A DNA stretch of 64,000 nucleotides from Thermoanaerobaculia bacterium (GTDB lineage: Bacteria > Acidobacteriota > Thermoanaerobaculia > Multivoradales > Multivoraceae). Numbering within the stretch: the stretch's first letter is position 1; each line of letters opens with the position of its first letter. Under the pieces are notes generated by a model. The model was not told where the DNA came from, made no database searches, and worked only from the letters and a program-made list of their open reading frames with translations. The stretch spans positions 1,632,001 through 1,696,000 of the forward strand of contig OY761158.1 in NCBI GenBank assembly GCA_963664405.1, given 5' to 3'. Position numbers and translations under genes: made by a program. Positions 1-64,000 of this stretch are shown one piece after another.

Positions 1-965
1 TCGTGGCACGCATACTCGTAGAGACGTTGGTCGGCTGCGGGCAAAGGCAGCGAGCCGCTGTAGGCAGCCGTCCGATCGGGGTCCTCGACGGTGAACTCGT
101 AGAGCAAGGAGTCTCTGTCGATACGGCGGAAGTGCTCTACCACGTGGAGTCCTTCGTAGGGCTCGCGTGGGCTGCGGAGAAAGCCTGTGGTGTCGACGAC
201 CAGGGTGTCGCCCTCCCACCAGCCGATCGAGTCTCCGCCCAGCGAGCGGAGCTCGGGTGCCACGTGCTTGACGGGGCGCCCCTCGGCGGCGAGACGCACG
301 ATGCGAGCCCAGTGCATCCACTCGATCAGGATCACCACATGGGTGTCGGTCTGGGTAATGGTCTTGAAGTTGTTGTAGGCCGAGGGACGCATCGGAACCG
401 TGCTCCCGCCGCTGTAGAGGCAGCGAGTGCCGAGGCTCTGCACTTCCGGGTGGTCGTAGAGGATCTTTCCTTCGTCGAGCCACCAGGCGCCGCCCGGATT
501 GTGGTTGTAGTTGCCGGGCCGTCGAGCTCGTTGCTCTTGGCCTTGTTGGGAGAGGGGAGGGAGGCGCCCATCGGGTGGGTCGGTGAGGATGGAGTTGCGG
601 TACTTGCCGTCGAAGGCGAAAGCACCGGTGCCGCGGTCCCACCAGAAAGTGTTGTGGCCACCGATGTTGCTCGCGTGCCCATCGCCCCCCACCGGAGGGG
701 CCGGACGATCGCCGTCGATGGGTGCGATCGACTTCTCATAGCTCGCCGCTGCGTTGTGGGCGATGCTCCTGGCCTCCTCTTCGCTGATGTACGGGGACTC
801 GCCGTACTTGGGCGCGCGTTGGAGGGGCGTCAGCCAGGCGATGTCGTAGGTGCCCTCCAGATCCGGCTTGCCGTCGGGCCTGCGTGGAATGTCCCCTTCG
901 GCAGCCAAGCTCGGCAGCGAGATCGCGCCGAGAAGCAAGCACAGGACCGTGTGTTTCATGTTCAT
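1..965 (-). CDS. Uncharacterised secreted 'ACHEGN-family' protein, copy 1 (3' end runs off the window)
   Basis: Read manually (not in the ORF track): MNMKHTVLCLLLGAISLPSLA signal peptide, GKPDLEG, GDSIGWWEGDTLVVDTT, and YEYACH at the window edge; paralog of 13237, 21046, 25180 and 57087. Confidence 0.85.
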   Translation of the reverse strand, partial: MNMKHTVLCLLLGAISLPSLAAEGDIPRRPDGKPDLEGTYDIAWLTPLQRAPKYGESPYISEEEARSIAHNAAASYEKSIAPIDGDRPAPPVGGDGHASNIGGHNTFWWDRGTGAFAFDGKYRNSILTDPPDGRLPPLSQQGQEQRARRPGNYNHNPGGAWWLDEGKILYDHPEVQSLGTRCLYSGGSTVPMRPSAYNNFKTITQTDTHVVILIEWMHWARIVRLAAEGRPVKHVAPELRSLGGDSIGWWEGDTLVVDTTGFLRSPREPYEGLHVVEHFRRIDRDSLLYEFTVEDPDRTAAYSGSLPLPAADQRLYEYACH

Positions 966-1022
966 TTTCGTCAATCCTTCTTCGCCATTGATTTCGACGC
1001 GAATGCGACCCTCCCTGCGCTC

Positions 1023-1808
1023 TCACAAATCCAGCTCTAAGCCTCCCGGCTCTTCCAGCTTGCGGACTTCCCACAGAAGCTCCGGCGGAAACACCTCCTC
1101 GTAGATGCGCTTCATCGTGACCTCGTAGTCCCACTCTGTCGACAAGGGGCGCCAAGCCAGCGCGTCGAGCTGGGCGCGGACGATTCGCCGCATCGAGGCG
1201 ATCGAGTCGCTAACGTCGACGAGGCCGATATCACGCATCGCGAGCATGAAGCCACTCACCCCCATGGTCCCGGTGACCGCATTTTTTAGCAAGGAAGAGA
1301 CTTCTCGTCGAGACAGTCCCGATGGCAGCACCAGGTCCCCACTCTCGAATGCCTCCACCAACACCGCCGACCTGACGCGAAGATAGTCCTTCCTTATCTC
1401 GACCGTCCGCTGCGTCTCCTGCGACGAGGCACGATCGACGATGTTTGCTGTGAGGGCGATGCTCCCTAAGCTAAAGGGGTGAGGGATAATGGCGTTGATC
1501 TCGGTGATAGCGACGAAGCGCTCGCGGGGCCGAGCGTCGAAGGCCTCCACCCGTCTTATCAAGAAGCGGCGCAGTTGAAGAAGCTGGGAGTAAAGCGCTA
1601 GCAGCACATCTTCCTTGGTGGGGAAGTACTTGTAGACCGTGGGTCGCGAGTATCCCGCCACCTTGGCGAGTCGCAGCATGGAGAGGGCGACGATCCCCTC
1701 CTCCGCCAGGATCTTTCGCGCCGCTGAAAGGATCTCCTCTCTGCGCCGAGCGCCTTCCCTCTCTCGACGAGCGACAGTCTTCTTCTCGAGATCGATCTCT
1801 GTCGTCAT
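1023..1808 (-). CDS. TetR/AcrR family transcriptional regulator
   Basis: N-terminal HTH LAKVAGYSRPTVYKYFPTKEDVL; paralog of 16613..17377. Confidence 0.9.
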   Translation of the reverse strand: MTTEIDLEKKTVARREREGARRREEILSAARKILAEEGIVALSMLRLAKVAGYSRPTVYKYFPTKEDVLLALYSQLLQLRRFLIRRVEAFDARPRERFVAITEINAIIPHPFSLGSIALTANIVDRASSQETQRTVEIRKDYLRVRSAVLVEAFESGDLVLPSGLSRREVSSLLKNAVTGTMGVSGFMLAMRDIGLVDVSDSIASMRRIVRAQLDALAWRPLSTEWDYEVTMKRIYEEVFPPELLWEVRKLEEPGGLELDL

Positions 1809-2032
1809 AGGGCGCTCCCCGCGTTGGCTCTACGGCACGCTGCGAATGCCGATCGGTGTCGAGCGCAGCGAAGAACTCAGAGTACCTCTCGGCTGACACC
1901 TTGACTCTAACACTGTGTAAGAATACAGTCTCATCTGTACCGCATCAAGCATGCGTGGAAGAACGAGGTCCGAACCGTATCCGCTCCTAGGCGGCTTTAC
2001 GTAGATCTCTCAGTAGCGAGCAAAGAACAATT

Positions 2033-4807
2033 ATGGAGAATCACAGCGTGAACACCACCACTCTCAAGGCCTTAGTCTCGATCCTCATCATGCTCGCATT
2101 CGCTCAGCTGCCGCTGTGGGCTGACGGTCCGCAGACAGGGGTGATCGAAGGCCGTGTGCTCGACGCGCAGGGCGGGGCCCTGCCCGGTGCCACGGTGACC
2201 CTGGCCGGTCCGCAGGGCGAGAAAACCGCGATCACCGATGACGCGGGTAAGTATCGTTTCTCGCTATTGCTGGATGGCGGCTACACCGTCACCGCCGAGC
2301 TGGAGGGGCTGGGTAAGGCCGAGGCTTCGACGTCCCTCAATGTCGGCGATCGCCGTGGCATCAATCTCACCCTGGCGGCGGGCACCGCGGAGACGATCAC
2401 CGTCACCTCCGAAGCCCCCCTGGTCAACAAGTACGAGACAGCGTCGACGGCGACACTCGATGCGGAGGTCGCGGAGGCGCTCTCGTTTAGCAGTCGCAAC
2501 TACATGGACAACATAGGACTTCTGCCTGGCGCAGTGGTCTCTGACCGACTCGCGACCCAGAATGGTTTTTCCGGCGGTCGCACCGGCGATTCCCTTACCT
2601 TCATGGAGGGCGTCGATGTCAGCCAAACCAGGCGCGGCGGTGAGTTTCGCATCAAGATACCGACTACGGCGGTCGCCCAGACCACCCTGCAGACCGCCGG
2701 ACTGGGAGCGGAGTACGGCCGGGCCTCCAATGGCCAGGCCAACACGGTGATCAAGACCGGCACCAACAACTTCCACGGCGAGGCCCTCTATATTGCGCAG
2801 AACCCCTCGTGGCGCGAGGACTGGCATACCGCCCCTTTCAGTGAGATCAAGAAGCCAGACGAGATTGTCAACAGCTTCGAGGTCTCCCTCGGTGGCCCGA
2901 TCTATCGCGATCGTGCGTGGTTCTTCGCCTCCAAGGCCAACACTTCCGAGAACAGATACAACTCGACGCAGGACGGCGTGGTATTCGACGTGAGCAACTA
3001 CGCCGATCCGCTCCTCGCCAAGCTCAACGGTCAACCTGGCGACAGTCATCAGCTCTCCTTTACCGTCATCAAGGCGCCGAACGAAGATGTCGCCGACGTC
3101 GGCAACCCGGGGGACCTGTTCGCCTTTAACGATACCCGCCGCGACAACGACGTGGTTACGCTGTCGTGGGACTACGCCGTAACCCCCTCCATCTTTCTGG
3201 AGTTCAAGGCTGCCGAGATCGAGGATACGCTGCGCAGAGGGTCGTTGATTACCCGCGAGATCGACCCCAATGCCCCTCCAGACTCCCCCAAGCGAACCGG
3301 ATTTCGCTATCACGACCTGGCCAGCGGCTTCAAGTACAACTTCAACGCACACGGAAACGGTAACGGTTTCGTAAGCGATCCCCGCGAGCAGCTCAATGCC
3401 GCGGCAACGATCTTCAGGGGCAACCACGAGCTCAGGGTCGGCGCCGACCGCCATGACCTGGGTGCTACCGTCACCGTAATTGTCGGCACCGAGTACGCCG
3501 GACGGGGCTACGACGAAAACTCGCCCACCGGCTTCGCGACTCCGGTAAGGAAACGGGTCTTCGAGCAGGCGACGGGGGAGCCCGAGGTCACCAGCGATCT
3601 CTCGACCTTCTACGTCCAGGATCGCATCGACATCGGAGACAAATGGGTCGTCACCGCTGGACTCCGTCTCGAGGACCAGGAGCTCTACGACAACCTCGGT
3701 GTACTGGTCAACGACTACAGTGAGCTGGCGCCTCGCTTGACTGCCGTTTACGACATGAGGGGCGCCGGCGAGCTCCTGCTCCGCGGCACCGCCGGGCGCT
3801 ACTACAACCTTTTCCTCCTGCAACTCCCGCTGGGGCAGTTCTTTCAAGGTGCAACCGGTCGCAACATCTACGACCAGTTCCTCTACAACCCCGTGAGCGG
3901 GGCCTACGACACCTTCCAGCGGACGGTCAACACGTCGGTCGACAGGGAAGCGGGGGCAAGCCTCACCCCCGAATTCCAGGACGCCTTCTCGGTCGGGGTC
4001 GATTGGCAGCTCAGCAACCTCTGGGTCGCCAAGGCACGCGTCGAATACAGGGAGAACAAGGACGTGTGGACGGTGTCGACGCAGTGGGACGACGCCGGTG
4101 AGCCCATCTTCGACCTTCGCACCTGGGACTCGGGAGGAGCACAGCAGATCGCCGACCGCTGGGGCGTTCCCTCTCCCGGCCGCATGTTCCGCGAGCACAA
4201 GGGGCTGGTGCTGGAGCTCAACCGTCGCATGCGCGACAACTGGACCGTGCGCGCCAACATCGCTTTCAACGACACCAAGGGCAATGTCGATAATCGGACC
4301 AACCGCGACGTCACCTTCGATGGTCTCGGCGGCCTCGAAGTGGGCACCTTGGTCTCCGACCTCACCAGCCGGTTCAGGGACGGCCGAGTCGCTCTCGCTT
4401 CCAATCGCGCGATCGTCTTCAACCTCGTCGGCATCAAGCGATGGCAGATCGGCAACCACAGCCTGAATACGGGCGCCTACTTGAGCTATCGCGAGGGCCA
4501 ACCCTGGGGGCTTCAGGCGAACGCCAACATGTTCAATCCGGAATCGCTCGAGACGCTGCGGGTACGTACCCTCTTGGAGTCCGCCGATACCAACCAGCTT
4601 CCGGACCCGACCGTTCTCAATCTCAATGCGAGTTGGGTCTTCCCGATCAAGGGATCTTTCGAAGGTCAGCTGGGTGTGGAAGTCTGGAACGCCACCAACG
4701 AGGACGCCCAGACCAATGTGAATGCTTTAAACGGCAACCCGAGGAGCGCCATCACCTCGTACGTGATTCCGCGCGAGTACCGGGTGAACGTAGGGATTCG
4801 CTTCTGA
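2033..4807 (+). CDS. TonB-dependent receptor, Oar-like (TBDR1)
   Basis: Signal peptide ending WA-DGPQTG, carboxypeptidase-regulatory-like domain (GGALPGATVTL), AEYGR...IKTGTNNFHG plug end, SLGGPIYRDRAWFF, C-terminal Phe. Confidence 0.92.
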   Translation: MENHSVNTTTLKALVSILIMLAFAQLPLWADGPQTGVIEGRVLDAQGGALPGATVTLAGPQGEKTAITDDAGKYRFSLLLDGGYTVTAELEGLGKAEASTSLNVGDRRGINLTLAAGTAETITVTSEAPLVNKYETASTATLDAEVAEALSFSSRNYMDNIGLLPGAVVSDRLATQNGFSGGRTGDSLTFMEGVDVSQTRRGGEFRIKIPTTAVAQTTLQTAGLGAEYGRASNGQANTVIKTGTNNFHGEALYIAQNPSWREDWHTAPFSEIKKPDEIVNSFEVSLGGPIYRDRAWFFASKANTSENRYNSTQDGVVFDVSNYADPLLAKLNGQPGDSHQLSFTVIKAPNEDVADVGNPGDLFAFNDTRRDNDVVTLSWDYAVTPSIFLEFKAAEIEDTLRRGSLITREIDPNAPPDSPKRTGFRYHDLASGFKYNFNAHGNGNGFVSDPREQLNAAATIFRGNHELRVGADRHDLGATVTVIVGTEYAGRGYDENSPTGFATPVRKRVFEQATGEPEVTSDLSTFYVQDRIDIGDKWVVTAGLRLEDQELYDNLGVLVNDYSELAPRLTAVYDMRGAGELLLRGTAGRYYNLFLLQLPLGQFFQGATGRNIYDQFLYNPVSGAYDTFQRTVNTSVDREAGASLTPEFQDAFSVGVDWQLSNLWVAKARVEYRENKDVWTVSTQWDDAGEPIFDLRTWDSGGAQQIADRWGVPSPGRMFREHKGLVLELNRRMRDNWTVRANIAFNDTKGNVDNRTNRDVTFDGLGGLEVGTLVSDLTSRFRDGRVALASNRAIVFNLVGIKRWQIGNHSLNTGAYLSYREGQPWGLQANANMFNPESLETLRVRTLLESADTNQLPDPTVLNLNASWVFPIKGSFEGQLGVEVWNATNEDAQTNVNALNGNPRSAITSYVIPREYRVNVGIRF

Positions 4808-4911
4808 CCTGGGTTGCAGTGACCAGCCGGTGACGGACGCCCGCGAGGGCTCCTCGCTATTCGTGGCGGACCCTCAGCTCTCAGTAGGGAATCCGTAGGG
4901 GGCTTCTCTCG

Positions 4912-6804
4912 ATTCTACGAACGCTGTCGGTCTGCATTGCGGCACTCTGTGCCCCCATCTCGGTCGGTGCGCAGGAGCCCTACTCGAGCGTAGTCCGGCG
5001 CAATACCCCGACTCGCGTCTACTGGGGCGACACCCATGTGCATACGGCACTGTCGGCAGACGCGATGAACGGGGGCACGCGTCTGGAGCCAGAGCAGGCC
5101 TACCGCTTCGCGCGTGGCGAGCAAGTCACCACCACGACTGGCCAACCGGTCAAGCTGCTGCGTCCGCTGGACTTCATCGTCGTCGCCGACCACGCCAACA
5201 ACATCGGCGCCGGCTTGGCGCGCCACAAGTTCGTGGTGGACCCGGCGTTTCGGCGTACCGAGATCGGGCGGGCCTGGCAGCGCGCCCTTCGCGATCTACG
5301 ACGCCGTAGCGACATCGATCAGCAGGAGCTCGAGAGCGGCCCACTGCTGACCGGGCACCGCCCGGGGAGGGTCTCGGTTCGGGACCAGCGATTCCGTCAG
5401 ACTGTCTGGCGCAAGATCACCAGCAACGCCGACCGGTACAACGAACCCGGTGTATTCACCGCCTTCATCGGTTACGAGTGGACACCGAGCGTGGCGTTGA
5501 CCGGGGGCCCTCATCGCATCGTGATCTTCAAGGACGGTGCGTCGATGGTGAACCGCGTGCTGCCCTTTACCTCTTATGACAGCTCCAAGGAGGAAGAGCT
5601 CTGGGCCTTCCTGGCGGAGTACGAGCGCAAGGTTGGCGGGGCAGTTCTCGCCATCCCGCACAACAGCAACCTCACCGGCGGTGAAATGTTCCGTTTACAG
5701 GACTCCTGGGGCCAGCCGCTCACAGCGGAGTACGGGCGACAGCGTTCGCTGTGGGAGCCGCTCCTCGAAGTTACCCAGATCAAGGGGGACAGCGAGACCC
5801 ACCCCTACCTCTCAGCCACCGACGAGTTTGCCGACTTCGAGACCTGGAATGGCTGGGGCGGAAGGCGCGGGTGCCGTCCGAGCCTGGACTGTTTGCCTGG
5901 CGGCCCCGCTACACGGTCGAACGAGCTGATTCAGTACGAGTACGCTCGCTCGGCGCTCAAGCTCGGCCTGGCGCAGCAGGCTCAAAATGGAGTCAATCCC
6001 TTCAAGTACGGCATGATCGGCAGCTCCGACTCGCATACCGCGCTGGCTTCCGTAGACGAAGACAACTTCTTCGGCAAGGTGACCAGCAGCGAACCGAGTG
6101 TGACGCGATTCTCGAACCAGTCTCCCACCAGCAACTGGGAGATGAGCGCGGCCGGCTACGCGGCGGTGTGGGCGACCGAGAACACGCGAGAGGCGCTCTT
6201 CGATGCGATGCGGCGAAGAGAAGTCTACGCCTCGACGGGTCCGCGCATGACGGTGCGCTTCTTCGGCGGTTGGGGCTTCGTGCCCGAAGACGCCCACCGC
6301 TCAAACCTCGCGCGCGTCGGTTACGAGAAGGGCGTGCCCATGGGTGCCGATCTCGCGCATGGTCCGTCGGGCCGATCGCCTACCTTCTTGATCCGTGCAG
6401 TGAAAGATCCCGACGGCGCGAACCTCGACCGAGCCCAGGTGATCAAGGGCTGGCGTGACCGAAGCGGCGAGCTCTACGAAAGGGTCTACGACGTTGCCCT
6501 GTCAGACGGGCGCAGCGTGGGTCGTGGGGGCAAGGTGGAGCCCGTCGGCAACACCGTCGATCTGACTAACGTCACCTATCTGAACAGCATCGGAGATCCG
6601 GAGCTGGCCGTGGTCTGGCAGGATCCCGACTTCGACCCCGACGAGCACGCGTTCTACTACCTACGCGTCCTCGAGATTCCCACCCCGCGCTGGACGGCGT
6701 ACGACGTCAAGCGCTTCGGCCTGGAAGATGTGCCAGAGGAGGTGCCGATGATCACCCAGGAGCGGGCCTACAGCTCTCCGATCTGGTACACCGCAGAGGA
6801 GTAG
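4912..6804 (+). CDS. DUF3604 domain protein (PHP-like metallohydrolase), secreted; start codon uncertain
   Basis: YWGDTHVHT, VADH, IPHNSN, EVTQIKGDSETHP, IGSSDSH, QERAYSSPIWY; frame stays open back to 4888 with a signal-peptide-like stretch and no ATG/GTG/TTG before the catalytic motif. Confidence 0.85.
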   Translation: MLRTLSVCIAALCAPISVGAQEPYSSVVRRNTPTRVYWGDTHVHTALSADAMNGGTRLEPEQAYRFARGEQVTTTTGQPVKLLRPLDFIVVADHANNIGAGLARHKFVVDPAFRRTEIGRAWQRALRDLRRRSDIDQQELESGPLLTGHRPGRVSVRDQRFRQTVWRKITSNADRYNEPGVFTAFIGYEWTPSVALTGGPHRIVIFKDGASMVNRVLPFTSYDSSKEEELWAFLAEYERKVGGAVLAIPHNSNLTGGEMFRLQDSWGQPLTAEYGRQRSLWEPLLEVTQIKGDSETHPYLSATDEFADFETWNGWGGRRGCRPSLDCLPGGPATRSNELIQYEYARSALKLGLAQQAQNGVNPFKYGMIGSSDSHTALASVDEDNFFGKVTSSEPSVTRFSNQSPTSNWEMSAAGYAAVWATENTREALFDAMRRREVYASTGPRMTVRFFGGWGFVPEDAHRSNLARVGYEKGVPMGADLAHGPSGRSPTFLIRAVKDPDGANLDRAQVIKGWRDRSGELYERVYDVALSDGRSVGRGGKVEPVGNTVDLTNVTYLNSIGDPELAVVWQDPDFDPDEHAFYYLRVLEIPTPRWTAYDVKRFGLEDVPEEVPMITQERAYSSPIWYTAEE

Positions 6805-6808
6805 CCAC

Positions 6809-8074
6809 ATGAACACGAACATCAGTCGCCGTCACTTCCTCACCAGCCTCGGGGCGAGCGGGGCCGCCCTCGCCGCCAGCGGGGCCCGCTTCGCTTCGCC
6901 CGCCGCCGCCGCGATCCCGGGTGAGCGCCTCACCATCCACTCGGTCGACTGCTACCCGGTGAAGCTGTGGTCGGGAGCTCCTGCCCTCAGCACTTTCCCT
7001 TCGCGCCGCGGCGCCATCACCTCCGACTTCGACCCACGTCGCTGGCTCCCCTCGGGCCCCTTCGGGCAGCTGGGAGGTGCGACGGTGGTGGTGATTCGCA
7101 CCGACCAGGGGGTGACCGGTTACGGGTTGGGGTGTGGTGGGGCCGCCGCGGCCACCATCATCCACGGCCATCTACGTGATCTCCTGGTGGGGGCCGACGC
7201 ACGCAATGTCGAGATGCTGTGGGAGCAGCTCTACGGGTCGGGACTAGCCTACGGTCGGCGCGGTGTTTTTGTCATGGCTCTGAGTGGCATCGACAACGCG
7301 CTGTGGGACATCGCGGGCAAGGCCGCGGGCCTGCCGGTATGGCGCTTGCTGGGCGGCGTCCACAAAGAGCGGGTGCCGGCCTACTACACCGGGACTCTGG
7401 TCGAGCGGGGCCTGGACATGGGCTTCGAGAACTTCAAGCTGACGGGAATGCCGGCGATGTCGGAGGGGCGGGAGACGATGGCCCGCCTGCAGTCGGTGCT
7501 CGAGGAGGTGAGAGGCCAGATCGGCGACGAGCGCCGGCTGATGATCGACTGCTCGATGAAGTGGAACGACGTCGAGTTCACCATGGAGATGCACGATCGC
7601 CTGGCGCATCTCGGTCTCTACTTCATCGAGGAGCCGCTCTCGGCCGACGACATCCTGGGCTACGCCGAGCTCGTGCGACGTTTCGAAGGGCCGCTGGTGG
7701 CCTCCGGCGAGCACGAGTACACCCACTTCGGCTTCGAGATGCTCTTTCATCACGAAGCGGTCCAGGTCGTCCAGCCCGATGTCAGCTGGTGCGGCGGCAT
7801 CACCTCGCTGCGACGCATCAGCGTGATGGCCGAAGAGCGCGGCCTACCCTTCATCCCGCACCGTGGCGGCAGTCTCTTCGGCCTTCCCCTCGTTCTGACC
7901 TCTTCGAACGCGCCCATGGCCGAGAGCTTTGGCACCTTGGACGATGCAGCCAACGATCTGATGCTCGCCATGACCTCGCCCTTCGAGAGCGGACACTACC
8001 TGGCACCTTCCGGCCCTGGCTTCGGTACCGAGATCACCGAGGATCTGGTCAGGCGCCACCTGGCACCGGCATAA
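6809..8074 (+). CDS. Mandelate racemase/muconate lactonizing (enolase superfamily) enzyme, rhamnonate-dehydratase-like, Tat-exported
   Basis: SRRHFL Tat motif; SGIDNALWDIAGK, MID, IEEP, SGEHEYT, QPD, IPH, GPGFG. Confidence 0.85.
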   Translation: MNTNISRRHFLTSLGASGAALAASGARFASPAAAAIPGERLTIHSVDCYPVKLWSGAPALSTFPSRRGAITSDFDPRRWLPSGPFGQLGGATVVVIRTDQGVTGYGLGCGGAAAATIIHGHLRDLLVGADARNVEMLWEQLYGSGLAYGRRGVFVMALSGIDNALWDIAGKAAGLPVWRLLGGVHKERVPAYYTGTLVERGLDMGFENFKLTGMPAMSEGRETMARLQSVLEEVRGQIGDERRLMIDCSMKWNDVEFTMEMHDRLAHLGLYFIEEPLSADDILGYAELVRRFEGPLVASGEHEYTHFGFEMLFHHEAVQVVQPDVSWCGGITSLRRISVMAEERGLPFIPHRGGSLFGLPLVLTSSNAPMAESFGTLDDAANDLMLAMTSPFESGHYLAPSGPGFGTEITEDLVRRHLAPA

Positions 8075-8088
8075 GGAGTAACTACGCA

Positions 8089-9900
8089 ATGAGGAAACCT
8101 CTCGTATCGCCAAGCCTGCTGTTCGCAGCGTGTGCAGTTCTTTCAGTGGCCGCGGGGCCGGTCGTACCCCAAGCCGCATCGGGGCCCGACTTCGTTCCGG
8201 TAACCGACGCCATGCTGCAGAGCCCGAGCGACGACGACTGGCTGATGTGGCGGCGCACCCTCGACAGCTGGGCCTACAGCCCGCTAGACCAGATCAACCG
8301 CGAGAACGTGGGGGATCTCGCCCTGGTCTGGGCTCGAGGCATGACGGCCGGCATCCAGACCGGGACGCCGCTGGTCTACAACGGTGTCCTGTACATGCCG
8401 AACCCGAAGGATGTGATTCAAGCGATCGATGCGGTGACCGGCGACCTCATCTGGGAGTATCGCCGCGAGGTCCCGGACGACATCATGGGCTACCTCGGCG
8501 CCCTCGCCGAGAACAACCGCAACCTCGCGATCTACGACAATCTGATCATCGATACCAGCGTAGACGACTACATCTTCGCCCTCGACGCGAGAACGGGGGA
8601 GCTGGTCTGGGAGACCCAGATCCTCGATTACAAGAAGAAACCGGCGACTCAGGGCTCCGGCCCCATCATCGCCGACGGCAGAGCGATCTCGGGGCGCAGT
8701 TGCCGGCCGCTCGGTGGGCCGGACGCCTGTGTTATCACTGCGCACGACGCGAAAACCGGCAAGGAGCTGTGGCGGCGGCGGACCATTCCGGCGCCAGGCG
8801 AGCCTGGCAACGAGACCTGGGGTGACGTGCCCTTCGAAGAGCGAAAGCACGTCGGCAGCTGGACGGCGGCGAGCTACGATCCCCAGCTCGAGCTCATCTA
8901 TATGGGAACATCGGTGACTTCGCCGGCGCCGAAGTTCCTTCTGGGTGGCACTAATCTCAAGCACCTCTACCACAACTCGACCCTCGCGCTCGAGGTAGAT
9001 ACCGGGGAGATCAACTGGTACTACCAGCATCTCAACGACCACTGGGATTTAGACCATCCCTTCGAGCGCATCCTGGTCGACACCGCGGTGTCGCCCGACC
9101 GCAATGAAGTACCGTGGATCAATCCGCGTGTGCAGGCCGGTGAGGTCCGCAAAGTCATGACCGGGATTCCGGGCAAGACGGGTGTGGTCTACACCATCGA
9201 CCGCGAGACCGGGGAGTTTCTGTGGGCTACACCGACGGTGCCGCAGAACGTAATCAGCAACATAGACGGGGCCACGGGCGCCGTGACCGAGAACGAAGAA
9301 ACGGTCTTCACTGAGTTGGGGCAGACAATTCTGGTCTGCCCCACCTATGCAGGCGGTAGGGGCCCACAGGCCGGCGCTTACAGTCCGCTGACGAATATGA
9401 TCTACAACCCCTTACGCAACGCTTGCGCGCAGATGACTTCTGACCTTGCCGGGCGACTCCCCATCTACGCGCTCGACGCCACCCACCAGATGGCACCCGG
9501 CTTCGAGCTGCTGGGAAATGTTCGGGCGGTTTCGGTGGAGACCGGCAAGACAGCTTGGATCTACGAGCAGCCGGCCGCCACTATGTCGATCTTCACCAGC
9601 GGGGGCGGGCTGGTGTTCGGCGGGGACGTGAAGGGACGTTTCCGGGCCTGGGACCAGGAGACAGGCGAGGTGCTGTGGGAGGTCAATCTCGGCGCGATGG
9701 TCTCCGGCTATCCAATCAGCTATGGCGTCGACGGACGCCAATATATCGTCGCCTCGACCGGTAAATCGGTGCAGGGAATGAACGTCGAGGGGATCACGCC
9801 CACGGCCACCACGGTAACCGGCGATTCCTCCAGGGGCCTGCCCTCGAGGTACCCGAACAACCTCTTCGTATTCGCACTCCCTCGGTCAGCCAGTGAGTGA
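8089..9900 (+). CDS. PQQ-dependent dehydrogenase, alcohol-dehydrogenase-like beta-propeller
   Basis: AGGAG SD then ATG 8089; YSPLDQINRENV, WARGM, DHWDLD, GDVKGRFRAWDQETGEVLW, PISYGVDGRQYI. Confidence 0.88.
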   Translation: MRKPLVSPSLLFAACAVLSVAAGPVVPQAASGPDFVPVTDAMLQSPSDDDWLMWRRTLDSWAYSPLDQINRENVGDLALVWARGMTAGIQTGTPLVYNGVLYMPNPKDVIQAIDAVTGDLIWEYRREVPDDIMGYLGALAENNRNLAIYDNLIIDTSVDDYIFALDARTGELVWETQILDYKKKPATQGSGPIIADGRAISGRSCRPLGGPDACVITAHDAKTGKELWRRRTIPAPGEPGNETWGDVPFEERKHVGSWTAASYDPQLELIYMGTSVTSPAPKFLLGGTNLKHLYHNSTLALEVDTGEINWYYQHLNDHWDLDHPFERILVDTAVSPDRNEVPWINPRVQAGEVRKVMTGIPGKTGVVYTIDRETGEFLWATPTVPQNVISNIDGATGAVTENEETVFTELGQTILVCPTYAGGRGPQAGAYSPLTNMIYNPLRNACAQMTSDLAGRLPIYALDATHQMAPGFELLGNVRAVSVETGKTAWIYEQPAATMSIFTSGGGLVFGGDVKGRFRAWDQETGEVLWEVNLGAMVSGYPISYGVDGRQYIVASTGKSVQGMNVEGITPTATTVTGDSSRGLPSRYPNNLFVFALPRSASE

Positions 9901-9943
9901 CGCGTCTGAAAGTACGGTCCGACCACCCGTATTACCGCACATC

Positions 9944-11140
9944 ATGACTAGACCAGCGTTTCCAAAGTTCGTGTGCAATAGCTCGAGGTCATTCTGTTCG
10001 CTGGCCAGGCGCGCCGACGCAGGCATATTGGGCAATATGTCGAGGAGGCGAAACGCCGTCAGCGGACAGAAGGGGCCGAGATATGTGCGCGAACTTTGGA
10101 AACGCTCGTCTAGCGCACAATTGAAAATCAACGCCGTGCTCGTCGCACTAGCCGCCTGTTTGACCGCCGGGCTGCTGCACGCTGCAGATCCCATCACCAC
10201 AGACACCCACCGCTTCATCGAAATTAGAAACGGGATTTACCTGGCGCAAACGACGGCGTCGGTGTTCAACAGCAACTCGTTGGTTGTCGTCAACGACCAG
10301 GATGTCGTGGTGGTGGATTCCCATGCCACTCCGGCCAAAGCACGCGATCTCGTCGCTTCGATCAAGGCGATCACCCCGAAGCCCGTGACCGCGCTGATCA
10401 ACTCCCACCATCATTGGGACCACACCAACGGCAATCAGGAGTTCGCCGACATTCCGATCATCGGCCATGAGTTCACCTATATGAAACTGGCGATCGCGCC
10501 GCGTGAAGAGGTCAGCCGTCACCGTGGTCTCAGCCGCCAGAATGGAGAATTGGCTCAGTTGAGGGAACAGATCGCGTCCGTCGAGGACGACGAGGAGAAA
10601 AAACGACTCGAGACCCAAGCGGCGGTGCTCGGCGCGCACCTTGGCGACTTCGACGAGGTCGATCCGACGCCACCCAATGTGACTATCAGCGACCGCATGA
10701 CGCTCTATCGAGAGAAGCGCGAGATCCAGGTAATCTTCACTGGGCGCGCTCATACAGGGGGTGACGTCGTCGTCTACTTTCCCCAGGACAGGCTCGTCTT
10801 CACCGGCGATATGGCGCTAGGAGGGCCGTCATTCATGGGCGACGGGTTCGTCGATGAGTGGCCCCAGACCATGGAGAATCTCAAAGCGCTCGATTTCGAC
10901 ATCTTCGTTCCTGGCCACGGCAAGCCGGTCACCGACTTGAGAAGAATCGATCTCGTTCAGGAGTACTACAGAGACCTTTGGAAGAAGACGGCCGCCAAGC
11001 ATGCCGCAGGGGTGAGCCCGGAGGAGGCTGCCCGCACCATCGACATGACCAATCACACCGAGATCCCCATCCCAGAGCCGGGCGTGAACCTCCTGGCAGT
11101 AGAACGGATGTACACTCGGCTGGAGAGGCTCCAGAAATGA
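9944..11140 (+). CDS. MBL-fold metallo-hydrolase (cyclase-like), secreted, with an in-frame MITE after codon 2 (alternative start TTG 10121)
   Basis: NSHHHWDHTNGN, AHTGGD, FTGD and VPGHG motifs; hydrophobic signal stretch INAVLVALAACLTAGLLHA. Confidence 0.85.
   Translation: MTRPAFPKFVCNSSRSFCSLARRADAGILGNMSRRRNAVSGQKGPRYVRELWKRSSSAQLKINAVLVALAACLTAGLLHAADPITTDTHRFIEIRNGIYLAQTTASVFNSNSLVVVNDQDVVVVDSHATPAKARDLVASIKAITPKPVTALINSHHHWDHTNGNQEFADIPIIGHEFTYMKLAIAPREEVSRHRGLSRQNGELAQLREQIASVEDDEEKKRLETQAAVLGAHLGDFDEVDPTPPNVTISDRMTLYREKREIQVIFTGRAHTGGDVVVYFPQDRLVFTGDMALGGPSFMGDGFVDEWPQTMENLKALDFDIFVPGHGKPVTDLRRIDLVQEYYRDLWKKTAAKHAAGVSPEEAARTIDMTNHTEIPIPEPGVNLLAVERMYTRLERLQK
9948..10113. mobile_element. 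Palindromic MITE family 1, copy A (162 bp between duplicated TA in CTAG)
   Basis: 24-bp TIR CTAGACCAGCGTTTCCAAAGTTCG / CGAACTTTGGAAACGCTCGTCTAG (1 mismatch); second copy at 30917..31082. Confidence 0.9.
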
Positions 11141-11230
11141 TGGCTATCATTTCCTCCGCCTCTAGTTGTCTTTTGGCGCCGAGGACGGCGCACTTTGAGC
11201 TTGCTTCCTATTCGCTCCGGGAAACGGCTC
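11126..11230 (+). repeat. Intergenic repeat family 2, copy 1 (may extend to about 11302)
   Basis: AGGCTCCAGAAATGAT...TTTTGGCGCCGAGGACGGCGCACTTTGAGCTTGCTTC core shared with 12864..13240 and 53565..53696. Confidence 0.85.
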
Positions 11231-11394
11231 AGACAGATTCTGCAAGTCTCGGGTGAGGTTGGCGCGGAGAAATACTCGCTTGTCCGAATACTCGCCCGCG
11301 CTCAATCCTGACTGAGAGTCGATGTCCTCGCGCCATCTCCGGCGCTCGAGCCGGGTTAGTATCTGAAAACCACCACACCAAGGAGGGCGTCACG

Positions 11395-12867
11395 ATGAGC
11401 AAGAAGCAGACCCGCCGGGAGTTTCTACAGCAGTCTTCTCGCCTGGTAGCCGGCACGGCTCTGGCGGGGCAGGCAGCGACACGCGCCGGTGCCCAACAGG
11501 AGAGGCCGCCCAACCTCCTCTTCTTCTTCCCCGACCAGCACCGTCCCGACTGGATCGGCTACGGCCCCAACGCGCTGCCCATCTCGACTCCGAACCTCGC
11601 GCGCCTGGCTCGCACCGGCGTGAGCTTCAACCGGGCCGTCGTCTCCTCGCCCGTCTGCGCGCCCTCGCGTGCCTGCCTCGCCGGCGGACGCGAGTACGAC
11701 CGCTGCGGCGTGCGCAAGAACGGCATCCCGTATCCACGAGATCGCACCACCTACTACCGTCTGCTGCGCGACGCGGGCTACCACACCATGGGAGTCGGCA
11801 AGCTCGACCTGGCACAAGGCACCAGGGACTGGGGCTCGATGCACGCCGACGCCTGGGGCTTTTCGGCAATGATCAACAACGCCGGCAAGGCCGCGGGCAT
11901 GGGGGCCTACCTCAGTGACCCGGTCGGACCCAAGGGCCCTTACTACGAATATCTCGACTCTCTCGAGCCACCTCGAGGCCGCGCCTGCGCCGAAGACCTT
12001 GCACGGCGCAGCTCCAACCGTCCCGACGGCTGGTGGGGTGCCGGTACCCCTTCGCCGCTCGGAAACGACGCTTACTGCGACAACTGGATCGCGCGCAACG
12101 GCTTGAAGCTGCTCCGGGAGGCACCGGCCGAGCGGCCGTGGCATCTGGTCATCAACTTCGTCGGCCCGCACCCCTCGTTCGACATCACCCGCGAGATGGA
12201 ACGAACTGTCCGTGGTCCGGATCGGATCATCAAAGGGCTGCCGACGCCGCATCACTACCACAAGGGGACGTTCAGCGCTGAAATGCACGTACGCTCGAGG
12301 CAAAACTACACCGCCATGATCGAGAACATCGACGGCTGGCTCGGCCGTTACATCGACATGCTCGAAGAGACCGGTCAGCTGGAGAACACGATCATCGTCT
12401 ACAGCTCCGATCATGGCGAGATGTTGGGAGACCACGCCCGCTGGGGCAAGTCAGTGCCCTATCAGGCGTCCCTCGGAGTGCCGCTCCTGGCCGCGGGGCC
12501 CGGCATCCGCGCCGGCTTCGAAAGCGACGCGCTAGTGACGATCATGGATCTGGCAGCGACCTTTCTCGACTACGGTGGGGTCAACGTTCCCTCCGATATG
12601 GACAGCCGCTCGCTGCGACCGCTGCTTGAGGGCCGGACCGACAACCACCGCGACGCTTTGCTCTCCGGTCTGTTGACTCCTGAGGGCGACTGGCGACTGG
12701 TGTGGGACGGCCGCTACAAACTAGTACGAGACTTCGGCGACGAGCAATATCAGCTCTTTGACCTCGAGGCCGACCCTCTCGAGACTCTCAACCTGGCTTC
12801 TCGCGAGGCCGGCCGCGCGCGCCGCATGAAAGACTGGCTACCGGAGGGCTTCGAGGAGTCCGCCTAG
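11395..12867 (+). CDS. Sulfatase (choline-sulfatase-like), Tat-exported
   Basis: TRREFL Tat motif, PDQHR, CAPSRA formylglycine motif, SSDHGEMLGDH. Confidence 0.92.
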   Translation: MSKKQTRREFLQQSSRLVAGTALAGQAATRAGAQQERPPNLLFFFPDQHRPDWIGYGPNALPISTPNLARLARTGVSFNRAVVSSPVCAPSRACLAGGREYDRCGVRKNGIPYPRDRTTYYRLLRDAGYHTMGVGKLDLAQGTRDWGSMHADAWGFSAMINNAGKAAGMGAYLSDPVGPKGPYYEYLDSLEPPRGRACAEDLARRSSNRPDGWWGAGTPSPLGNDAYCDNWIARNGLKLLREAPAERPWHLVINFVGPHPSFDITREMERTVRGPDRIIKGLPTPHHYHKGTFSAEMHVRSRQNYTAMIENIDGWLGRYIDMLEETGQLENTIIVYSSDHGEMLGDHARWGKSVPYQASLGVPLLAAGPGIRAGFESDALVTIMDLAATFLDYGGVNVPSDMDSRSLRPLLEGRTDNHRDALLSGLLTPEGDWRLVWDGRYKLVRDFGDEQYQLFDLEADPLETLNLASREAGRARRMKDWLPEGFEESA

Positions 12868-13240
12868 CCGAGGAAAAATGATGAGTATCATTCCCCTCGG
12901 CTAGCTATCTTTTGGCGCCGAGGACGGCGCACTTTGAGCTTGCTTCTTATTCGCTCCGGGTATCGTTGTCGTTTGAGGCTAGAGGAGTCTGCGCGGCAGA
13001 AAACGAAACGGCGCTGCCCGAAGCGGATAAGAAGCAAGTCCCGAGTGCGCCGTCCTCGGCGCCAAAAGATAACTAGCCGCAGGAAATGATACCCATCATT
13101 TCCGGAGGCTAGGAGCGTGTCCGAGTATTCGGCCAGAGCCGTTTCCCGGAGCGAATAGGAAGCAACGCCTGAGTGCGCCGTCCTCGGCGCCAAAAGACAA
13201 CTAGGCGGAGGAAATGATAGCCATCATTTCTGGAGCCTAG
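12864..13240. repeat. Cluster of three family-2 repeat units (one +, two -), each bounded by CTAG, between convergent genes
   Basis: Core GGCGCCGAGGACGGCGCAC near 12914 (+), 13045 (-) and 13174 (-); the outer CTAGs coincide with the TAG stops of both flanking genes. Confidence 0.88.
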
Positions 13241-14334
13241 CGGCCGTGCCTCTTGTACCACTGCTCCTCCAACATTCGCGCCCCGAGCAGGGTACCTCGC
13301 ATCGAGTAGTTGCCCTCGTGGCAGGCAACTTCGTAGATGAGATCGTCGCTCCGCGGCATCGGTAGCGAACCGCCGTAGGGGGCGGCATAGTCGTGGTCGT
13401 CGATCCTGAACTCGTAGAACAGGGTGCCGGCGTCCTGCCGCGTGAAGCGCTCGACGACGTGGAGCCCCTCGTGGGGCGTGTCCCAAGAGCGAAGGAAATT
13501 AGTGGTGTCGACCACCAGGGTGTCGCCCTCCCACCATCCGATCGAGTCGCCCGAAAAGGAACGGACTCGAGGAGGCGCATGCTCGACGGGGCGCCCCTCC
13601 GAGTCGAGGCGGATAACGCGAGCCCAGTGCATCTGCTCGACCTGGATGACGACGTGATTCTCGGTTTGGATGATCTTCTGGAAGTTGTTGTAGGGCGCTG
13701 GCAGCATAGGCACGGTGCGCGATCCAGCGTAGATACAGCGCGTGCCTAGGCCTAGCATCTCGGGATGGTCGAAGATCCGATGGTCCCCAAAGGTGTAGGT
13801 CAGGGCCTTACCGTCGGGGCCGATAACGCCCTCCGCGAGCCACCAGGCACTGTCGGGATCCGAGGGCCCATTGTAGTCGTTGAAGGCGAAAGGGAGCCGA
13901 TGCTTCCTCCCCTGTGCGCTCAAAGACGGCATGCGACCGTCCGCTGGCTCGGTGAGGATCGAGTTGCGGTACTTCCCGTCGACGCTAAAGGCCGTTTCGC
14001 CCCCGTCGATAAATACCTTCCAGCCACCTCCGACGTTCTGAAACTCGTTCTTACCTCCTTTGACCGGCGCAACGCGATTCGGATCGCTGTCGGAGAGCCA
14101 GAACCTCCTCCATTCCGCCAGGGCCTCCTCGATCTCCCTCGCACCTTCGGCGCTCATGTGGGGATCGTTGCCGTACTTTGCACTACGTGTGATGGGCGTC
14201 CGTGTCTTGATGTCGTAGGTTCCCGACAGATCCGGCTTGCCGCTCAGCATGCGCGGAAGGTCGTCCTCGGCACCCAGAAGCGGGGCACACGGGAGGCCAA
14301 GAAGTACAACAACCGCCAGGAATTTCGTCATCAT
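13237..14334 (-). CDS. Uncharacterised secreted 'ACHEGN-family' protein, copy 2
   Basis: Signal peptide, GKPDLSG, TRC, GDSIGWWEGDTLVVDTTNF, YEVACHEGNYSM. Confidence 0.88.
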   Translation of the reverse strand: MMTKFLAVVVLLGLPCAPLLGAEDDLPRMLSGKPDLSGTYDIKTRTPITRSAKYGNDPHMSAEGAREIEEALAEWRRFWLSDSDPNRVAPVKGGKNEFQNVGGGWKVFIDGGETAFSVDGKYRNSILTEPADGRMPSLSAQGRKHRLPFAFNDYNGPSDPDSAWWLAEGVIGPDGKALTYTFGDHRIFDHPEMLGLGTRCIYAGSRTVPMLPAPYNNFQKIIQTENHVVIQVEQMHWARVIRLDSEGRPVEHAPPRVRSFSGDSIGWWEGDTLVVDTTNFLRSWDTPHEGLHVVERFTRQDAGTLFYEFRIDDHDYAAPYGGSLPMPRSDDLIYEVACHEGNYSMRGTLLGARMLEEQWYKRHGR

Positions 14335-14606
14335 TGGTCAACCCCCGGGAGTGACCCGCGGGTATTCTCTCATGCGTTGAGTATCATGGCGCGCTGTCAG
14401 GTACGCAGAGCGATTTTCGGGTGGCACCACGGGCCCCGGGCCGGGGGGAGGCGGCGATGGTCCCGGGAAGCTCGTCTGCTATGATTACCAGTCTGTCAAT
14501 AGACGACACATCCCGTCAATGATGGGGTCGATCTCTTCCCTCGACACCACCGCTGCCGCCGAGCGGCCATAGCCAGTCCTACGGAACGACGTCAGCGGAG
14601 AATACT

Positions 14607-16616
14607 ATGCGCTTCGTCGTTCATACTGAGGCCATGCCGCTCCTACTCGCCGGACTCGCCGCCTGCCTAGTGGGCACGGCGGCCCTCGGCCAGCACGGGG
14701 CGAGCGACGGCGAATGGCGACAGCACGGCGGCGGCGACGGCTCTACGAGGTACTCGGCTCTGAGCCAGATCGACGCTGGGAACTTTTCGCAGCTCGAGGT
14801 GGCCTGGCGTTGGGAGTCGGCGGACAAGCGCATCAAGGAGAAGGCTCCTTATAAGCGCGGGGTCTTCCGTTCCACACCTCTGATGGTGGGCGGTCGAATC
14901 TACGTGCCGACGGAGCTCAGCCAGGTGGCGGCCCTGGACGCGGGGACGGGAGAAGAGCTCTGGGTCTATGACCCGAAGAGCTACGAAGCGGGGAAGCCGG
15001 GGCAGGGCAACTACTACACCCGCGGCCTCGAGTATTGGACCGACGGCGAGGCCGGTGGAATAGAGCGCATCCTCATTGCGACCATTGGCCGCCAGCTAGT
15101 CTCGATCGACGCCAAGAGCGGAAAGCCCGACCCGCTCTTCGGCGAAGACGGCATCGTCGATCTGTCGCGCGATCTGGGGCGCCAGAACGTTGTCATCCGC
15201 AACATCTCCCATGGCCAACCGGGGATCGTGATCCGCGACACCTATGTCGTCGGCTCGAGAATCAACGATTTCCCTCAACGTAATAACAACCCCCCGGGCC
15301 ACGTACGTGCCTACGACGTGCGCACGGGTGCTCTCAAGTGGCGCTTCAACACCATCCCGGAGGAGGGCGAGGACTTCGTCGACACCTGGGAGAACGATTC
15401 CTGGAAGGTGACGGGCAACACCAATGTTTGGGCGGCGCTCAGTGGAGACGAGGAGCTGGGCTACGTCTACTTTGCCACCAGCACTCCGACCAGCGACTAC
15501 TACGGTGGTCTCCGCCACGGAGACAACGTCTATGCGGAGAGTCTGGTGTGCGTCGACGCTGAGACGGGCAAACGGGTCTGGCACTTTCAGACCGTGCATC
15601 ATGGCATCTGGGACTACGACATCGCGTCGGCTCCCGTTCTGCTCGACGTCGTGGTCGATGGCCGACTGGTCAAGGCTGTGGCGCAGGTGTCGAAGACCGC
15701 GTTCACCTATGTCTTCGACCGTGCGACCGGGGAGCCGCTATGGCCGATCGAGGAGCGACCGGTGAACTGGCACACCACGGTTCCCGGCGAGAAGCTGGCG
15801 AAGACCCAGCCCTTTCCCACCAAACCGCCGCCCTTCGATCGGCAGGGCGTCCGCGTCGACGACCTCATCGACTTCACGCCCGAGTTGAGGAAGGAAGCGC
15901 TCGAGATCCTCGAACAGTACGAGTACGGGCCGATGATGTTTCCGCCATTGATCCTGGCGGGCGGGGAGAAGAAGGGGACCCTGTTCTTACCCGGGGCCGG
16001 AGGCGGAGCCAACCATCCCGGTGCCGCGGCCGATCCGGAAACCGGCCTGCTCTACGTACAGTCGCGCACCGCGCCCTTCGCGATGGCCCTGGTCCGACCG
16101 GACCCCTCCCGGTCCGATTGGAAGTATGTGCACAGCCGGGTAGGAAGCGAAGGACCCCAGGGCCTGCCCCTCTTCAAACCTCCGTATCGACGCATCACGG
16201 CGATCGATCTGAAGCTGGGGGAGCTCGCCTGGCAGGCCCCATTGGGCGAAGGTCCGACCGGGCACCCCGCGATCAAGCATCTCAACCTCGGGCCACTGGG
16301 TGGTGGCAGTACCAGTGTCGTCGACGAAGGCGGGCTTCTGGTCACCAAGACACTGCTGATCACCTTCGCCGGTAAGCTCGACGAAAGAGGCAAGCGCTTC
16401 CGCGATGGATCGGGAGGCGCCTATCTCAAGGCCTACGACAAGGCGACGGGTAAACTGCTGGCCGAAGTCGACGTCGATCGCAGCCTGCACAGCTCGCCGA
16501 TGACCTATCTCGACCAAGGGCGCCAGTACATTGTCGTTGCCGGCGGCGGGGTGAGTGAGAAGGCGGAGCTCATCGCGTTCGCGCTGCCAGAGACCGAGGA
16601 AGGGCAAAGACCATGA
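14607..16616 (+). CDS. PQQ-dependent glucose/quinate dehydrogenase-like protein (soluble, signal peptide)
   Basis: YSALSQIDAGNF, PPGHVRAYDV, GNTNVW, WHFQTVHHGIWDYD, TQPFPTKP, PMTY. Confidence 0.9.
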   Translation: MRFVVHTEAMPLLLAGLAACLVGTAALGQHGASDGEWRQHGGGDGSTRYSALSQIDAGNFSQLEVAWRWESADKRIKEKAPYKRGVFRSTPLMVGGRIYVPTELSQVAALDAGTGEELWVYDPKSYEAGKPGQGNYYTRGLEYWTDGEAGGIERILIATIGRQLVSIDAKSGKPDPLFGEDGIVDLSRDLGRQNVVIRNISHGQPGIVIRDTYVVGSRINDFPQRNNNPPGHVRAYDVRTGALKWRFNTIPEEGEDFVDTWENDSWKVTGNTNVWAALSGDEELGYVYFATSTPTSDYYGGLRHGDNVYAESLVCVDAETGKRVWHFQTVHHGIWDYDIASAPVLLDVVVDGRLVKAVAQVSKTAFTYVFDRATGEPLWPIEERPVNWHTTVPGEKLAKTQPFPTKPPPFDRQGVRVDDLIDFTPELRKEALEILEQYEYGPMMFPPLILAGGEKKGTLFLPGAGGGANHPGAAADPETGLLYVQSRTAPFAMALVRPDPSRSDWKYVHSRVGSEGPQGLPLFKPPYRRITAIDLKLGELAWQAPLGEGPTGHPAIKHLNLGPLGGGSTSVVDEGGLLVTKTLLITFAGKLDERGKRFRDGSGGAYLKAYDKATGKLLAEVDVDRSLHSSPMTYLDQGRQYIVVAGGGVSEKAELIAFALPETEEGQRP

Positions 16617-17377
16617 GCGAGACGCCCGCTACCTTGCGTCGAACGCGCGAAGCTGGTCAGCGTCGTGACGAGATCCTGACCGCGGCGCGCAAGATCCTGC
16701 ACGGTGAAGGCGTTGGTGCCTTCTCCATCCAGCGCCTCTCCGACGTGTCGGAATTCTCCCGGCCCACGATCTACAAGTACTTCCCCACCAAGGAGGAGGT
16801 GCTCGTCGCGCTGGCGATCGACGTCATGCATCTGCGCTGCGCCCTGATCAAGCGGGTGGATGCCTGGGGCGCCCGGCCCCGCGAGCGCATGCTCGCAGTC
16901 GCCGAGATCAACGTTGTGCTCTTCCCCCACCTCTATGGCTCCCTGTTTCTGGTCCTCGCGAGAAACGTCCAACAGGCCGCCTCCGCAGAGGCCCAGGAGC
17001 GACTGAAAGCGCTCGTAGCAGACTTCCACCTGCTCAGGTTGGCGATCGTCGAGGAAGCGGTCGCCGATGGAGATCTGGTGCTGCCTTCAGGGTTGAGTCC
17101 AACTGAGGTCATTCACTTGTTCGCAACCACGATCACCGGCGTCCTGGGCCTGGTCGATTACGCACTGCCGATCCAGGATCTCGGCGTTGACGACGCGATC
17201 GCCTCGATGCGGCGCGTCGTCCGCACTCAGCTCGACGCCATAGCTTGGCGCCCCTTGTCGAAAGAGTGGGATTACGAGGGCAGCGTGAAGCGTATCTACG
17301 AAGAGGTGTTCCCGCCCGAGCTTGTGTGGGAAATCCGCAAGAAAGGAGAACCGGACATTCTCCAGCCGGCTCTTTGA
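16613..17377 (+). CDS. TetR/AcrR family transcriptional regulator
   Basis: FSRPTIYKYFPTKEEVL HTH; ATGA overlap with the upstream PQQ gene; C-terminus WRPLSKEWDYE..KRIYEEVFPPEL shared with 1023..1808. Confidence 0.9.
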   Translation: MSETPATLRRTREAGQRRDEILTAARKILHGEGVGAFSIQRLSDVSEFSRPTIYKYFPTKEEVLVALAIDVMHLRCALIKRVDAWGARPRERMLAVAEINVVLFPHLYGSLFLVLARNVQQAASAEAQERLKALVADFHLLRLAIVEEAVADGDLVLPSGLSPTEVIHLFATTITGVLGLVDYALPIQDLGVDDAIASMRRVVRTQLDAIAWRPLSKEWDYEGSVKRIYEEVFPPELVWEIRKKGEPDILQPAL

Positions 17378-17592
17378 GAATGTCCTTTGATATCAACACA
17401 TAATTTTGGATCGAATTCAGAATATTGAAGCCCCCCCCCCTCCCGGGAAGCGACGACCGGCCTGTGGATCCATTGTTTTAGCGGGTTTCTAGAGCCGAGC
17501 TCGAGAACCTTCGCCTGGAACGATTCTTGCTTGAAAATGTGATTACCGCCTTGACCTAGTGTTTAAGTCTCTCTCAATCTGGAGGATCGAAA

Positions 17593-20298
17593 GTGAACAC
17601 CGCCTGTCTCAGGACCTGTTTCAGCATTCTCGTCATAGCCGTCTGCGCACAGCTACCCCTGTGGGCGGACGGTCCGCAGACCGGAACGATCGAGGGCCGC
17701 GGTCTCGACGCCCAGAGCGGGGCTCTGCCCGGCGTCACAGTGACCCTGACCGGCCCTCAGGGAACCAAGACGGCAATCACCGACGCCGACGGGAGCTACC
17801 GCTTCAACGTGTTGCCGCCGGGCTCCTATACGGTCCATGGCGTGCTCGAGGGCCTGGGAGAGGCCACGACGTCGATGGAACTACAGGCCGGAGAGCGCCG
17901 CGAGATCGACCTCAATCTGCGCTCTGAGACCTCCGAGTCGATCACGGTGACCTCCGAGGCGCCCTTGATCAGCAAGTTCGAGACCGCGTCGACGTCGACT
18001 TTGAGCTCCGAGGTCACCGAGGAGGTGGCGTTCACCAGTCGCGCGTACGGGTCGGCGGTGCATAACCTTCCCGGGGTCACCTCTCGCAATACCAACAACG
18101 ACAGTAGCTTCATGGCCACGCCAGGGGGCCTGACCTTTGAAGTCGGCTCGTTCATCGAGGGCGTCGACATCAGCCAGACCCGGCGCGGCGGTGAGTTCCG
18201 TTTCAACCTGCCGACCACCGCCACCGCCGCGATCAGCGTGCAGGTCGCAGGAGTCGGCGCCGAGTACGGCCGCTCCACCAGTGGGGTCGTCAATACGGTG
18301 ATCAAGTCGGGCACCAACAACTTTCACGGCGAGGCTCTCTACGTCGGGCAGAACCACACATGGCGCGCTCCCTCCGAAGTCGCTCCGGACCTTCCTCGCC
18401 CAGACGACCAGATCAACTCTTGGGAGGCCTCGCTCGGAGGCCCCATCTGGCGCGACAAGGCGTGGTTCTTCGTCACCACCGGCGAGAGCTTCGACGGCTA
18501 TCTCAATCAGACCAACACAGGTTTTATCTACGAGACGGCTCAGAGGGGCGAGGCGGTCGTCGCCAAGTTCAACGTCCAGGCTGGAGACCGACATCAGTTC
18601 TCGCTCACCGGCCTCACGGCACCGCAGGACTCCGAGGGCGGGTCGGGTAACCCGGGGGATGTTTACGCCCTCCAACAGACAGAGATCGACAGCAAGCTCT
18701 ATAACGCGGCCTGGAACTTCAGCGCCACCAACAGCCTCTTCCTCGAGGTGAAGGTCGCGGACAGCACGGACAAGCTGTCGCGCGTGGCTATAGTGTTCCG
18801 CGTGATCGACCCCGGCGCTCCGCCGGATAGCCCGCTCGCCAACAACTTTCGTTATCAGGACCGTAACGACAACCGTCGATACAACGGTAACTCGGCGGCC
18901 AACGGCAACGGTTTCAACGACTTTCCCCGCGAGCAGATCAACTTCGCGGCGTCCCTCTTCAAGGGTAACCACGAGTGGCGGTTCGGGGTCGATGAGCACA
19001 CCATGTTTTACAACGCGAGAGCCGACCTCATCACCGACTACCGCGGGCGCGGCTACGACGTGAATTCGCCGAGTGGCTTTGTGACACCCATCGACAAGCG
19101 GGTCTACGAGTCGCCGGGGGGAGACGGCATCAACCGATACGAGAGCCCGATGCGGGCGATCCACGTCCAGGACCGCATCAGCATCGGAGATCGCTGGGTG
19201 GTGACCGCCGGGGTCCGCCTCGACGATCAGGAAGTCACCAACAACATCGGTGAGACGGTCAACGAGTACGAGGAGGCCGCGCCGCGCTTCTCGGCGGTTT
19301 ACGACGTCAACGCCGACGGCACGGTTCTCGTCCGGGGGACCGCCGGGCGCACCTATCGGACCTTCCCGCTCGACCTCGCCTTCCGTCACTTCACCCGCGG
19401 CTCCAACGGCTTGAATACCTTCGACGAGTTTGGATGGAACCCGGCGACCGAGGTCTACGACGTCTTCCTCCGGAGTTTCTCGGCGGCGAGCGACAACGAA
19501 ATTCAGGCACTCAATACCTGGTTCAAAGACGAGATCTCGCTCGGCGTGGACTGGCAGTTCTCCCCCAACTGGGTGTTCACCTCGCGGCTGTTGTGGAACG
19601 AGCAGGAAGACCTCTACCAGGCCAACGACCAGTATGACGCCAACGGCCAGGTCTTCAAACAGATCGTCAACCGGCCCGAGCTATACCGAGAGTACCAGGG
19701 GCTTTTACTGGCGGCCAACCGTGCTTTCCGCGGGGGTTGGTCGCTGCGCACCGACTTGACGGTCGGCAACTTCGAGGGCAACGAAGATGATCTCAACGCC
19801 CAGGGCAACGAGTTCGAGGGCCTCGGCGGAGTCCAGGTCGGGACCGGTGTCCTCAACCCCACCTCGCTTAATCTCAACGGCCGGCTGATCACCGATCGCG
19901 AGTACGTAGCCCACGTCATCGGGGTCAAGCGCTGGGATATCGGCAGCCAGAGTGTGGTCGCGAGTGCCATCGTCAATGCTCAGGCGGGCGCGTCGTGGGG
20001 ACTGCGGCCGAGCACGGCCGTGGTGCATCCCGATTCGGGCGTTCGGATCAACACGTGGGCCTACGCGGAGCCCCGCGATGCGCAGCAGCTCCCCGACACA
20101 ATCACGCTGGGAGTCGCCGCTGGTTGGGAGTTTCCGATTCGCGGTGCCTTCGCGGGGAAAGTCGGCTTCGAGGTGGCGAACGTGACCAACGAGCAGGATC
20201 AGACGTCCGTGAGACTCGCCAACGGAAGGGCGTCCGGGAGTGCCGGCGGCTACCTCACGCCGCGTGAGTTCCGCCTGAAGCTCGGGATCACCTTCTGA
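17593..20298 (+). CDS. TonB-dependent receptor, Oar-like (TBDR2)
   Basis: GGAGG SD, GTG start, WA-DGPQTG, QTRRGGEFR, IKSGTNNFHG, C-terminal LGITF. Confidence 0.92.
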   Translation: MNTACLRTCFSILVIAVCAQLPLWADGPQTGTIEGRGLDAQSGALPGVTVTLTGPQGTKTAITDADGSYRFNVLPPGSYTVHGVLEGLGEATTSMELQAGERREIDLNLRSETSESITVTSEAPLISKFETASTSTLSSEVTEEVAFTSRAYGSAVHNLPGVTSRNTNNDSSFMATPGGLTFEVGSFIEGVDISQTRRGGEFRFNLPTTATAAISVQVAGVGAEYGRSTSGVVNTVIKSGTNNFHGEALYVGQNHTWRAPSEVAPDLPRPDDQINSWEASLGGPIWRDKAWFFVTTGESFDGYLNQTNTGFIYETAQRGEAVVAKFNVQAGDRHQFSLTGLTAPQDSEGGSGNPGDVYALQQTEIDSKLYNAAWNFSATNSLFLEVKVADSTDKLSRVAIVFRVIDPGAPPDSPLANNFRYQDRNDNRRYNGNSAANGNGFNDFPREQINFAASLFKGNHEWRFGVDEHTMFYNARADLITDYRGRGYDVNSPSGFVTPIDKRVYESPGGDGINRYESPMRAIHVQDRISIGDRWVVTAGVRLDDQEVTNNIGETVNEYEEAAPRFSAVYDVNADGTVLVRGTAGRTYRTFPLDLAFRHFTRGSNGLNTFDEFGWNPATEVYDVFLRSFSAASDNEIQALNTWFKDEISLGVDWQFSPNWVFTSRLLWNEQEDLYQANDQYDANGQVFKQIVNRPELYREYQGLLLAANRAFRGGWSLRTDLTVGNFEGNEDDLNAQGNEFEGLGGVQVGTGVLNPTSLNLNGRLITDREYVAHVIGVKRWDIGSQSVVASAIVNAQAGASWGLRPSTAVVHPDSGVRINTWAYAEPRDAQQLPDTITLGVAAGWEFPIRGAFAGKVGFEVANVTNEQDQTSVRLANGRASGSAGGYLTPREFRLKLGITF

Positions 20299-20517
20299 CG
20301 CGGCGGCATGCCGGCGACAGCGGCGGAGAAAGCCACACCCCGGCGCCATGCTCGAGCAGGGTCGCCACGACGCCCCCTAGAATCCCGACTTCGGGCTGGG
20401 ATCGTCCCGTCTCTCGAACGAGTATCTGATCCTGGTGAAGCCGAAGTGGTGTCTGCCGCAGCTCGTTCAAAGTGGCGGTCTGAGTCGAGTGAAATTCGTC
20501 GTTCGCGGTTGCTCCTC

Positions 20518-21036
20518 ATGATCGGCATCGTCCTTCTTCTGATTCACTCATCGGGATGTTCCGAGCCATCCGGCTCGCCTCCCGGTACGATCCTCACCCT
20601 AGCCGGGAGCTCCGACCTGTTGGGTGACGGCCGGCCGGCCACAGAGGCACGGTTGGTAGCACCCAATGGCGTTTTCGCGGCAGCCGACGACACCGTCTAC
20701 TTCACCGATGGCGTGCAGTCTGCCATCCGCAAGATCACCCCGGACGGGCGCATCGAGACCCTGGCCGGAACGGGTTTGCCCGGCTACACAGGGGATGGCG
20801 GACCTGCCCTAGAGGCGCGCCTCGACTACCCCAACGGTCTGCTCATGGACCCCGCCGGCAACCTCTACTTCGCCGACGAGTTCGCCCATGTCGTCAGGAT
20901 GATCGATCACCAAGGAAAGATCACAACGGTGGCGGGTATAGGCACACCGGGATACAGCGGAGACGGCGGTCACGCCCTCCATGCACAGCTGAGCTTCCCC
21001 CGAAGGCTGGCGTTGGCTGCCGATGGAGCCCTCTGA
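20518..21036 (+). pseudogene. NHL-repeat (teneurin-like) protein, probably 3'-truncated
   Basis: About 2.5 repeats of ITTVAGxGxPGYSGDGGxALxAxLxxP; stops mid-repeat 10 bp from a convergent gene. Confidence 0.6.
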
Positions 21037-21045
21037 TACAGGACA

Positions 21046-22152
21046 CTAGCGGTTCGCTTCAAACCACTCCTGCTCCGCCAACCGCGCCCCGCGCAGCATG
21101 TTGCCCATCGAGTAGTTGCCCTCGTGGCAGGCGTACTCGTAGAGCTTGCTGTCGGTCCGCGGCCAGGGGAGTGAGCCGCTGTAGGGCGCGGTGTAGTCGG
21201 GATCTTCGACGGTGAACTCGTAGAAGAGGCCGTCGTCGGTGGCAGTGAAGCGCTCCACGACGTGCAGGCCCTCGTGGGGCGTCCCCGGTTCGCGCAGGGA
21301 GCTCTGATCACGCCGCGCGCGACCGCGGTCACTCGCCACCGGAGCCTCGCCCTGGCGGCGGAAGTTGGTGGTGTCGACCATCAGAGTGTCGCCCTCCCAC
21401 CAGCCGATCGAGTCTCCGCTGAAGGAGTGAATCTCCGCCGGCAGATGCTCGGGGGTACGCCCCTCAGCGCCGAGACGAATGATGCGAGGCCAGTGGAACC
21501 ACTCGACGAGGATCACCACGTGCGTATCGGTCTGGGTGATGGTCTTGACGTTGTTGTAGCCGCCGGTCTGGCGCACCGGCACCGTCGCCGCGGTGTTGTA
21601 GATGCAGCGCATACCCAGGTTCTGAACCTCGGGATGATCGTAGAGATCCTCACCGGTCTCCAGCCACCAGGCCCCCCCGGGGTTGTGGTTGTAGCGCCGC
21701 TGCACTCCCTGGCGCCACTGCTTGCCCGTTTCGGTGAGCGGCGGAAGCCGGCCATCGGAAGGGTCGGTGAGGATCGAGGTGCGGAACTCTCCGTCGACGG
21801 CAAAGGTCGTGGTGACCCTGTCGAACCAAATGAACTGGTTGTAGCCGCCCACGTTGCCACGCACTCCGGTACCCCCGGCCGGCGGAAGCTCGCGGTTCGA
21901 ATTGATCGTCACATCTGCCGGTAGGACCCTCCTGGCGGCAGCCTCCTCGACCTCCTTCGCCTCCTCGGAGCTCATATACATCCTGGTGCCGTGCTTGGCA
22001 TCGCGCTGGAAGGGAGTAAGAAAGCGGAGCTCGTAGTTGCCCGACAGGTCCGGCTTGCCGCTCGGCGTCCTCGGGATGTCTCTTGGGGCAGCGAAGGCCG
22101 CAGCATCCACCAAAGCGACGGCGACGACGAAGAGGATGGCTCTCGATCTCAT
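21046..22152 (-). CDS. Uncharacterised secreted 'ACHEGN-family' protein, copy 3
   Basis: Signal peptide, GKPDLSG, GGYNQFIW, MRC, GDSIGWWEGDTL, YEYACHEGNYSM. Confidence 0.88.
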   Translation of the reverse strand: MRSRAILFVVAVALVDAAAFAAPRDIPRTPSGKPDLSGNYELRFLTPFQRDAKHGTRMYMSSEEAKEVEEAAARRVLPADVTINSNRELPPAGGTGVRGNVGGYNQFIWFDRVTTTFAVDGEFRTSILTDPSDGRLPPLTETGKQWRQGVQRRYNHNPGGAWWLETGEDLYDHPEVQNLGMRCIYNTAATVPVRQTGGYNNVKTITQTDTHVVILVEWFHWPRIIRLGAEGRTPEHLPAEIHSFSGDSIGWWEGDTLMVDTTNFRRQGEAPVASDRGRARRDQSSLREPGTPHEGLHVVERFTATDDGLFYEFTVEDPDYTAPYSGSLPWPRTDSKLYEYACHEGNYSMGNMLRGARLAEQEWFEANR

Positions 22153-22302
22153 AGTTGGCTCCTCGGCAACCTGCTCGGAAGGCGCGATGCTCGGCGGGAA
22201 TGTCTGCTCCTCCTACTCTACATCGTGCGATCGAGCTCCCGCGCGCGCTCGACTCCCTCTCTCGAGGCTCGGAACCGGCTCGGCTGTTAGGCTCGTGCAA
22301 CG

Positions 22303-25140
22303 ATGCCGAAGAGACTGGCTGCCACTCATGCTCTAAATGCCATCACGGGGGCGATCTTGTTGGCCTTGGTGTCGACCGGGGCCGAGGCACAAGAGCCCTC
22401 TTCTCTGGGCGCCGACGGGGTCATCTCCCTTCTTATCCGTTTCGGTGTCGATGACACGTCGCCACGCGATTGGGATGGCTCGCTCGCCGTCTCCGGGGGC
22501 GACCTGGTGGGCCTGCGCGACTGGCGTCCGCGCCCGGATCATCAAGTCCGGGGAAGCACCTGGAAGCTCGCGAGCTACCAGGGAGAGAACTGGCGCTACC
22601 GGGTCTGGGAACGGCCGCCGCCGGCCGGCCCCAGCAAGTACTTTCGCTCACCTGGGGTCATCGTCGATGTGAGAGGCCAGGCGCGGACGCGGCTGCGCAT
22701 CGAAACGCTCAACGGCGACTTCGACTTTCGCCTTCGCGACATTCCGGCGGGGCGCTCCAATAGCTTCCTTGGCGGCGCAATCACGGTCGAGCGCACCGCG
22801 GCAGCCGAGCTCCTCACCTCCCGCGACTACGAGAACGACTACGCCACCGTTCTCGGCAGCAGCGAAGGAGAAGTATGGTCCGCGTGGATCGGTTATCTCG
22901 ACAACGCCACCGAGATTCTCGCCCGCCGCTTCGATGGCGAGCGCTGGGGTGAGGTCCAGAAGATCTCCCGGGAACCGGGGGACTACTTTCTGGTCAAGAT
23001 GGGCCGCGACGGCAAGGGCCGCCCGTGGGCGGTTTGGTCGGCGAAGGTCGACGGCAACTGGGACCTCTATGCCAGCCATCTGGCGGGCAGCTCCTGGTCC
23101 GCAGCCGAGCGTCTGACGAGGGGTCCCCAGTCCGACATCTTCCACAACCTGGTGAGCGATGCCAACGGGAACCTGTGGCTTGTGTGGCAGGGCTTCCGTA
23201 ACGGCACCTCCGACGTCTTTGTGCGTCGTTACGACGGCGCGAGCTGGTCGAAGGAGGAGAAGGTCTCGTCGTCGCCCGCGAACGACTGGGAGCCAGTAGT
23301 CGCCGCCGACTCTAAGGGCGCCGTTTATGTGGGTTGGGACAGCTACGGGGCGGGAAACTACGACGTTCTGATGCGCAGATGGGCCGACGGCAGGTGGAGT
23401 GACGAAATGACGGTCGCCGCTACTCCCAAGTTCGAGGCCCACCTCAGCCTGGCCGTCGACAATCACGACCGCGTATGGGCGGCGTGGAACGAGAGCGGGG
23501 TCAACTGGGGCAAGGACACCGGCTGGTCGGTCCACCACCAGGGGACACGGCTCTACGAGTGGCGCACCCTCGGCGTCGGCGTCTGGGATGGGTCGAGCTG
23601 GATGACTCCGGCACGTGACGTCAACACAGCCCTACCCGCGGACCTCCAGGGATACAACGACTTCCCGATGCTCTTCCCGGATGCAGACGGGCGAGTGTGG
23701 CTCTACTTCCGCCACCGCTTCATGCGTGTTATCGATGTGCCGAGCGATACCTCCGGCGGTACGCGTGCCGCCTGGGAGATCTGGGGAACGACGCTCGAAG
23801 GCGAGCGCTGGACGCAGCCTGTGAGCGTTCCGATGACCGGCTTTCGCCAGGATGGGCGCTGGGGGCTCGGTGCCGACGGCAGAGGGAACATCTGGGCCAG
23901 CTGGCCCATGGACAACCGCGACTACGAGAACTTCCTCCTCGAGCACCACGACGTCTACGCCGCCAAGCTGCCGAGGATCGAGGGCCCATTTATTCGGCCC
24001 ACCCTCGTCACCCGCGCCGATGAAGAGATTCCTTTCTTCGCCATTCATCTCGAGGAAGAGAAGAACCTGGCCGCGATGCGGGGCTACGAGATCGAGTCCG
24101 AGGGCAAAACCTACCGCATCTATCGTGGCGACACCCATCGCCACAGCGAGTTCTCCTGGGACGGCAACAACGACGGATCGCTGCTCCAGACCTACCGCTA
24201 CGCCATCGACGCGGCGCAGCTGGAGTTTCTGCTGGCGAGCGAGCACAACAGCGCTCCTGGGCCCGATATCGAATACATCAACTGGCTGCTCCAGCAGACT
24301 GCCGACGCGCTTTCGATCTCCGAGCGGTTCCAGTCGTTTTACGGTTACGAGCGCAGCCTCGGCTATCCCGACGGGCACCGCAATATCCTGTTTGCTGTGC
24401 GTGGCAATCCGACGCTACCGATCACCGAGGCACAGCGGACCCACAAAGAGGGTGCGGCAAGTCTCTACGAATACCTGAAGAAGTACGACGGCATCGCCAT
24501 CTCCCACAGCTCGGGGTCTGCGTTCATGGGAACCGACTGGCGTGACAACGATCCGGAGGTCGAGCCGCTGGTCGAGATCTACCAGGGTGACCGCGTCTCC
24601 TACGAATACGAGGGTGCGCCGCGCACAGCCTACCGCGAGAACCTGCGCTCGGCGCCAGGCGGTTATCAGGCGGAGGGCTATGTTTGGAACGCCTGGGCCA
24701 AGGGCTACAAGCTCGGTGTTCAGGCCGCGTCGGACCACCTCTCGACCCATATCTCTTACGCCTGCACGATTGCGGAGGAGCTCACCCGCGAGGGTCTTCT
24801 CGAGGCGATGAAGAAGCGTCACAGCTACGGCGCGACCGACAATATCGTCCTCGACTACCGCTTGCAGGCGGACGGCAAGGAGTATCTGCAAGGTGACATC
24901 GTCACTGTCTCCGGCGACTTTCGGCTGTCGGTCCGAGTCATCGGCACCACTCCTATCCGGCAGATCGATGTGATCCGCGATCAGAGCTTCGTGCACAATC
25001 GGCAGAACCTCGGCCAGGACGTGAGCTTCAGCTTCGTCGACAACGAGGTCGGGCCTGGGGAGCACTACTACTACGTGAGGGTGCTTCAAAACGACGGCAA
25101 CCTCGCCTGGTCATCTCCCATCTGGGTGACGAAACGCTAG
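22303..25140 (+). CDS. Large secreted protein: N-terminal beta-propeller-like repeats plus C-terminal PHP-type (DUF3604/CehA-like) metallohydrolase
   Basis: Repeated DxxGxxWxxW...GxxDVxxRRxDG units; GDTHRHSE, ASEH, GHRN, ISH, AASDH, AWSSPIW. Confidence 0.75.
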   Translation: MPKRLAATHALNAITGAILLALVSTGAEAQEPSSLGADGVISLLIRFGVDDTSPRDWDGSLAVSGGDLVGLRDWRPRPDHQVRGSTWKLASYQGENWRYRVWERPPPAGPSKYFRSPGVIVDVRGQARTRLRIETLNGDFDFRLRDIPAGRSNSFLGGAITVERTAAAELLTSRDYENDYATVLGSSEGEVWSAWIGYLDNATEILARRFDGERWGEVQKISREPGDYFLVKMGRDGKGRPWAVWSAKVDGNWDLYASHLAGSSWSAAERLTRGPQSDIFHNLVSDANGNLWLVWQGFRNGTSDVFVRRYDGASWSKEEKVSSSPANDWEPVVAADSKGAVYVGWDSYGAGNYDVLMRRWADGRWSDEMTVAATPKFEAHLSLAVDNHDRVWAAWNESGVNWGKDTGWSVHHQGTRLYEWRTLGVGVWDGSSWMTPARDVNTALPADLQGYNDFPMLFPDADGRVWLYFRHRFMRVIDVPSDTSGGTRAAWEIWGTTLEGERWTQPVSVPMTGFRQDGRWGLGADGRGNIWASWPMDNRDYENFLLEHHDVYAAKLPRIEGPFIRPTLVTRADEEIPFFAIHLEEEKNLAAMRGYEIESEGKTYRIYRGDTHRHSEFSWDGNNDGSLLQTYRYAIDAAQLEFLLASEHNSAPGPDIEYINWLLQQTADALSISERFQSFYGYERSLGYPDGHRNILFAVRGNPTLPITEAQRTHKEGAASLYEYLKKYDGIAISHSSGSAFMGTDWRDNDPEVEPLVEIYQGDRVSYEYEGAPRTAYRENLRSAPGGYQAEGYVWNAWAKGYKLGVQAASDHLSTHISYACTIAEELTREGLLEAMKKRHSYGATDNIVLDYRLQADGKEYLQGDIVTVSGDFRLSVRVIGTTPIRQIDVIRDQSFVHNRQNLGQDVSFSFVDNEVGPGEHYYYVRVLQNDGNLAWSSPIWVTKR

Positions 25141-25179
25141 CCCCATGCCGACTCCGATCTTGCGATCGCGATCCGGTCG

Positions 25180-26277
25180 TCAATCGCGGCTCGATCCGGC
25201 CTTCCCCAGCACATCCGCTTCGAGCACCCGGGCGCCCCGTAAAATGCCTCCCATCGAGTAGTTGCCCTCGTGACAGGCGTACTCGTAAACCCGCTCCGTG
25301 GTAGAGCGCAAAACGTACTCGCCGGTCCACGGCGCGGTCCAAGACGTCTGGTCTTCGACCGTGAAGCGGTAGAGCACATCGCCGTCCTCGAGCTTGGTGA
25401 AGCGCTCGACGACGAGCATGTTCTCTGAGCCTCCTCGCAGGACGGCGTCGGGATGGAAGCCGACGCTGTCGACCACCAGCGTGTCGCCGTCCCACCAGCC
25501 GATCGAATCGCCGGTCCACTTCTTGATGTCGGCCACCGGTAGATGCTCGGAATTCATCCGCACGATACGAGCGTCGTGGACCATCTCGATCAGGATCATC
25601 ACCGCTTCGTCGGTCTGCACGATGGTCTTGTAATTGTTGTAGCCGCTCGGCAGCGTCGGAGTCGCCCCGGTGAACCCGACGATGCAACGATCTTGCGCGC
25701 GAAGCGACTCCGGACCGTCGAAGGGGCCGGCCTCGTCGCTATCGAGCCACCATGCACTGCCGTCGTTGCCACCGCGCTGGCGCTCGATATTGGCTTCGTA
25801 CGCCGCCGCACGCTTGGCCGCGACCTCGGTCATCGGAGGGAAGCGACCGTTCGGCGGATCGACCAGGATCGAAGTGCGGAACTTTCCGTCCACCGCGAAG
25901 GCCTCACTTCCCGGGTCGAGCCAGAAACGGTTGTAGCCGCCCACGTTGCCGGCACCACCGCCCGATCCATCGCCACCCTCGGGCGGTGGCTCACGATTCG
26001 GGTCGCTGCTCCGAGAACTCTCTTCGACCCGCGCCGCCACCTGGGCTTCGATCTCGCCTGCCTCCTGTCGGGAGAGATAGAGCTTGTCGCCGTATCTCTC
26101 CGGACGTTGGAGCGGCGTCACCGTGGCGGCGTTGTAGTTACCCGACAAGTCGGGTCGGCCGCCAGCGGTGCGCGGAACTCCGTCGCCCTCAGCCGCGAAG
26201 CCGGGGTCGGCCGAAATGAGCAGAACGAGGACCGATAGGAGTGCCGCGAATCTCATCATGCATCGTCTCCCGATCAT
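25180..26277 (-). CDS. Uncharacterised secreted 'ACHEGN-family' protein, copy 4
   Basis: Signal peptide, GRPDLSG, GGYNRFW, DRC, GDSIGWWDGDTLVV, YEYACHEGNYSM. Confidence 0.88.
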   Translation of the reverse strand: MIGRRCMMRFAALLSVLVLLISADPGFAAEGDGVPRTAGGRPDLSGNYNAATVTPLQRPERYGDKLYLSRQEAGEIEAQVAARVEESSRSSDPNREPPPEGGDGSGGGAGNVGGYNRFWLDPGSEAFAVDGKFRTSILVDPPNGRFPPMTEVAAKRAAAYEANIERQRGGNDGSAWWLDSDEAGPFDGPESLRAQDRCIVGFTGATPTLPSGYNNYKTIVQTDEAVMILIEMVHDARIVRMNSEHLPVADIKKWTGDSIGWWDGDTLVVDSVGFHPDAVLRGGSENMLVVERFTKLEDGDVLYRFTVEDQTSWTAPWTGEYVLRSTTERVYEYACHEGNYSMGGILRGARVLEADVLGKAGSSRD

Positions 26278-27038
26278 TTCTGCAGGCTAGAGTCCAACAG
26301 CGGACGATAGAAGTCAACCATCTTGTCCGCCAGCTCCGGGTCCTGCGCGAACAGCGGGTAGCCGTGGGCATCGCCGTCGTAGAGAAAGAGCTGAGTGCGG
26401 CTCTTGCCCCCGCGGTAGGCGATCGTGCCCGCCGGGCCCGCGGCCCCCGTGTCGCCTTTGGCGGCGATCAAGAGCAGGTCCCGATCGCTCATCCGCAGGA
26501 GATCTCGCACATGCTCGGATCTCAGCCCGCTCGAGAAGAAACCCATGCGCGCCAGCTCCGAATGGGCCTTGCCGAGCCCAACCACCTGCCCTCCGCCGCA
26601 AGAGGCGCCGAGGGCGCCTGCAACGACTCCCTTTCCCTGTTGCGCCAGGTAGGTGTACGCCGCTTCGGCGTCGTAGGGAAAGCCCGCCATAGCCCGCTGC
26701 CGGTCTTCACTCCCCGCAGTGGCAACGTCGAGGCCGTTCCCCTTGCTGTCGCCGAAGCCACGGAAGTCGATTGAAAGCACTTTGAAACCGGCAGCGGCGA
26801 GCTTGCCCCCCAGCTCCTCGTACATCGCCCGGCTGCTGTTGCACTGGTGCAGCAGCAGAATGCCGGGAGCATCGCCGTTTCCCCACAGGGTGCCGGTCAG
26901 CGAGTGACCGTCTGCGGCAGGAAACTTGACCGTCTTCGACTTCGCGGCCAGCAGCCCCGGCACCACGAGAGCCAGGACCATAGCGAGGCTGATCGCTCGA
27001 AGATACCGGTGTTCGAGAGCTCTTGCAGACATCGGCAA
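26274..27038 (-). CDS. Secreted alpha/beta hydrolase (dienelactone-hydrolase-like)
   Basis: LLLH, IDFRGFGDS, GASCGG nucleophile elbow, AKGD, AHG. Confidence 0.8.
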   Translation of the reverse strand: MPMSARALEHRYLRAISLAMVLALVVPGLLAAKSKTVKFPAADGHSLTGTLWGNGDAPGILLLHQCNSSRAMYEELGGKLAAAGFKVLSIDFRGFGDSKGNGLDVATAGSEDRQRAMAGFPYDAEAAYTYLAQQGKGVVAGALGASCGGGQVVGLGKAHSELARMGFFSSGLRSEHVRDLLRMSDRDLLLIAAKGDTGAAGPAGTIAYRGGKSRTQLFLYDGDAHGYPLFAQDPELADKMVDFYRPLLDSSLQK

Positions 27039-27107
27039 CCCTCCGCCCCACTAGGGGGCTCACCAGCCGAGCCTAGCACCGGGCGCGTCGTCGCCGGCCT
27101 GCTATCT

Positions 27108-27140
27108 TTGCAATTAGGGACTTGTGCGCCATAATTGCAA
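27108..27140. promoter_or_regulatory. Inverted-repeat operator candidate upstream of AAA/DUF4143 gene 1
   Basis: TTGCAATTA-N15-TAATTGCAA, AT-rich, ending 2 bp before the ATG. Confidence 0.55.
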
Positions 27141-27142
27141 GG

Positions 27143-28327
27143 ATGATTCCGCGTCGATTGACAGATCTTCTCGTAGAAAGGCTGCGAGACTTCCCAGCCG
27201 TCGGTCTCCTCGGCCCACGGCAGGTCGGTAAGACCACACTCGCTCGACTCTTGACTGTGGAACAGACCGCGAAGAAGACCGCGTATCTCGATCTCGAGAA
27301 TCCGGTCGATCTGGAAAAGCTGGAGGACACTGCAGGCTATCTCGAGTTTCGATCCGATCGACTCGTGATCTTCGATGAGGTACAGCGAATGCCCGGCCTC
27401 TTCGAGAGACTGCGGGGTGTTATCGACGAGCGAACGTTCGATGGCCAACCCGCCGGCCACTTTCTTCTGCTTGGATCAGCCTCGATCGACCTCTTGAGGC
27501 AATCATCGGAGAGTCTCGCGGGGCGGATTGCCTACCTCGAACTGGGGCCGCTCGACATCACCGAGATCGACTCGGACGACGAGGCTGACCTCTGGATCAG
27601 GGGAGGATTCCCCAGAAGTCTGCTGGCTGCATCCGACCGCGCCAGCGCCACCTGGCGGGAAAGCTTCATCACCACCTATCTGGAACGCGACATTCCCCAA
27701 CTCGGACCGCGGATACCCGCCGAGACACTGCGGCGATTCTGGACCATGCTCGCTCACCGCCAGGGAGCGCCACTCAACGCTGCCGAGCTTGCCCGTAGCC
27801 TGGCGGTGGACGGCAAGACCATAGCGCGGTATCTCGACCTCATGGTGGACCTTCTTCTCGTCCGCAAGCTACAACCTCTGCATGCCAACGTGGGCAAGCG
27901 GCTGGTAAGGTCTCCCAAGACCTATCTTCGCGATAGCGGCCTGGTACACACACTCCTCCGCCTGGACACGTTCGAGGAAGTCGTAGGGCATCCGATTGCC
28001 GGCGCGAGCTGGGAGGGACACGTAATAGAGAACCTGCTCCGCGTTGCGCCTTCGCGCACCGAGGCGAGCTTCTACCGCACATCGGCGGGAGCAGAGGTCG
28101 ACCTCGTGCTCGACCTTCCGGGTTCTCGACGCTGGGCGGTCGAGGTGAAGCGCGGCCGGGCACCCAGCGTCTCGCGCGGCTTCCACAACGCCCTCGAGGA
28201 CCTCCAGCCGGATAGAGCCTTCGTCGTCCATTCAGGTGCCGATCGTTACCCCAAAGGCGAGAACATCGAGGCCATTGGCCTAGGCGACATGGCGAAAGAG
28301 ATCGTCGCCACCTTCGAGAGCCGATAG
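27143..28327 (+). CDS. AAA+ ATPase (AAA_14) with DUF4143 domain
   Basis: GPRQVGKTT Walker A, IFDEVQR Walker B, LLGSAS, ESLAGR, RGGFP, SPKTYLRDSG, EVD...AVEVK. Confidence 0.92.
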   Translation: MIPRRLTDLLVERLRDFPAVGLLGPRQVGKTTLARLLTVEQTAKKTAYLDLENPVDLEKLEDTAGYLEFRSDRLVIFDEVQRMPGLFERLRGVIDERTFDGQPAGHFLLLGSASIDLLRQSSESLAGRIAYLELGPLDITEIDSDDEADLWIRGGFPRSLLAASDRASATWRESFITTYLERDIPQLGPRIPAETLRRFWTMLAHRQGAPLNAAELARSLAVDGKTIARYLDLMVDLLLVRKLQPLHANVGKRLVRSPKTYLRDSGLVHTLLRLDTFEEVVGHPIAGASWEGHVIENLLRVAPSRTEASFYRTSAGAEVDLVLDLPGSRRWAVEVKRGRAPSVSRGFHNALEDLQPDRAFVVHSGADRYPKGENIEAIGLGDMAKEIVATFESR

Positions 28328-28408
28328 GACTCGCCGAGGACAGCGAAGCGTGCGACCCCGACCGCGCGACTCGGCGCACCATCGACCATCATCTTCGAAT
28401 CTACTCAA

Positions 28409-28439
28409 TGAAAAATGGGAATGACATTCCCGATTTTCA
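28409..28439. promoter_or_regulatory. Inverted-repeat operator candidate upstream of AAA/DUF4143 gene 2
   Basis: TGAAAAATGGGAATG-A-CATTCCCGATTTTCA imperfect palindrome 15 bp before the ATG. Confidence 0.5.
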
Positions 28440-28454
28440 GCTATAGTCTCACCC

Positions 28455-29603
28455 ATGATCCGGCGGACCCTTCACAAGCGGTCTATTGAGGAGCGCCTCC
28501 GACGAAGTCCAGTGGTGGGCCTCCTCGGCGCTCGCCAAGTCGGGAAAACGACGCTCGCACGGGAGATCCTCGGTGGCCGCAAGAAGGTGCATTGGTTCGA
28601 CCTCGAGCTCCCAGCCGACCGGGCTCTCCTCGCGGACGCTCAACTGGCATTGCAGGATCTCAGAGGCCTGGTAGTTCTCGACGAGATTCAGCACCGGCCG
28701 GAGATATTTCCGTTGCTGCGAAGCCTGGTCGATCGCCGGCCTCTGCCCGCTCGCTTCCTACTCCTTGGTAGCGCTTCACCATCGCTTCTCCGACAATCCT
28801 CGGAGAGCCTAGCCGGAAGGATCTCGTACTACACGCTTCCGGGGTTGGCCGTCGAGGAGGTAGGAGTCAGCGAGCTGGACAGACTTTGGCTGCGTGGCGG
28901 CTTCCCTCGCTCCTTTCTCGCAAATAGCCACCTGGCCAGCAACCAATGGCGTCGAGACTTCATCAGAACTTTCGTCGAGAGGGACCTGGCGCAGCTTGGA
29001 ATCGAGATTCGGTCGAGCGTCGCTCATCGATTCTGGGCGATGCTAGCCCACTACCACGCACAGACCTGGAACGGTTCAGAGCTGGCACGGGCTTTCGGAG
29101 TGACCCACAAGACGACTCGACGTTACCTCGATGCCCTGACGGCGGCGCTGGTCATCACTCAGCTCAGGCCCTGGTTCGCCAACATCGGAAAGCGTCAGGT
29201 CAAGGCCCCGAAGGTCTACATAACGGACTCTGGACTCTTACACAGTCTGCTCGACATCAATGACCGGCGAGGGCTCGAGCGGCATCCGAAGGTGGGCGCC
29301 TCCTGGGAGGGATTCCTTCTCAAGGAGACGATTCAAGCTCTGCGAGCCGAGGATGAAGAATGCTACTTCTGGGCTACGCACACCGGAGCAGAGCTCGACC
29401 TCCTCTGGGTGCGGGGCCGGAAACGCTGGGGTTTCGAGTTCAAACGAACTGTTACTCCGCGCCTGACCCGGTCGATGCATGCCGCGATGGAGTCACTCGA
29501 TTTGCAGCGTCTCTTTGTCGTCCATGCCGGCTCGGAAACCTTTCCCATGCACAAGAAGGTCACAGCGATCGCAGCATCGAGGCTACTAGACGACCTGCCA
29601 TAG
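28455..29603 (+). CDS. AAA+ ATPase (AAA_14) with DUF4143 domain
   Basis: GARQVGKTT, VLDEIQH, ESLAGR, RGGFP, APKVYITDSG, ELD...GFEFK. Confidence 0.92.
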   Translation: MIRRTLHKRSIEERLRRSPVVGLLGARQVGKTTLAREILGGRKKVHWFDLELPADRALLADAQLALQDLRGLVVLDEIQHRPEIFPLLRSLVDRRPLPARFLLLGSASPSLLRQSSESLAGRISYYTLPGLAVEEVGVSELDRLWLRGGFPRSFLANSHLASNQWRRDFIRTFVERDLAQLGIEIRSSVAHRFWAMLAHYHAQTWNGSELARAFGVTHKTTRRYLDALTAALVITQLRPWFANIGKRQVKAPKVYITDSGLLHSLLDINDRRGLERHPKVGASWEGFLLKETIQALRAEDEECYFWATHTGAELDLLWVRGRKRWGFEFKRTVTPRLTRSMHAAMESLDLQRLFVVHAGSETFPMHKKVTAIAASRLLDDLP

Positions 29604-29644
29604 TTTCGTAGGACAGGCCGTCTTTGTCGATCCGACGGAAGCGC

Positions 29645-30648
29645 TCAATTAACACCGGCCGCGTTCATCTCTAAAGCCCCAGTGGCCGTACCGGGCATCT
29701 CCCCTCTCACTCTCTCGCGGTCGAGCCTGAGGCCTGTCGATCTGGAGAACCAATCCCGGGTAAGGCTCCGAGGGATGTCGTCACCGGTTCGCCGCATCCA
29801 GTCCGCCAGCACCTTCTTCAATTCCTGATGCACGCTTTCGAAGGCTTCATTCCCGATCAGGTTCGCCAGCTGAAGGCTGTCCTTCCGACAATCGAACAGC
29901 TCCTCGGCGGGACGCGGCGCCAAGAATGTGTCCGCCTGGGCGGCTGAAAGGGACCCTGCTTCGCGTCGCTCGACCAGCGCCCGGTGGGAGTCGCTCCTGA
30001 CCGAATCAGCCGGCCCCTGATTGGCGAATTGCGGCCGACCGTTGAGCACATACATGTGCTCCCTGGTTCTCACCATGCGTTCGTAGGCTTCGTGATCATG
30101 CCAGTTGTGCTCGGCCAAGACGTACTGCCTGATCGACTCATCAGGGCTATTCAGGATTAGCCTGAAGCTCGACCCCTGAAAGGTGCGCGGCTTCTCGACG
30201 CCGGCGATGTCGAGGATGGTGGGAGCGATGTCGATCGGAGATCGAAACCACTGCGGAGGATGTCTCCCATGTGCCACTTGCCGGCGTGCCCGGAGTAGTA
30301 GCCGGCCGCCTTCAATTGATTGGCAATGCTCGGGAAGTCGACGGCAGGCTCGGTGTGGAGCTCCGCGGCGCCGGTATTGTGGGGATAGCGTCCGGTCAGG
30401 ATGCTGATCCGGCTCGGGCTGCACGAGCTGGTGGTCAGGAAAGCGTTGGTGAACTTCACCCCTTCCGTGGCGATCCTGTCGATATTCGGCGTTTGAACGA
30501 TCTCGTTGCCGTAGGCGCCGATGTCGTTCCAACCGATGTCATCGGCGATGAAGACGATGAAATTGGGTCGTTCCGGCCTTGCCTGCTCAGCAGATGCAAT
30601 CAGAGTCATGACCAGAAGAAAACGAGAGAATCGCTGACTGCGTCTCAC
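29645..30648 (-). pseudogene. Sulfatase (N-sulfoglucosamine-sulfohydrolase-like) with internal deletion and frameshift
   Basis: One frame has ADDIG, CSPSR and AGKWHMG; after about 30240 another frame gives IDIAPTILD...EELFD; the central PH/SDNG segment is missing. Confidence 0.8.
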
Positions 30649-31232
30649 GGTTGGTCTCCCGCCGTTATCGCTGCCAGAAAGTGCGCCGGCGAGCTGACGG
30701 TGACCTCGGACATCTTGAAGTCCTTCACATTTCTCGTCAGGATGATGTCGGCAGCCACCGCTTTGCCTGCACTCGCGACGACAGCATCCTCGAAGTCACG
30801 GATTCTCGACGACGTGGCGTCCTCGAGCACACTGCGATTGACCGGTGCGACTTCGAGGATCGAGAGCAAGACACTGACATGCTTTCGAGCTTCTCGTCTG
30901 CCAGCCGCCTTCGTACCTAGACCAGCGTTTCCGAAGTTCGAGTCGCCTAGCTCGAGGTCATTCTGTTCGCTGGCAAGGCGCGCCGACGCAGGCATATTGG
31001 GAATCTGTCGAGGAGGCGCAACGCCGCCAGCGGGCAGAAGGGACCGAGATAGGTGTCGCGAACTTTGGAAACGCTGGCCTAGGTAGAAGATCGTGGTGAC
31101 GGAGGTGGCGCAGACGTAGCCCCGCAGCGAGCCCTCTTCCGCCATGGAAAGCACCTGCGAGGACGAGGCTGAGAAAGGCTCGCGATCCAGGAGAACGTCG
31201 AGCAGAACATCGGTATCGAAAAGTACGTTCAC
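30645..31232 (-). CDS. vapC: PIN-domain toxin carrying a 54-aa in-frame MITE insertion
   Basis: VLFDTDVLLDVLLDREP, DFEDA, ILTRNVKDF; removing the 162-bp element restores TTIFYLGTKAAG and about 141 aa. Confidence 0.85.
   Translation of the reverse strand: MNVLFDTDVLLDVLLDREPFSASSSQVLSMAEEGSLRGYVCATSVTTIFYLGQRFQSSRHLSRSLLPAGGVAPPRQIPNMPASARLASEQNDLELGDSNFGNAGLGTKAAGRREARKHVSVLLSILEVAPVNRSVLEDATSSRIRDFEDAVVASAGKAVAADIILTRNVKDFKMSEVTVSSPAHFLAAITAGDQP
30917..31082. mobile_element. Palindromic MITE family 1, copy B (162 bp between duplicated TA in CTAG)
   Basis: CTAGACCAGCGTTTCCGAAGTTCG ... CGAACTTTGGAAACGCTGGCCTAG; colinear with 9948..10113. Confidence 0.9.
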
Positions 31233-31465
31233 CCGTACTTCTTCTCCAAGTGACCTCGGTAGTCATCTCGGTTTACTTCAGTGCCACGGAGCACCCCCTT
31301 GAGGCGGGATACACGCGGGGAGAGAGCACGCTTTCGGGGCTCGCCATCGAGAAGCTCGAAATACTCCGCAACCACCTGCGAAAGCGACTTGCCGGCCCGC
31401 TTCGCGTGGCCCTTGGCCGCCTCTATCAGCTCCTCGTCCATCCTGAGAGTCAGCTTGGTCTGCAT
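31229..31465 (-). CDS. DUF6364-like ribbon-helix-helix antitoxin
   Basis: MQTKLTLRMDEELIEAAK..GKSLSQVV; overlaps the PIN start by 4 bp. Confidence 0.82.
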   Translation of the reverse strand: MQTKLTLRMDEELIEAAKGHAKRAGKSLSQVVAEYFELLDGEPRKRALSPRVSRLKGVLRGTEVNRDDYRGHLEKKYG

Positions 31466-31466
31466 A

Positions 31467-31497
31467 TGACGTACATCCTTGCCACAAGTATACGTCA
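31467..31497. promoter_or_regulatory. TA operator palindrome
   Basis: TGACGTA-N17-TACGTCA directly upstream of the antitoxin start. Confidence 0.55.
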
Positions 31498-31584
31498 GGT
31501 ATGAGCCGAGTCGCTACGCGGAACCGCAGATGCAGACCATGTGCTCCGTGACACCGCTCGACAAGGGCTCCGGCTCCCCGAGAA

Positions 31585-33081
31585 TCAGGCCGCGGCAATA
31601 TCCGGCTTGAAGATGTCCACGGGAACGTCGTTCGCCTGCCGAACACCAGGGGTGCTTCGCCCTTCGCGCACGTACTTTTCGAGAAGAGCCACCAGTTCTC
31701 GCACCACCTCGGGCCGGCGCGCGGTGAGGTTCTCGGTCTCACCGATATCGACACTCAAGTCGTAGAGCTGCATCGCCGGGCGATCGGCCGGCTGGTTGGT
31801 GAAACCACCGGAGTCGGCACAGAGCGACAGCTTCCAGTTGTCTTTTCTGATCGAAAAGTAACCCTTGCTGGAGTGGTGGACAACCGCCTCACGAAGAGGC
31901 TCCTCCGCGGTTCCGAGAAGCGCCGGCAAGATGCTGACGCTGTCTTCGGCCGCCCCGCTCGGGAGCTCGGCACCGGCGATCTCCGCACAGGTCGCGAGGA
32001 GATCGGTCAGGCACCCCAGCTGGGCAGCTCGAGATCCCGCTTTGACCTTCCCCGGCCACCGCACGATGAACGGGATCCGATGCCCACCGTCCCAGATGTC
32101 GCCCTTGTAACCACGAAATTGGGCGCTGGGGAAATGGCCCTTGGCCTCCATTTCGGCGGCGCCGATGTAGTGCGCACAGCCATTGTCACTGGTGAAGATG
32201 ACCAGGGTGTCGTCAGTGAGTCCTTGCTCCTCCAGAGCTTGGAGCACCTCTCCCACCGCGGCATCGGTCTGCATGACGAAATCGGCGTATTCGTGACCGA
32301 GACTGCTCTTGCCCTTCCACTCCTCCGTCGGGGCGATCGGCGTATGAGGGGAATTGAACGGAAGATAGAGAAAGAAAGGTTGCCCCTGCTTGGCGAGCGG
32401 TCCTCGTTCATTGACATAGCCGACGGCCTTCTCGGTTATGGCAGGAAGCATCTCGACCGCATCGATATCGGCGATCACCCGGCCGTTCTCCATCAGCGCC
32501 CGCATCGAGCGAGCGTGCTCGAAGCCGAAGAAATAGTCGAAGCCTCGGGTGAGCGGCCCCTCGGTTATCGCGGTCCCGACCGGGAAGGGTCCGTTCTCCT
32601 CCAGAGTCTCGGTCGGATGGGTGAGGTGCATCCCCAGATGCCACTTGCCAACGATCCCGGTGTGGTAGCCCTGACTTTGTAGAAGAGATCCGACCGTCAG
32701 TCGGCCCTCGGCGATCAGAGGATCCGCGTCCGCGGTGTCGACAACCCCCTCCTGCAACCGCGTTCGCCAGGCGTATCGACCGGTCAAGACGCCGTAGCGG
32801 GTGGGAGAGCACACCGCCGACCCTGAATGGGTGTCGGTGAAGACCATGCCCTGACGAGCCAGACTGTCGATATGGGGCGTCGGGATCTTTCCTCTCTCGG
32901 GGTTGAGAACGCTGACGTCACCGTAGCCGAGATCGTCGCAGATGATGTAGACGATGTTTGGAAGCTTGCCTTCTCCGGCTGCCGTCGCCGTGCTGGGGGC
33001 GAGCGCGCCGACTCTCAGCCTTCCACTGAAGACAGAGAGGCTGCCAATCGCCGACATCAACAAGAAATCTCGTCTATCCAT
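31585..33081 (-). CDS. Arylsulfatase A-like sulfatase, Tat-exported
   Basis: DRRDFL, DDLGYGD, CSPTRYGVLTGRY, GKWHLG, TSDNG, GGHRIP. Confidence 0.92.
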   Translation of the reverse strand: MDRRDFLLMSAIGSLSVFSGRLRVGALAPSTATAAGEGKLPNIVYIICDDLGYGDVSVLNPERGKIPTPHIDSLARQGMVFTDTHSGSAVCSPTRYGVLTGRYAWRTRLQEGVVDTADADPLIAEGRLTVGSLLQSQGYHTGIVGKWHLGMHLTHPTETLEENGPFPVGTAITEGPLTRGFDYFFGFEHARSMRALMENGRVIADIDAVEMLPAITEKAVGYVNERGPLAKQGQPFFLYLPFNSPHTPIAPTEEWKGKSSLGHEYADFVMQTDAAVGEVLQALEEQGLTDDTLVIFTSDNGCAHYIGAAEMEAKGHFPSAQFRGYKGDIWDGGHRIPFIVRWPGKVKAGSRAAQLGCLTDLLATCAEIAGAELPSGAAEDSVSILPALLGTAEEPLREAVVHHSSKGYFSIRKDNWKLSLCADSGGFTNQPADRPAMQLYDLSVDIGETENLTARRPEVVRELVALLEKYVREGRSTPGVRQANDVPVDIFKPDIAAA

Positions 33082-33335
33082 CGTCGTGCTCCTCTTGACC
33101 GCCGCGACTGTCGAACCCGCAGACTACACCAGCTGATCTCGAGGCCTGGCAGGCCCGCGTTTTACTCGGCGGCCCGCGTGTGTCGGCTACTCACAACAGG
33201 CGCCACCATGGAACGGCCAGAATCCGAGGCGACATCCACTGCATTTCGCGAATCCCGGCAAGTACTGCGAATCGACCATGAGGTGGGCGAATATCGCCCA
33301 CTGGTGATCTGGTGTTTTGATGCTAATATGCATTC

Positions 33336-33572
33336 ATGTCGCGCTTGACCATCACGTTGCCGGACGAGCTTCATCGCGCCCTCAAAGAAGCGGCGGCTAG
33401 CCGCCGTCGCACGATCGGCGAGTTGGTCGCGGAGAGCCTCGAACGCTACGGGATCAAGTCAGCCGAATCTGGGCGAGAGCTGGTGGCCCGAGCCCGGTCC
33501 CATAGCCGCCTGGAAGAGAAAGAAGCGCTCGGGATCGCGATCTCCGAGACGCGGCTCAGCCGCTCCCCGTGA
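33336..33572 (+). CDS. CopG/RHH antitoxin
   Basis: MSRLTITLPDELHRALKEAAA; GTGA overlap with the PIN gene. Confidence 0.8.
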   Translation: MSRLTITLPDELHRALKEAAASRRRTIGELVAESLERYGIKSAESGRELVARARSHSRLEEKEALGIAISETRLSRSP

Positions 33573-33994
33573 GGCCACCCTGGGCAGTGGTCGATACCAA
33601 CGTCGTCATTTCCGGCCTGCTCACCGGCGCTCGGGCCTCCCCGACTCCACGCATTCTCGACGCGATGCTGGCCGGAACCCTGAGTTTTCTCCTATCGGTG
33701 CCCCTGCTCTCGGAGTACGGGACAGTGATGCTACGACCTCGCGTCGCAGCTCTCCACGGTCTCGACGAAAGAGCGATCGATCACATTCTGGAGGCCCTCG
33801 CTCGAAATGGCGCTCTCCGCCAGCCGCTCTCGATTCCTCCAGTGCCGGGTGACGCCGGCGACCAGCACCTCTGGGAGCTTCTCGCTCGCGAGCCTGGCGC
33901 CGTGCTGGTGACTGGCGATCAGGGTCTCCTGTCTTCTCCCCCACACTGGGCATCGGTCTCGACACCGGCAGCCTGGATCGAGAGGTCGCCGTGA
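33569..33994 (+). CDS. PIN-family putative toxin
   Basis: VVDTNVVISGLL, DAGDQHL, LVTGD. Confidence 0.85.
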   Translation: MRPPWAVVDTNVVISGLLTGARASPTPRILDAMLAGTLSFLLSVPLLSEYGTVMLRPRVAALHGLDERAIDHILEALARNGALRQPLSIPPVPGDAGDQHLWELLAREPGAVLVTGDQGLLSSPPHWASVSTPAAWIERSP

Positions 33995-34059
33995 GCCGAG
34001 ACCCCGCTCATCTGGAGCTCGACATTGATCGGGTCATCTATATGATCTAGTATAAAACC

Positions 34060-34308
34060 ATGATTCGGATCAACATCGCCGAGGCGAAAACCCACCTGTC
34101 GCACTATCTCGAGAGTGTCGAGAAGGGCGAGGTCGTTGTGCTTTGTCGGCGCAACATCCCAATCGCCGAGATCCGACCGATCCCACAGCCACCCTCGCAG
34201 CCCAGGCCGGTTGGAATCGACCGCGGAATGACCCTTCCTCCCAGCTTCTTTGAGCCTCTACCCACGGATCTACTGGATGCGTTCGAGGGCGGTGAGGCGT
34301 CCGAGTGA
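34060..34308 (+). CDS. Phd/YefM family antitoxin
   Basis: INIAEAKTHLSHYLESVEKGEVVVLCRRNIPIAEI. Confidence 0.88.
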   Translation: MIRINIAEAKTHLSHYLESVEKGEVVVLCRRNIPIAEIRPIPQPPSQPRPVGIDRGMTLPPSFFEPLPTDLLDAFEGGEASE

Positions 34309-34691
34309 AGCTCCTGGTAGATACCTGTACCTTCCTCTGGCTCGCCATGGACGATCCGCAACTGTCGGAGGCGGCGCGAGCTGCCTGCCGAGATACAGGC
34401 AACGAAGCGTACCTGAGCGCACTATCCGCCTGGGAGATCGCGATCAAGAACCGCTTGGGTCGGCTGCCCCTGCCGGAAGCGCCTCCTCACTACGTCGCCA
34501 GCCGACGCGAGTGGCTCCAGCTCGAGCCCCTCGCCTTCGACGAAAGCTGCGCCGCGCACGACGCGCTCCTGCCTTCTCTCCACCGCGACCCGTTCGACCG
34601 AGGCTTGGTCTCGCAGGCCATCTTGAATGGCATGACGATCGTCACGCCGGATCCGGCGATCGCTCGTTACCCGGCGCCGACCCTCTGGTGA
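34305..34691 (+). CDS. vapC: VapC PIN toxin
   Basis: LLVDTCTFLW, SAWEIAIK, HRDPFDR, VTPD. Confidence 0.9.
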   Translation: MKLLVDTCTFLWLAMDDPQLSEAARAACRDTGNEAYLSALSAWEIAIKNRLGRLPLPEAPPHYVASRREWLQLEPLAFDESCAAHDALLPSLHRDPFDRGLVSQAILNGMTIVTPDPAIARYPAPTLW

Positions 34692-35118
34692 CGCTGGCTT
34701 CTTCCTCCTCGGCCGAAGACAGAGTCGCCAACCTCCGCTGCGCCTCCCGTAGATCGTCCTCCAACCAGTCGCAAGAAGGTCAGCGTCGATCGTAGGCGCC
34801 AAGAGACGCCTTCTTGGATCCGTAGTGGTTATAGAGGGTGACGACGTCGCCTCTAGCCGATTGCACATCGCAATGTGCCTGACAGCGCGGATGTCGCAAA
34901 CCCCAGTTGAAATCGTTCACGGTCTGTGTATAATCGTACCCTCACTATCAGAGCGCCTATTTGCTCGGCCAGGTTGGAGTTATTCCTTCGGGATGAAGTC
35001 CCACGCCGCTGAGAGATCGAATTTTTCGAATCCGAATTCCACCCCACACTCCTGAGCTACGACTCGCTACAATTTCTTGAACCCGACATTCAATTTTCCG
35101 TTTCGCAGCGTAAGAAAA

Positions 35119-35165
35119 ACCCTGTATATAGTATGTCTAGGTTTCATGGACACAACATATAGTCT
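35119..35165. promoter_or_regulatory. Tandem NrdR-box-like sites upstream of TBDR3
   Basis: ACCCTGTATATAGTAT (35119) and ACACAACATATAGTCT (35150); 31-bp spacing; NrdR consensus acaCwAtATaTwGtgt. Confidence 0.7.
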
Positions 35166-35270
35166 GGCACGGTTTTCGCAGGGTGTCTGAACGTAAGCAG
35201 CAATAGGCCGAGTCCGGCCTTCCGGCAACTTGATCCGAACCGGGAACAATGATTCTGGAGGACAGCTATC

Positions 35271-37964
35271 ATGAACGCAATCGCACGTAACTCATTTATC
35301 TGGATCTGTGCAATCGCTCTTTGCGCGTTGCCGCTATCGGCCGATGGTCCGCAGACAGGAACAATCGACGGCACCGTTACCGATGCTCAGGGCGGCGGTC
35401 TACCCGGAGTCACAGTAACGCTTACCGGACCTCAGAACACGAGGACCGAAATGACCGACGCCGAGGGCGATTACCGCTTCGCCCTGCTCCAGCCCGGGGC
35501 CTACACGGTGAACGCCAACCTGGAGGGCCTGGGCTCGGCCGAGCGCGCAGTCGCCCTCGAAATGGGGCAGCGCCAAGGCGTCGCTCTTACCTTGCAGGCA
35601 GCCACCTCCGAGACCATCACGGTCACCTCCGAGGCGGCGCTGATCTCCAAGTACGACACCGGCGCCACCTCTGCGATCCCGGAGGAGGCACTCGAGAACG
35701 TCTCCTTCACCACCCGCAACTACAACACGAGTGTCCAAATGCTGCCGGGCTTGGTAACCCGCAACCAGCAGAACGCTAGCCGCCCTTCAGTTAACGGAGG
35801 CATCCGCACCGAGATCGGTGTCTTCATCGACGGCGTCGACGTCAGCATGCCCCGTCGTGGCGGCGAGCTGCGCTTTCAGATCCCGTCGACCGTAATCACC
35901 AATACCCGGATGGAAACGTCGGGTTTCGCCTCCGAGTACGGCCGCGCCACCAGCGGTGTCATGAACTCGACGATCAAGACCGGCACCAACACCTTCCACG
36001 GCGACCTTCTCTATATCGGCCAGAACCCGAAGTGGCGGTCCGAGGACTGGCTCGGGATCGAGCGTCCTGACGATCAGATCAACAGCTTCGAGGCCGGCGT
36101 CGGTGGGCCGATCTGGCGCGACAAGGCCTGGTTCTTCGCTTCCTACAACGAACTGAATGACAACCGGCTCGACCGAACGCGTTCCGGCGACACATTCGAT
36201 GTCACGCGCACATCAGAACCGCTCATCGGCAAGGTGAACTTCACGCCCGGGAGCCGCCATCAGGTCGCGGTGACGTTGATCGACTCGCCGTCCTCAGCGG
36301 TCGGCGGTGCCGGGGGAAGCGGCGACCAGTACGCCGTCATGACCTTTCCGATCAACAACAGGATCCAGACCGGGACCTGGAGCTTCGCCATGACCAACTC
36401 CGCGTTCCTCGAAACCAAGCTGGCCAACCGCGAAGAGGTGGTGGGACGCAATGCTCACCCCCCCGCCCCGATCATCCCCGGCGTGTCTTTTGACGATCCC
36501 AACGGCAACGACTTCCGCTACCAAGATCTCGACGACGCTTTGCGATATAACGGTCCCTCGATACGCCTGGGCGCTGGGTTCAACGACTTTCCGCGCGATC
36601 AGGCGAATGCCTCGGTGACCCTGTTCAAGGGAAATCACGAGCTCAAGGGCGGCGTCGACTTCCAGGACGTCACTTTCAGCAACCTGACCAGCATCGAGAC
36701 CGAGTTTCGCGGCCGTGGTTTCTGCCGAGAGTGCACCGGAGGCTTCCTCGCGCCGTCCACCAAGCGGGTCTTCGAGCTCGGCCCCCCGGTCTCGATGAAT
36801 AGCCTGATGAGTGCAGCTTATGTCCAGGACCGGATGGAGGTCGGTGACAAGCTGACCTTCAACGTGGGGCTGCGCTACGACGAACAGTGGATCGACAACG
36901 ACCTCCTCGAGCGAGTCAACGAGTACAGCGAGTGGGCGCCGCGCGCAACCGTGGTCTACGACATCAACGCCGACGGCAAGATGCTGGTGCGCGGCAGCGT
37001 GGGGCGCTACTACCACAACATCGGCCTCGGTGTCGTCTTCCAGGAGTTCACCCGCGGCAACAACGGTGAGAACATCTACGACCAGTTCCTCTTTAACTCT
37101 GCGACGGGGTTTTACGACATCTTTCAGCGCCACGTCGAGCCGGTCGCGGGTAACGCTGTCTCGAACATCGTGCCCCACTACAAAGACGAGGCGTCGTTGG
37201 GCTTCGACTGGCAGTTCGCCGACAACTGGGTCTTCACCTCGCGCCTCACCGTAAGCGAGATTGACAACATCTTCAGCGCCAGCCTTCAGTACGACGAAGC
37301 TGGCGCAGTCGTCCGCGATCTGCGCAACTGGCCCAACAACACACGTGAGCATACGGGTCTCGTGTTGGCGGCCAACCGAGCGTTTCGTAACAACTGGTCG
37401 GTGCAGGCCAACGTGAGTTTTCTCGACACCCCTGGCACCATCGAATCCGCCAACGACAATGACGATCACAATGAAGGCTTCGGTGGCTGCACACTGCCGG
37501 GAGGAGCTGGCCTTTGCAACATCACCAGCACATCCCTTTGGGACGGAGCGCTCGGGGTGGACAGGGACTACTTGATCAACCTCGTCGGCATGAAGCGTTG
37601 GGCGTTCGGCAAGCATGACGTCATGACCAGCGCTTTCTTCCACTATTCCTCCGGTGAGGCCTGGGGATTGTGGCCCAGCGACAATGTCTTTCACCCGGTG
37701 TCCGGACAGAGAATCCGTACTACGGGTCCCACCGAAGCGAGGGACGCCAATAGCCTCGAGGACTATTTCACCCTCAACTTGAATGCCACCTACCAGTTCC
37801 CGATCGGGGGTAAGTTTCAGGGCATTATCGGCGCTGAGGCCTCCAACATCACCGACGAGTCGGACCAGACCCGCGTCAACATACGGAACGGCAACCCGAA
37901 TAACACGGTCGATGCTTTCACTTTGCCGCGGGAGTTCCGCCTCAAGCTCGGTCTCCGGTTCTAA
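35271..37964 (+). CDS. TonB-dependent receptor, Oar-like (TBDR3)
   Basis: GGAGG SD, SA-DGPQTG, PRRGGELRF, IKTGTNTFHG, C-terminal LGLRF. Confidence 0.93.
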   Translation: MNAIARNSFIWICAIALCALPLSADGPQTGTIDGTVTDAQGGGLPGVTVTLTGPQNTRTEMTDAEGDYRFALLQPGAYTVNANLEGLGSAERAVALEMGQRQGVALTLQAATSETITVTSEAALISKYDTGATSAIPEEALENVSFTTRNYNTSVQMLPGLVTRNQQNASRPSVNGGIRTEIGVFIDGVDVSMPRRGGELRFQIPSTVITNTRMETSGFASEYGRATSGVMNSTIKTGTNTFHGDLLYIGQNPKWRSEDWLGIERPDDQINSFEAGVGGPIWRDKAWFFASYNELNDNRLDRTRSGDTFDVTRTSEPLIGKVNFTPGSRHQVAVTLIDSPSSAVGGAGGSGDQYAVMTFPINNRIQTGTWSFAMTNSAFLETKLANREEVVGRNAHPPAPIIPGVSFDDPNGNDFRYQDLDDALRYNGPSIRLGAGFNDFPRDQANASVTLFKGNHELKGGVDFQDVTFSNLTSIETEFRGRGFCRECTGGFLAPSTKRVFELGPPVSMNSLMSAAYVQDRMEVGDKLTFNVGLRYDEQWIDNDLLERVNEYSEWAPRATVVYDINADGKMLVRGSVGRYYHNIGLGVVFQEFTRGNNGENIYDQFLFNSATGFYDIFQRHVEPVAGNAVSNIVPHYKDEASLGFDWQFADNWVFTSRLTVSEIDNIFSASLQYDEAGAVVRDLRNWPNNTREHTGLVLAANRAFRNNWSVQANVSFLDTPGTIESANDNDDHNEGFGGCTLPGGAGLCNITSTSLWDGALGVDRDYLINLVGMKRWAFGKHDVMTSAFFHYSSGEAWGLWPSDNVFHPVSGQRIRTTGPTEARDANSLEDYFTLNLNATYQFPIGGKFQGIIGAEASNITDESDQTRVNIRNGNPNNTVDAFTLPREFRLKLGLRF

Positions 37965-38002
37965 GCACACCGAGACATAAATCGGTTTAGCTCAGATCCC
38001 AA

Positions 38003-38035
38003 GGCACCGGCGGCTTCGGCCGCCGGTGTTTTTTT
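38003..38035 (+). terminator. Rho-independent terminator
   Basis: CACCGGCGGC-TTCG-GCCGCCGGTG hairpin followed by a T7 run. Confidence 0.88.
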
Positions 38036-38494
38036 ATGTTCGAGAGGAGTCGACGTTATCTCGTGGCGGCGGCTCTGATCGGCAGCGTCATCTCTTCGTC
38101 GAGTGAGAAGTCGGCTTGTGCTCGGACGAGACTGACTTAGCAGCGGCGCGTGAAGCGCCAGCTTTCGGCACGCAGCGCTTCGGTGAGGAAACCGTTGGCT
38201 GAGGATCTTTCGAGCTCCTGGCGCGTGTAGGCAAAGAGATCCCGGCAGCCTTCGGCTGCCAAGGTGCCAGCCGAACATTCTGCCCTGCATTCGGGGAGGG
38301 ATTTGCAGCCGAGCGGTCAGCCCGCAGGGCTGATCGCGAACGCCCAAGATCCCGCTGGGGCTACCTGGGTGCAGGTTTCAGCCGGGTTGATGCGAAGAAC
38401 CAGAGGAGAGAATCGGGGATCTTCTGTTGGTACACCTCCACGTTTTCTCATCCCCCTCATCTTCGGACCTCTGGACTCCGATACAATGCTCCCG

Positions 38495-38704
38495 ATGAGC
38501 GAGTTGGTATTCGAGGTGACCCAGGAGGGAGATGGGGGCTTCGTCGCTGAGTGTCTGACGGAACCGATCTTCACTCAAGCCGACAGCTGGGAAGAACTCC
38601 GGCGCAACGCCCGCGAGGCCGTGAGTGCCTTCTTCGATGAGTCGAAGTGCCCCACCTCGATCCGACTTCATCTCGTGCGCGACGAAGTGCTCGCAACTGG
38701 ATGA
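38495..38704 (+). CDS. hicB: HicB-like antitoxin
   Basis: FEVTQEGDGGFVAECLTEPIFTQADSWEELRRNAREAV; ATGA overlap with hicA. Confidence 0.75.
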   Translation: MSELVFEVTQEGDGGFVAECLTEPIFTQADSWEELRRNAREAVSAFFDESKCPTSIRLHLVRDEVLATG

Positions 38705-38940
38705 AGCTCCCGCGGGATCTCAGCGGCGAGCGTCTGATCCGAGCGCTCTGCAAGCACTGGGACTATCGCCGCGTCCACCAGGTAGGTAGCCACGTAATCT
38801 TGGAGACCGACGAGCCTTCACGCCAACGTATCGTGGTGCCCGCCCACAAGGTCCTCCGGGTGGGCACGCTGAACGCAATCCTGAGGTCCGTAGCGGCGCA
38901 CAAGGGAGACTCGCGAGACAAGATCCTCGCGACCTTCTAG
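38701..38940 (+). CDS. hicA: HicA family toxin
   Basis: MKLPRDLSG...QVGSHVIL...[16 protein letters not shown]. Confidence 0.85.
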
Positions 38941-38984
38941 AGGAACGCTGAGCACGACCAGAACTCGCGCGATCTGCTCGGAGA

Positions 38985-39140
38985 GACTGCCGCCAGACCC
39001 TCCCAATGAGCCTGCAGGAACGTCTTCCACGGCGTCCGCCGGCTCCGCTCAGGAGCCGGCTCGATCCCATGGTCTTGCAGGATCCTCTTGACCGTGTTGC
39101 GAGCGATCTTGTGACCGAGGTTAGCGAGTGCCCCACGCAC
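38985..39140 (-). pseudogene. Integrase-core/IS transposase fragment
   Basis: [37 protein letters not shown] resembles the linker preceding rve domains; no start and no catalytic domain. Confidence 0.65.
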
Positions 39141-39224
39141 TACTCGTTCCCGATCAAGGGTTCGTGGCAGGGCGTTATCGGCGCCGAGGCCTCCAACATA
39201 ACCGACGAGGGCGTTCAGACCGGT
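39138..39224 (+). pseudogene. C-terminal fragment of a fifth TBDR paralog
   Basis: [23 protein letters not shown] vs TBDR3 [23 protein letters not shown]. Confidence 0.75.
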
Positions 39225-39254
39225 ACGGCCTCGACGACTGGCCTGCGCTGCTCA

Positions 39255-39674
39255 TCAACGGTCGAGGGTACCGGGTGCTGCGACCCATTCTGTGGGCTGG
39301 CCGGTGACCTTGGCGATCCGCTCGTAATCATCGTCGTAGTGCAGCACCGTCAGGTTGGCGCTCTCCGCCGTCGCGGCGACAACAAGATCCACCGGCTTTG
39401 CTCCGCGCTGGAGGCCGGCGCCGGCCATGAGACCGGCGACATGGAGGGCGCGGTTCAAGACCTCTGGAGTGATCACTGCCTCGGGCAGCGCCAACCTCTC
39501 GCTGATGACCTCGGGAACGTCGCCAGACCGCGATCCGTACACCACCACGAGGTCGAGAAGGCGGCAGCCGAAGAGGCGTCCGACTTCGGCCAACTCCTGG
39601 AGCCGAGAACCGACAGCGCTCTGAGGCGCGCGCGCTAGAACAGAAGTGTCGACCAAGTAACTCGGCTCAGCCAT
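39255..39674 (-). CDS. vapC: VapC PIN toxin
   Basis: YLVDTSVL, VDLVVAATAE, LHYDDDYERIA..TGQPTEW. Confidence 0.88.
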   Translation of the reverse strand: MAEPSYLVDTSVLARAPQSAVGSRLQELAEVGRLFGCRLLDLVVVYGSRSGDVPEVISERLALPEAVITPEVLNRALHVAGLMAGAGLQRGAKPVDLVVAATAESANLTVLHYDDDYERIAKVTGQPTEWVAAPGTLDR

Positions 39675-39885
39675 GATCGGTCAAGCGCGGTTTACGAGCC
39701 TCCTCGATCCGATCGAGATCGAGGGAGCCCGGTCGGCGCAGACGTTCTATGTGGGCGACCGCCGTCTGACGATCGACCACGCTGCGTAACGCAATCTCGA
39801 TCGTGGCCCGAATCGTGCCCGCCCGAGTGGCACTACGAGCCCTCTCCAGCAGCTCGTCGTCGATCTCAACCAGTCGCTTCGTCAC
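39667..39885 (-). CDS. vapB: VapB antitoxin
   Basis: MTKRLVEIDDELLERA; overlaps vapC; GTATATA/TATATAC inverted repeat at 39893..39921. Confidence 0.8.
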   Translation of the reverse strand: MTKRLVEIDDELLERARSATRAGTIRATIEIALRSVVDRQTAVAHIERLRRPGSLDLDRIEEARKPRLTDHG

Positions 39886-39954
39886 GAAGGGAGTATATAC
39901 CTAACACCGATTCATATATACCGCTCAGACGAGTTAGCCGTTTTCCTTGCCTGG

Positions 39955-40593
39955 ACCGACGTCCGCGACATCGTCAACGTAGGCGATCTCGACGCCTTCG
40001 GTCGCTTCGTGAGACTGTGTGCGGGGCGCAACGGCCAGCTCTTGAACCTCTCTTCGCTGGCCAACGACTGCGGGATTACCCACACAACCACAAGAAGGTG
40101 GCTGTCCATTCTCGAAGCGAGCTTCGTCGTCCGCCTTCTTCGCCCACACCATGCGAACTTCTCGAAGCGGCTGATCAAGAGCCCGAAGCTCTACTTTCTG
40201 GATTCCGGACTCTTGTGCTACGGCACGATGGGCCGCTACCACCACCAGGTGCACGACAAGGAAGTGTTGAAAGTCGGAATGAATGTGCACCAGATGCCCG
40301 CGGAGCAGGACACGCTGCTGCGCGATATCAGCGAAGAGAAGATCGAACCGCTGTTCGATCGAGTTAAGGAAATATCGGCTTACCGCGACAAGCGCGATCA
40401 GAAACCGTTGCTGGACTCGTTTCAGCGATTGCACGACGTCGTGCAGACCGACGAGAACATGCTTGAAGCGGTGCTCGAGTGCACGCTGGCCGGGGCAACC
40501 ATGGGTGAGATTGCCGGCATTCTCCGTCAGGCCTGGGGCACACCCTATGACCCCTACGGTCATCTCGAGTCGCCCATCGGAAGTGCGCAATGA
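39955..40593 (+). pseudogene. In-frame chimera: internal AAA/DUF4143 fragment fused to the C-terminal end of an acyl-CoA mutase large subunit
   Basis: DVRDIVNVGDL...KRLIKSPKLYFLDSGLLCY, then (from about 40220) KVGMN...ENMLEAVLECTLAGATMGEI. Confidence 0.72.
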
Positions 40594-40994
40594 ATCCGAT
40601 TCGTGTGCTGGTTGGCGTGCTGGGTATGGACCAGCACGAACTGGGCGCAGTTGGCATCGCCAAGATGCTTCGCGACCAGGGTATGGAGGTGATCTATACC
40701 GGTTGCTTCAATACCCCGGAGACCATCGTGCAGACTGCCATTGAAGAAGACGCGGATGTCATCGGCATCAGCTCTCATTCCTGGGAGTATCTGTATTACA
40801 CACCCGAACTACTCGAGCTGCTGAAACAGAACGACCTCGATGTGCCCGTGGTTCTCGGTGGTTCGGTCATTACCGAGGAGGACGCCGGGAAGATGCTCGA
40901 CAAGGGTGTCGCAGCAGTATTCGGATCCGGTAGCGTAGTGACCGACATGATCGATACCGTCAGAAATCTGGCGGCCCGTGCCGCGACGTCCTGA
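40590..40994 (+). CDS. Cobalamin-binding small subunit of an acyl-CoA mutase (methylmalonyl/isobutyryl-CoA mutase-type)
   Basis: DQHELG (DxHxxG), GMEVIYTG, EEDADVIGISS, LGGSVI. Confidence 0.88.
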   Translation: MNPIRVLVGVLGMDQHELGAVGIAKMLRDQGMEVIYTGCFNTPETIVQTAIEEDADVIGISSHSWEYLYYTPELLELLKQNDLDVPVVLGGSVITEEDAGKMLDKGVAAVFGSGSVVTDMIDTVRNLAARAATS

Positions 40995-41979
40995 GCCCAC
41001 AGTCGACGAATTGGTTGCCGGCACGATTCGCGGCGACCTTCGTTCGGCGTCGCGGCTCATCCGGATTATTGACGACGGCAGCGCGCTCGCGTGGGACGCG
41101 CTGAAGCGACTGTTCCCGCATTCCGGGTCAGCGCTCGTCCTTGGTATCACCGGTCCTCCCGGTGCAGGCAAAAGCACCCTTACTGATTGCCTAATCCGAA
41201 ATGCGCGGCAGTCCGGAAAAACCGTGGGCGTGCTCGCTGTCGATCCCAGCAGCCCCATTTCTGGCGGCGCGATTCTAGGCGATCGCATTCGCATGAATCG
41301 CTTTGCGCTGGATCAGGAAGTGTTTATCCGCTCGCTCGCCAGCCGGGGTCATTTTGGCGGGATCACACCCGCGACTCGCGGTGCCATACGCGTCATGGAT
41401 GCGATGGGTAAAGACGTAGTTCTGGTCGAGACAGTCGGTGTCGGGCAAGACGAAGTCGACATCACTCGCCTTGCGCACACGACGCTCGTAGTCGCAGTTC
41501 CGGGGCTCGGCGACGAGATCCAGGCAATGAAGGCCGGCATCCTCGAAGTCGGCGACCTCTTTATCGTGAATAAAGCGGACCGTCCAGACGCTGACAAAAC
41601 GGTCGCCTATCTCGAGAACGTCTTCCGTCGGGTCCCGGCAGGTCATTGGTGCCCCCCGGTGATCGAGGCCCAGGCGTTGCACAACAAAGGCATCGAGGAC
41701 ATCTGGCAGGCGATCGTTCAACATCAGAACCACCGCGAGGAGGCTGGCCCGGCACAGCGCGCGCGCGAGCACGCTAATTGCGAGGTTGAATTAAGGGCCT
41801 TTCTTCAACAAGGGCTTCAGCGCGAACTGGCAAGACAACTCGACAACGAGCCCGAGATCCAGAAGTCGGTGCAGAGCATCCTCGATGGACAGGCCGACAT
41901 CTATGCGGCCACGGACGACATCCTCGGCAAACTCGGGCTGTTCCGCGAAGACACGAGCGAGCAGCGGAGTGCGAGGTAG
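40978..41979 (+). CDS. meaB: MeaB/ArgK G-protein chaperone of B12 mutases
   Basis: GITGPPGAGKST, LAVDPSSP.SGGAILGDRIRM, VETVGVGQDE, GDEIQAMKAG, VNKAD. Confidence 0.92.
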   Translation: MPRRPEPTVDELVAGTIRGDLRSASRLIRIIDDGSALAWDALKRLFPHSGSALVLGITGPPGAGKSTLTDCLIRNARQSGKTVGVLAVDPSSPISGGAILGDRIRMNRFALDQEVFIRSLASRGHFGGITPATRGAIRVMDAMGKDVVLVETVGVGQDEVDITRLAHTTLVVAVPGLGDEIQAMKAGILEVGDLFIVNKADRPDADKTVAYLENVFRRVPAGHWCPPVIEAQALHNKGIEDIWQAIVQHQNHREEAGPAQRAREHANCEVELRAFLQQGLQRELARQLDNEPEIQKSVQSILDGQADIYAATDDILGKLGLFREDTSEQRSAR

Positions 41980-42059
41980 CGACAGCCCTGAATTCTAGGA
42001 CTGCGAGTTGGGTGAGCTCCAATCGAGATCGTTGGCAGCTCTTATATCAGTTCCGTAGG

Positions 42060-43916
42060 CTAGGGAACGTACCAGATGGGGGACGACCAGGCACGCTCCA
42101 GGATGGTGGGAGGCAGGCGGGGATTCGGCGGCGTTCCCGCCCGGATAGCATCCCAGGTCGACCAGCGGCAGGTGGGATTCTGCAGCACGCGAACATAGTA
42201 GAACGCGCGTTGCCCAGGGTCGAAGTCGGGGTCCTGCCAGAGCGCTTCGAGCTCCGCAGCACCCTGACCTTCATTCGTCGCGCAGGTGCTCAGATCGACC
42301 TTGGCCCCGTTGTCGGGGCAGCGGTGGGTGTCGTCCGGGGTCGAGCCATCGGAGCAGGCTGCGTCGTAGACCCGCTCCTGCTTCGCACCGTCTGCTGTCC
42401 ATCCCTTGATCACTTGCAGTCGAGCAAGGGGAGCCGCGGTCGGATCCCTGGTAGCCCACAACAGAAAGCGCGGAGCTCGTTGCTCGCCATCGGCCATCAG
42501 GTCTCCTCCCATGGGGACGCCGTCGGCGTAGGCCTTGGTGAGCCCGTCTGATCCAGCCAGCGTCGTCTGGTCGAGGTCGTAGCCGGCGAAGAAGCGGACC
42601 CGCATGCGAGGGCCGGTGGTGGCAAAGGTCTCCTTCCGTTGGAAGGCGCGAAAGATGTCCTCTCTGGTGTTCGATTCGGCCCACACGGCGGCCAGGCCCG
42701 AGGCACCCCAGTACTGTCCGCTCCCGTCGTTGTACTCGCCGGTTTCGGCCCGAGGAACCGACCCTCGCTGCTCCGGCGTTATGTCCAACAGGCCGGCCTT
42801 GCTCCAGTAATCCTCTTCCCGAAACGATCCGGCTGCATTGTGGGTATCCGAGGAGCCGATGAGGCCGAAGCGAAAGGGATTGAAGCCCTGCTCCTCTTCC
42901 ATGGCCAGGCCGTTCAGATAGGCATCGCGTACGTAGCTGCCCTGGGGCTTGCTCGGAGAGTCATTGCCGATGGTCCCTTCGATGATCCCGAAGTCAGCCC
43001 ACTCGTCGTTCGGAGACAAGAGCGGATGCGTGTCAGAGGTGCCCTTGACCTGGGTTACCTCGACCAGCGGCTCGTTTCGCATCCGCTGCTCGGCGTAGGC
43101 CTGGTCGAAGGCATTGCCTTCTCTGTCGGTCAACTTGAACATCCATCCGTCTGAGCCGTTGGAGTTGTGGGGGATCGCCAGAGAGTCGATGCCCTGCTCG
43201 CGCTGCTGGTCCATCCAGTCCCACAGCTTCTCCGGGTTGTTCTTGGCGTCAATTCGACTGAAAGGAATGCTCGGCACATTCGAGCCAGGGAAGATCACGT
43301 TTCGATGTAGGTTCTCCCCTCTGGGACCGCCGGCAGTGAACTCGTAGGCGATGAGGGTGGTGAAAGTGCCTGGATCGTTGTGGCGCTCAGCGGCCGCGAT
43401 GATCTCCCGCCATGCGCTCTTTACGACGCCGAGATCGAGCAGGTCGTCCGGATCGAGATATCCTCTCTGACGCGGCACCACTTCCCGGAAAACGGCGGTG
43501 CGATCCTCGGGCGTTTCGGCGCTTCGGAGTGCGATCGACAGCGGATGTCGGCCAACCTCGGAATCGGGGTTGTCCATCTGTTCGAACATGCCCAGGTAGG
43601 TGGCATGGTCGGAGACCGCGAGGAAGTCGAGCGGGGCCTCGAGGCGCATCTCGATTCCGGCTGCGTGAGTCAGCGCTTCTCCCTTGGCGAACCTGTATGC
43701 GTCGTCCGGATCGTTGCGGGTGCCGTAGATGTAGGCGTCGAAGGAGTAGCTGGTGTGGACGTGAAGGTCGCCGAAGTAGGCGTTTCGAGTCGATGATCTC
43801 TGCTCCATCGGAGCGGTCTCTTCGCTGGCTCGAGCCGGGACCTCGGTAGGTTCATCCGCACAACCGAGAGACAGGAGAAGAAAAGCTGTCAGCCAGACAC
43901 CGCTACGCGCACACAT
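42060..43916 (-). CDS. DUF3604 domain lipoprotein
   Basis: LSLGC lipobox, YFGDLHVHT, VSDH, NLHRN, IPHNSNGS, IGSSDTH, ERAWSSPIWY. Confidence 0.9.
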   Translation of the reverse strand: MCARSGVWLTAFLLLSLGCADEPTEVPARASEETAPMEQRSSTRNAYFGDLHVHTSYSFDAYIYGTRNDPDDAYRFAKGEALTHAAGIEMRLEAPLDFLAVSDHATYLGMFEQMDNPDSEVGRHPLSIALRSAETPEDRTAVFREVVPRQRGYLDPDDLLDLGVVKSAWREIIAAAERHNDPGTFTTLIAYEFTAGGPRGENLHRNVIFPGSNVPSIPFSRIDAKNNPEKLWDWMDQQREQGIDSLAIPHNSNGSDGWMFKLTDREGNAFDQAYAEQRMRNEPLVEVTQVKGTSDTHPLLSPNDEWADFGIIEGTIGNDSPSKPQGSYVRDAYLNGLAMEEEQGFNPFRFGLIGSSDTHNAAGSFREEDYWSKAGLLDITPEQRGSVPRAETGEYNDGSGQYWGASGLAAVWAESNTREDIFRAFQRKETFATTGPRMRVRFFAGYDLDQTTLAGSDGLTKAYADGVPMGGDLMADGEQRAPRFLLWATRDPTAAPLARLQVIKGWTADGAKQERVYDAACSDGSTPDDTHRCPDNGAKVDLSTCATNEGQGAAELEALWQDPDFDPGQRAFYYVRVLQNPTCRWSTWDAIRAGTPPNPRLPPTILERAWSSPIWYVP

Positions 43917-44249
43917 AGTCTTCTCGTTTCTCTTCGGTTCTATGACCGGAGTGGATGCGATCTGTTCTCGGGGAGCCCCCATCCTAACGCGGTCTGCACG
44001 CTACAGTTGGCGCCGAACGATCACCAATAGAATTCGACGCCTCTGTCAAGGTTACCCCGCGGGTCGGATGAGGAGATGCAGTTGCAGCGGGATTACGCGG
44101 AGCGAGTGCGCTCGCCTAGGCTGATCGTGGATCGGATCCGAGAGTCCGCGGTATGCTTAGGACATGGGAGCTGCGTCTGATACCTGGCAGGACTTCATTG
44201 CTGTCGATCCAGCGAAATGCCACGGACGGGTCTGCATACGGGGTCCTCT

Positions 44250-46262
44250 ATGAACGTGGCCAAGACGCTGCCCCTCTCCTGTTGCGCGGCGCCGCTGCTC
44301 GTCGCCGCTGCCGCGACTGCCGCCGACACCGACTGGCCCCACTTCGGCAACGACGCCGGCAATTCGAAATACTCGCCGCTGGCCCAGATAGACGCCGACA
44401 ACTTCGACCGGCTGGAGGTGGTCTGGGCCTGGGAGTCCGTCGACACCGAGATTCCGAACCTGCCCGACTCGATCAGGCCGCGGTCTTTCAAGGCCATTCC
44501 GGTGGTCATCGACGGCCGTATGTACGTGAGCACCCCCCTCGGTCAAGTGGCGGCGATCGACGCCGCCTCGGGCAAGCCGTTGTGGAGCTACGACCCGCAG
44601 AGTTGGGAGGCGGGGCGGCCGGCGAATATGGGGTTCCAGCACCGCGGCGTGGCGCTCTGGCGCAAGGGCGAAAAACAACGGGTCATCATGGCCACCCACG
44701 ACCGGCGCCTGCTCTCGCTCGACGCGACGACCGGCAGGCCGGATCCCGCCTTCGGCAAGCGCGGCGCGTTGGAGATGACCCCAGACCTGGGCCGCGAGAT
44801 CCTCGAGTCACGAACCACACACAGCTCGCCGCCGGCGATCTGTCGCGACACCGTGATCGTGGGCTCGATCGTGGGGGATATTGCCACGCATCAAGAGGCG
44901 CCGCCTGGCTTCGTACGCGCCTATGATGCCGAGACCGGCGCCCTGGCCTGGGTCTTTCACACCATCCCGCAGCAAGGTGAGGAGGGCAGCGAGACCTGGG
45001 AGAACGAGTCCTGGCGCTACAGCGGCAACACCAATGTGTGGTCGATGATCACCGTCGACGAAGAGCTCGGCCTCGCCTATCTTCCGATCGGCACGCCGAC
45101 GAGTGACCTCTACGGCGGTCACCGCCTCGGCGACAACCTCTACGCCGAGAGTCTGGTGGCGGTCGACTGCGAGACCGGCGAGAAGCGCTGGCACTTCCAG
45201 ATCGTGCACCACGGCCTCTGGGACTACGACCTGCCGCCGCCGCCGAACAGGATCGATCTGATGGTGGACGGCGAGCTCCGGAAGGTGGTGGCGCAAGCCA
45301 GCAAGCAGGCCTTCCTCTTCGTCCTCGATGCCACAACAGGAGAGCCGCTGTGGCCCGTCGAAGAGCGTCCCGTGCCTCCGAGTCAGGTGCCGGGAGAGCG
45401 CGCCTCGCCGACCCAGCCTTTCCCCACCAGGCCGGCCGCCTACGATCGCCAGGGGATCAGCACCGAAGATCTGATCGACTTCACCCCCCAGCTTCGGGAA
45501 GAAGCCCTCGAGATCGCCAGTGCGTACGAGCTGACCCCTCTCTACACGCCGCCTCGGGTTGCGGGCGAGGGTAAGCCGGTGATCCAGCTACCCGGTCCGG
45601 GTGGAGGCACCAACTGGACCGGCACCGCAGTGGACCCCGAGAGCGGCATGATCTACGTGCCTTCCTACGCCACCCCGAGATCCGTTTCGCTCACCCCTCC
45701 CGACCCCAATCGATCGGATCTGCGTTACGTACCCGACGGCTGGTACGAGTACGTCGATGGTCCTCGAGGTCTGCCGCTGGTCAAGCCGCCGTACGGACGC
45801 GTCACCGCGATCGATCTCGCTACCGGCGAGCACGTCTGGGTCGCGGCCCACGGTGAGGGGCCGCGCAACCACCCCACGATCAAGCACTTGGGGCTGGATC
45901 GGCTGGGCTCCCCGGACCGCTCAGCCGCGCCGCTGGTAACCAAGACTCTGTTGTTCGTCACCCATCGCGCCGAGAGTCTGTTGTTCGTCACCCATCGTGC
46001 CGTGAGCACAACCCGCGCCGATTCCCCCATCAGGGATCGACCGCCCGAGATCAGCGTTTACGACAAGAAGACCGGGGCCTACCTCGGCGGCATCGAGCTC
46101 CCCGCGACTCCCAACTCGAACCTGATCACCTACGAAGTCGACGGTCGCCAGTATCTCGCGGTGAGCGTCGGTGGCGGGAGGGAGGCTGCCGAGACCGACA
46201 GCACTCCTGCCGGTGTGGTCGCATTCGCCGGCGACCTACACTTCAAAGAGGGGGTAGAGTGA
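44250..46262 (+). CDS. PQQ-dependent glucose/quinate dehydrogenase-like protein
   Basis: YSPLAQIDADNF, PPGFVRAYD, GNTNVW, WHFQIVHHGLWDYD, TQPFPT; paralog of 14607..16616. Confidence 0.9.
   Translation: MNVAKTLPLSCCAAPLLVAAAATAADTDWPHFGNDAGNSKYSPLAQIDADNFDRLEVVWAWESVDTEIPNLPDSIRPRSFKAIPVVIDGRMYVSTPLGQVAAIDAASGKPLWSYDPQSWEAGRPANMGFQHRGVALWRKGEKQRVIMATHDRRLLSLDATTGRPDPAFGKRGALEMTPDLGREILESRTTHSSPPAICRDTVIVGSIVGDIATHQEAPPGFVRAYDAETGALAWVFHTIPQQGEEGSETWENESWRYSGNTNVWSMITVDEELGLAYLPIGTPTSDLYGGHRLGDNLYAESLVAVDCETGEKRWHFQIVHHGLWDYDLPPPPNRIDLMVDGELRKVVAQASKQAFLFVLDATTGEPLWPVEERPVPPSQVPGERASPTQPFPTRPAAYDRQGISTEDLIDFTPQLREEALEIASAYELTPLYTPPRVAGEGKPVIQLPGPGGGTNWTGTAVDPESGMIYVPSYATPRSVSLTPPDPNRSDLRYVPDGWYEYVDGPRGLPLVKPPYGRVTAIDLATGEHVWVAAHGEGPRNHPTIKHLGLDRLGSPDRSAAPLVTKTLLFVTHRAESLLFVTHRAVSTTRADSPIRDRPPEISVYDKKTGAYLGGIELPATPNSNLITYEVDGRQYLAVSVGGGREAAETDSTPAGVVAFAGDLHFKEGVE
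45947..46006 (+). repeat. 30-bp in-frame tandem duplication
   Basis: TCTGTTGTTCGTCACCCATCGCGCCGAGAG twice (2 mismatches), giving LLFVTHRAES-LLFVTHRAVS. Confidence 0.85.
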
Positions 46263-47770
46263 TGATGGCACTTCGATTCCGAGACTGTGTGCTCGCCGTT
46301 GCGTTGATCGCCGCGTTCGGCTGTCAATCTTCCGAACCACCCCCAGAGACCTCGGTTCCCCCACCGGCGCCACCGCCGCCGCCGAACATCGTCGTCATCG
46401 TCGGCGACGACCTGGGCTACGGCGATATCGGAGTGTACGGCTCGCAGATCCCTACGCCTCACATCGACCAGCTGGCGCGCGACGGCGTGCGCCTGACCGA
46501 CGGCCATGTGTCCGCGGCCGTGTGCAGTCCGATGCGCGCGGGTTTCCACACCGGGCGGTATCAGAATCGCTTCGGCTGGGAGTACAACCCCACCGACCAT
46601 GACCTCGGACTTCCGTTGGACCAGAAAACGGTCGCCAACCACTTTCAGGACGCCGGCTATGTCACCGGCCTGATCGGCAAGTGGCACCTAGGCGTGGCCG
46701 AGCCCTACCATCCACTCCACCGCGGCTTCGACGAGTTCTACGGCATCCTGGGAGGCGTCACCAGCTACATCGACTCCCGACTTCCAGGCACCCACGAGTG
46801 GCCCGCCGAGAGAGCCCCCACCACCCGCACCAGAGAGTCGCAAGTCATCCGCGAGGGCTTCGAGGTGATCGAGGTCGAGGACTATCTGACTGACGTCTTT
46901 GCCGAGAAGGCGGTCGACTTCATCGATCGCCACGCCGACGAGCGCTTCCTCTTGATGCTGACTCCCAACACTCCGCACACGCCGCTGCAGGCGACCGACG
47001 AGTACATGGAGCGCGTGCAGCACATCGAGGGCGATGGAGCGCGCGTCTACGCTGCGATGGTGGTCTCGCTCGACGACTACGTCGGCGATGTCGTCGCGGC
47101 CCTACGCAAGCACGACCTCGAGCGCGACACGCTGGTCGTCTTTCTCTCCGACAATGGGTGCATCAACTATTTGGCCGAGCCGATCTGCACCAACGCTCCG
47201 CTGGCGGGTCATAAGCGCTACCAGCTCGAAGGCGGCCATCGAGTCCCCTTCATCCTCAAGTGGCCTGCGGGCCTTCCTCAGGGCGAGGTCTACCGCGAGC
47301 CTGCCAGCGCTCTCGATCTCTACGCCACCTTCACCGCAGCGAGCGGCTTCGAAGCGAGTAGCCCGGACAGCGTCAATCTCCTTCCTCATCTACGCGGCGA
47401 GACCACCGAGCCGCCCCACGAGTTCCTCTACTGGCGCGCGGCACCGAATATCGCCATCCGCTGGGGCAAGTGGAAGATGTGGAGAGTGAACAACACCGAT
47501 ATGGAGATCCCTGCCGGGCCACCGGGCCAGGGCCTGCCGTTGGTGGAATACCCGCCCGACGTCTCACCTATGGGTCAGACCACCGTTCTCTACGATCTGG
47601 AGGCTGACATCGGCGAGACCAACAACATCGCAGATCAACACCCCGAGATCGTAGAGCGCCTGGAGAGTGAGCTCGCTGCCTGGGAGGCCGAGCTCGCCGA
47701 GCCACTCTGGGTCAACCGTCGCGGGACCCTGCACTCGCTTCACGGTCAAACGGTTCAGCTCTTCTTCTGA
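46259..47770 (+). CDS. Sulfatase (N-acetylgalactosamine-sulfatase-like) lipoprotein
   Basis: AFGC lipobox, DDLGYGD, CSPMRAG, GKWHLG, LSDNG, EGGHRVP. Confidence 0.9.
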   Translation: MMMALRFRDCVLAVALIAAFGCQSSEPPPETSVPPPAPPPPPNIVVIVGDDLGYGDIGVYGSQIPTPHIDQLARDGVRLTDGHVSAAVCSPMRAGFHTGRYQNRFGWEYNPTDHDLGLPLDQKTVANHFQDAGYVTGLIGKWHLGVAEPYHPLHRGFDEFYGILGGVTSYIDSRLPGTHEWPAERAPTTRTRESQVIREGFEVIEVEDYLTDVFAEKAVDFIDRHADERFLLMLTPNTPHTPLQATDEYMERVQHIEGDGARVYAAMVVSLDDYVGDVVAALRKHDLERDTLVVFLSDNGCINYLAEPICTNAPLAGHKRYQLEGGHRVPFILKWPAGLPQGEVYREPASALDLYATFTAASGFEASSPDSVNLLPHLRGETTEPPHEFLYWRAAPNIAIRWGKWKMWRVNNTDMEIPAGPPGQGLPLVEYPPDVSPMGQTTVLYDLEADIGETNNIADQHPEIVERLESELAAWEAELAEPLWVNRRGTLHSLHGQTVQLFF

Positions 47771-47799
47771 GGCCCCGCGGCCTACATTCCAGAGAGTCG

Positions 47800-48340
47800 T
47801 TGTCGCGGTCTCTGAGACACGACTCAGCCGGTCGCCATGAAGGCTCCCTGGGCGATTGTCGATACAAACGTCGTCGTCGTGCGCTTGACCGACTACGAAG
47901 TGTCCGGCTCTCCGTCCATCGGGGAGACACGCGCCGATACGGCGCTCGCCGCGATCCTTACCGCGATTGGCGAGCGTTCGTAGGCGAGCGCGCTAAGGGC
48001 AGCGTCCGGACCGCGAAGCTCGCGAGCCAGTGGGTTCCGAAGTAGTCGGCGACGTACATCGTCGCGGTCAAGCGGATGGTGGCAGTGGTGCTCGAACCGT
48101 CAGTTCGCGGCTAAATCGAGCGCTTTGATCTCACGTTTGTTGCGAAGATAGAGCTTGGTTCCGACCAAGGTCGGGCTCGTCCACGACCGCGCATCGAAGA
48201 GCTGCGTCGACGAGACCACATCGACGCCTTTCGGCGGGGATCGCCGAAGCGCAGGCCCGGCGTCTAGTCAGTGGTAGATCGGGAGGACCTCATCGCCGCA
48301 ACGGCGCGTATCCGCGCTCCGCCGGGCCACCGTCCATCCA
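47800..48340. pseudogene. Mosaic of short gene fragments (TA junction, serine hydrolase 3' end, DUF2891-like end, PQQ/BamB-like end)
   Basis: Homology to 33534..33609 and 56933..57062; minus-strand DYFGTHWLASFAV and WTSPTLVGTKLYLRNKREIKALDL*. Confidence 0.7.
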
Positions 48341-48387
48341 ATATTATGGATTGAGATCCAAAACCATGAGCCAACTTGCAGACCGCA

Positions 48388-48434
48388 ATACCATATGTTG
48401 TATTCGACGATCATAAGACCACGGTATATAGTAC
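48388..48434. promoter_or_regulatory. Tandem NrdR-box-like sites upstream of TBDR4
   Basis: ATACCATATGTTGTAT (48388) and CCACGGTATATAGTAC (48419); 31-bp spacing. Confidence 0.65.
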
Positions 48435-49024
48435 TCGATGCCAGCAGAGCGCCTGGTACGATTATCGCATTCATCTGAGCATAAAGGTCATTCTGACAGG
48501 CAGTCCGCTTCGAGCCGAACCCGGTCTCAAGCGAGACTGATGGTAGAAACCTCAGGAGAAAAGAAATGATGCAAGCTGCCACTCTCAGGTCAGTTCTCTG
48601 TCTCTTCGCCATCGCCTGTCTGGTTCAGGCGCCGCTCTTGGCGGACGGCCCGCAGACAGGAACCATCGACGGTACGGTGACCGATGCCCAGGGCGGCGGC
48701 CTGCCCGGCGTCACCGTCACCCTTACCGGACCTCAGAACACTAGAACGGAAATGACCGACGCCGAGGGAGACTACCGCTTCGCCCTGCTCCAGCCTGGGG
48801 CCTACGTGGTGAACGCCACTCTCGAGGGTCTTGGCACGGCCGAGCAGGCCGTCTCCCTCGAAATGGGGCAGCGCCACGACGTCGCGCTCACTCTGCAGGC
48901 AGCCACCTCCGAGACCATCACCGTCACCGCCGAGGCGGCGATGATCTCCAAGTACGACACCGGCGCCACCTCTGCGATCCCGGAGGAGGCACTCGAGAAC
49001 GTCACCTTCACCACGCGCAACTAC

Positions 49025-49102
49025 CTTGGGTTCAAGGGGTCGTCGCAACGTTGCCTTGGTGAGCAGAGTGTACAAACTCATCGAAGACTTCGGCAGGGGT
49101 TC
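49025..49102. mobile_element. Right-end fragment of the IS30-family element
   Basis: Near-identical to 49517..49594 (CTTGGGTTCAAGG.GTCGTCGCA...). Confidence 0.85.
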
Positions 49103-49516
49103 TGAGCGGTCACGGTTTCGTGGACACCAAGTTAAGCCCCATCGGGGCAGTTCCTATTCTGCATCAGTTCGGGTAGTCAGCTTCGGACGAGGCTGTGCGA
49201 GGTTCGGGGAGCGCAGCCTCCCTTCGGATCCGACCGCCGGTCGCGCGTGAGTTCACGCTGCCCCTTCGAAGGCCTCGGGGCTCAGGAATCCGAGCGTCGA
49301 ATGCTGGCGTCTCAGGTTGTAGAACACTTCGAGGTAAGAAACCGCTTCGTCGTGAGCTCGCTGACGAGTCTCGAAGGGTCGGTCCCAGACCTCGGTCTTG
49401 AGACTGTCGAAGAAGCTCTCCAAGACCGCATTGTCATAACAATTTCCGACGCCGGACATGCTGCAGCGAAACCGCAGCTCAGCCAGCCGATCCTGGTAAG
49501 CCTTCGAGGCGTACTG
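49103..49516 (-). mobile_element. IS3-family remnant (terminal IR plus 3' part of orfB)
   Basis: TGAGCGGTCACGGTTTCGTGGACACC end; QYAS...SMSGVGNCYDNAVLESFFDSLKTE...FYNLRRQHSTLGFLSP. Confidence 0.85.
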
Positions 49517-50968
49517 CTTGGGTTCAAGGAGTCGTCGCAGCGTTGCCTTGGTGAGCAGAGTGTACAAGCTCATCGAAGACTTCGGCAGGGGTTCTCCAGC
49601 CGAGGGTCTTGCGGGGTCGGCCGTTGAGTGCGAGCGCGACCGCGGCGAGGTCGTCGCAGGAGTATCTGACAAGGTCGGTGCCCTTCGGGAAGTACTGGCG
49701 TAGTAGTCCGTTGGTGTTCTCGTTGGTGCCCCGCTGCCAGGGGCTGTGCGGGTCGCAGAAGTAGATCGCGAGGCCGGTATCGACGCGGAGTTGAGCGTGT
49801 TGAGCCATCTCGGCGCCCTGGTCCCAGGTCAAGGACCGGCGGAGCTGCTCGGGCAGCGTGGTGATTGACACCGCGATCGCGTCACGGACGGCTTCGGCGC
49901 CGTGCCCGGCGAGGGCCGGCCCGTTCTTCACCCTCGATTCGGTCCCGTGCCCTTCCATGCGGGGCAGGTGCAGCAGCATCGTGAACCGCGTAGTGCGTTC
50001 GACGAGGGTCCCGATCGCTGAGCTCTCGAGCCCGACGATCAGGTCGCCTTCCCAGTGACCCGGCACGGCCCTGTCGCCGGCTTCGGCGGGGCGTTCGCTG
50101 ATCATGATCTCCGGAGTTACAAATTTCTTGCCTCTCCCCCGGGTTCGCGCATGCGGCACTCGTAGCGCTCGCCCGGTTCGCAGGCACGCGACGAGCTCGC
50201 GTTTGAGGGCTCCTCGACCTTGGATGTAGAGCGCTTGGTAGATCGCCTCGTGAGAGATCCGCATCGACTCATTATGGGGGAAATCAATCCGAAGCCGGTT
50301 CGAGATCTGCTCCGGACTCCAGGATTTCGCCCAACGCCGATCCTGGCGACGGCCGTGCCGACGGCCGATCCAACGCACATCCGGACCCGGCACCAGCTCC
50401 CCGTCAGGCCTTGCGATCACGCCGGCGAGGCGGTTCTGCACGTACTCACGCAAGGCATCGTTCGCGGCAAGCTTGGAGACCTTCGGACGGCTGGCGCGCC
50501 GCTCCGCGTGCCACTGCGCAGTCGTGGCCCGATAAGTTACGGCACGGCTGCGAGTCGCCGCGTTGCGGCGCAGCTCCCGCAAAATCGTCGACGGTGAACG
50601 ACCCAGGCGGCGAGCGATCTCACGTACCCCAACATGCTGAGCGTGAAGGATGGCGATCTCTTCACGCTCGGCGAACGACAGATAACGCCCCGACACCGGA
50701 GCCAACGAGATAGGTCGCATTCCACCAGCTTGCCTGAACCATCTCGACCCGACAGCCGGCGACACCCCAGCCTCTGTTGCGGCGTCCTCGCTGGACGCCC
50801 CACGAGCGATCGTCTCCCAGAACCGGATCCGGTCCTCGCGCCGCGCTGTCGAGGGCCGGCCAGGTGACCGCATCTGGCCACGCATCGCTCGAATCGCACC
50901 CTGACACTTGCCAACTCCCATCGAAACACCTCCATCACGAGATGTTGCGACGACCAGTTGAATCCGCC
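49517..50968 (-). mobile_element. Complete IS30-family element
   Basis: Imperfect IRs GGCGGATTCAACTGGTCGTCGCAAC / CTTGGGTTCAAGGAGTCGTCGCAGC enclosing the transposase. Confidence 0.9.
49524..50921 (-). CDS. IS30 family transposase
   Basis: LSFAEREEI..IARRLGRSPSTILRELRRN, GHWEGDL, TWDQGAEM, CDPHSPWQRGTNENTNGLLRQYFPKG. Confidence 0.95.
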   Translation of the reverse strand: MGVGKCQGAIRAMRGQMRSPGRPSTARREDRIRFWETIARGASSEDAATEAGVSPAVGSRWFRQAGGMRPISLAPVSGRYLSFAEREEIAILHAQHVGVREIARRLGRSPSTILRELRRNAATRSRAVTYRATTAQWHAERRASRPKVSKLAANDALREYVQNRLAGVIARPDGELVPGPDVRWIGRRHGRRQDRRWAKSWSPEQISNRLRIDFPHNESMRISHEAIYQALYIQGRGALKRELVACLRTGRALRVPHARTRGRGKKFVTPEIMISERPAEAGDRAVPGHWEGDLIVGLESSAIGTLVERTTRFTMLLHLPRMEGHGTESRVKNGPALAGHGAEAVRDAIAVSITTLPEQLRRSLTWDQGAEMAQHAQLRVDTGLAIYFCDPHSPWQRGTNENTNGLLRQYFPKGTDLVRYSCDDLAAVALALNGRPRKTLGWRTPAEVFDELVHSAHQGNAATTP

Positions 50969-53249
50969 TACAACACGAGTGTCCAAATGATGCCGGGCTT
51001 GGTAACCCGCAGGAAGCAGGACTTTGGCCGCCCTTCAGTTAACGGAGGCATCAGCACCGAGCTCGGCGTCTTCATCGACGGCGTCGACGTCAGCATGCCC
51101 CGTCGTGGCGGCGAGCTGCAATTTCAGATCCCGTCGACCGTAATCACCAATACCCGGATGGAAACGTCGGGTTTCGCCCCCGAGTACGGCCGCGCGACCA
51201 GCGGTGTCATGAACTCGACGATCAAGACCGGCACCAACACCTTCCACGGCGATTTTCTCTATATCGGCCAGAACCCGAAGTGGCGGTCCGAGGACTGGCT
51301 CGGGATCGAGCGTCCTGACGATCAGATCAACAGCTTCGAGGCCGGCCTCGGTGGGCCGATCTGGCGCGACAAGGCCTGGTTCTTCGCTTCCTACAACGAA
51401 CTGAATGACAACCGGCTCGACCGAACGCGGTCTGGCGACACATTCGATGTCACTCGCTCATCAGAACCGCTCATCGGCAAGGTGAACTTCCAGCCCGGGA
51501 GCCGCCATCAGGTCGCGGTGACGGCGATCGACTCGCCGTCCTCAGCGATCGGTGCCGGGGGAGTCGGCGACCAGTACGCCGTCATGACCTTTCCGATCAA
51601 CAACAGGATCCAGACCGGGACCTGGAGCTTCGCCATGACCAGCTCCGCGTTCCTCGAAACCAAGCTGGCCAACCGCGAACAGGTGGTGGGACGCGTTGCT
51701 GCCCCCCCCGCCCCGATCATCCCCGGCGTGTCTTTTGACGATCCCAACGGCAACGACTTCCGCTACCAAGATCTCAACGACGGTTTGCGATACAACGGTC
51801 CCTCGATACGCCTGGGCGCTGGGTTCAACGACTATCCGCGCGATCAGGCGAATGCCTCGGTGACCCTGTTCAAGGGAAATCACGAGCTCAAGGGCGGCGT
51901 CGACTTCCAGGACGTCACTTTCAACAACCTGACCAGCATCGAGACCGAGTTTCGCGGCCGTGGTTTCTGCCGAGAGTGCACCGGAGGCTTCCTCGCTCCG
52001 TCCACCAAGCGGGTCTTCGAGATCGGCCCGCCGGTCTCGATGAATAGCCTTATGAGTGCAGCTTATGTCCAGGACCGGCTGGACGTCGGTGACAAGCTGA
52101 CCTTCAACGTGGGGCTGCGCTACGACGAACAGTGGATCGACAACGACCTCAACGAGCGAGTCAACGAGTACAGCGAGTGGGCGCCGCGCGCAACCGTGGT
52201 CTACGACATCAACGCCGACGGCAGGCTGCTGGTGCGCGGCAGCTTGGGGCGCTACTACCACAACATCGGCCTCGGTGTCGTCTTCACGGAATTCACCCGC
52301 GGCAACAACGGTGAGAACATCTACGACCAGTTCCTCTTTAACTCTGCGACCGGGTTTTACGACCGCTTTCAGCGCCACGTCGAGCCGGTCGCGGGTGACG
52401 CCATCTCGGGCATCGTGCCCCACTACAAAGACGAGGCCTCGTTGGGCTTCGACTGGCAGTTCGCCGACAACTGGATCTTCACCTCGCGCTTCACCGTAAG
52501 CGAGATTGACAACATCTTCCACTCCAGCCTTCAGTACGACGAAGCTGGCGCAGTCGTCCGCGATCTGCGCAACTGGCCCAACAACACACGTGAGCATCAG
52601 GGTCTCACGATGAGGGTCAACCGAGCGTTTCGTAACAACTGGTCGATGAACGCCAACGTGAGTTTTCTCCCCACCGACGGCACCATCGATTCCATCACAG
52701 ACACTTCCGATCACAATGAAGCCATGGGTGGCTGCACGCTGCCGGGAGGAGGTGGCCTTTGCAACGTCACCAGCACATCCCTTTGGGACGGAGCGCTCGC
52801 GGTGGACAGGGATTACTTGGTCAACCTCGTCGGCATGAAGCGTTGGGTGTTCGGCAAGCATGACGTCATGACCAGTGCTTTCTTCCACTATTCCGCCGGT
52901 GAGGCCTGGGGATTGGCGCCCAGAGCGAATGTCTTTCACCCGGTGTCCGGACAGAGAGTCCGTACTACGGGTCGCCTCGAAGCGAGGGACGCCAATAGCC
53001 TCGAGGACTCCTACACCCTCAGCTTGAATGCGACCTACCAGTTCCCGATCGGGGGTAGGTTTCAGGGCATTATCGGCGCTGAGGCCTCCAACGTCACCGA
53101 CGAGTCGCACCAGGTCCGCGTCAACACACGGAACGGCAACCTGACCACTGGGCTCGATGCTTTCACTTTTCCGCGGGAGTTCCGCCTCAAGCTCGGTTTC
53201 AGGTTCTAAGCACGCCGAGACATAGATCGGTTTAGCTCAGATTCCGAGA

Positions 53250-53280
53250 CACCGGCGGCTTCGGCCGCCGGGGTTCTTTT
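53250..53280 (+). terminator. Rho-independent terminator (paralog of 38003)
   Basis: CCGGCGGC-TTCG-GCCGCCGG followed by GGTTCTTTT. Confidence 0.75.
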
Positions 53281-53298
53281 ATGTCTGAAGGTCACTCG

Positions 53299-53564
53299 AC
53301 GGCCTCGACGACTGGCCCGCGCTGCTGATCAACGGTCGAGGGTACCGGGTGCTGCGATCCATTCTGTGGGCTGGCCGGGTGTGGCGGGGCTTTGGACCAC
53401 CAGGCTCGCCATTCTGGTCGTCTTGTGCATCCCCGCCATGCTCTTGGGCGTGCGCCTCGGCGCTCTAGTGAAGCGGGTCGATCAAACCCGAGCGTTTCGA
53501 GCTCTGGGTCAGAGCCCTGCTGATCCTGATCGGCATTCTCCTCATCACCCAGACCTTGGTCGGG
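53299..53564. pseudogene. vapC 3'-end remnant joined to a frameshifted membrane-protein 3' fragment (TauE/SafE-like)
   Basis: 53299..53378 nearly identical to 39225..39304; then AGLWTTRLAILVVLCIPAMLLGVRLG... and RALLILIGILLI in a different frame. Confidence 0.6.
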
Positions 53565-53696
53565 CTAGGAGTCTGCGCGGCGGAATAAGCAACGGTGCTG
53601 CCCGAAGCGAATAAGAAGCAAGCTCAAAGTGCGCCGTCCTCGGCGCCAAAAAAGAACTAGGCGGAGGAAATGACAGCGATCATTTCTGGAGCCTAG
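53565..53696 (-). repeat. Intergenic repeat family 2, copy 5
   Basis: CTAG-bounded; AAGCAAGCTCAAAGTGCGCCGTCCTCGGCGCCAAAA core; right-hand CTAG is the TAG stop of the adjacent gene. Confidence 0.88.
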
Positions 53697-55360
53697 TTGA
53701 GGACCAGCCTGATCACCGATCCGTGGTGGTTCTCGATGTGCCGGGTCGGCCCGTTGGAGTTACAGGTCCACACATTGCCTTCCGCGTCGAACTCGATCTC
53801 GCGAGTGTAGGTCACACGCGTCGGCATCCGGTACTCGGTGAAGTCCTCTGTCTCCGGGTCGAATCGCAACATCGAATCGGTGCCAGTGCCGGTGATCCAG
53901 ATGTCTCCTGTCTTCGGGTGGATGTTGAGAGCGTAAGGAAAGGAGTTGGCCCCATGTGGCAGATCGTAGACCGTCCACTCTTCGAGCACAGGCTCGAAGG
54001 ACGCGATATTCCCGCTTGCCCAGCCTGGAACCCAGACGATGCCATCCGGCGCCACATGCAAACGACGCGGCCCGTGCACCGGGGGCTTCCACTCGACGAT
54101 CTGCTCGGGGCTGCCATCGGCAGCCTCGGGATCGACCCGACCGACGCGCTGGCCGTGCAGCTTCGAGTACCAGACCTTGTGGTCGGGAGCGATGTCGAGG
54201 CCGTAGGGGGTGACGCCCCGCGACTCGCCGCCGGCGCCGCCGCCGCGGACCTGATTGGCATCCGGCAGATCGTAGAACTTGACCTCGTAGGTCTCGGGAT
54301 CGAGCGAAAAGACTCCGAGCCCGGCATCGGTCCACCACACAATACCCGTCTCGTGATCGATGCGCAGAGTGTGTGGGTAGCCGGAGCGCTTGCGAGTCGG
54401 GTGCCCCGACACCACGGTGTACTCCTTGGTCTTGGGATCGAATTTGGCCATCTCGCCGGAGAGACACAGAGTCAGCCACATATCGCCGTTGGCGGCCATC
54501 TCGATCGAGTGGGGTCCCTTGATCGGCGAGCTGGTGTCGCCGAAGACTTTGCCGCCGGGGATGGAATAGGTCGCGCGCTCACCGGTATCGAGATCGAGCC
54601 GGAGGACTGCGTCGTTGCTTGAATCGACGGCGTAGACGCTGCCGTCCAGGCCGACCTCGAGATCGTGAATAAAAGAGTAGTCTTCGAGCCCCATCTGCCA
54701 CTCGGTGATCTCGACATCGAGAGCTGCACCCGAGGGTGCCGGCGGCGGCGTGTAGGTCGGCCAATCCTTCTCGGCATCTCTGCCGTAGGTCATCACCAGG
54801 CGATCCACCAAATTCTCCTGGGTGTGGGCATACAGACCCTTGAAGCCATCCATGCGGGTGATCATGACCTCCCAGTCCACCGGCTCTTCAGGTGAGCGAA
54901 AGCCCAGTGTTCCGAGTTGATGGCAGTAGGCGCACATCATCTTGAAGTTGAGCGCATCCGCTTCGTTGTCGAACTCGAGCAGATCGAGGAGATCATTGGC
55001 CGGGCGCTGCATGTTGAGATCCCGCGCTGGAGCCATCACCAGCTCGATCGAATCAAAAGGAGCCTCGGGCTCCACCATCGTGTCCTCGAGCCCGATCAGA
55101 CGCGCCCGCAGGTCATAGTCGCGGTCCGCCGGAAGCTCGTCGATGCGAAAGCTACCGTCTTCACGGCTGAAAACGGAGATGCTCCGCTCTTCGTCGCGGT
55201 CGAAAACGGTGACGATCGCGCCACGCACCGGCTTCGAGCTCTGGTCGACGACAGTGCCGGCGAACGAGACCGCGTCCGGTACGTCGACGGCATTCTTGGC
55301 CCAGGTGCCGAAGGCGAGGCAGACGAGAAGGAGAGCGAGAAGAAGCGGACTCTTACGCAT
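53693..55360 (-). CDS. Secreted protein: carboxypeptidase-regulatory-like domain, c-type heme motif and Vgb-like beta-propeller
   Basis: Signal peptide, PVRGAIVT, CAYCH, repeated GPHSI/YPHTL/PYGL/GPRRL/PYAL..DGxVW blades. Confidence 0.75.
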   Translation of the reverse strand: MRKSPLLLALLLVCLAFGTWAKNAVDVPDAVSFAGTVVDQSSKPVRGAIVTVFDRDEERSISVFSREDGSFRIDELPADRDYDLRARLIGLEDTMVEPEAPFDSIELVMAPARDLNMQRPANDLLDLLEFDNEADALNFKMMCAYCHQLGTLGFRSPEEPVDWEVMITRMDGFKGLYAHTQENLVDRLVMTYGRDAEKDWPTYTPPPAPSGAALDVEITEWQMGLEDYSFIHDLEVGLDGSVYAVDSSNDAVLRLDLDTGERATYSIPGGKVFGDTSSPIKGPHSIEMAANGDMWLTLCLSGEMAKFDPKTKEYTVVSGHPTRKRSGYPHTLRIDHETGIVWWTDAGLGVFSLDPETYEVKFYDLPDANQVRGGGAGGESRGVTPYGLDIAPDHKVWYSKLHGQRVGRVDPEAADGSPEQIVEWKPPVHGPRRLHVAPDGIVWVPGWASGNIASFEPVLEEWTVYDLPHGANSFPYALNIHPKTGDIWITGTGTDSMLRFDPETEDFTEYRMPTRVTYTREIEFDAEGNVWTCNSNGPTRHIENHHGSVIRLVLN

Positions 55361-55524
55361 GACGGAACCTTCCCTTGCACGAGGAGGAATGTAGGAACGC
55401 AAGCATTATAACGGGTGCTGAAGTCCTGCGTGCTACTCGATCCTCCTCTACCGCCTGACGGAGGAGGACGTCGCCGCCGCGCTCGACTGAGTATAGAATG
55501 CCTCCCGACTTCGGGAGGTGCTCA

Positions 55525-57045
55525 ATGAGGGTGGAGAGGGTGGTTTTGCTTCCGCTCGCCGTGCTCGCCGCGTCGTGCGCCGACCCGGCGTCCGACTCCC
55601 GATCGGTCGCGCCGGCCTCGAGCTCCACGGCCCTCCGGGAAGCCAGGGGCGAAGATGCTCGCAACCTCGGCACCGGCGGCTTCGCCAAGACGCTCTGCTC
55701 GATGCTCTTCATCAGCGAGCACCCCGACGACTTCGCCGAGGCGCATGCGATGCGCGTCGCGACGCACTTGATGAAGCTGCCCGCGGCGGACGCGTCTGAG
55801 CTGACCTACGAGGTGGATCGGAGCGAGCGCCTCGTTCGCGCATCGCTGGGAGACGCGATCACTCGTGTCGCCAAGCGCTACGGGGACCAGGGCTGTGTTC
55901 TTCATCCGGACGACCACGACGGTATCCATTTCGTGCCCGTGCCGGTCGAAACGACGCTTCCGGATCGAGACCGAACACCGTGGCCGATGGGGGACGTCCT
56001 CCCGGACGACCCGCTCCCACCCGAGGTGGACGAGGTAAAGCTCGAAGCGGCGATCGCCCTCGCATTCCAGCCGCCCTCTCCGGTCTCCGCGTTGGTCGTG
56101 CTCTATCGCGGTCGGCTCGTCGGCGAGCGCTACGCGGAGGGCATCACGAAGGACACGCTTCTTGAGAACTGGTCGATGGGGAAGAGCTTGACCGCGACAC
56201 TCGCGGCTCGGGTCATGCATCGAGACGGCGACCTCGGCCTCGACGATCCCGCTCCCGTCCCCGCGTGGCGCGTGCCCGGGGACCCACGCGGCGCCATCAC
56301 GATGGCACACCTGTTTCGGATGTCGAGCGGACTCCAGTTCTCGCTCTTCGAGGTCCTCGAACGTGGCGCCGACGGGCTCTATCACGTAACGGGGGACTAC
56401 CCCGACCACTACTACGTGTATTCCGGTGCGATCGACGTGTTCCGCTATGTGACGAGCCGGCCGCTCCAGTACGAGCCTGGCACGGTGGGCCGGTATCGCA
56501 ATACCGATCCGTTGACGCTCGGCTTCATCGTGAAGCAGCGCGCCGAAGCCCGCGGCGAGGAGTACTTGACCTTTCCACAGCGGGAATTATTCGACGCGAT
56601 CGGAATCCGGGAGCTCGTTCTCGAGACCGATCCGTACGGCAACTTCGTTTCCTCGGGCTTCGAGCTCGGCCGAGCGCGCGACTGGGCGCGGTTGGGCCAG
56701 CTCTACTTGCAAGACGGCGTGTGGAACGACGAGCGTCTCCTGCCGGAGGGTTTCGTCGACTTCGTGCGCACTCCCGCCCCCGCGTGGGAGAACGAGGAGA
56801 ACGAGAAGAGCGTGCCGCGATACGGCGGCATGTGGTGGCTCAACACGACCGGCGAATGGAGCGCACCGGAGGATGCCTACTACGCGGCTGGAGCCGGCGG
56901 CCAGAACACGATCGTCATCCCGTCGCGGGAGATCGTCGTCGTGCGCCTGACCGACTACGAAGTGTCCGGCTCTTCGGCCGTCGGGAAGACACGCACCGAT
57001 ACGGCGCTCGCCGCGATCCTTAGCGCGATTGGCGAGCCTTCGTAG
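55525..57045 (+). CDS. Serine hydrolase (beta-lactamase class C/NylB-like) lipoprotein
   Basis: GGAGG SD, LAASC lipobox, WSMGKS (SxxK), YRN, ARDWARLGQLYL, AGAGGQ. Confidence 0.88.
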   Translation: MRVERVVLLPLAVLAASCADPASDSRSVAPASSSTALREARGEDARNLGTGGFAKTLCSMLFISEHPDDFAEAHAMRVATHLMKLPAADASELTYEVDRSERLVRASLGDAITRVAKRYGDQGCVLHPDDHDGIHFVPVPVETTLPDRDRTPWPMGDVLPDDPLPPEVDEVKLEAAIALAFQPPSPVSALVVLYRGRLVGERYAEGITKDTLLENWSMGKSLTATLAARVMHRDGDLGLDDPAPVPAWRVPGDPRGAITMAHLFRMSSGLQFSLFEVLERGADGLYHVTGDYPDHYYVYSGAIDVFRYVTSRPLQYEPGTVGRYRNTDPLTLGFIVKQRAEARGEEYLTFPQRELFDAIGIRELVLETDPYGNFVSSGFELGRARDWARLGQLYLQDGVWNDERLLPEGFVDFVRTPAPAWENEENEKSVPRYGGMWWLNTTGEWSAPEDAYYAAGAGGQNTIVIPSREIVVVRLTDYEVSGSSAVGKTRTDTALAAILSAIGEPS

Positions 57046-57086
57046 GCGAGAGCGCTAAGGGCGTTCCCCCGTCAGGACCGCCCGCT

Positions 57087-58112
57087 TTACCTCGAGCGCG
57101 CCGACGCCGCCTCCTCCGCCCGCGCTCCAGCGAGGATCCCCTCCATGGCGTAGTTGCCCTCGTGACAGGCGAACTCGAAGATATCGTCGGGCGACTTCTT
57201 GAGCGGGATCATCACGGTCCATGGCGCCGTCCACGTCTGCGGATCGTCGAGCGTGACCACGTACTCCAGAGTGTCGGGCCCCACCCGAGTCAGCCGTTCC
57301 ACGAGCTGTAGGTTGCCGGTCGCTCCCCGATAGCCACCAGCGTCCGAGAAGCCGCGGGTCTCGATGACCAGAGTCTCGCCTTCCCAGTAACCCCTCGAGT
57401 CTCCGTGCCAAAGCCGGAAGTCCTCCGCCAGGTGGGGCCTGCCGTCGATCGGGATGACGCGGGCGGCGTGGATCATCTCCATGACCAGGACGACGTGGTC
57501 CTCGCTCTGGACGATTTGGCTGTAGCTGTTGTAGGCGGCCATGAGGCGGGGCACGCCGAAGGAGATGCAGCGCTCGGGGAGGCTGCGATCCTCCGGACCC
57601 GCTGCCGGTCGCTCCCTGGACGCACCGTACGCGGCGGCACGTTTCTCGCCTTCGTCCGTCAGGGCGGGCAGGCGGCCGTTCGGAGGGTCGACGATCAGCG
57701 ACGTACGATTGTCCCAGTCGCGCTCGGCGACCCAGAACTGGTTGTAGTTGCCGGTGCCGGCGTGGGTCGACGTGAACGACTCTGCCTCGTTCAGAGCGGC
57801 GTTGAAGACGCTGTCGCCAAACCCGGCATCGTCACTATCGAGAGCGAAGAGCGACTCCGCCCTCTGCTTCATCGAGGCCAGCTCGGCGTCGGTGAGAGTC
57901 TCCCGACCGGCTAAGGCCTCGGGCCGCTCGAGCGGTGTGACGTTGTTGTTGGCCCAGACCCCCTGGAGATCGGGCTGACCGAACACGTTGCGCGGCGCCT
58001 TCCAGCCGCTGTCGGCGGCCGCCCCGGCTGCGGCGACGGCCGGCACGACAGCAACGATTCCCAGGAGTGTCAGGGCGAATGACCACGGCCCCTCAAAATT
58101 CTTTAAAGTCAT
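57087..58112 (-). CDS. Uncharacterised secreted 'ACHEGN-family' protein, copy 5
   Basis: Signal peptide, GQPDLQG, GNYNQFW, ERC, GDSRGYWEGETLVI, FEFACHEGNYAM. Confidence 0.88.
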   Translation of the reverse strand: MTLKNFEGPWSFALTLLGIVAVVPAVAAAGAAADSGWKAPRNVFGQPDLQGVWANNNVTPLERPEALAGRETLTDAELASMKQRAESLFALDSDDAGFGDSVFNAALNEAESFTSTHAGTGNYNQFWVAERDWDNRTSLIVDPPNGRLPALTDEGEKRAAAYGASRERPAAGPEDRSLPERCISFGVPRLMAAYNSYSQIVQSEDHVVLVMEMIHAARVIPIDGRPHLAEDFRLWHGDSRGYWEGETLVIETRGFSDAGGYRGATGNLQLVERLTRVGPDTLEYVVTLDDPQTWTAPWTVMIPLKKSPDDIFEFACHEGNYAMEGILAGARAEEAASARSR

Positions 58113-58198
58113 ACGATTAACGACGTTACAGTATCAAGACCGAAGGGCTTTGTCGCCGTGTAGAATGGCGTCGAAACGACACTACGGAGGAGTGGGCC

Positions 58199-59371
58199 AT
58201 GAGCCAAGGAGGGCGCTTCAACGCCATTGCGCTCGAACGTGTGGTATTCGGTCGCCCGGCCGCCGAGGTCGTGCCCGGAGAGCTCGAGCGGCTGGGCCGC
58301 TCGCGGGCCTGCCTGCTGGTGAGCGACAGCTTGCGGACGGGCACCTCCGTGGTCTCGGATTTAGAGGAGGCGCTGGGAGGCGCGGCAGTGGGGACCTACT
58401 CCGGGATGCCGCCGCACACCCCCCGCGAGGCAGTGATCGAATGTGCGGCGCTTGCCCGCGAAAGCAGAGCCGACATCATCGTCACTTTAGGAGGAGGATC
58501 GCTTACTGATGCCGGCAAGGTGGTTCAGCTTTGCCTGGAACATGACGTCACCGCGCCCGAGGGGCTCGAGAAATTCATCACCCGTACCGGGGCGGACGGC
58601 AGCGTGGAGAGCCCCTCGATCCGGGCGCCGCGGGTGCGGCAGCTCACCTTACCGACCACGCTCTCCGGGGGGGAGTTCGGAACCGTTGCAGGCTGCACCG
58701 ACAGCGTGCGGCAGAGAAAGCAAACGGTCCGGCACCCGTTGTTCGTGCCGCAGGTCGTGGTGCTCGACCCGGCGCTGACCTTGCACACGCCCGAGTGGTT
58801 GTGGCTCTCGACAGGTATTCGCGCGGTCGACCATGCAGTGGAGGCACTGTGCTCGCCGCGCGCGACCGCGCACTCCGACGGGTCCGCCCTGCATGCGCTG
58901 CGTCTGCTCGGCGCGGGCTTGCCGCGTTCCAAGGCGGACCCCGCAGACCTCGATGCCCGGCTGGATTGTCAGCTCGGGGTATGGGCCTCGATGGCGCCCA
59001 ACCAGGATGGCATCCCGATGGGCGCGAGCCACGGGATCGGTCATGTCCTCGGCGGCACCTGCGGGGTGCCTCACGGGCACACGTCGTGCGTCATGCTGCC
59101 CGCGGTCCTCGAGTGGAACGCCGAGGCGAATCCCCAGGCGCAAGCGCGGGTGAGCGAAGCACTGGGGCGCCCGGGCGAGCCCGCGTCGCAGGTGGTGGGC
59201 GAGCTCGTGCGAGAGCTCGGTCTGCCCCGGAGCTTGACCGAGGTTGGCGTCTCGAGGGAGCAGTTCGACCTGGTGGCGAGGAACGCGATGCACGATCGAT
59301 TCATTCACACCAATCCTCGGGCGATCCACGGTCCCGAGGACGTTCTCGAAATTCTCGAACTTGCCGCTTGA
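58199..59371 (+). CDS. Iron-containing alcohol dehydrogenase (maleylacetate-reductase-like)
   Basis: LGGGSLTDAGK, PTTLSGGE, LDP, AVDHAVE, SHGIGHVLGG..VPHG. Confidence 0.9.
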   Translation: MSQGGRFNAIALERVVFGRPAAEVVPGELERLGRSRACLLVSDSLRTGTSVVSDLEEALGGAAVGTYSGMPPHTPREAVIECAALARESRADIIVTLGGGSLTDAGKVVQLCLEHDVTAPEGLEKFITRTGADGSVESPSIRAPRVRQLTLPTTLSGGEFGTVAGCTDSVRQRKQTVRHPLFVPQVVVLDPALTLHTPEWLWLSTGIRAVDHAVEALCSPRATAHSDGSALHALRLLGAGLPRSKADPADLDARLDCQLGVWASMAPNQDGIPMGASHGIGHVLGGTCGVPHGHTSCVMLPAVLEWNAEANPQAQARVSEALGRPGEPASQVVGELVRELGLPRSLTEVGVSREQFDLVARNAMHDRFIHTNPRAIHGPEDVLEILELAA

Positions 59372-59469
59372 GGTTGACGAGGGGCTCCTCGGCTCGGAAG
59401 AGGCGCTCCACCCTAATGTGGGGGCCAGCGCTCCGCGCCGATGATGAGACGCTCGGACTGAGTCAGCTC

Positions 59470-59605
59470 CTAGGGCCGGGCGTCCAGGGCACCCCACCTC
59501 ACCGCTTGCTCGTCGCTCGGCTCCTCCGACGTACGCCAAAGTACGCCTGCGTCACCTCGCTCCTGCGCAGCGGCGATCTGGGGCACCCTGAACGCCCGGC
59601 ACGAG
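59470..59605. repeat. Degenerate palindromic MITE-like element (family-1-related core)
   Basis: IR GCCGGGCGTCCAGGGCACCCCA / TGGGGCACCCTGAACGCCCGGC, starting at CTAG; core CTCCTCCGAC..GCCTGCGTC. Confidence 0.55.
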
Positions 59606-59828
59606 TTCACTTCGATAGAAACTTGATTCATACGGCACGAATGTGAGCTATTGGAGATACCCAGTGAACACTGCCCAGAAATACCTCGAAAATCTGCGCA
59701 TTCCGTGGGTCCGCCTGCGCCTACCGGGTATGACTCACTGAAGCCTTATATGCAGCGGTGTTCACTGTACTATCCAGTGTAGGAGGCGTCTCCAGACGCC
59801 AATGTCTTCGTCTGCGAAAGGAAACCAT

Positions 59829-60605
59829 ATGCGTTTGCAGGATAAAGTCGCCGTCGTCACTGGCGGCGGACGCGGGATTGGCCGGGCGATTGCCCTGGCT
59901 TTGGCACGAGAAGGGGCCGATGTGGTCGTGACCGCGCGCACCACGAGCGAGATCGAGGGGGTCGCCGCAGAGGTCAAAGCCCTGGGCCGTACCGGCCTTG
60001 CGCTCCCGGTGGACCTCAGTCAGCGTGAGGCCATTCAGCCCTGTGTGCAAGAGATCTTCTCGCGCTTTCCCACCGTAGATATTTTGGTGAACAACGCCGC
60101 CATTGGGGGAATGCAAGACCCCAAACTGCTCACCGAGTACGATGACGACTTTTGGGACATGAGCCTCCTGGTGAATCTCACAGTACCTTATCTGCTCACG
60201 AAGGCTTTTCTGCCCGCGATGATTGCGCAGGGGTGGGGACGGATTATCAATATCTCGTCGGGCTCCGGGAAGCGGGGGGCGGTGCACCGGGCAGCCTATA
60301 GCGCCAGCAAACATGGATTGCTTGGTCTCACCCAAACCGCCGCCCTGGAAGTCGCGACCACCGGGGTCACGGTCAATGCGATCTGTCCCGGCCCTATCCG
60401 CACGGTGATGCTCACCCGGCTCCTCCAGCACCGAGCCGAGAGCCAGGGGCAAACGCTCGCCGAGGTGGAAAAGTCGACCAATCCGATGCAGCGACTTTTG
60501 GAGCCGGAAGAGATTGCTGATCTGGCCGTCTACCTGGCGTCCGATGCTGCGCACGGCATTACGGGTCAGTCGTTGAACGTCAATGGCGGCTCCGTTATGC
60601 ATTAG
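59829..60605 (+). CDS. Short-chain dehydrogenase/reductase (3-hydroxybutyrate-DH/FabG-like)
   Basis: TGGGRGIG, NNAA, YSASK, NAICPG. Confidence 0.92.
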   Translation: MRLQDKVAVVTGGGRGIGRAIALALAREGADVVVTARTTSEIEGVAAEVKALGRTGLALPVDLSQREAIQPCVQEIFSRFPTVDILVNNAAIGGMQDPKLLTEYDDDFWDMSLLVNLTVPYLLTKAFLPAMIAQGWGRIINISSGSGKRGAVHRAAYSASKHGLLGLTQTAALEVATTGVTVNAICPGPIRTVMLTRLLQHRAESQGQTLAEVEKSTNPMQRLLEPEEIADLAVYLASDAAHGITGQSLNVNGGSVMH

Positions 60606-60725
60606 CATGGACCTCATCGGTCGAATACCCCAGCTCGCACAACATCTCTTTCGTGTGCTCGCCATCGGGCAGCGGGTGCCGGCGAACGCTGGCCGGGCGA
60701 TAGAAGAAAGTCCGAAGGAGAAGAG

Positions 60726-61610
60726 ATGACGATCGACATCCGAGACCCACGCTTTCTGGACATCGTCGACGAGGGCCTGGAGCTCGAGACCCTGGCCGAC
60801 GGCTTTCGCTTCACCGAGGGACCGATCTGGCATCCACGAGAAAAGCACCTCATCTTCAGCGACATTCCGTCCAATCGAACGCACCGCTGGAGCGAGAGTG
60901 AAGGCCTCTCCGTCCATCGCGAGCCGAGCGAGCGCGCCAACGGCAACACCTACGACCGCCAGGGAAGGATCCTCTCCTGCGAGCATGCCACCTCCCGAGT
61001 CACTCGAGAAGAGGCCGACGGCTCACGAACGATCCTCGCCTCCCACTATCAGGGCAAGGAGCTCAACAGCCCCAACGACATCGTGGTCCGAGAGAACGGT
61101 GACATCTTCTTCACCGACCCGACCTACGGCCGGAACACCAGGGTCGAGCGGGAGCCCGAGCTCGATTTCCAAGGTGTCTACAAGATCGACGGTGCGAATG
61201 GGGACCTGACGCTACTGCGGAGCGATTTCGAGCAACCGAACGGGCTCGCCTTCACCGTCGATCATCGCGAGCTCTACGTCGCCGACTCGCCGCGCATGCA
61301 CATCCGAAAGTTCCAGGTCGCCGACGACAGCTCACTCTCCGGCGGCGAGGTCTTCGCTGAATCGACCGGTGAGGGTACCGGCGTGCCTGACGGTCTCAAG
61401 GTGGCCTCGACCGGGCACGTTTTCTGTGCCGGTCCGGGAGGTGTCCACGTCTACGAGCCAGATGACGGCATCTGTCTCGGCGTCATCCGCACCCCCGCCT
61501 TCTGCGCCAACTTCACCTGGGGCGGGGACGATCTGCTGACCTTCTTTCTGACCTCCTCGCAGCATCTCTACCGTACACGGGTGAAGGTAGCCGGCATCCC
61601 TCTGTTCTGA
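60726..61610 (+). CDS. SMP-30/gluconolactonase family protein
   Basis: FTEGPIW, ANGN, LNSPND, PNGLAF, PDGLKV. Confidence 0.92.
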   Translation: MTIDIRDPRFLDIVDEGLELETLADGFRFTEGPIWHPREKHLIFSDIPSNRTHRWSESEGLSVHREPSERANGNTYDRQGRILSCEHATSRVTREEADGSRTILASHYQGKELNSPNDIVVRENGDIFFTDPTYGRNTRVEREPELDFQGVYKIDGANGDLTLLRSDFEQPNGLAFTVDHRELYVADSPRMHIRKFQVADDSSLSGGEVFAESTGEGTGVPDGLKVASTGHVFCAGPGGVHVYEPDDGICLGVIRTPAFCANFTWGGDDLLTFFLTSSQHLYRTRVKVAGIPLF

Positions 61611-61623
61611 CCTGCGAGTGGGA

Positions 61624-62775
61624 TCAGAGTGTAATGTCCCTTTGCCAGTACTCATCCCCCTCCCGGCTGATCTCCGCGCGGGCCTGCTCGTTCCACACGT
61701 CCCCGCCGATGAAACTGCCCTTGTATACGTAGGGCACTTCGTCCGGGTAGTGCTGCCGGCGGGCATCGATCGCGAGCGGGATCATGCGGGCTCGGCGAAG
61801 CACGTACTCCTCGGAGTATTTGATCCGCTTGCCTTCGCCTCCGGGCCGCTTGAAAGCGTGGACATTCGTCGTTTCCGCGCCGATGGCGGAGCTGCGCCTG
61901 TGGAAGCCGAGAACCATGGTGATTCTCCGCTCGGAGGACCGGTTGGCATAGGAGCCGTGAAGGGAGCTTCGGTTGACCAGGCCGCAGTCGCCGGGAGCCA
62001 GCAGCATCGGCACCGCGTCGGGCACCTGCTCGCCGACTGGGGGGAACGCGCCGCCGTTGGCCAGGCACCAGCGTCGTTGACTTCCCGGGACCACCCAGAG
62101 GCAGTTCTCCGGAGTGCAGTGAGTCCACGACACGGATAGGTTGAAGCCGTGTGACTTACCCGATCCGTCCGGGCGCTCTAGGCACAGCCCGTCCTCCGTC
62201 CAGTGGGTCCTTCCGTCCTGGTGCCAAGGCGTCGGTAGACCCTCACCCGCCCCCTTGTGGAACACGCCCTCGTGAAAGGGGACGAAGTCCGGCCCGTGGA
62301 TGCTCTCGACCATCTGCAGAATCTGCGGGTGCCCGTACACTCGCAGAGCGGAGTCCATGATCATCAGCGTATGCGACACCAATCCGACGACGGCCGGAGC
62401 ATCGTCCTCGGTCGCGCTCTCTTCAGTGCCGGGTGGTCGAGATGACTTCTCCGAAGCCAGCGTGTAGTACCCCGGAAACTTCACCGGCCGCCCGTGCTTG
62501 TCGACCTTGCTGTCCTTGGATACCGGAGCGTTATCCAGAACCTGGTCGAACTCGGCGCTCAGCTCGCCAACTTCTTGCTTTGAAATCACACCGGTGAAGA
62601 CGTAGAAACCGTTGCGGTTGTAGGCGTCGAGGATGTCCTGCGCGAGTCGGCCGTTGTCGTCGAAACGCATCGGTCCACGGTTGCCGAGCTGCATGGCGCG
62701 CTCGCGGCCCGCCTCGCAGTACTCCTTCCACGTCAATGGCGCGAGCGGAGGCGCCGCTGCCTGCAGGCTTGTCAT
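61624..62775 (-). CDS. Phytanoyl-CoA dioxygenase (PhyH) family Fe/2-oxoglutarate dioxygenase
   Basis: FHKG..TPWHQDG, LWVVPGS, LHGSYAN.S.ERR; GGGAGG SD before ATG 62775. Confidence 0.85.
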   Translation of the reverse strand: MTSLQAAAPPLAPLTWKEYCEAGRERAMQLGNRGPMRFDDNGRLAQDILDAYNRNGFYVFTGVISKQEVGELSAEFDQVLDNAPVSKDSKVDKHGRPVKFPGYYTLASEKSSRPPGTEESATEDDAPAVVGLVSHTLMIMDSALRVYGHPQILQMVESIHGPDFVPFHEGVFHKGAGEGLPTPWHQDGRTHWTEDGLCLERPDGSGKSHGFNLSVSWTHCTPENCLWVVPGSQRRWCLANGGAFPPVGEQVPDAVPMLLAPGDCGLVNRSSLHGSYANRSSERRITMVLGFHRRSSAIGAETTNVHAFKRPGGEGKRIKYSEEYVLRRARMIPLAIDARRQHYPDEVPYVYKGSFIGGDVWNEQARAEISREGDEYWQRDITL

Positions 62776-62908
62776 GTCGAACCCTCCCGGCGCGATGACA
62801 GTATCACTCACGATGGAAGGAGTTTCTGTCGCCGGCCGCTCTTCGGCGGCCCCGCGTGTAGGATGGCTGTTCCTAGGTAGTTGACGGTCTCGGTGAGCGG
62901 GAGGCTTC

Positions 62909-64000
62909 GTGCGGCAAGTGATTGCGTTGATTCTGAGCGGCTCTCTGGCAGCGGCCTGCACCAGCGAGGCTCCAGCCCCCACCGACATGGAGCAGGACGC
63001 CGCGGGTCATGGCAGCGAAGCTTCGATCGTCGCGCCGCACCAGCGCAGCGCCTACTTCGGCGACCTTCATGTCCACACCCGCTATTCCTACGACGCCTTC
63101 GTCTTGGGCACCCGCGCCGGCCCGGATGAAGCGTACGACTTCGCCAAAGGAAAAGTCATCAAGGATCCCGCCGGTTTCGACATGCAGCTCGACCGGCCAC
63201 TCGACTTTCAAGCGGTTGCCGACCACGCCATTTATCTCGGAGTGTTGGTGGCGATGGGGGACCCCGACTCGCCGGCTTACAAGCACCCCTTCGCCGAGAC
63301 CCTGCGTAGGAGCGGCGAGACCCGGTCCGAACGCATGGCTACTTTTGGCGCGATCCTGAAATACGTCGGCTTCATCGAGGGCAGGGATCCCGAGATCAAG
63401 GCGTATGAGAACAAAGATGTCGTGCGCTCCGCCTGGAGCGAGATCGCGGCGTCCGCGAACCGCCACAACGACCCCGGGGTCTTCACGGCCTTCATCGCGT
63501 ATGAGTACTCCTCGGCCGGCGACGGGGCTCTTTTCGCGAACCTCCATCGCAACGTCATCTTCCGTGGCTCGAAGGTGCCGGACATCCCCTTCTCCAGGCT
63601 CGACTCTTACAACCCCGAGGACCTCTGGGCCACGATGGCCGGATGGCGCGAGGATGGCATCGAAGTTCTGGCGATCCCTCACAACATGAACGGCTCGGGT
63701 GGGCGGATGTTCGAGAAAGAGTACTTCCATGGCGGCGCCATCGACGCGGCCTATGTCGAGGCACGCTCGCGGAACGAGCCGATCGCCGAGATGACCCAGA
63801 CCAAAGGCACCTCGGAGACCCACCCCGCGCTCTCCCCCAACGACGAATGGGCCGACTTCGAGATCATGCCCTATCGGGTCTCGACCAGAATCCTCAGCGA
63901 GCCGCCGGGCGGCTATCTCCGTGACGCCTACCGCCGCGGTCTGGAGATCGAGGCCGGTGGGCTTAACAATCCCTACAAGCTCGGCCTCATCGGCTCCAGC
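62909..64000 (+). CDS. DUF3604 domain lipoprotein (runs off the window)
   Basis: Read manually: GGAGG SD, GTG 62909, LAAAC lipobox, YFGDLHVHT, VADH, NLHRN, IPHN, TQTKGTSETHP. Confidence 0.88.
   Translation, partial: MRQVIALILSGSLAAACTSEAPAPTDMEQDAAGHGSEASIVAPHQRSAYFGDLHVHTRYSYDAFVLGTRAGPDEAYDFAKGKVIKDPAGFDMQLDRPLDFQAVADHAIYLGVLVAMGDPDSPAYKHPFAETLRRSGETRSERMATFGAILKYVGFIEGRDPEIKAYENKDVVRSAWSEIAASANRHNDPGVFTAFIAYEYSSAGDGALFANLHRNVIFRGSKVPDIPFSRLDSYNPEDLWATMAGWREDGIEVLAIPHNMNGSGGRMFEKEYFHGGAIDAAYVEARSRNEPIAEMTQTKGTSETHPALSPNDEWADFEIMPYRVSTRILSEPPGGYLRDAYRRGLEIEAGGLNNPYKLGLIGSS

Follow-up and report, generated by a model that had tools for sequence, protein, structure and literature searches.

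A palindromic MITE with IS630-type ends lying in frame within a vapC-like PIN toxin gene

By mechanism and by membership, and as far as published descriptions allow the comparison, the closest case to the element analysed here is RUP (repeat unit of pneumococcus), a 107-bp repeat of Firmicutes that, in the review passages devoted to it, lies mainly in intergenic regions or inside IS elements and has IS630-Spn1 as its proposed mobiliser (PMC2229807). Like RUP as described in those passages, our element is small and non-autonomous, has ends that resemble those of an IS630-family IS, and inserts at TA (PMC2229807). Unlike RUP, it measures 160 bp, occurs in Acidobacteriota-like genomes, carries at both of its ends the IS end that lies beside the 3' end of the transposase gene, and has a phase that is open on both strands.

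The RPEs of Rickettsia provide a second comparison. By their description in the relevant passages of two reviews (PMC10969869, PMC2229807), they too are palindromes of about 150 bp that sit in frame within conserved protein genes and are read through. Nearly half of the 44 copies of R. conorii are intragenic, and the review passages indicate that not all RPEs have TA ends and name no parent IS for them. Our element differs in having a parent IS family, in always being flanked by a duplicated TA, and in the proportion of copies that are clearly in frame within genes (two of eight with known context). Furthermore, its closest listed copies are found in Acidobacteriota MAGs, and its host is not Rickettsia. 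The Correia/NEMIS repeats of Neisseria and the ERIC repeats of enterobacteria, as portrayed in parts of PMC2229807 and PMC3184786, share with it the status of MITE, terminal inverted repeats, and TA at both ends. The same parts of these sources report Correia RNA hairpins as targets of RNase III, describe IHF sites or promoters carried by the Correia, NEMIS and ERIC repeats, and name no transposase with matching ends (PMC2229807, PMC3184786). In contrast, a sigma-70-type promoter scan found no promoter within our element, and the host phyla differ.

In-frame fusion of such repeats with genes has been documented several times. Open frames and in-frame gene fusions are reported for RPEs, the 107-bp form of Correia, ERIC and the Yersinia 168-bp repeat in passages of PMC2229807 and PMC3184786, and the QMITEs of Coxiella are further examples (PMC5896051). 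A 2024 review goes as far as calling in-frame MITE fusions 'not unusual', and the passage in question singles out RPEs for frequency only (PMC10969869). The preliminary description of this locus had inferred an RPE-like remodelling element in a non-Rickettsia lineage; by this published statement, in-frame MITE fusions are known outside Rickettsia already. A literature search on IS630-type MITEs in Acidobacteria found nothing beyond a preprint reporting a broad survey of MITEs in 183,232 genomes (10.1101/2024.01.18.576219), which might already include the present family.

With the IS630 family itself (IS630, ISY100) the element shares matching ends, duplication of TA and a preference for CTAG; unlike these elements it is a MITE without transposase, its interior is dissimilar, and it carries two copies of one end type. 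The gene that it interrupts belongs to a presumed module that is like VapBC modules in its PIN_3 match, in the VapC-like fold of the product, and in a small upstream gene with a 4-nt overlap. It is unlike them in that the upstream gene belongs to DUF6364 and not to a named VapB family, and in that the toxin contains a 54-aa insert. We conclude, with a probability of about 0.85, that an IS630-type MITE has inserted in a vapC-like PIN_3 toxin gene and that the make-up of the element makes read-through the usual outcome.

The element and the PIN gene that it interrupts

The 64-kb stretch of DNA analysed here (the window) holds two copies of the element, A and B, the first of which lies inside an open reading frame of the minus strand. 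Their parts are the following, none of them being assigned to a strand.

30920..31079: MITE copy A, a 160-bp palindromic non-autonomous element, both ends of the IS630 transposase-3'-end type (sequence, arms, hairpin, end alignment)
30918..30919: TA target-site duplication, left copy, within the CTAG at 30917-30920 (sequence)
31080..31081: TA target-site duplication, right copy, within the CTAG at 31079-31082 (sequence)
9951..10110: MITE copy B, 160 bp, with TA at 9949-9950 and at 10111-10112 (end motif, alignment)

The inverted arms of copy A extend over 41 nt and are 85% complementary. The insert, when counted with one TA, amounts to 162 bp or 54 codons, and the element proper to 160 bp. The host gene and its presumed partner occupy the following positions.

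30645..31232, minus strand: PIN_3 (VapC-like) toxin ORF of 195 aa, including the 54-aa insert, with GTG start and stop codon included (PF13470)
31083..31232, minus strand: PIN part before the insert, residues 1-50 (PF13470 positions 2-48, 42.5 bits; pLDDT 94-98)
30921..31082, minus strand: 54 codons that come from the insertion, residues 51-104 (ORF and alignment; mean pLDDT 39-49 for residues 61-100)
30645..30920, minus strand: PIN part after the insert, residues 105-195 and stop codon (PF13470 positions 52-115, 36.7 bits; pLDDT 92-98 for residues 111-190)
31229..31465, minus strand: upstream gene of 78 aa, presumed antitoxin, overlapping the PIN start by 4 nt (Pfam DUF6364, 79.9 bits, cut-off 27.3)

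The PF13470 profile matches the whole ORF with 78.2 bits (cut-off 27) in two stretches, and each half exceeds the cut-off alone. Since the halves match profile positions 2-48 and 52-115, the insert falls between positions 48 and 52 of PIN_3. The ORF continues without stop across the insert (TTIFY / 54 aa / LGTKAAG), and removal of the 54 residues from the 195 leaves 141 aa and creates the junction FYLGTKAAG, the consensus of the family being FYLxRKAxG. A search for PIN relatives returned 2014 proteins; of the best 120, one is the window protein itself and the other 119 measure 137-179 aa. The 54-residue segment is missing from all 15 homologs that were aligned (C-terminal tails account for the size of the two longest), and in this alignment the nearest uninterrupted homolog is 61% identical to the window protein.

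Much of the preliminary description is borne out by these results. Coordinates and ORF agree with its 54 stop-free codons between duplicated TA (CTAG) sites, and the junction and the restored length of about 141 aa are as it had claimed. A TA-duplicating MITE in frame in a PIN toxin gene is likewise upheld, by TA flanks in all six full copies of the family and by PIN_3 matches on both halves of the protein. Homologous PIN proteins do not carry the segment natively, as seen from the 15 aligned and from the shorter lengths of the other 119 of the best 120. The arms and the hairpin described below confirm the palindrome; its size, given as 162 bp, had included the duplicated TA and is 160 bp.

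The 16-sequence alignment has 27 invariant columns, by definition kept in the window protein, which include D12, D16, T46, T47, D146, E148, D149 and N168; D6 and D171, which are almost invariant, are present in the protein too. The catalytic residues of PIN domains are expected to be among these conserved positions. The gene shows no decay, with neither a frameshift nor a stop, a state that fits a recent insertion and a tolerated, still-functional protein equally well. An uninterrupted PIN_3 gene at 33569..33994 was considered as a paralogous empty site and rejected, the two having no significant similarity (E = 2.5).

For the 195-aa protein, AlphaFold gave a model with a mean pLDDT of 83.0, in which residues 1-50 and 111-190 reach 92 or more and residues 61-100, within the insert, fall to 39-49. 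The PDB entries closest to this model in fold are VapC chains from VapBC complexes, among them 3zvk_B (E = 6.1e-05) and 5ecw_A (target TM-score 0.77). A search of the PDB by sequence with the PIN alignment gave no match at E up to 0.001. In the model of a natural uninterrupted homolog, P0002 (mean pLDDT 96.3), one helix spans residues 42-56; the insertion, which follows residue 50/51, therefore breaks a helix and not a loop. It falls between the invariant pair Y50-L51 and a nearly invariant Gly (G111 in the window protein, G57 in P0002) that lies six residues on in uninterrupted homologs. The 54 residues are predicted to be disordered and to protrude from a PIN fold that is intact elsewhere; note however that a PIN alignment yields a PIN fold around almost any insert and that the model is silent on activity.

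The upstream DUF6364 gene is probably the antitoxin, as judged by its position and size. This gene also gives a weak match to the N-terminal YlcI/YnfO family (21.9 bits), which stays below the cut-off of 30. On the other side, the stop codon of the PIN gene overlaps by 4 nt the start of the next gene, a sulfatase that is split over two frames.

Copy A as RNA is predicted to fold into one long hairpin of -96.8 kcal/mol, compared to a mean of -56.15 +/- 4.53 for 200 dinucleotide-preserving shuffles, none of which folds as well (z = -8.97). An Rfam search of 30700..31300 at E up to 1 returned just MIR839, with 33.7 bits for a gathering score of 200, and this family was rejected as a sub-threshold, generic match to a long hairpin. 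A scan of 30500..31700 for promoters (sigma-70-type) and terminators found no terminator-like site and one promoter-like site, which lies outside the element.

The hairpin raises the possibility, in our view an unlikely one, that the insertion acts at the level of RNA. A near-perfect hairpin of 160 nt in the toxin mRNA could be cut by a double-strand-specific RNase or could stall ribosomes, which would uncouple antitoxin from toxin expression and lower the expression of the overlapping downstream sulfatase. The stability of the predicted hairpin is in line with such silencing. The 4-nt overlaps between antitoxin and PIN gene and between PIN gene and next gene, which make it probable that the three genes are co-transcribed, also speak for it, and RNase III processes the MITE hairpins of Neisseria according to passages of the Delihas 2007 review (PMC2229807). 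However, the scan of 30500..31700 contributes no terminator-like site, and the splitting of the downstream sulfatase over two frames means that there may be nothing left to regulate.

Reading frames and contexts of the copies

A 19-nt end motif marks both ends of the two copies, which makes four occurrences in the window where 0.06 are expected; none of 100 shuffles reaches four. Copies A and B, when compared over 30917..31082 and 9948..10113, are 89.8% identical. Genome contigs were then scanned with a 23-nt IUPAC end motif, which gave at least 21 loci, to be taken as a sample of the family and not as a count. Five of the 21 listed loci are MITE copies (L001, L002, L010, L015 and L020). Two of these, L020 and L002, are 95.8% and 94.6% identical to copy A and lie on the same contig of an Acidobacteriota MAG, where the matches listed comprise these two copies plus a fragment. 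The copies of a Vicinamibacteria MAG (L010 and L015) are about 80-82% identical to copy A, and L001, which is cut by the contig end, is 73% identical. The four uncut copies each have the form TA + 160 bp + TA. The remaining 16 of the 21 listed loci have only the terminal 24-28 nt in common with the MITE. A blastn search of the element with 11-nt words against plasmids and against phages found no match. The element peptide in protein P0133, described below, points to a third copy elsewhere in the source genome.

Element and TA together measure 162 bp (3 x 54) in all six full copies, and the downstream frame is therefore always kept. When all six phases of these copies were translated, the phase used in the PIN gene, [xTA][Gxx], was open in 12 of 12 strand-copies, a second phase, [xxT][AGx], in 5 of 12, and the TAG phase in none of the 12. 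Since the TAG phase cannot occur inside a gene, only two phases are possible for an intragenic CTAG, and the phase counts imply that about 70% of intragenic insertions would be read through if both were equally frequent. Length and phase being properties of the element itself, an insertion that stays in frame and free of stops is what one would expect, and no coincidence has to be invoked. Of 2000 shuffles per copy with the same dinucleotide content, 17-27% had the phase open on one strand and 3-6% on both, figures whose reading is limited by the near identity of the two strands of a palindrome, which are not independent, and by the shared ancestry of the six copies.

The context is known for eight copies, a small sample and not a census: two are clearly in frame, two are ambiguous, one abuts a stop codon, and three are intergenic. 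No copy among the eight is clearly truncating. The two clear in-frame insertions are those in the PIN gene and in a sulfatase gene at L020, where the element lies in the signal peptide (MRTLTV / element / GLICLVALALSAC) and a Pfam Sulfatase domain follows downstream. At L001, the TAG stop of a CutA1 gene is made of TA and the first G of the element. The copies at L002, L010 and L015 are intergenic. Copy B lies between a PQQ-dehydrogenase-like ORF, which ends at 9900, 49 bp before it, and a gene for a metallo-beta-lactamase-fold protein; it could be intergenic, with the latter gene starting at a TTG 8 bp downstream, or it could follow, in frame, codon 2 of a gene that begins with the ATG at 9944, the phase there being open. 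P0133, a protein of 214 aa, contains the element peptide of the other orientation near its C-terminus, a context counted as ambiguous, and P0135 is an epimerase with an element-derived C-terminal tail.

The distribution of element-derived peptides was also followed at the protein level. Of 1,835,955,588 representative proteins, 13 matched a profile of six insert peptides in the orientation of the PIN gene (E up to 0.001), a number that includes the window protein itself. Nine of the other 12 were fetched and are mostly ORFs of 48-105 aa, and none of the six that were scanned has a Pfam family. The profile of the other orientation matched three proteins of at least 96 aa in a search that needs shared words and is less sensitive. 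When proteins of 96-2000 aa were searched for the insert peptide by a word-based method, only the window's own protein was returned.

One could view these patterns as the signature of a MITE family of free-living Acidobacteriota that has evolved to be translationally harmless and repeatedly colonises genes, adding a flexible module of 54 residues as RPEs do in Rickettsia, with a PIN toxin that stays folded and is changed in its regulation. The TA-G ends would then re-create a Leu or Val codon within genes, or a TAG stop where the target is a stop codon. We consider this rather improbable.

Another claim, and to us a distinctly improbable one, is that the family was selected to live in coding sequence, in the manner of RPEs, and that the 54 residues are a tolerated or useful surface module on a still active toxin, where they might, for instance, affect how it binds the antitoxin or selects its substrate. 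In favour of this, the insert of each of the six full copies has a length divisible by three, and one phase is open on both strands in the same six, including two copies about 80% identical. The low proportion of shuffles open on both strands (3-6% of 2000 per copy) would add to this; however, the strands of a palindrome are not independent, which makes the single-strand 17-27% the fairer chance figure, and six copies of shared ancestry are not six separate trials. Selection for life in genes would also agree with the second clear in-frame case, in the sulfatase signal peptide of L020, and with the element-derived residues near or at the C-termini of P0133 and P0135, but just two of the eight copies with known context are clearly intragenic and in frame, and three are intergenic. 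At the protein level, the profile matches among 1.84 billion representatives are 13 in number and mostly short ORFs, none of the six scanned having a Pfam family. Finally, every invariant residue is kept in the PIN gene, yet the insert breaks a conserved helix and not a loop and is modelled as disordered.

The likeness to RPEs put forward in the preliminary description is supported as regards read-through; a systematic remodelling of proteins finds no support in two clear in-frame copies of eight and in six scanned proteins of which none has a Pfam family. The modulation or silencing of the toxin that it had put forward as possible stays a conjecture. The multiple-of-three length that it had proposed to check is found in every full copy (162 bp in six of six). 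The in-frame, stop-free state that it had pointed out is unremarkable, this state following from 3 x 54, from a phase open in all six copies, and from the lack of a TAG phase within genes.

IS630 ends and target site

A full-length transposase ORF adjoins the end motif in eight of the 21 listed loci (L004, L007, L009, L012, L013, L014, L016 and L019), which supplies the IS630-type transposase with matching inverted repeats that the preliminary description had suggested looking for. In these eight the motif lies beside the 3' end of the ORF, which is 382 aa long and 81-100% identical to that of L009. The L009 ORF matches the NCBIfam model NF033545, 'IS630 family transposase', with 222.7 bits (cut-off 100) and contains the Pfam domains DDE_3 and HTH. 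The full-length IS elements measure about 1.28 kb between their inverted ends. Both ends of the MITE align over about 28 nt with the transposase-3' end of the IS (L009, L014), whereas the transposase-5' end diverges from the MITE ends after about 9 nt. Past the terminal 24-28 nt, no similarity between the interior of the MITE and the IS was found at an E-value limit of 1e-3. Because the interior is unlike the IS, the MITE consists of two ends of one type around unrelated DNA and is not a simple deletion derivative.

Among the matches listed, the hosts of full-length IS elements are mostly Alphaproteobacteria MAGs, together with one Steroidobacteraceae, one Xanthobacteraceae and one Candidatus Sulfotelmatobacter (Acidobacteriota; L004). 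Related elements, annotated 'IS630 family transposase', are also carried by rhizobial plasmids. Several observations weigh against our main explanation. The full-length IS copies listed come from other organisms, and the 64-kb window contains no transposase related to the IS630 element, a tblastn search of the window with the IS630-family transposase giving a best E of 0.45. The low identity (61%) of the nearest uninterrupted homolog, the undecayed state of the PIN gene, the limited meaning of the AlphaFold model and the lack of promoter-like and terminator-like sites within the element count on the same side.

TA is present on both flanks of the six full copies. A C precedes it at 26 of 28 ends (22 of 24 in the listed loci and four of four in the window); the base before TA was free in the search pattern, and the G after TA was fixed by that pattern and is therefore not independent evidence. 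Reportedly, as worded in the title of a 1991 paper by Tenzen and Ohtsubo, transposition occurs preferentially to TA in 5'-CTAG-3'. The flanks of L020 read CTA...TAC, with CTAG at one end of the element and CTAC at the other, and that of L018 reads TTA(G); since these share just TA, the duplication is limited to TA and CTAG is a favoured context, as is usual for elements of the IS630 family. Duplication of TA is described for IS630-family elements, namely ISY100 and IS630, in the relevant part of PMC2170065. As judged from sequence, the element is a MITE of the IS630/Tc1-mariner kind. We rejected, as deserving hardly any credence, derivation from the IS5 family with a 4-bp CTAG target duplication: CTAG does flank each end of copies A, B, L002 and L015, which in those four looks the same as a 4-bp duplication, but L020 has CTAG and CTAC, L018 has TTAG, TA alone is common to the two sides, full-length elements with these ends encode an IS630-family transposase, and the IS630 target is said, by title, to be TA within CTAG.

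Proposed course of the insertion and its significance

Under our main reading, that of an IS630-type MITE read through as a matter of course, the element would have been inserted by cut-and-paste transposition into the TA of a CTAG in the vapC-like PIN_3 gene of a two-gene toxin-antitoxin module, and the TA would have been duplicated upon insertion. Ribosomes would then read through the element, because its 162 bp correspond to 54 codons, the phase [xTA][Gxx] is free of stops on both strands, and an intragenic CTAG is never in the TAG phase. The toxin would in this way gain 54 residues that interrupt a conserved helix. Most likely, we infer, the insertion weakens or abolishes toxin activity, a weakened toxin being likelier than an improved one. 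It could nevertheless persist, as the loss of a chromosomal toxin presumably costs nothing while the antitoxin gene is intact. In addition, the mRNA hairpin may lower the expression of the toxin and of the overlapping sulfatase gene.

The insertion event is real but fairly ordinary. It provides a fully dissected case, from Acidobacteriota-like genomes, of a MITE that derives from IS630 and whose parent type of IS is identified. Furthermore, the arithmetic of 160 + 2 bp and the CTAG target explain the in-frame outcome, which calls for caution when in-frame MITE insertions are scored as adaptation. There are consequences for annotation as well: what appears as a 195-aa 'PIN protein' is really a 141-aa toxin carrying a transposon, and gene starts beside other copies of the MITE may be miscalled. 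Finally, if the toxin were active with its insert, this would show that a helix of a natural PIN protein can contain a permissive site.

Gene boundaries next to copies of the MITE

Copy B of the MITE, the 160-bp palindromic element of IS630 type, adjoins a gene whose start is uncertain:

9893..11140, +, metallo-beta-lactamase-fold gene

Because the phase through copy B is open, an ORF caller can run this gene through the element, and the extended ORF then reaches 415 aa. The N-terminus of the 415-aa version is either false or MITE-derived. With copy B removed, ATG 9944 would yield MTSAQLKINAVLVALAAC... as the N-terminus, a stretch that, judged by its sequence, could plausibly be a signal peptide.

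A different case is seen in L001, one of the genomic loci recovered with the MITE end motif, where a gene ends at the element:

L001 160..534, CutA1 gene

Here the stop codon TAG is composed of the target TA and the first G of the MITE. Since the element begins with G after TA, its insertion at the TA within a stop codon restores the stop.

Gene neighborhood of the interrupted PIN gene

The gene immediately downstream of the PIN_3 toxin gene that carries copy A is itself split, as ORF and domain calls indicate, and two other genes lie directly upstream of it:

29645..30648, -, split sulfatase
27122..29603, +, two tandem genes, each with matches to AAA_14 and DUF4143 domains

The split sulfatase consists of two overlapping frames, a Sulfatase N-terminal part (30157..30648) and an SGSH_C part (29645..30532), and at its GTG start it overlaps the stop of the interrupted PIN gene by 4 nt. 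Either the gene is a pseudogene with a frameshift, or the split reflects a sequencing error.

At a distance of 2 kb from the interrupted PIN gene there is a second, uninterrupted toxin-antitoxin pair, followed by a small ORF:

33336..33994, +, toxin-antitoxin pair
34060..34308, +, small ORF, which from its sequence pattern we take to be Phd/YefM-like

In this pair, a 78-aa ribbon-helix-helix-like gene overlaps a 141-aa PIN_3 gene; this second PIN_3 does not resemble the interrupted PIN in sequence (E = 2.5). The toxin-antitoxin modules of this region form a small cluster with sulfatase genes on either side.

Elsewhere in the window, domain matches delineate a TonB-dependent receptor that an insertion sequence has apparently interrupted:

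48566..53209, apparently split TonB-dependent receptor
48566..49105, its CarboxypepD_reg N-terminal part
50777..53209, its barrel part
49524..50921, ORF with HTH_38 and rve domains, between the receptor parts and on the strand opposite to them, presumably IS30-like

Variant forms and relatives of the element

Besides its full copy, locus L002 carries a partial one at a distance of 230 bp:

L002 2390..2496, the partial MITE copy, which aligns over 103 nt at 86% identity

Two metagenome ORFs that match the profile of the insert peptide (P0130 and P0131) contain stretches derived from the element, within which units of about 27 residues are repeated in tandem, and these repeats suggest MITE variants with expanded interiors.

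Among the loci listed, six (L003, L006, L008, L017, L011 and L021) share the same 24-nt end and have different interiors without an intact transposase; L003 and L006, both from one MAG, are identical over their first 80 nt, and weak transposase remnants are retained in L006 and L021. The six probably represent IS copies that have decayed, or further non-autonomous families with the same ends. The IS630-family transposases of eight other listed loci (L004, L007, L009, L012-L014, L016 and L019) are 81-100% identical to one another, and their hosts are Alphaproteobacteria, Steroidobacteraceae, Xanthobacteraceae and one Acidobacteriota MAG. Such identity across these hosts points to a recent horizontal spread of the IS630-family element among soil bacteria.

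Follow-up and report, generated by a model that had tools for sequence, protein, structure and literature searches.

NrdR, which has been discussed as an antibacterial target, is viewed as a repressor with one purpose, the control of ribonucleotide reductase (RNR) genes. The 64-kb stretch of DNA analysed here (the window) raises the question of whether a full NrdR operator can also stand in front of a receptor gene. The initial annotation had reported two AT-rich 16-bp sites, with starts 31 bp apart, about 105 bp before the gene for a TonB-dependent receptor (TBDR3) in otherwise GC-rich DNA, and had likened them to NrdR boxes. Sites, spacing and distance were all confirmed in the sequence at their exact positions, and the GC content around the boxes is 0.42-0.44 compared to 0.627 window-wide. 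The likeness to NrdR boxes proved to be real and strong, the two sites being partially palindromic, separated by 15 bp and carrying C4 and G13 in each box. The features of the locus are as follows.

34907..34934, plus strand: sigma-70-like promoter match TTGAAA-16-TATAAT (11/12), about 185 bp before the TBDR3 boxes
35088..35103, plus strand: box 0, ATTCAATTTTCCGTTT, a degenerate third box with 4/6 core positions
35119..35134, plus strand: middle box (box 1 of the initial annotation), ACCCTGTATATAGTAT, 5/6 core positions (G6), 16.5 bits
35135..35149, plus strand: linker of 15 bp, whose sequence differs between copies
35150..35165, plus strand: box 2, ACACAACATATAGTCT, 6/6 core positions, 22.3 bits
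35271..37964, plus strand: TBDR3, an intact TonB-dependent receptor of 897 aa, assigned from its Pfam domains

The middle box and box 2 start 31 bp apart, which leaves the 15-bp linker between them, and box 0 starts exactly 31 bp upstream of the start of the middle box. The ATG of TBDR3 lies at 35271, 105 nt downstream of the end of box 2. Within the middle box there is a -10-like TATAGT (35127-35132), for which the promoter search found no accompanying -35 element, either at TBDR3 or at the homologous locus of Candidatus Multivorans (L001). The same search found no counterpart in L001 of the near-consensus sigma-70-like match TTGAAA-16-TATAAT. No ORF was seen between this match at 34907-34934 and TBDR3.

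Scores of the box pairs and chance expectation

As described in the available parts of a 2026 mutational study (PMC13584703), the NrdR operator consists of two boxes, both of which are required, and a linker of 15-16 bp with no constraint on its sequence; linkers of 14-17 bp are tolerated, and 24-27 bp is an alternative. According to the same parts of that study, the conserved box positions are C4, A6, A8, T9, T11, and G13, of which C4 and G13 are essential, at least 63% AT is required between these two, NrdR binds heterologous boxes across phyla, and nrdR is present in 77% of bacterial genomes.

When the window was searched with the consensus ACACWATATATWGTGT allowing up to three mismatches, just these two sites were found in 64 kb, where 0.04 would be expected, and none of 100 shuffles contained two such matches. 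Two further tests, the rule based on the six conserved positions and the published regular expression, were dropped as too permissive in this DNA. In 1,627,081 bases, three pairs with at least 11/12 core positions were observed under the six-position rule, where 30 simulated runs gave 0.8 on average and at most 4, and the regular expression gave 38 matches, mostly intragenic, compared to a simulated mean of 17.6. Moreover, the regular expression rejected both pairs of the window on account of the G6 of their middle boxes. Since both tests were too permissive, a weight matrix was used instead. This matrix is symmetric and was trained on ten NrdR-bound boxes of E. coli and S. coelicolor (Table 1 of PMC13584703), a training set independent of the lineage under study.

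By matrix score, the first three ranks in the 1,627,081 bases are held by the pairs at TBDR3 (38.8 bits), at L001 (33.5 bits), and at TBDR4, an interrupted paralogue of the receptor gene in the window (28.8 bits). The training pairs, when scored with their own matrix, range from 26.3 to 38.8 bits, so that the TBDR3 pair equals the highest of them, and box 2 of TBDR3 (22.3 bits) is the top single box of the 1.63 Mb scanned. With linkers of 15-16 bp, all six pairs of at least 14 bits in the 1.63 Mb involve boxes of TBDR3, TBDR4 or L001. The best pairs in 15 simulated 1.63-Mb sets reached 14.2-21.0 bits, and the three observed pairs exceed every simulated maximum by 8-18 bits. The exact tail probability of a score of at least 38.8 bits is 1.8e-11 per position and linker at 44% GC and 7e-14 per position at 63% GC; even in the worst case, in which a 6.8-Mb genome had 44% GC throughout, only about 2e-4 such pairs would be expected. 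The boxes are thus far beyond chance.

Box register in other copies of the receptor gene

The second copy of the box pair in the window stands before TBDR4, the features of which are listed below.

48388..48403, plus strand: TBDR4 box 0, ATACCATATGTTGTAT, 6/6 core positions, 20.2 bits
48419..48434, plus strand: TBDR4 middle box, CCACGGTATATAGTAC, 5/6 core positions (G6), 8.6 bits
48566..49105, plus strand: N-terminal piece of TBDR4, 84% identical to residues 1-151 of TBDR3
50777..53209, plus strand: C-terminal piece of TBDR4, 85% identical to TBDR3

The linker between box 0 and the middle box of TBDR4 is 15 bp. The third copy, in L001 at 9855, reads CCACTACATATAGTAC, 15 bp, GCACAACATGTAGACC; it has 12/12 core positions and lies 146 bp upstream of an orthologue 86% identical to TBDR3. 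When anchored on the middle box, the boxes of all three copies fall into one register of -31, 0, and +31, in which the core positions are kept as follows.

TBDR3: box 0, 4/6; middle box, 5/6; box 2, 6/6
TBDR4: box 0, 6/6; middle box, 5/6; box 2, 1/6
L001: box 0, 4/6; middle box, 6/6; box 2, 6/6

The full-consensus partner of the middle box is therefore downstream in TBDR3 and L001 and upstream in TBDR4. The distance from the middle box to the start codon is 152 bp in TBDR3, 147 bp in TBDR4, and 146 bp in L001, and the linker is 15 bp in each. ATATAGTA is kept in the middle box of all three copies, and the sole -10-like hexamer common to them is its TATAGT. At TBDR4 this hexamer is part of a promoter-like TCGACG-17-TATAGT, the end of which is within the middle box. 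TBDR4 may also have a third box in decay, TGCCAGCAGAGCGCCT at 48439-48454, which retains 3/6 core positions; MAFFT pairs it with box 2 of TBDR3, albeit with an 11-bp gap in the linker.

Conservation in these copies follows the NrdR core. C4 and G13, 8 bp apart, are present in all six paired boxes, as is T11, and A6 is present in four of the six, the exceptions being the middle boxes of TBDR3 and TBDR4 with G6. The four boxes of the two window pairs all have C4, A8, T9, T11, and G13. Positions 5-12 of every paired box contain six or seven A or T out of eight (75-88% AT). The G6 of the middle boxes in the two window copies is a difference from nrd box pairs. According to the available parts of PMC13584703, an A6G exchange in both boxes lowers the affinity 4- to 10-fold; in TBDR3 and TBDR4, G6 affects one box per pair.

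Between TBDR3 and L001, identity amounts to 17/18 at core positions, 16/30 at the other box positions, and 10/30 in the linkers. Comparisons that include TBDR4 give a core identity of 11/18 and 10/18, low values that arise because TBDR4 retains a different pair. The coding DNA of L001 and TBDR3 is 91% identical, but BLASTN homology ends 17 bp upstream of the ATG; the boxes thus stand out as islands from surroundings that have drifted. Variation within the boxes falls on positions 1, 5, 7, 10, 15, and 16, which are among those that PMC13584703, in its available parts, gives as unconserved or freely mutable. In our best reading of the locus, the box pair is probably a genuine NrdR-type operator, maintained by selection at the receptor promoter of an Acidobacteriota (Candidatus Multivorans-like) bacterium.

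The boxes have a narrow distribution. The initial annotation had spoken of receptors in the plural, which holds for TBDR3 and TBDR4, where pairs were found, and does not hold for TBDR1 and TBDR2, whose upstream regions contain no boxes. An alignment of 28 relatives, used as query, gave 80 homologue loci, mostly from Candidatus Multivorans and other Thermoanaerobaculia, and of the 32 homologues among them whose upstream regions were inspected, only one (L001) has a pair with at least 11/12 core positions. Conservation before orthologues of TBDR3 is partial: the pair is found in L001 (33.5 bits), and it is absent from L002 and from the more distant homologues inspected. The L002 orthologue, also 86% identical, is without a segment of about 121 bp on which the -10-like hexamer and the three boxes all lie. 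This gap is clean, lying at about 9894 of L002 and corresponding to about 9794-9915 of L001, and its flanks are about 95% identical. The homologues in L003 and L004 (68% identical) have just a 9/12 pair of low AT content. Strong single boxes were seen in both, GCACCATATGTTGTCT at 3559-3574 of L003 (17.2 bits) and GTACCATATGTTGTCT at 3637-3652 of L004 (16.8 bits); they were set aside, being inside a minus-strand coding region with a partner of 5.0 bits and a linker of 25 bp.

Receptor genes, their surroundings and the B12-enzyme operon

In TBDR3, Pfam reports PF13620 CarboxypepD_reg (residues 31-109), PF25183 OMP_b-brl_4, and PF00593 TonB_dep_Rec_b-barrel (residues 414-847), all above cut-offs, and no Plug domain. 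Full-length relatives of TBDR3 occur in Acidobacteriota. TBDR4 is interrupted by inserted DNA (49105-50777) that contains an integrase-core (rve_2/rve_3) ORF on the minus strand at 49253-49672, and this receptor copy is probably inactive, though its box pair is kept. The insert also holds two small ORFs without family matches. Toxin-antitoxin modules lie on both sides of TBDR3 (33569-34308 and 38264-39885), and downstream of it are the remains of an operon for a B12-dependent mutase.

33569-33994: PIN protein, upstream of TBDR3
34060-34308: Phd/YefM antitoxin, upstream of TBDR3
38647-38940: HicA, with an upstream partner ORF, downstream of TBDR3
39255-39885, minus strand: VapB/VapC pair, downstream of TBDR3
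40009-40593, plus strand: chimeric ORF by family matches, its first 75 residues DUF4143 and the rest the final ~100 residues of methylmalonyl-CoA mutase
40219..40590, plus strand: remnant (residues 411-534) of the acyl-CoA mutase large subunit, 95% identical to L001
40590..40994, plus strand: B12-binding small subunit of the mutase, 98.5% identical to L001
40978..41979, plus strand: MeaB, the G-protein chaperone of the B12 mutase, 96% identical to L001

The two intact syntenic genomes, L001 and L002, both have the order receptor, MM_CoA_mutase (large subunit, 534 aa), B12-binding subunit (134 aa), and MeaB, with about 30 bp between receptor and mutase (32 bp in L001), and no terminator-like site was found between the two genes in L001. 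In the window, this operon has been broken by toxin-antitoxin insertions, the gap 3' of TBDR3 being occupied by the HicA-type module, a receptor remnant, and the VapBC pair; the mutase is truncated and TBDR3 is intact. By eye, a short stretch of the ORF at 39006-39638 resembles the C-terminus of the receptor. Relative to the L001 region, the window as a whole is a scrambled mosaic. A tandem pair of AAA_14/DUF4143 ATPase genes (27122-29603) was observed in the block inserted between the gene for a 358-aa protein and TBDR3.

The L001 boxes lie between two divergent genes, at a distance of 88 bp from the one for this 358-aa secreted protein. The divergent gene was considered as the true target of the boxes and is unlikely to be so: it is absent from both window copies, which keep boxes and receptor, and the receptor is therefore the constant partner.

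The initial annotation had stated that the window contains no nrd gene, and our searches agree; nrdR is likewise absent from the window, and no RNR gene was found in the window or the homologue loci. Similarly, tblastn with E. coli NrdR, NrdA, NrdB, NrdD, and NrdG gave no match in the 1.63 Mb, which are the scanned pieces rather than a whole genome.

With regard to cargo, corrinoid (B12) is favoured as a weak guess, and it is the best one because the receptor is linked to a B12 enzyme and its chaperone. Searches of PDB with the TBDR3 sequence and profile returned no receptor match at E < 0.1, BtuB included, and were uninformative as a hint to cargo. Relatives of this receptor family usually adjoin catabolic enzymes. 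No Rfam match at the gathering threshold, and hence no cobalamin riboswitch, was found in the window or in L001-L006, and a permissive Rfam search of 34600-35400 gave two chance-level matches only. The leaders fold no better than shuffles (z = +0.43 and +0.54). Given the empty Rfam search and this shuffle-like folding, a riboswitch or structured leader was rejected. The import of an RNR cofactor such as B12, as proposed in the initial annotation, is thus backed circumstantially by the mutase and MeaB operon of two sister genomes, and what speaks against it is the lack of a riboswitch and of any BtuB likeness, the catabolic neighbours usual for the receptor family, and a mutase gene that is broken in the window while TBDR3 is intact. 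Nucleotides and DNA, which the annotation also proposed as cargo, gain no support from these results.

Proposed NrdR control of the receptor and other explanations

In the available parts of PMC12051234, PMC9110341, and PMC4409342, the NrdR tetramer with ATP and dATP binds the box pair and ATP-only forms do not, the boxes overlap the -10 element or start site of nrd promoters, and NrdR is described as RNR-specific. One non-RNR target, topA of P. aeruginosa, is reported in those of PMC4409342, with a single box and activation. By sequence, spacing, and conservation, the site before TBDR3 belongs to this operator class as a predicted member. The class is usually found at the promoter of an RNR operon; at TBDR3, the gene downstream is a receptor.

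Like the operators of E. coli nrdAB, nrdHIEF, and nrdDG and of S. coelicolor nrdAB and nrdRJ, those described here have paired 16-bp boxes, a 15-bp linker, C4, A8, T9, T11, and G13, and an AT-rich centre. TBDR4 box 0 differs from box 2 of E. coli nrdDG at 3/16 positions, and TBDR3 box 2 differs from the synthetic consensus box of PMC13584703 at 3/16 positions as well. Unlike the nrd operons of these two species, however, the gene downstream is not a reductase gene but a receptor gene, followed in sister genomes by the B12-mutase operon. In the sources as available, E. coli nrdAB (boxes 0, 1, and 2) and Thermotoga maritima nrdJ likewise have three boxes in helical register, two of which are the working pair, whereas the copies here keep different pairs: TBDR3 and L001 have the middle box with box 2, and TBDR4 has box 0 with the middle box. 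P. aeruginosa topA also has an NrdR box outside nucleotide reduction, although that is a single box with activation and not a canonical double box as seen here. TBDR3 resembles receptors of the btuB type as an outer-membrane TonB-dependent receptor tied genomically to B12-dependent enzymes; in contrast to riboswitch-controlled btuB, it has no riboswitch, is 897 aa long with a CarboxypepD_reg domain, and has no detectable relation to solved receptors. In the initial annotation the receptor was not known as an established member of the NrdR regulon, and the available text of the literature searched (Rodionov and Gelfand 2005, RegPrecise, and supplements being outside its scope) yielded no report of NrdR control of such a receptor, of btuB or of the mutase.

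Building on the sequence match, phasing, conservation pattern, and synteny established here, we infer NrdR as the binder and repression as its effect, together with a promoter location and a cargo. It is reasonably probable that NrdR represses the TonB-dependent receptor. Points that weigh against this are the G6 of the two middle boxes, the mere 8.6 bits of that of TBDR4, the low core identity in comparisons with TBDR4, the absence of boxes from L002 and of good pairs from the other homologues inspected, the lack of a -35 element at TBDR3 and L001, the description of NrdR as RNR-specific, and the absence of nrdR and nrd matches from the 1.63 Mb scanned. In the simplest scenario, an NrdR tetramer loaded with ATP and dATP would bind the middle box and its partner and bend the DNA, and the bound NrdR would block RNA polymerase at the -10 element and start site of the receptor promoter. 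The TATAGT of the middle box could be that -10 element, overlapped by the box in a way that would fit nrd promoters. As dATP falls, NrdR would dissociate and allow receptor synthesis. With the ancestral operon unbroken, co-expression with the receptor would extend to the mutase, its B12-binding subunit, and MeaB. Read-through from the sigma-70-like match at 34907-34934 could contribute as well, and a bound repressor would block it. If the cell's reductase is of the B12-dependent class II, B12 import would tie the cofactor to deoxynucleotide demand. That the operator couples the dATP/ATP signal to corrinoid uptake, for such a reductase and for the co-transcribed mutase, is a tentative extension that we consider doubtful.

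Other explanations of the boxes have to be weighed against repression by NrdR. In this recombination-prone lineage, an NrdR-controlled promoter module might have been captured by rearrangement and might still bind NrdR with no adaptive link between receptor and dNTPs. We regard such a relic as unlikely: the core positions persist in all three copies, where the identity of linkers and flanks is by now close to random, and each copy retains a two-box site, in TBDR4 a different pair, which looks more like maintenance than like decay. These observations stand against a mosaic window with its insertion-sequence and toxin-antitoxin insertions, against the clean indel of about 121 bp, present with all boxes in L001 and missing from L002 between flanks about 95% identical, and against the finding that homologues of at most 68% identity are without boxes, all of which would suit a captured module. 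The operator might instead belong to another transcription factor, such as a local regulator of the receptor and mutase operon, that prefers a CTAyATATAG-like palindrome in the 31-bp register, its NrdR likeness being convergent. Here a matrix derived from two other phyla gives the pairs 29-39 bits, no less than the pairs on which it was trained (26-39 bits), every copy has a linker of exactly 15 bp, conservation falls on NrdR core positions and variation where NrdR is indifferent, and no regulator gene adjoins TBDR3, TBDR4 or the L001 orthologue. Another factor is quite unlikely on these grounds, even though it would explain a target other than an RNR gene, when NrdR is called RNR-specific, and the confinement of the boxes to a narrow clade with their loss in L002, and even though TetR genes beside other receptors of the window imply that local regulators are common here.

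It has also to be asked whether AT-rich promoter DNA with two -10-like TATAGT hexamers could have produced the boxes by chance, with no operator function. The six-position rule alone would leave room for this, since up to four pairs were simulated where three were observed per 1.63 Mb, as would the 38 matches of the published regular expression, mostly in genes; moreover, the three sites are homologous and count as one origin. Nevertheless, full-matrix scores 8-18 bits above all simulated maxima, the roughly 2e-4 pairs of at least 38.8 bits expected per 6.8-Mb genome, and conservation specific to the core positions render a chance product very improbable.

If NrdR does repress the receptor, no earlier case of a full NrdR operator on a transport gene would be known, and the NrdR regulon could extend to the import of cofactors or nutrients. 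Sensing of dNTPs would then be connected, in a way open to experiment, with uptake in a phylum that is uncultured. If the cargo is a corrinoid as well, the operator would represent a protein-based alternative to the cobalamin riboswitch for the control of a B12 receptor. Searches restricted to regions upstream of RNR genes are blind to such operators, and the published regular expression would miss the window sites owing to a single G at position 6.

Other families and sites were observed elsewhere in the window. Five paralogues of a secreted protein of about 360 aa (3-959, 13240-14331, 21067-22077, 25195-26208, and 57132-58010), all on the minus strand, are without a match in Pfam or NCBIfam, share 38-81% identity with the divergent gene of L001, and recur next to receptor and PQQ-dehydrogenase genes. 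Between a divergent TetR gene (1023-1808, minus strand) and TBDR1, an inverted repeat ACTGT-N8-ACAGT lies within ACACTGTGTAAGAATACAGTCT at 1905-1930 and is a candidate TetR operator.
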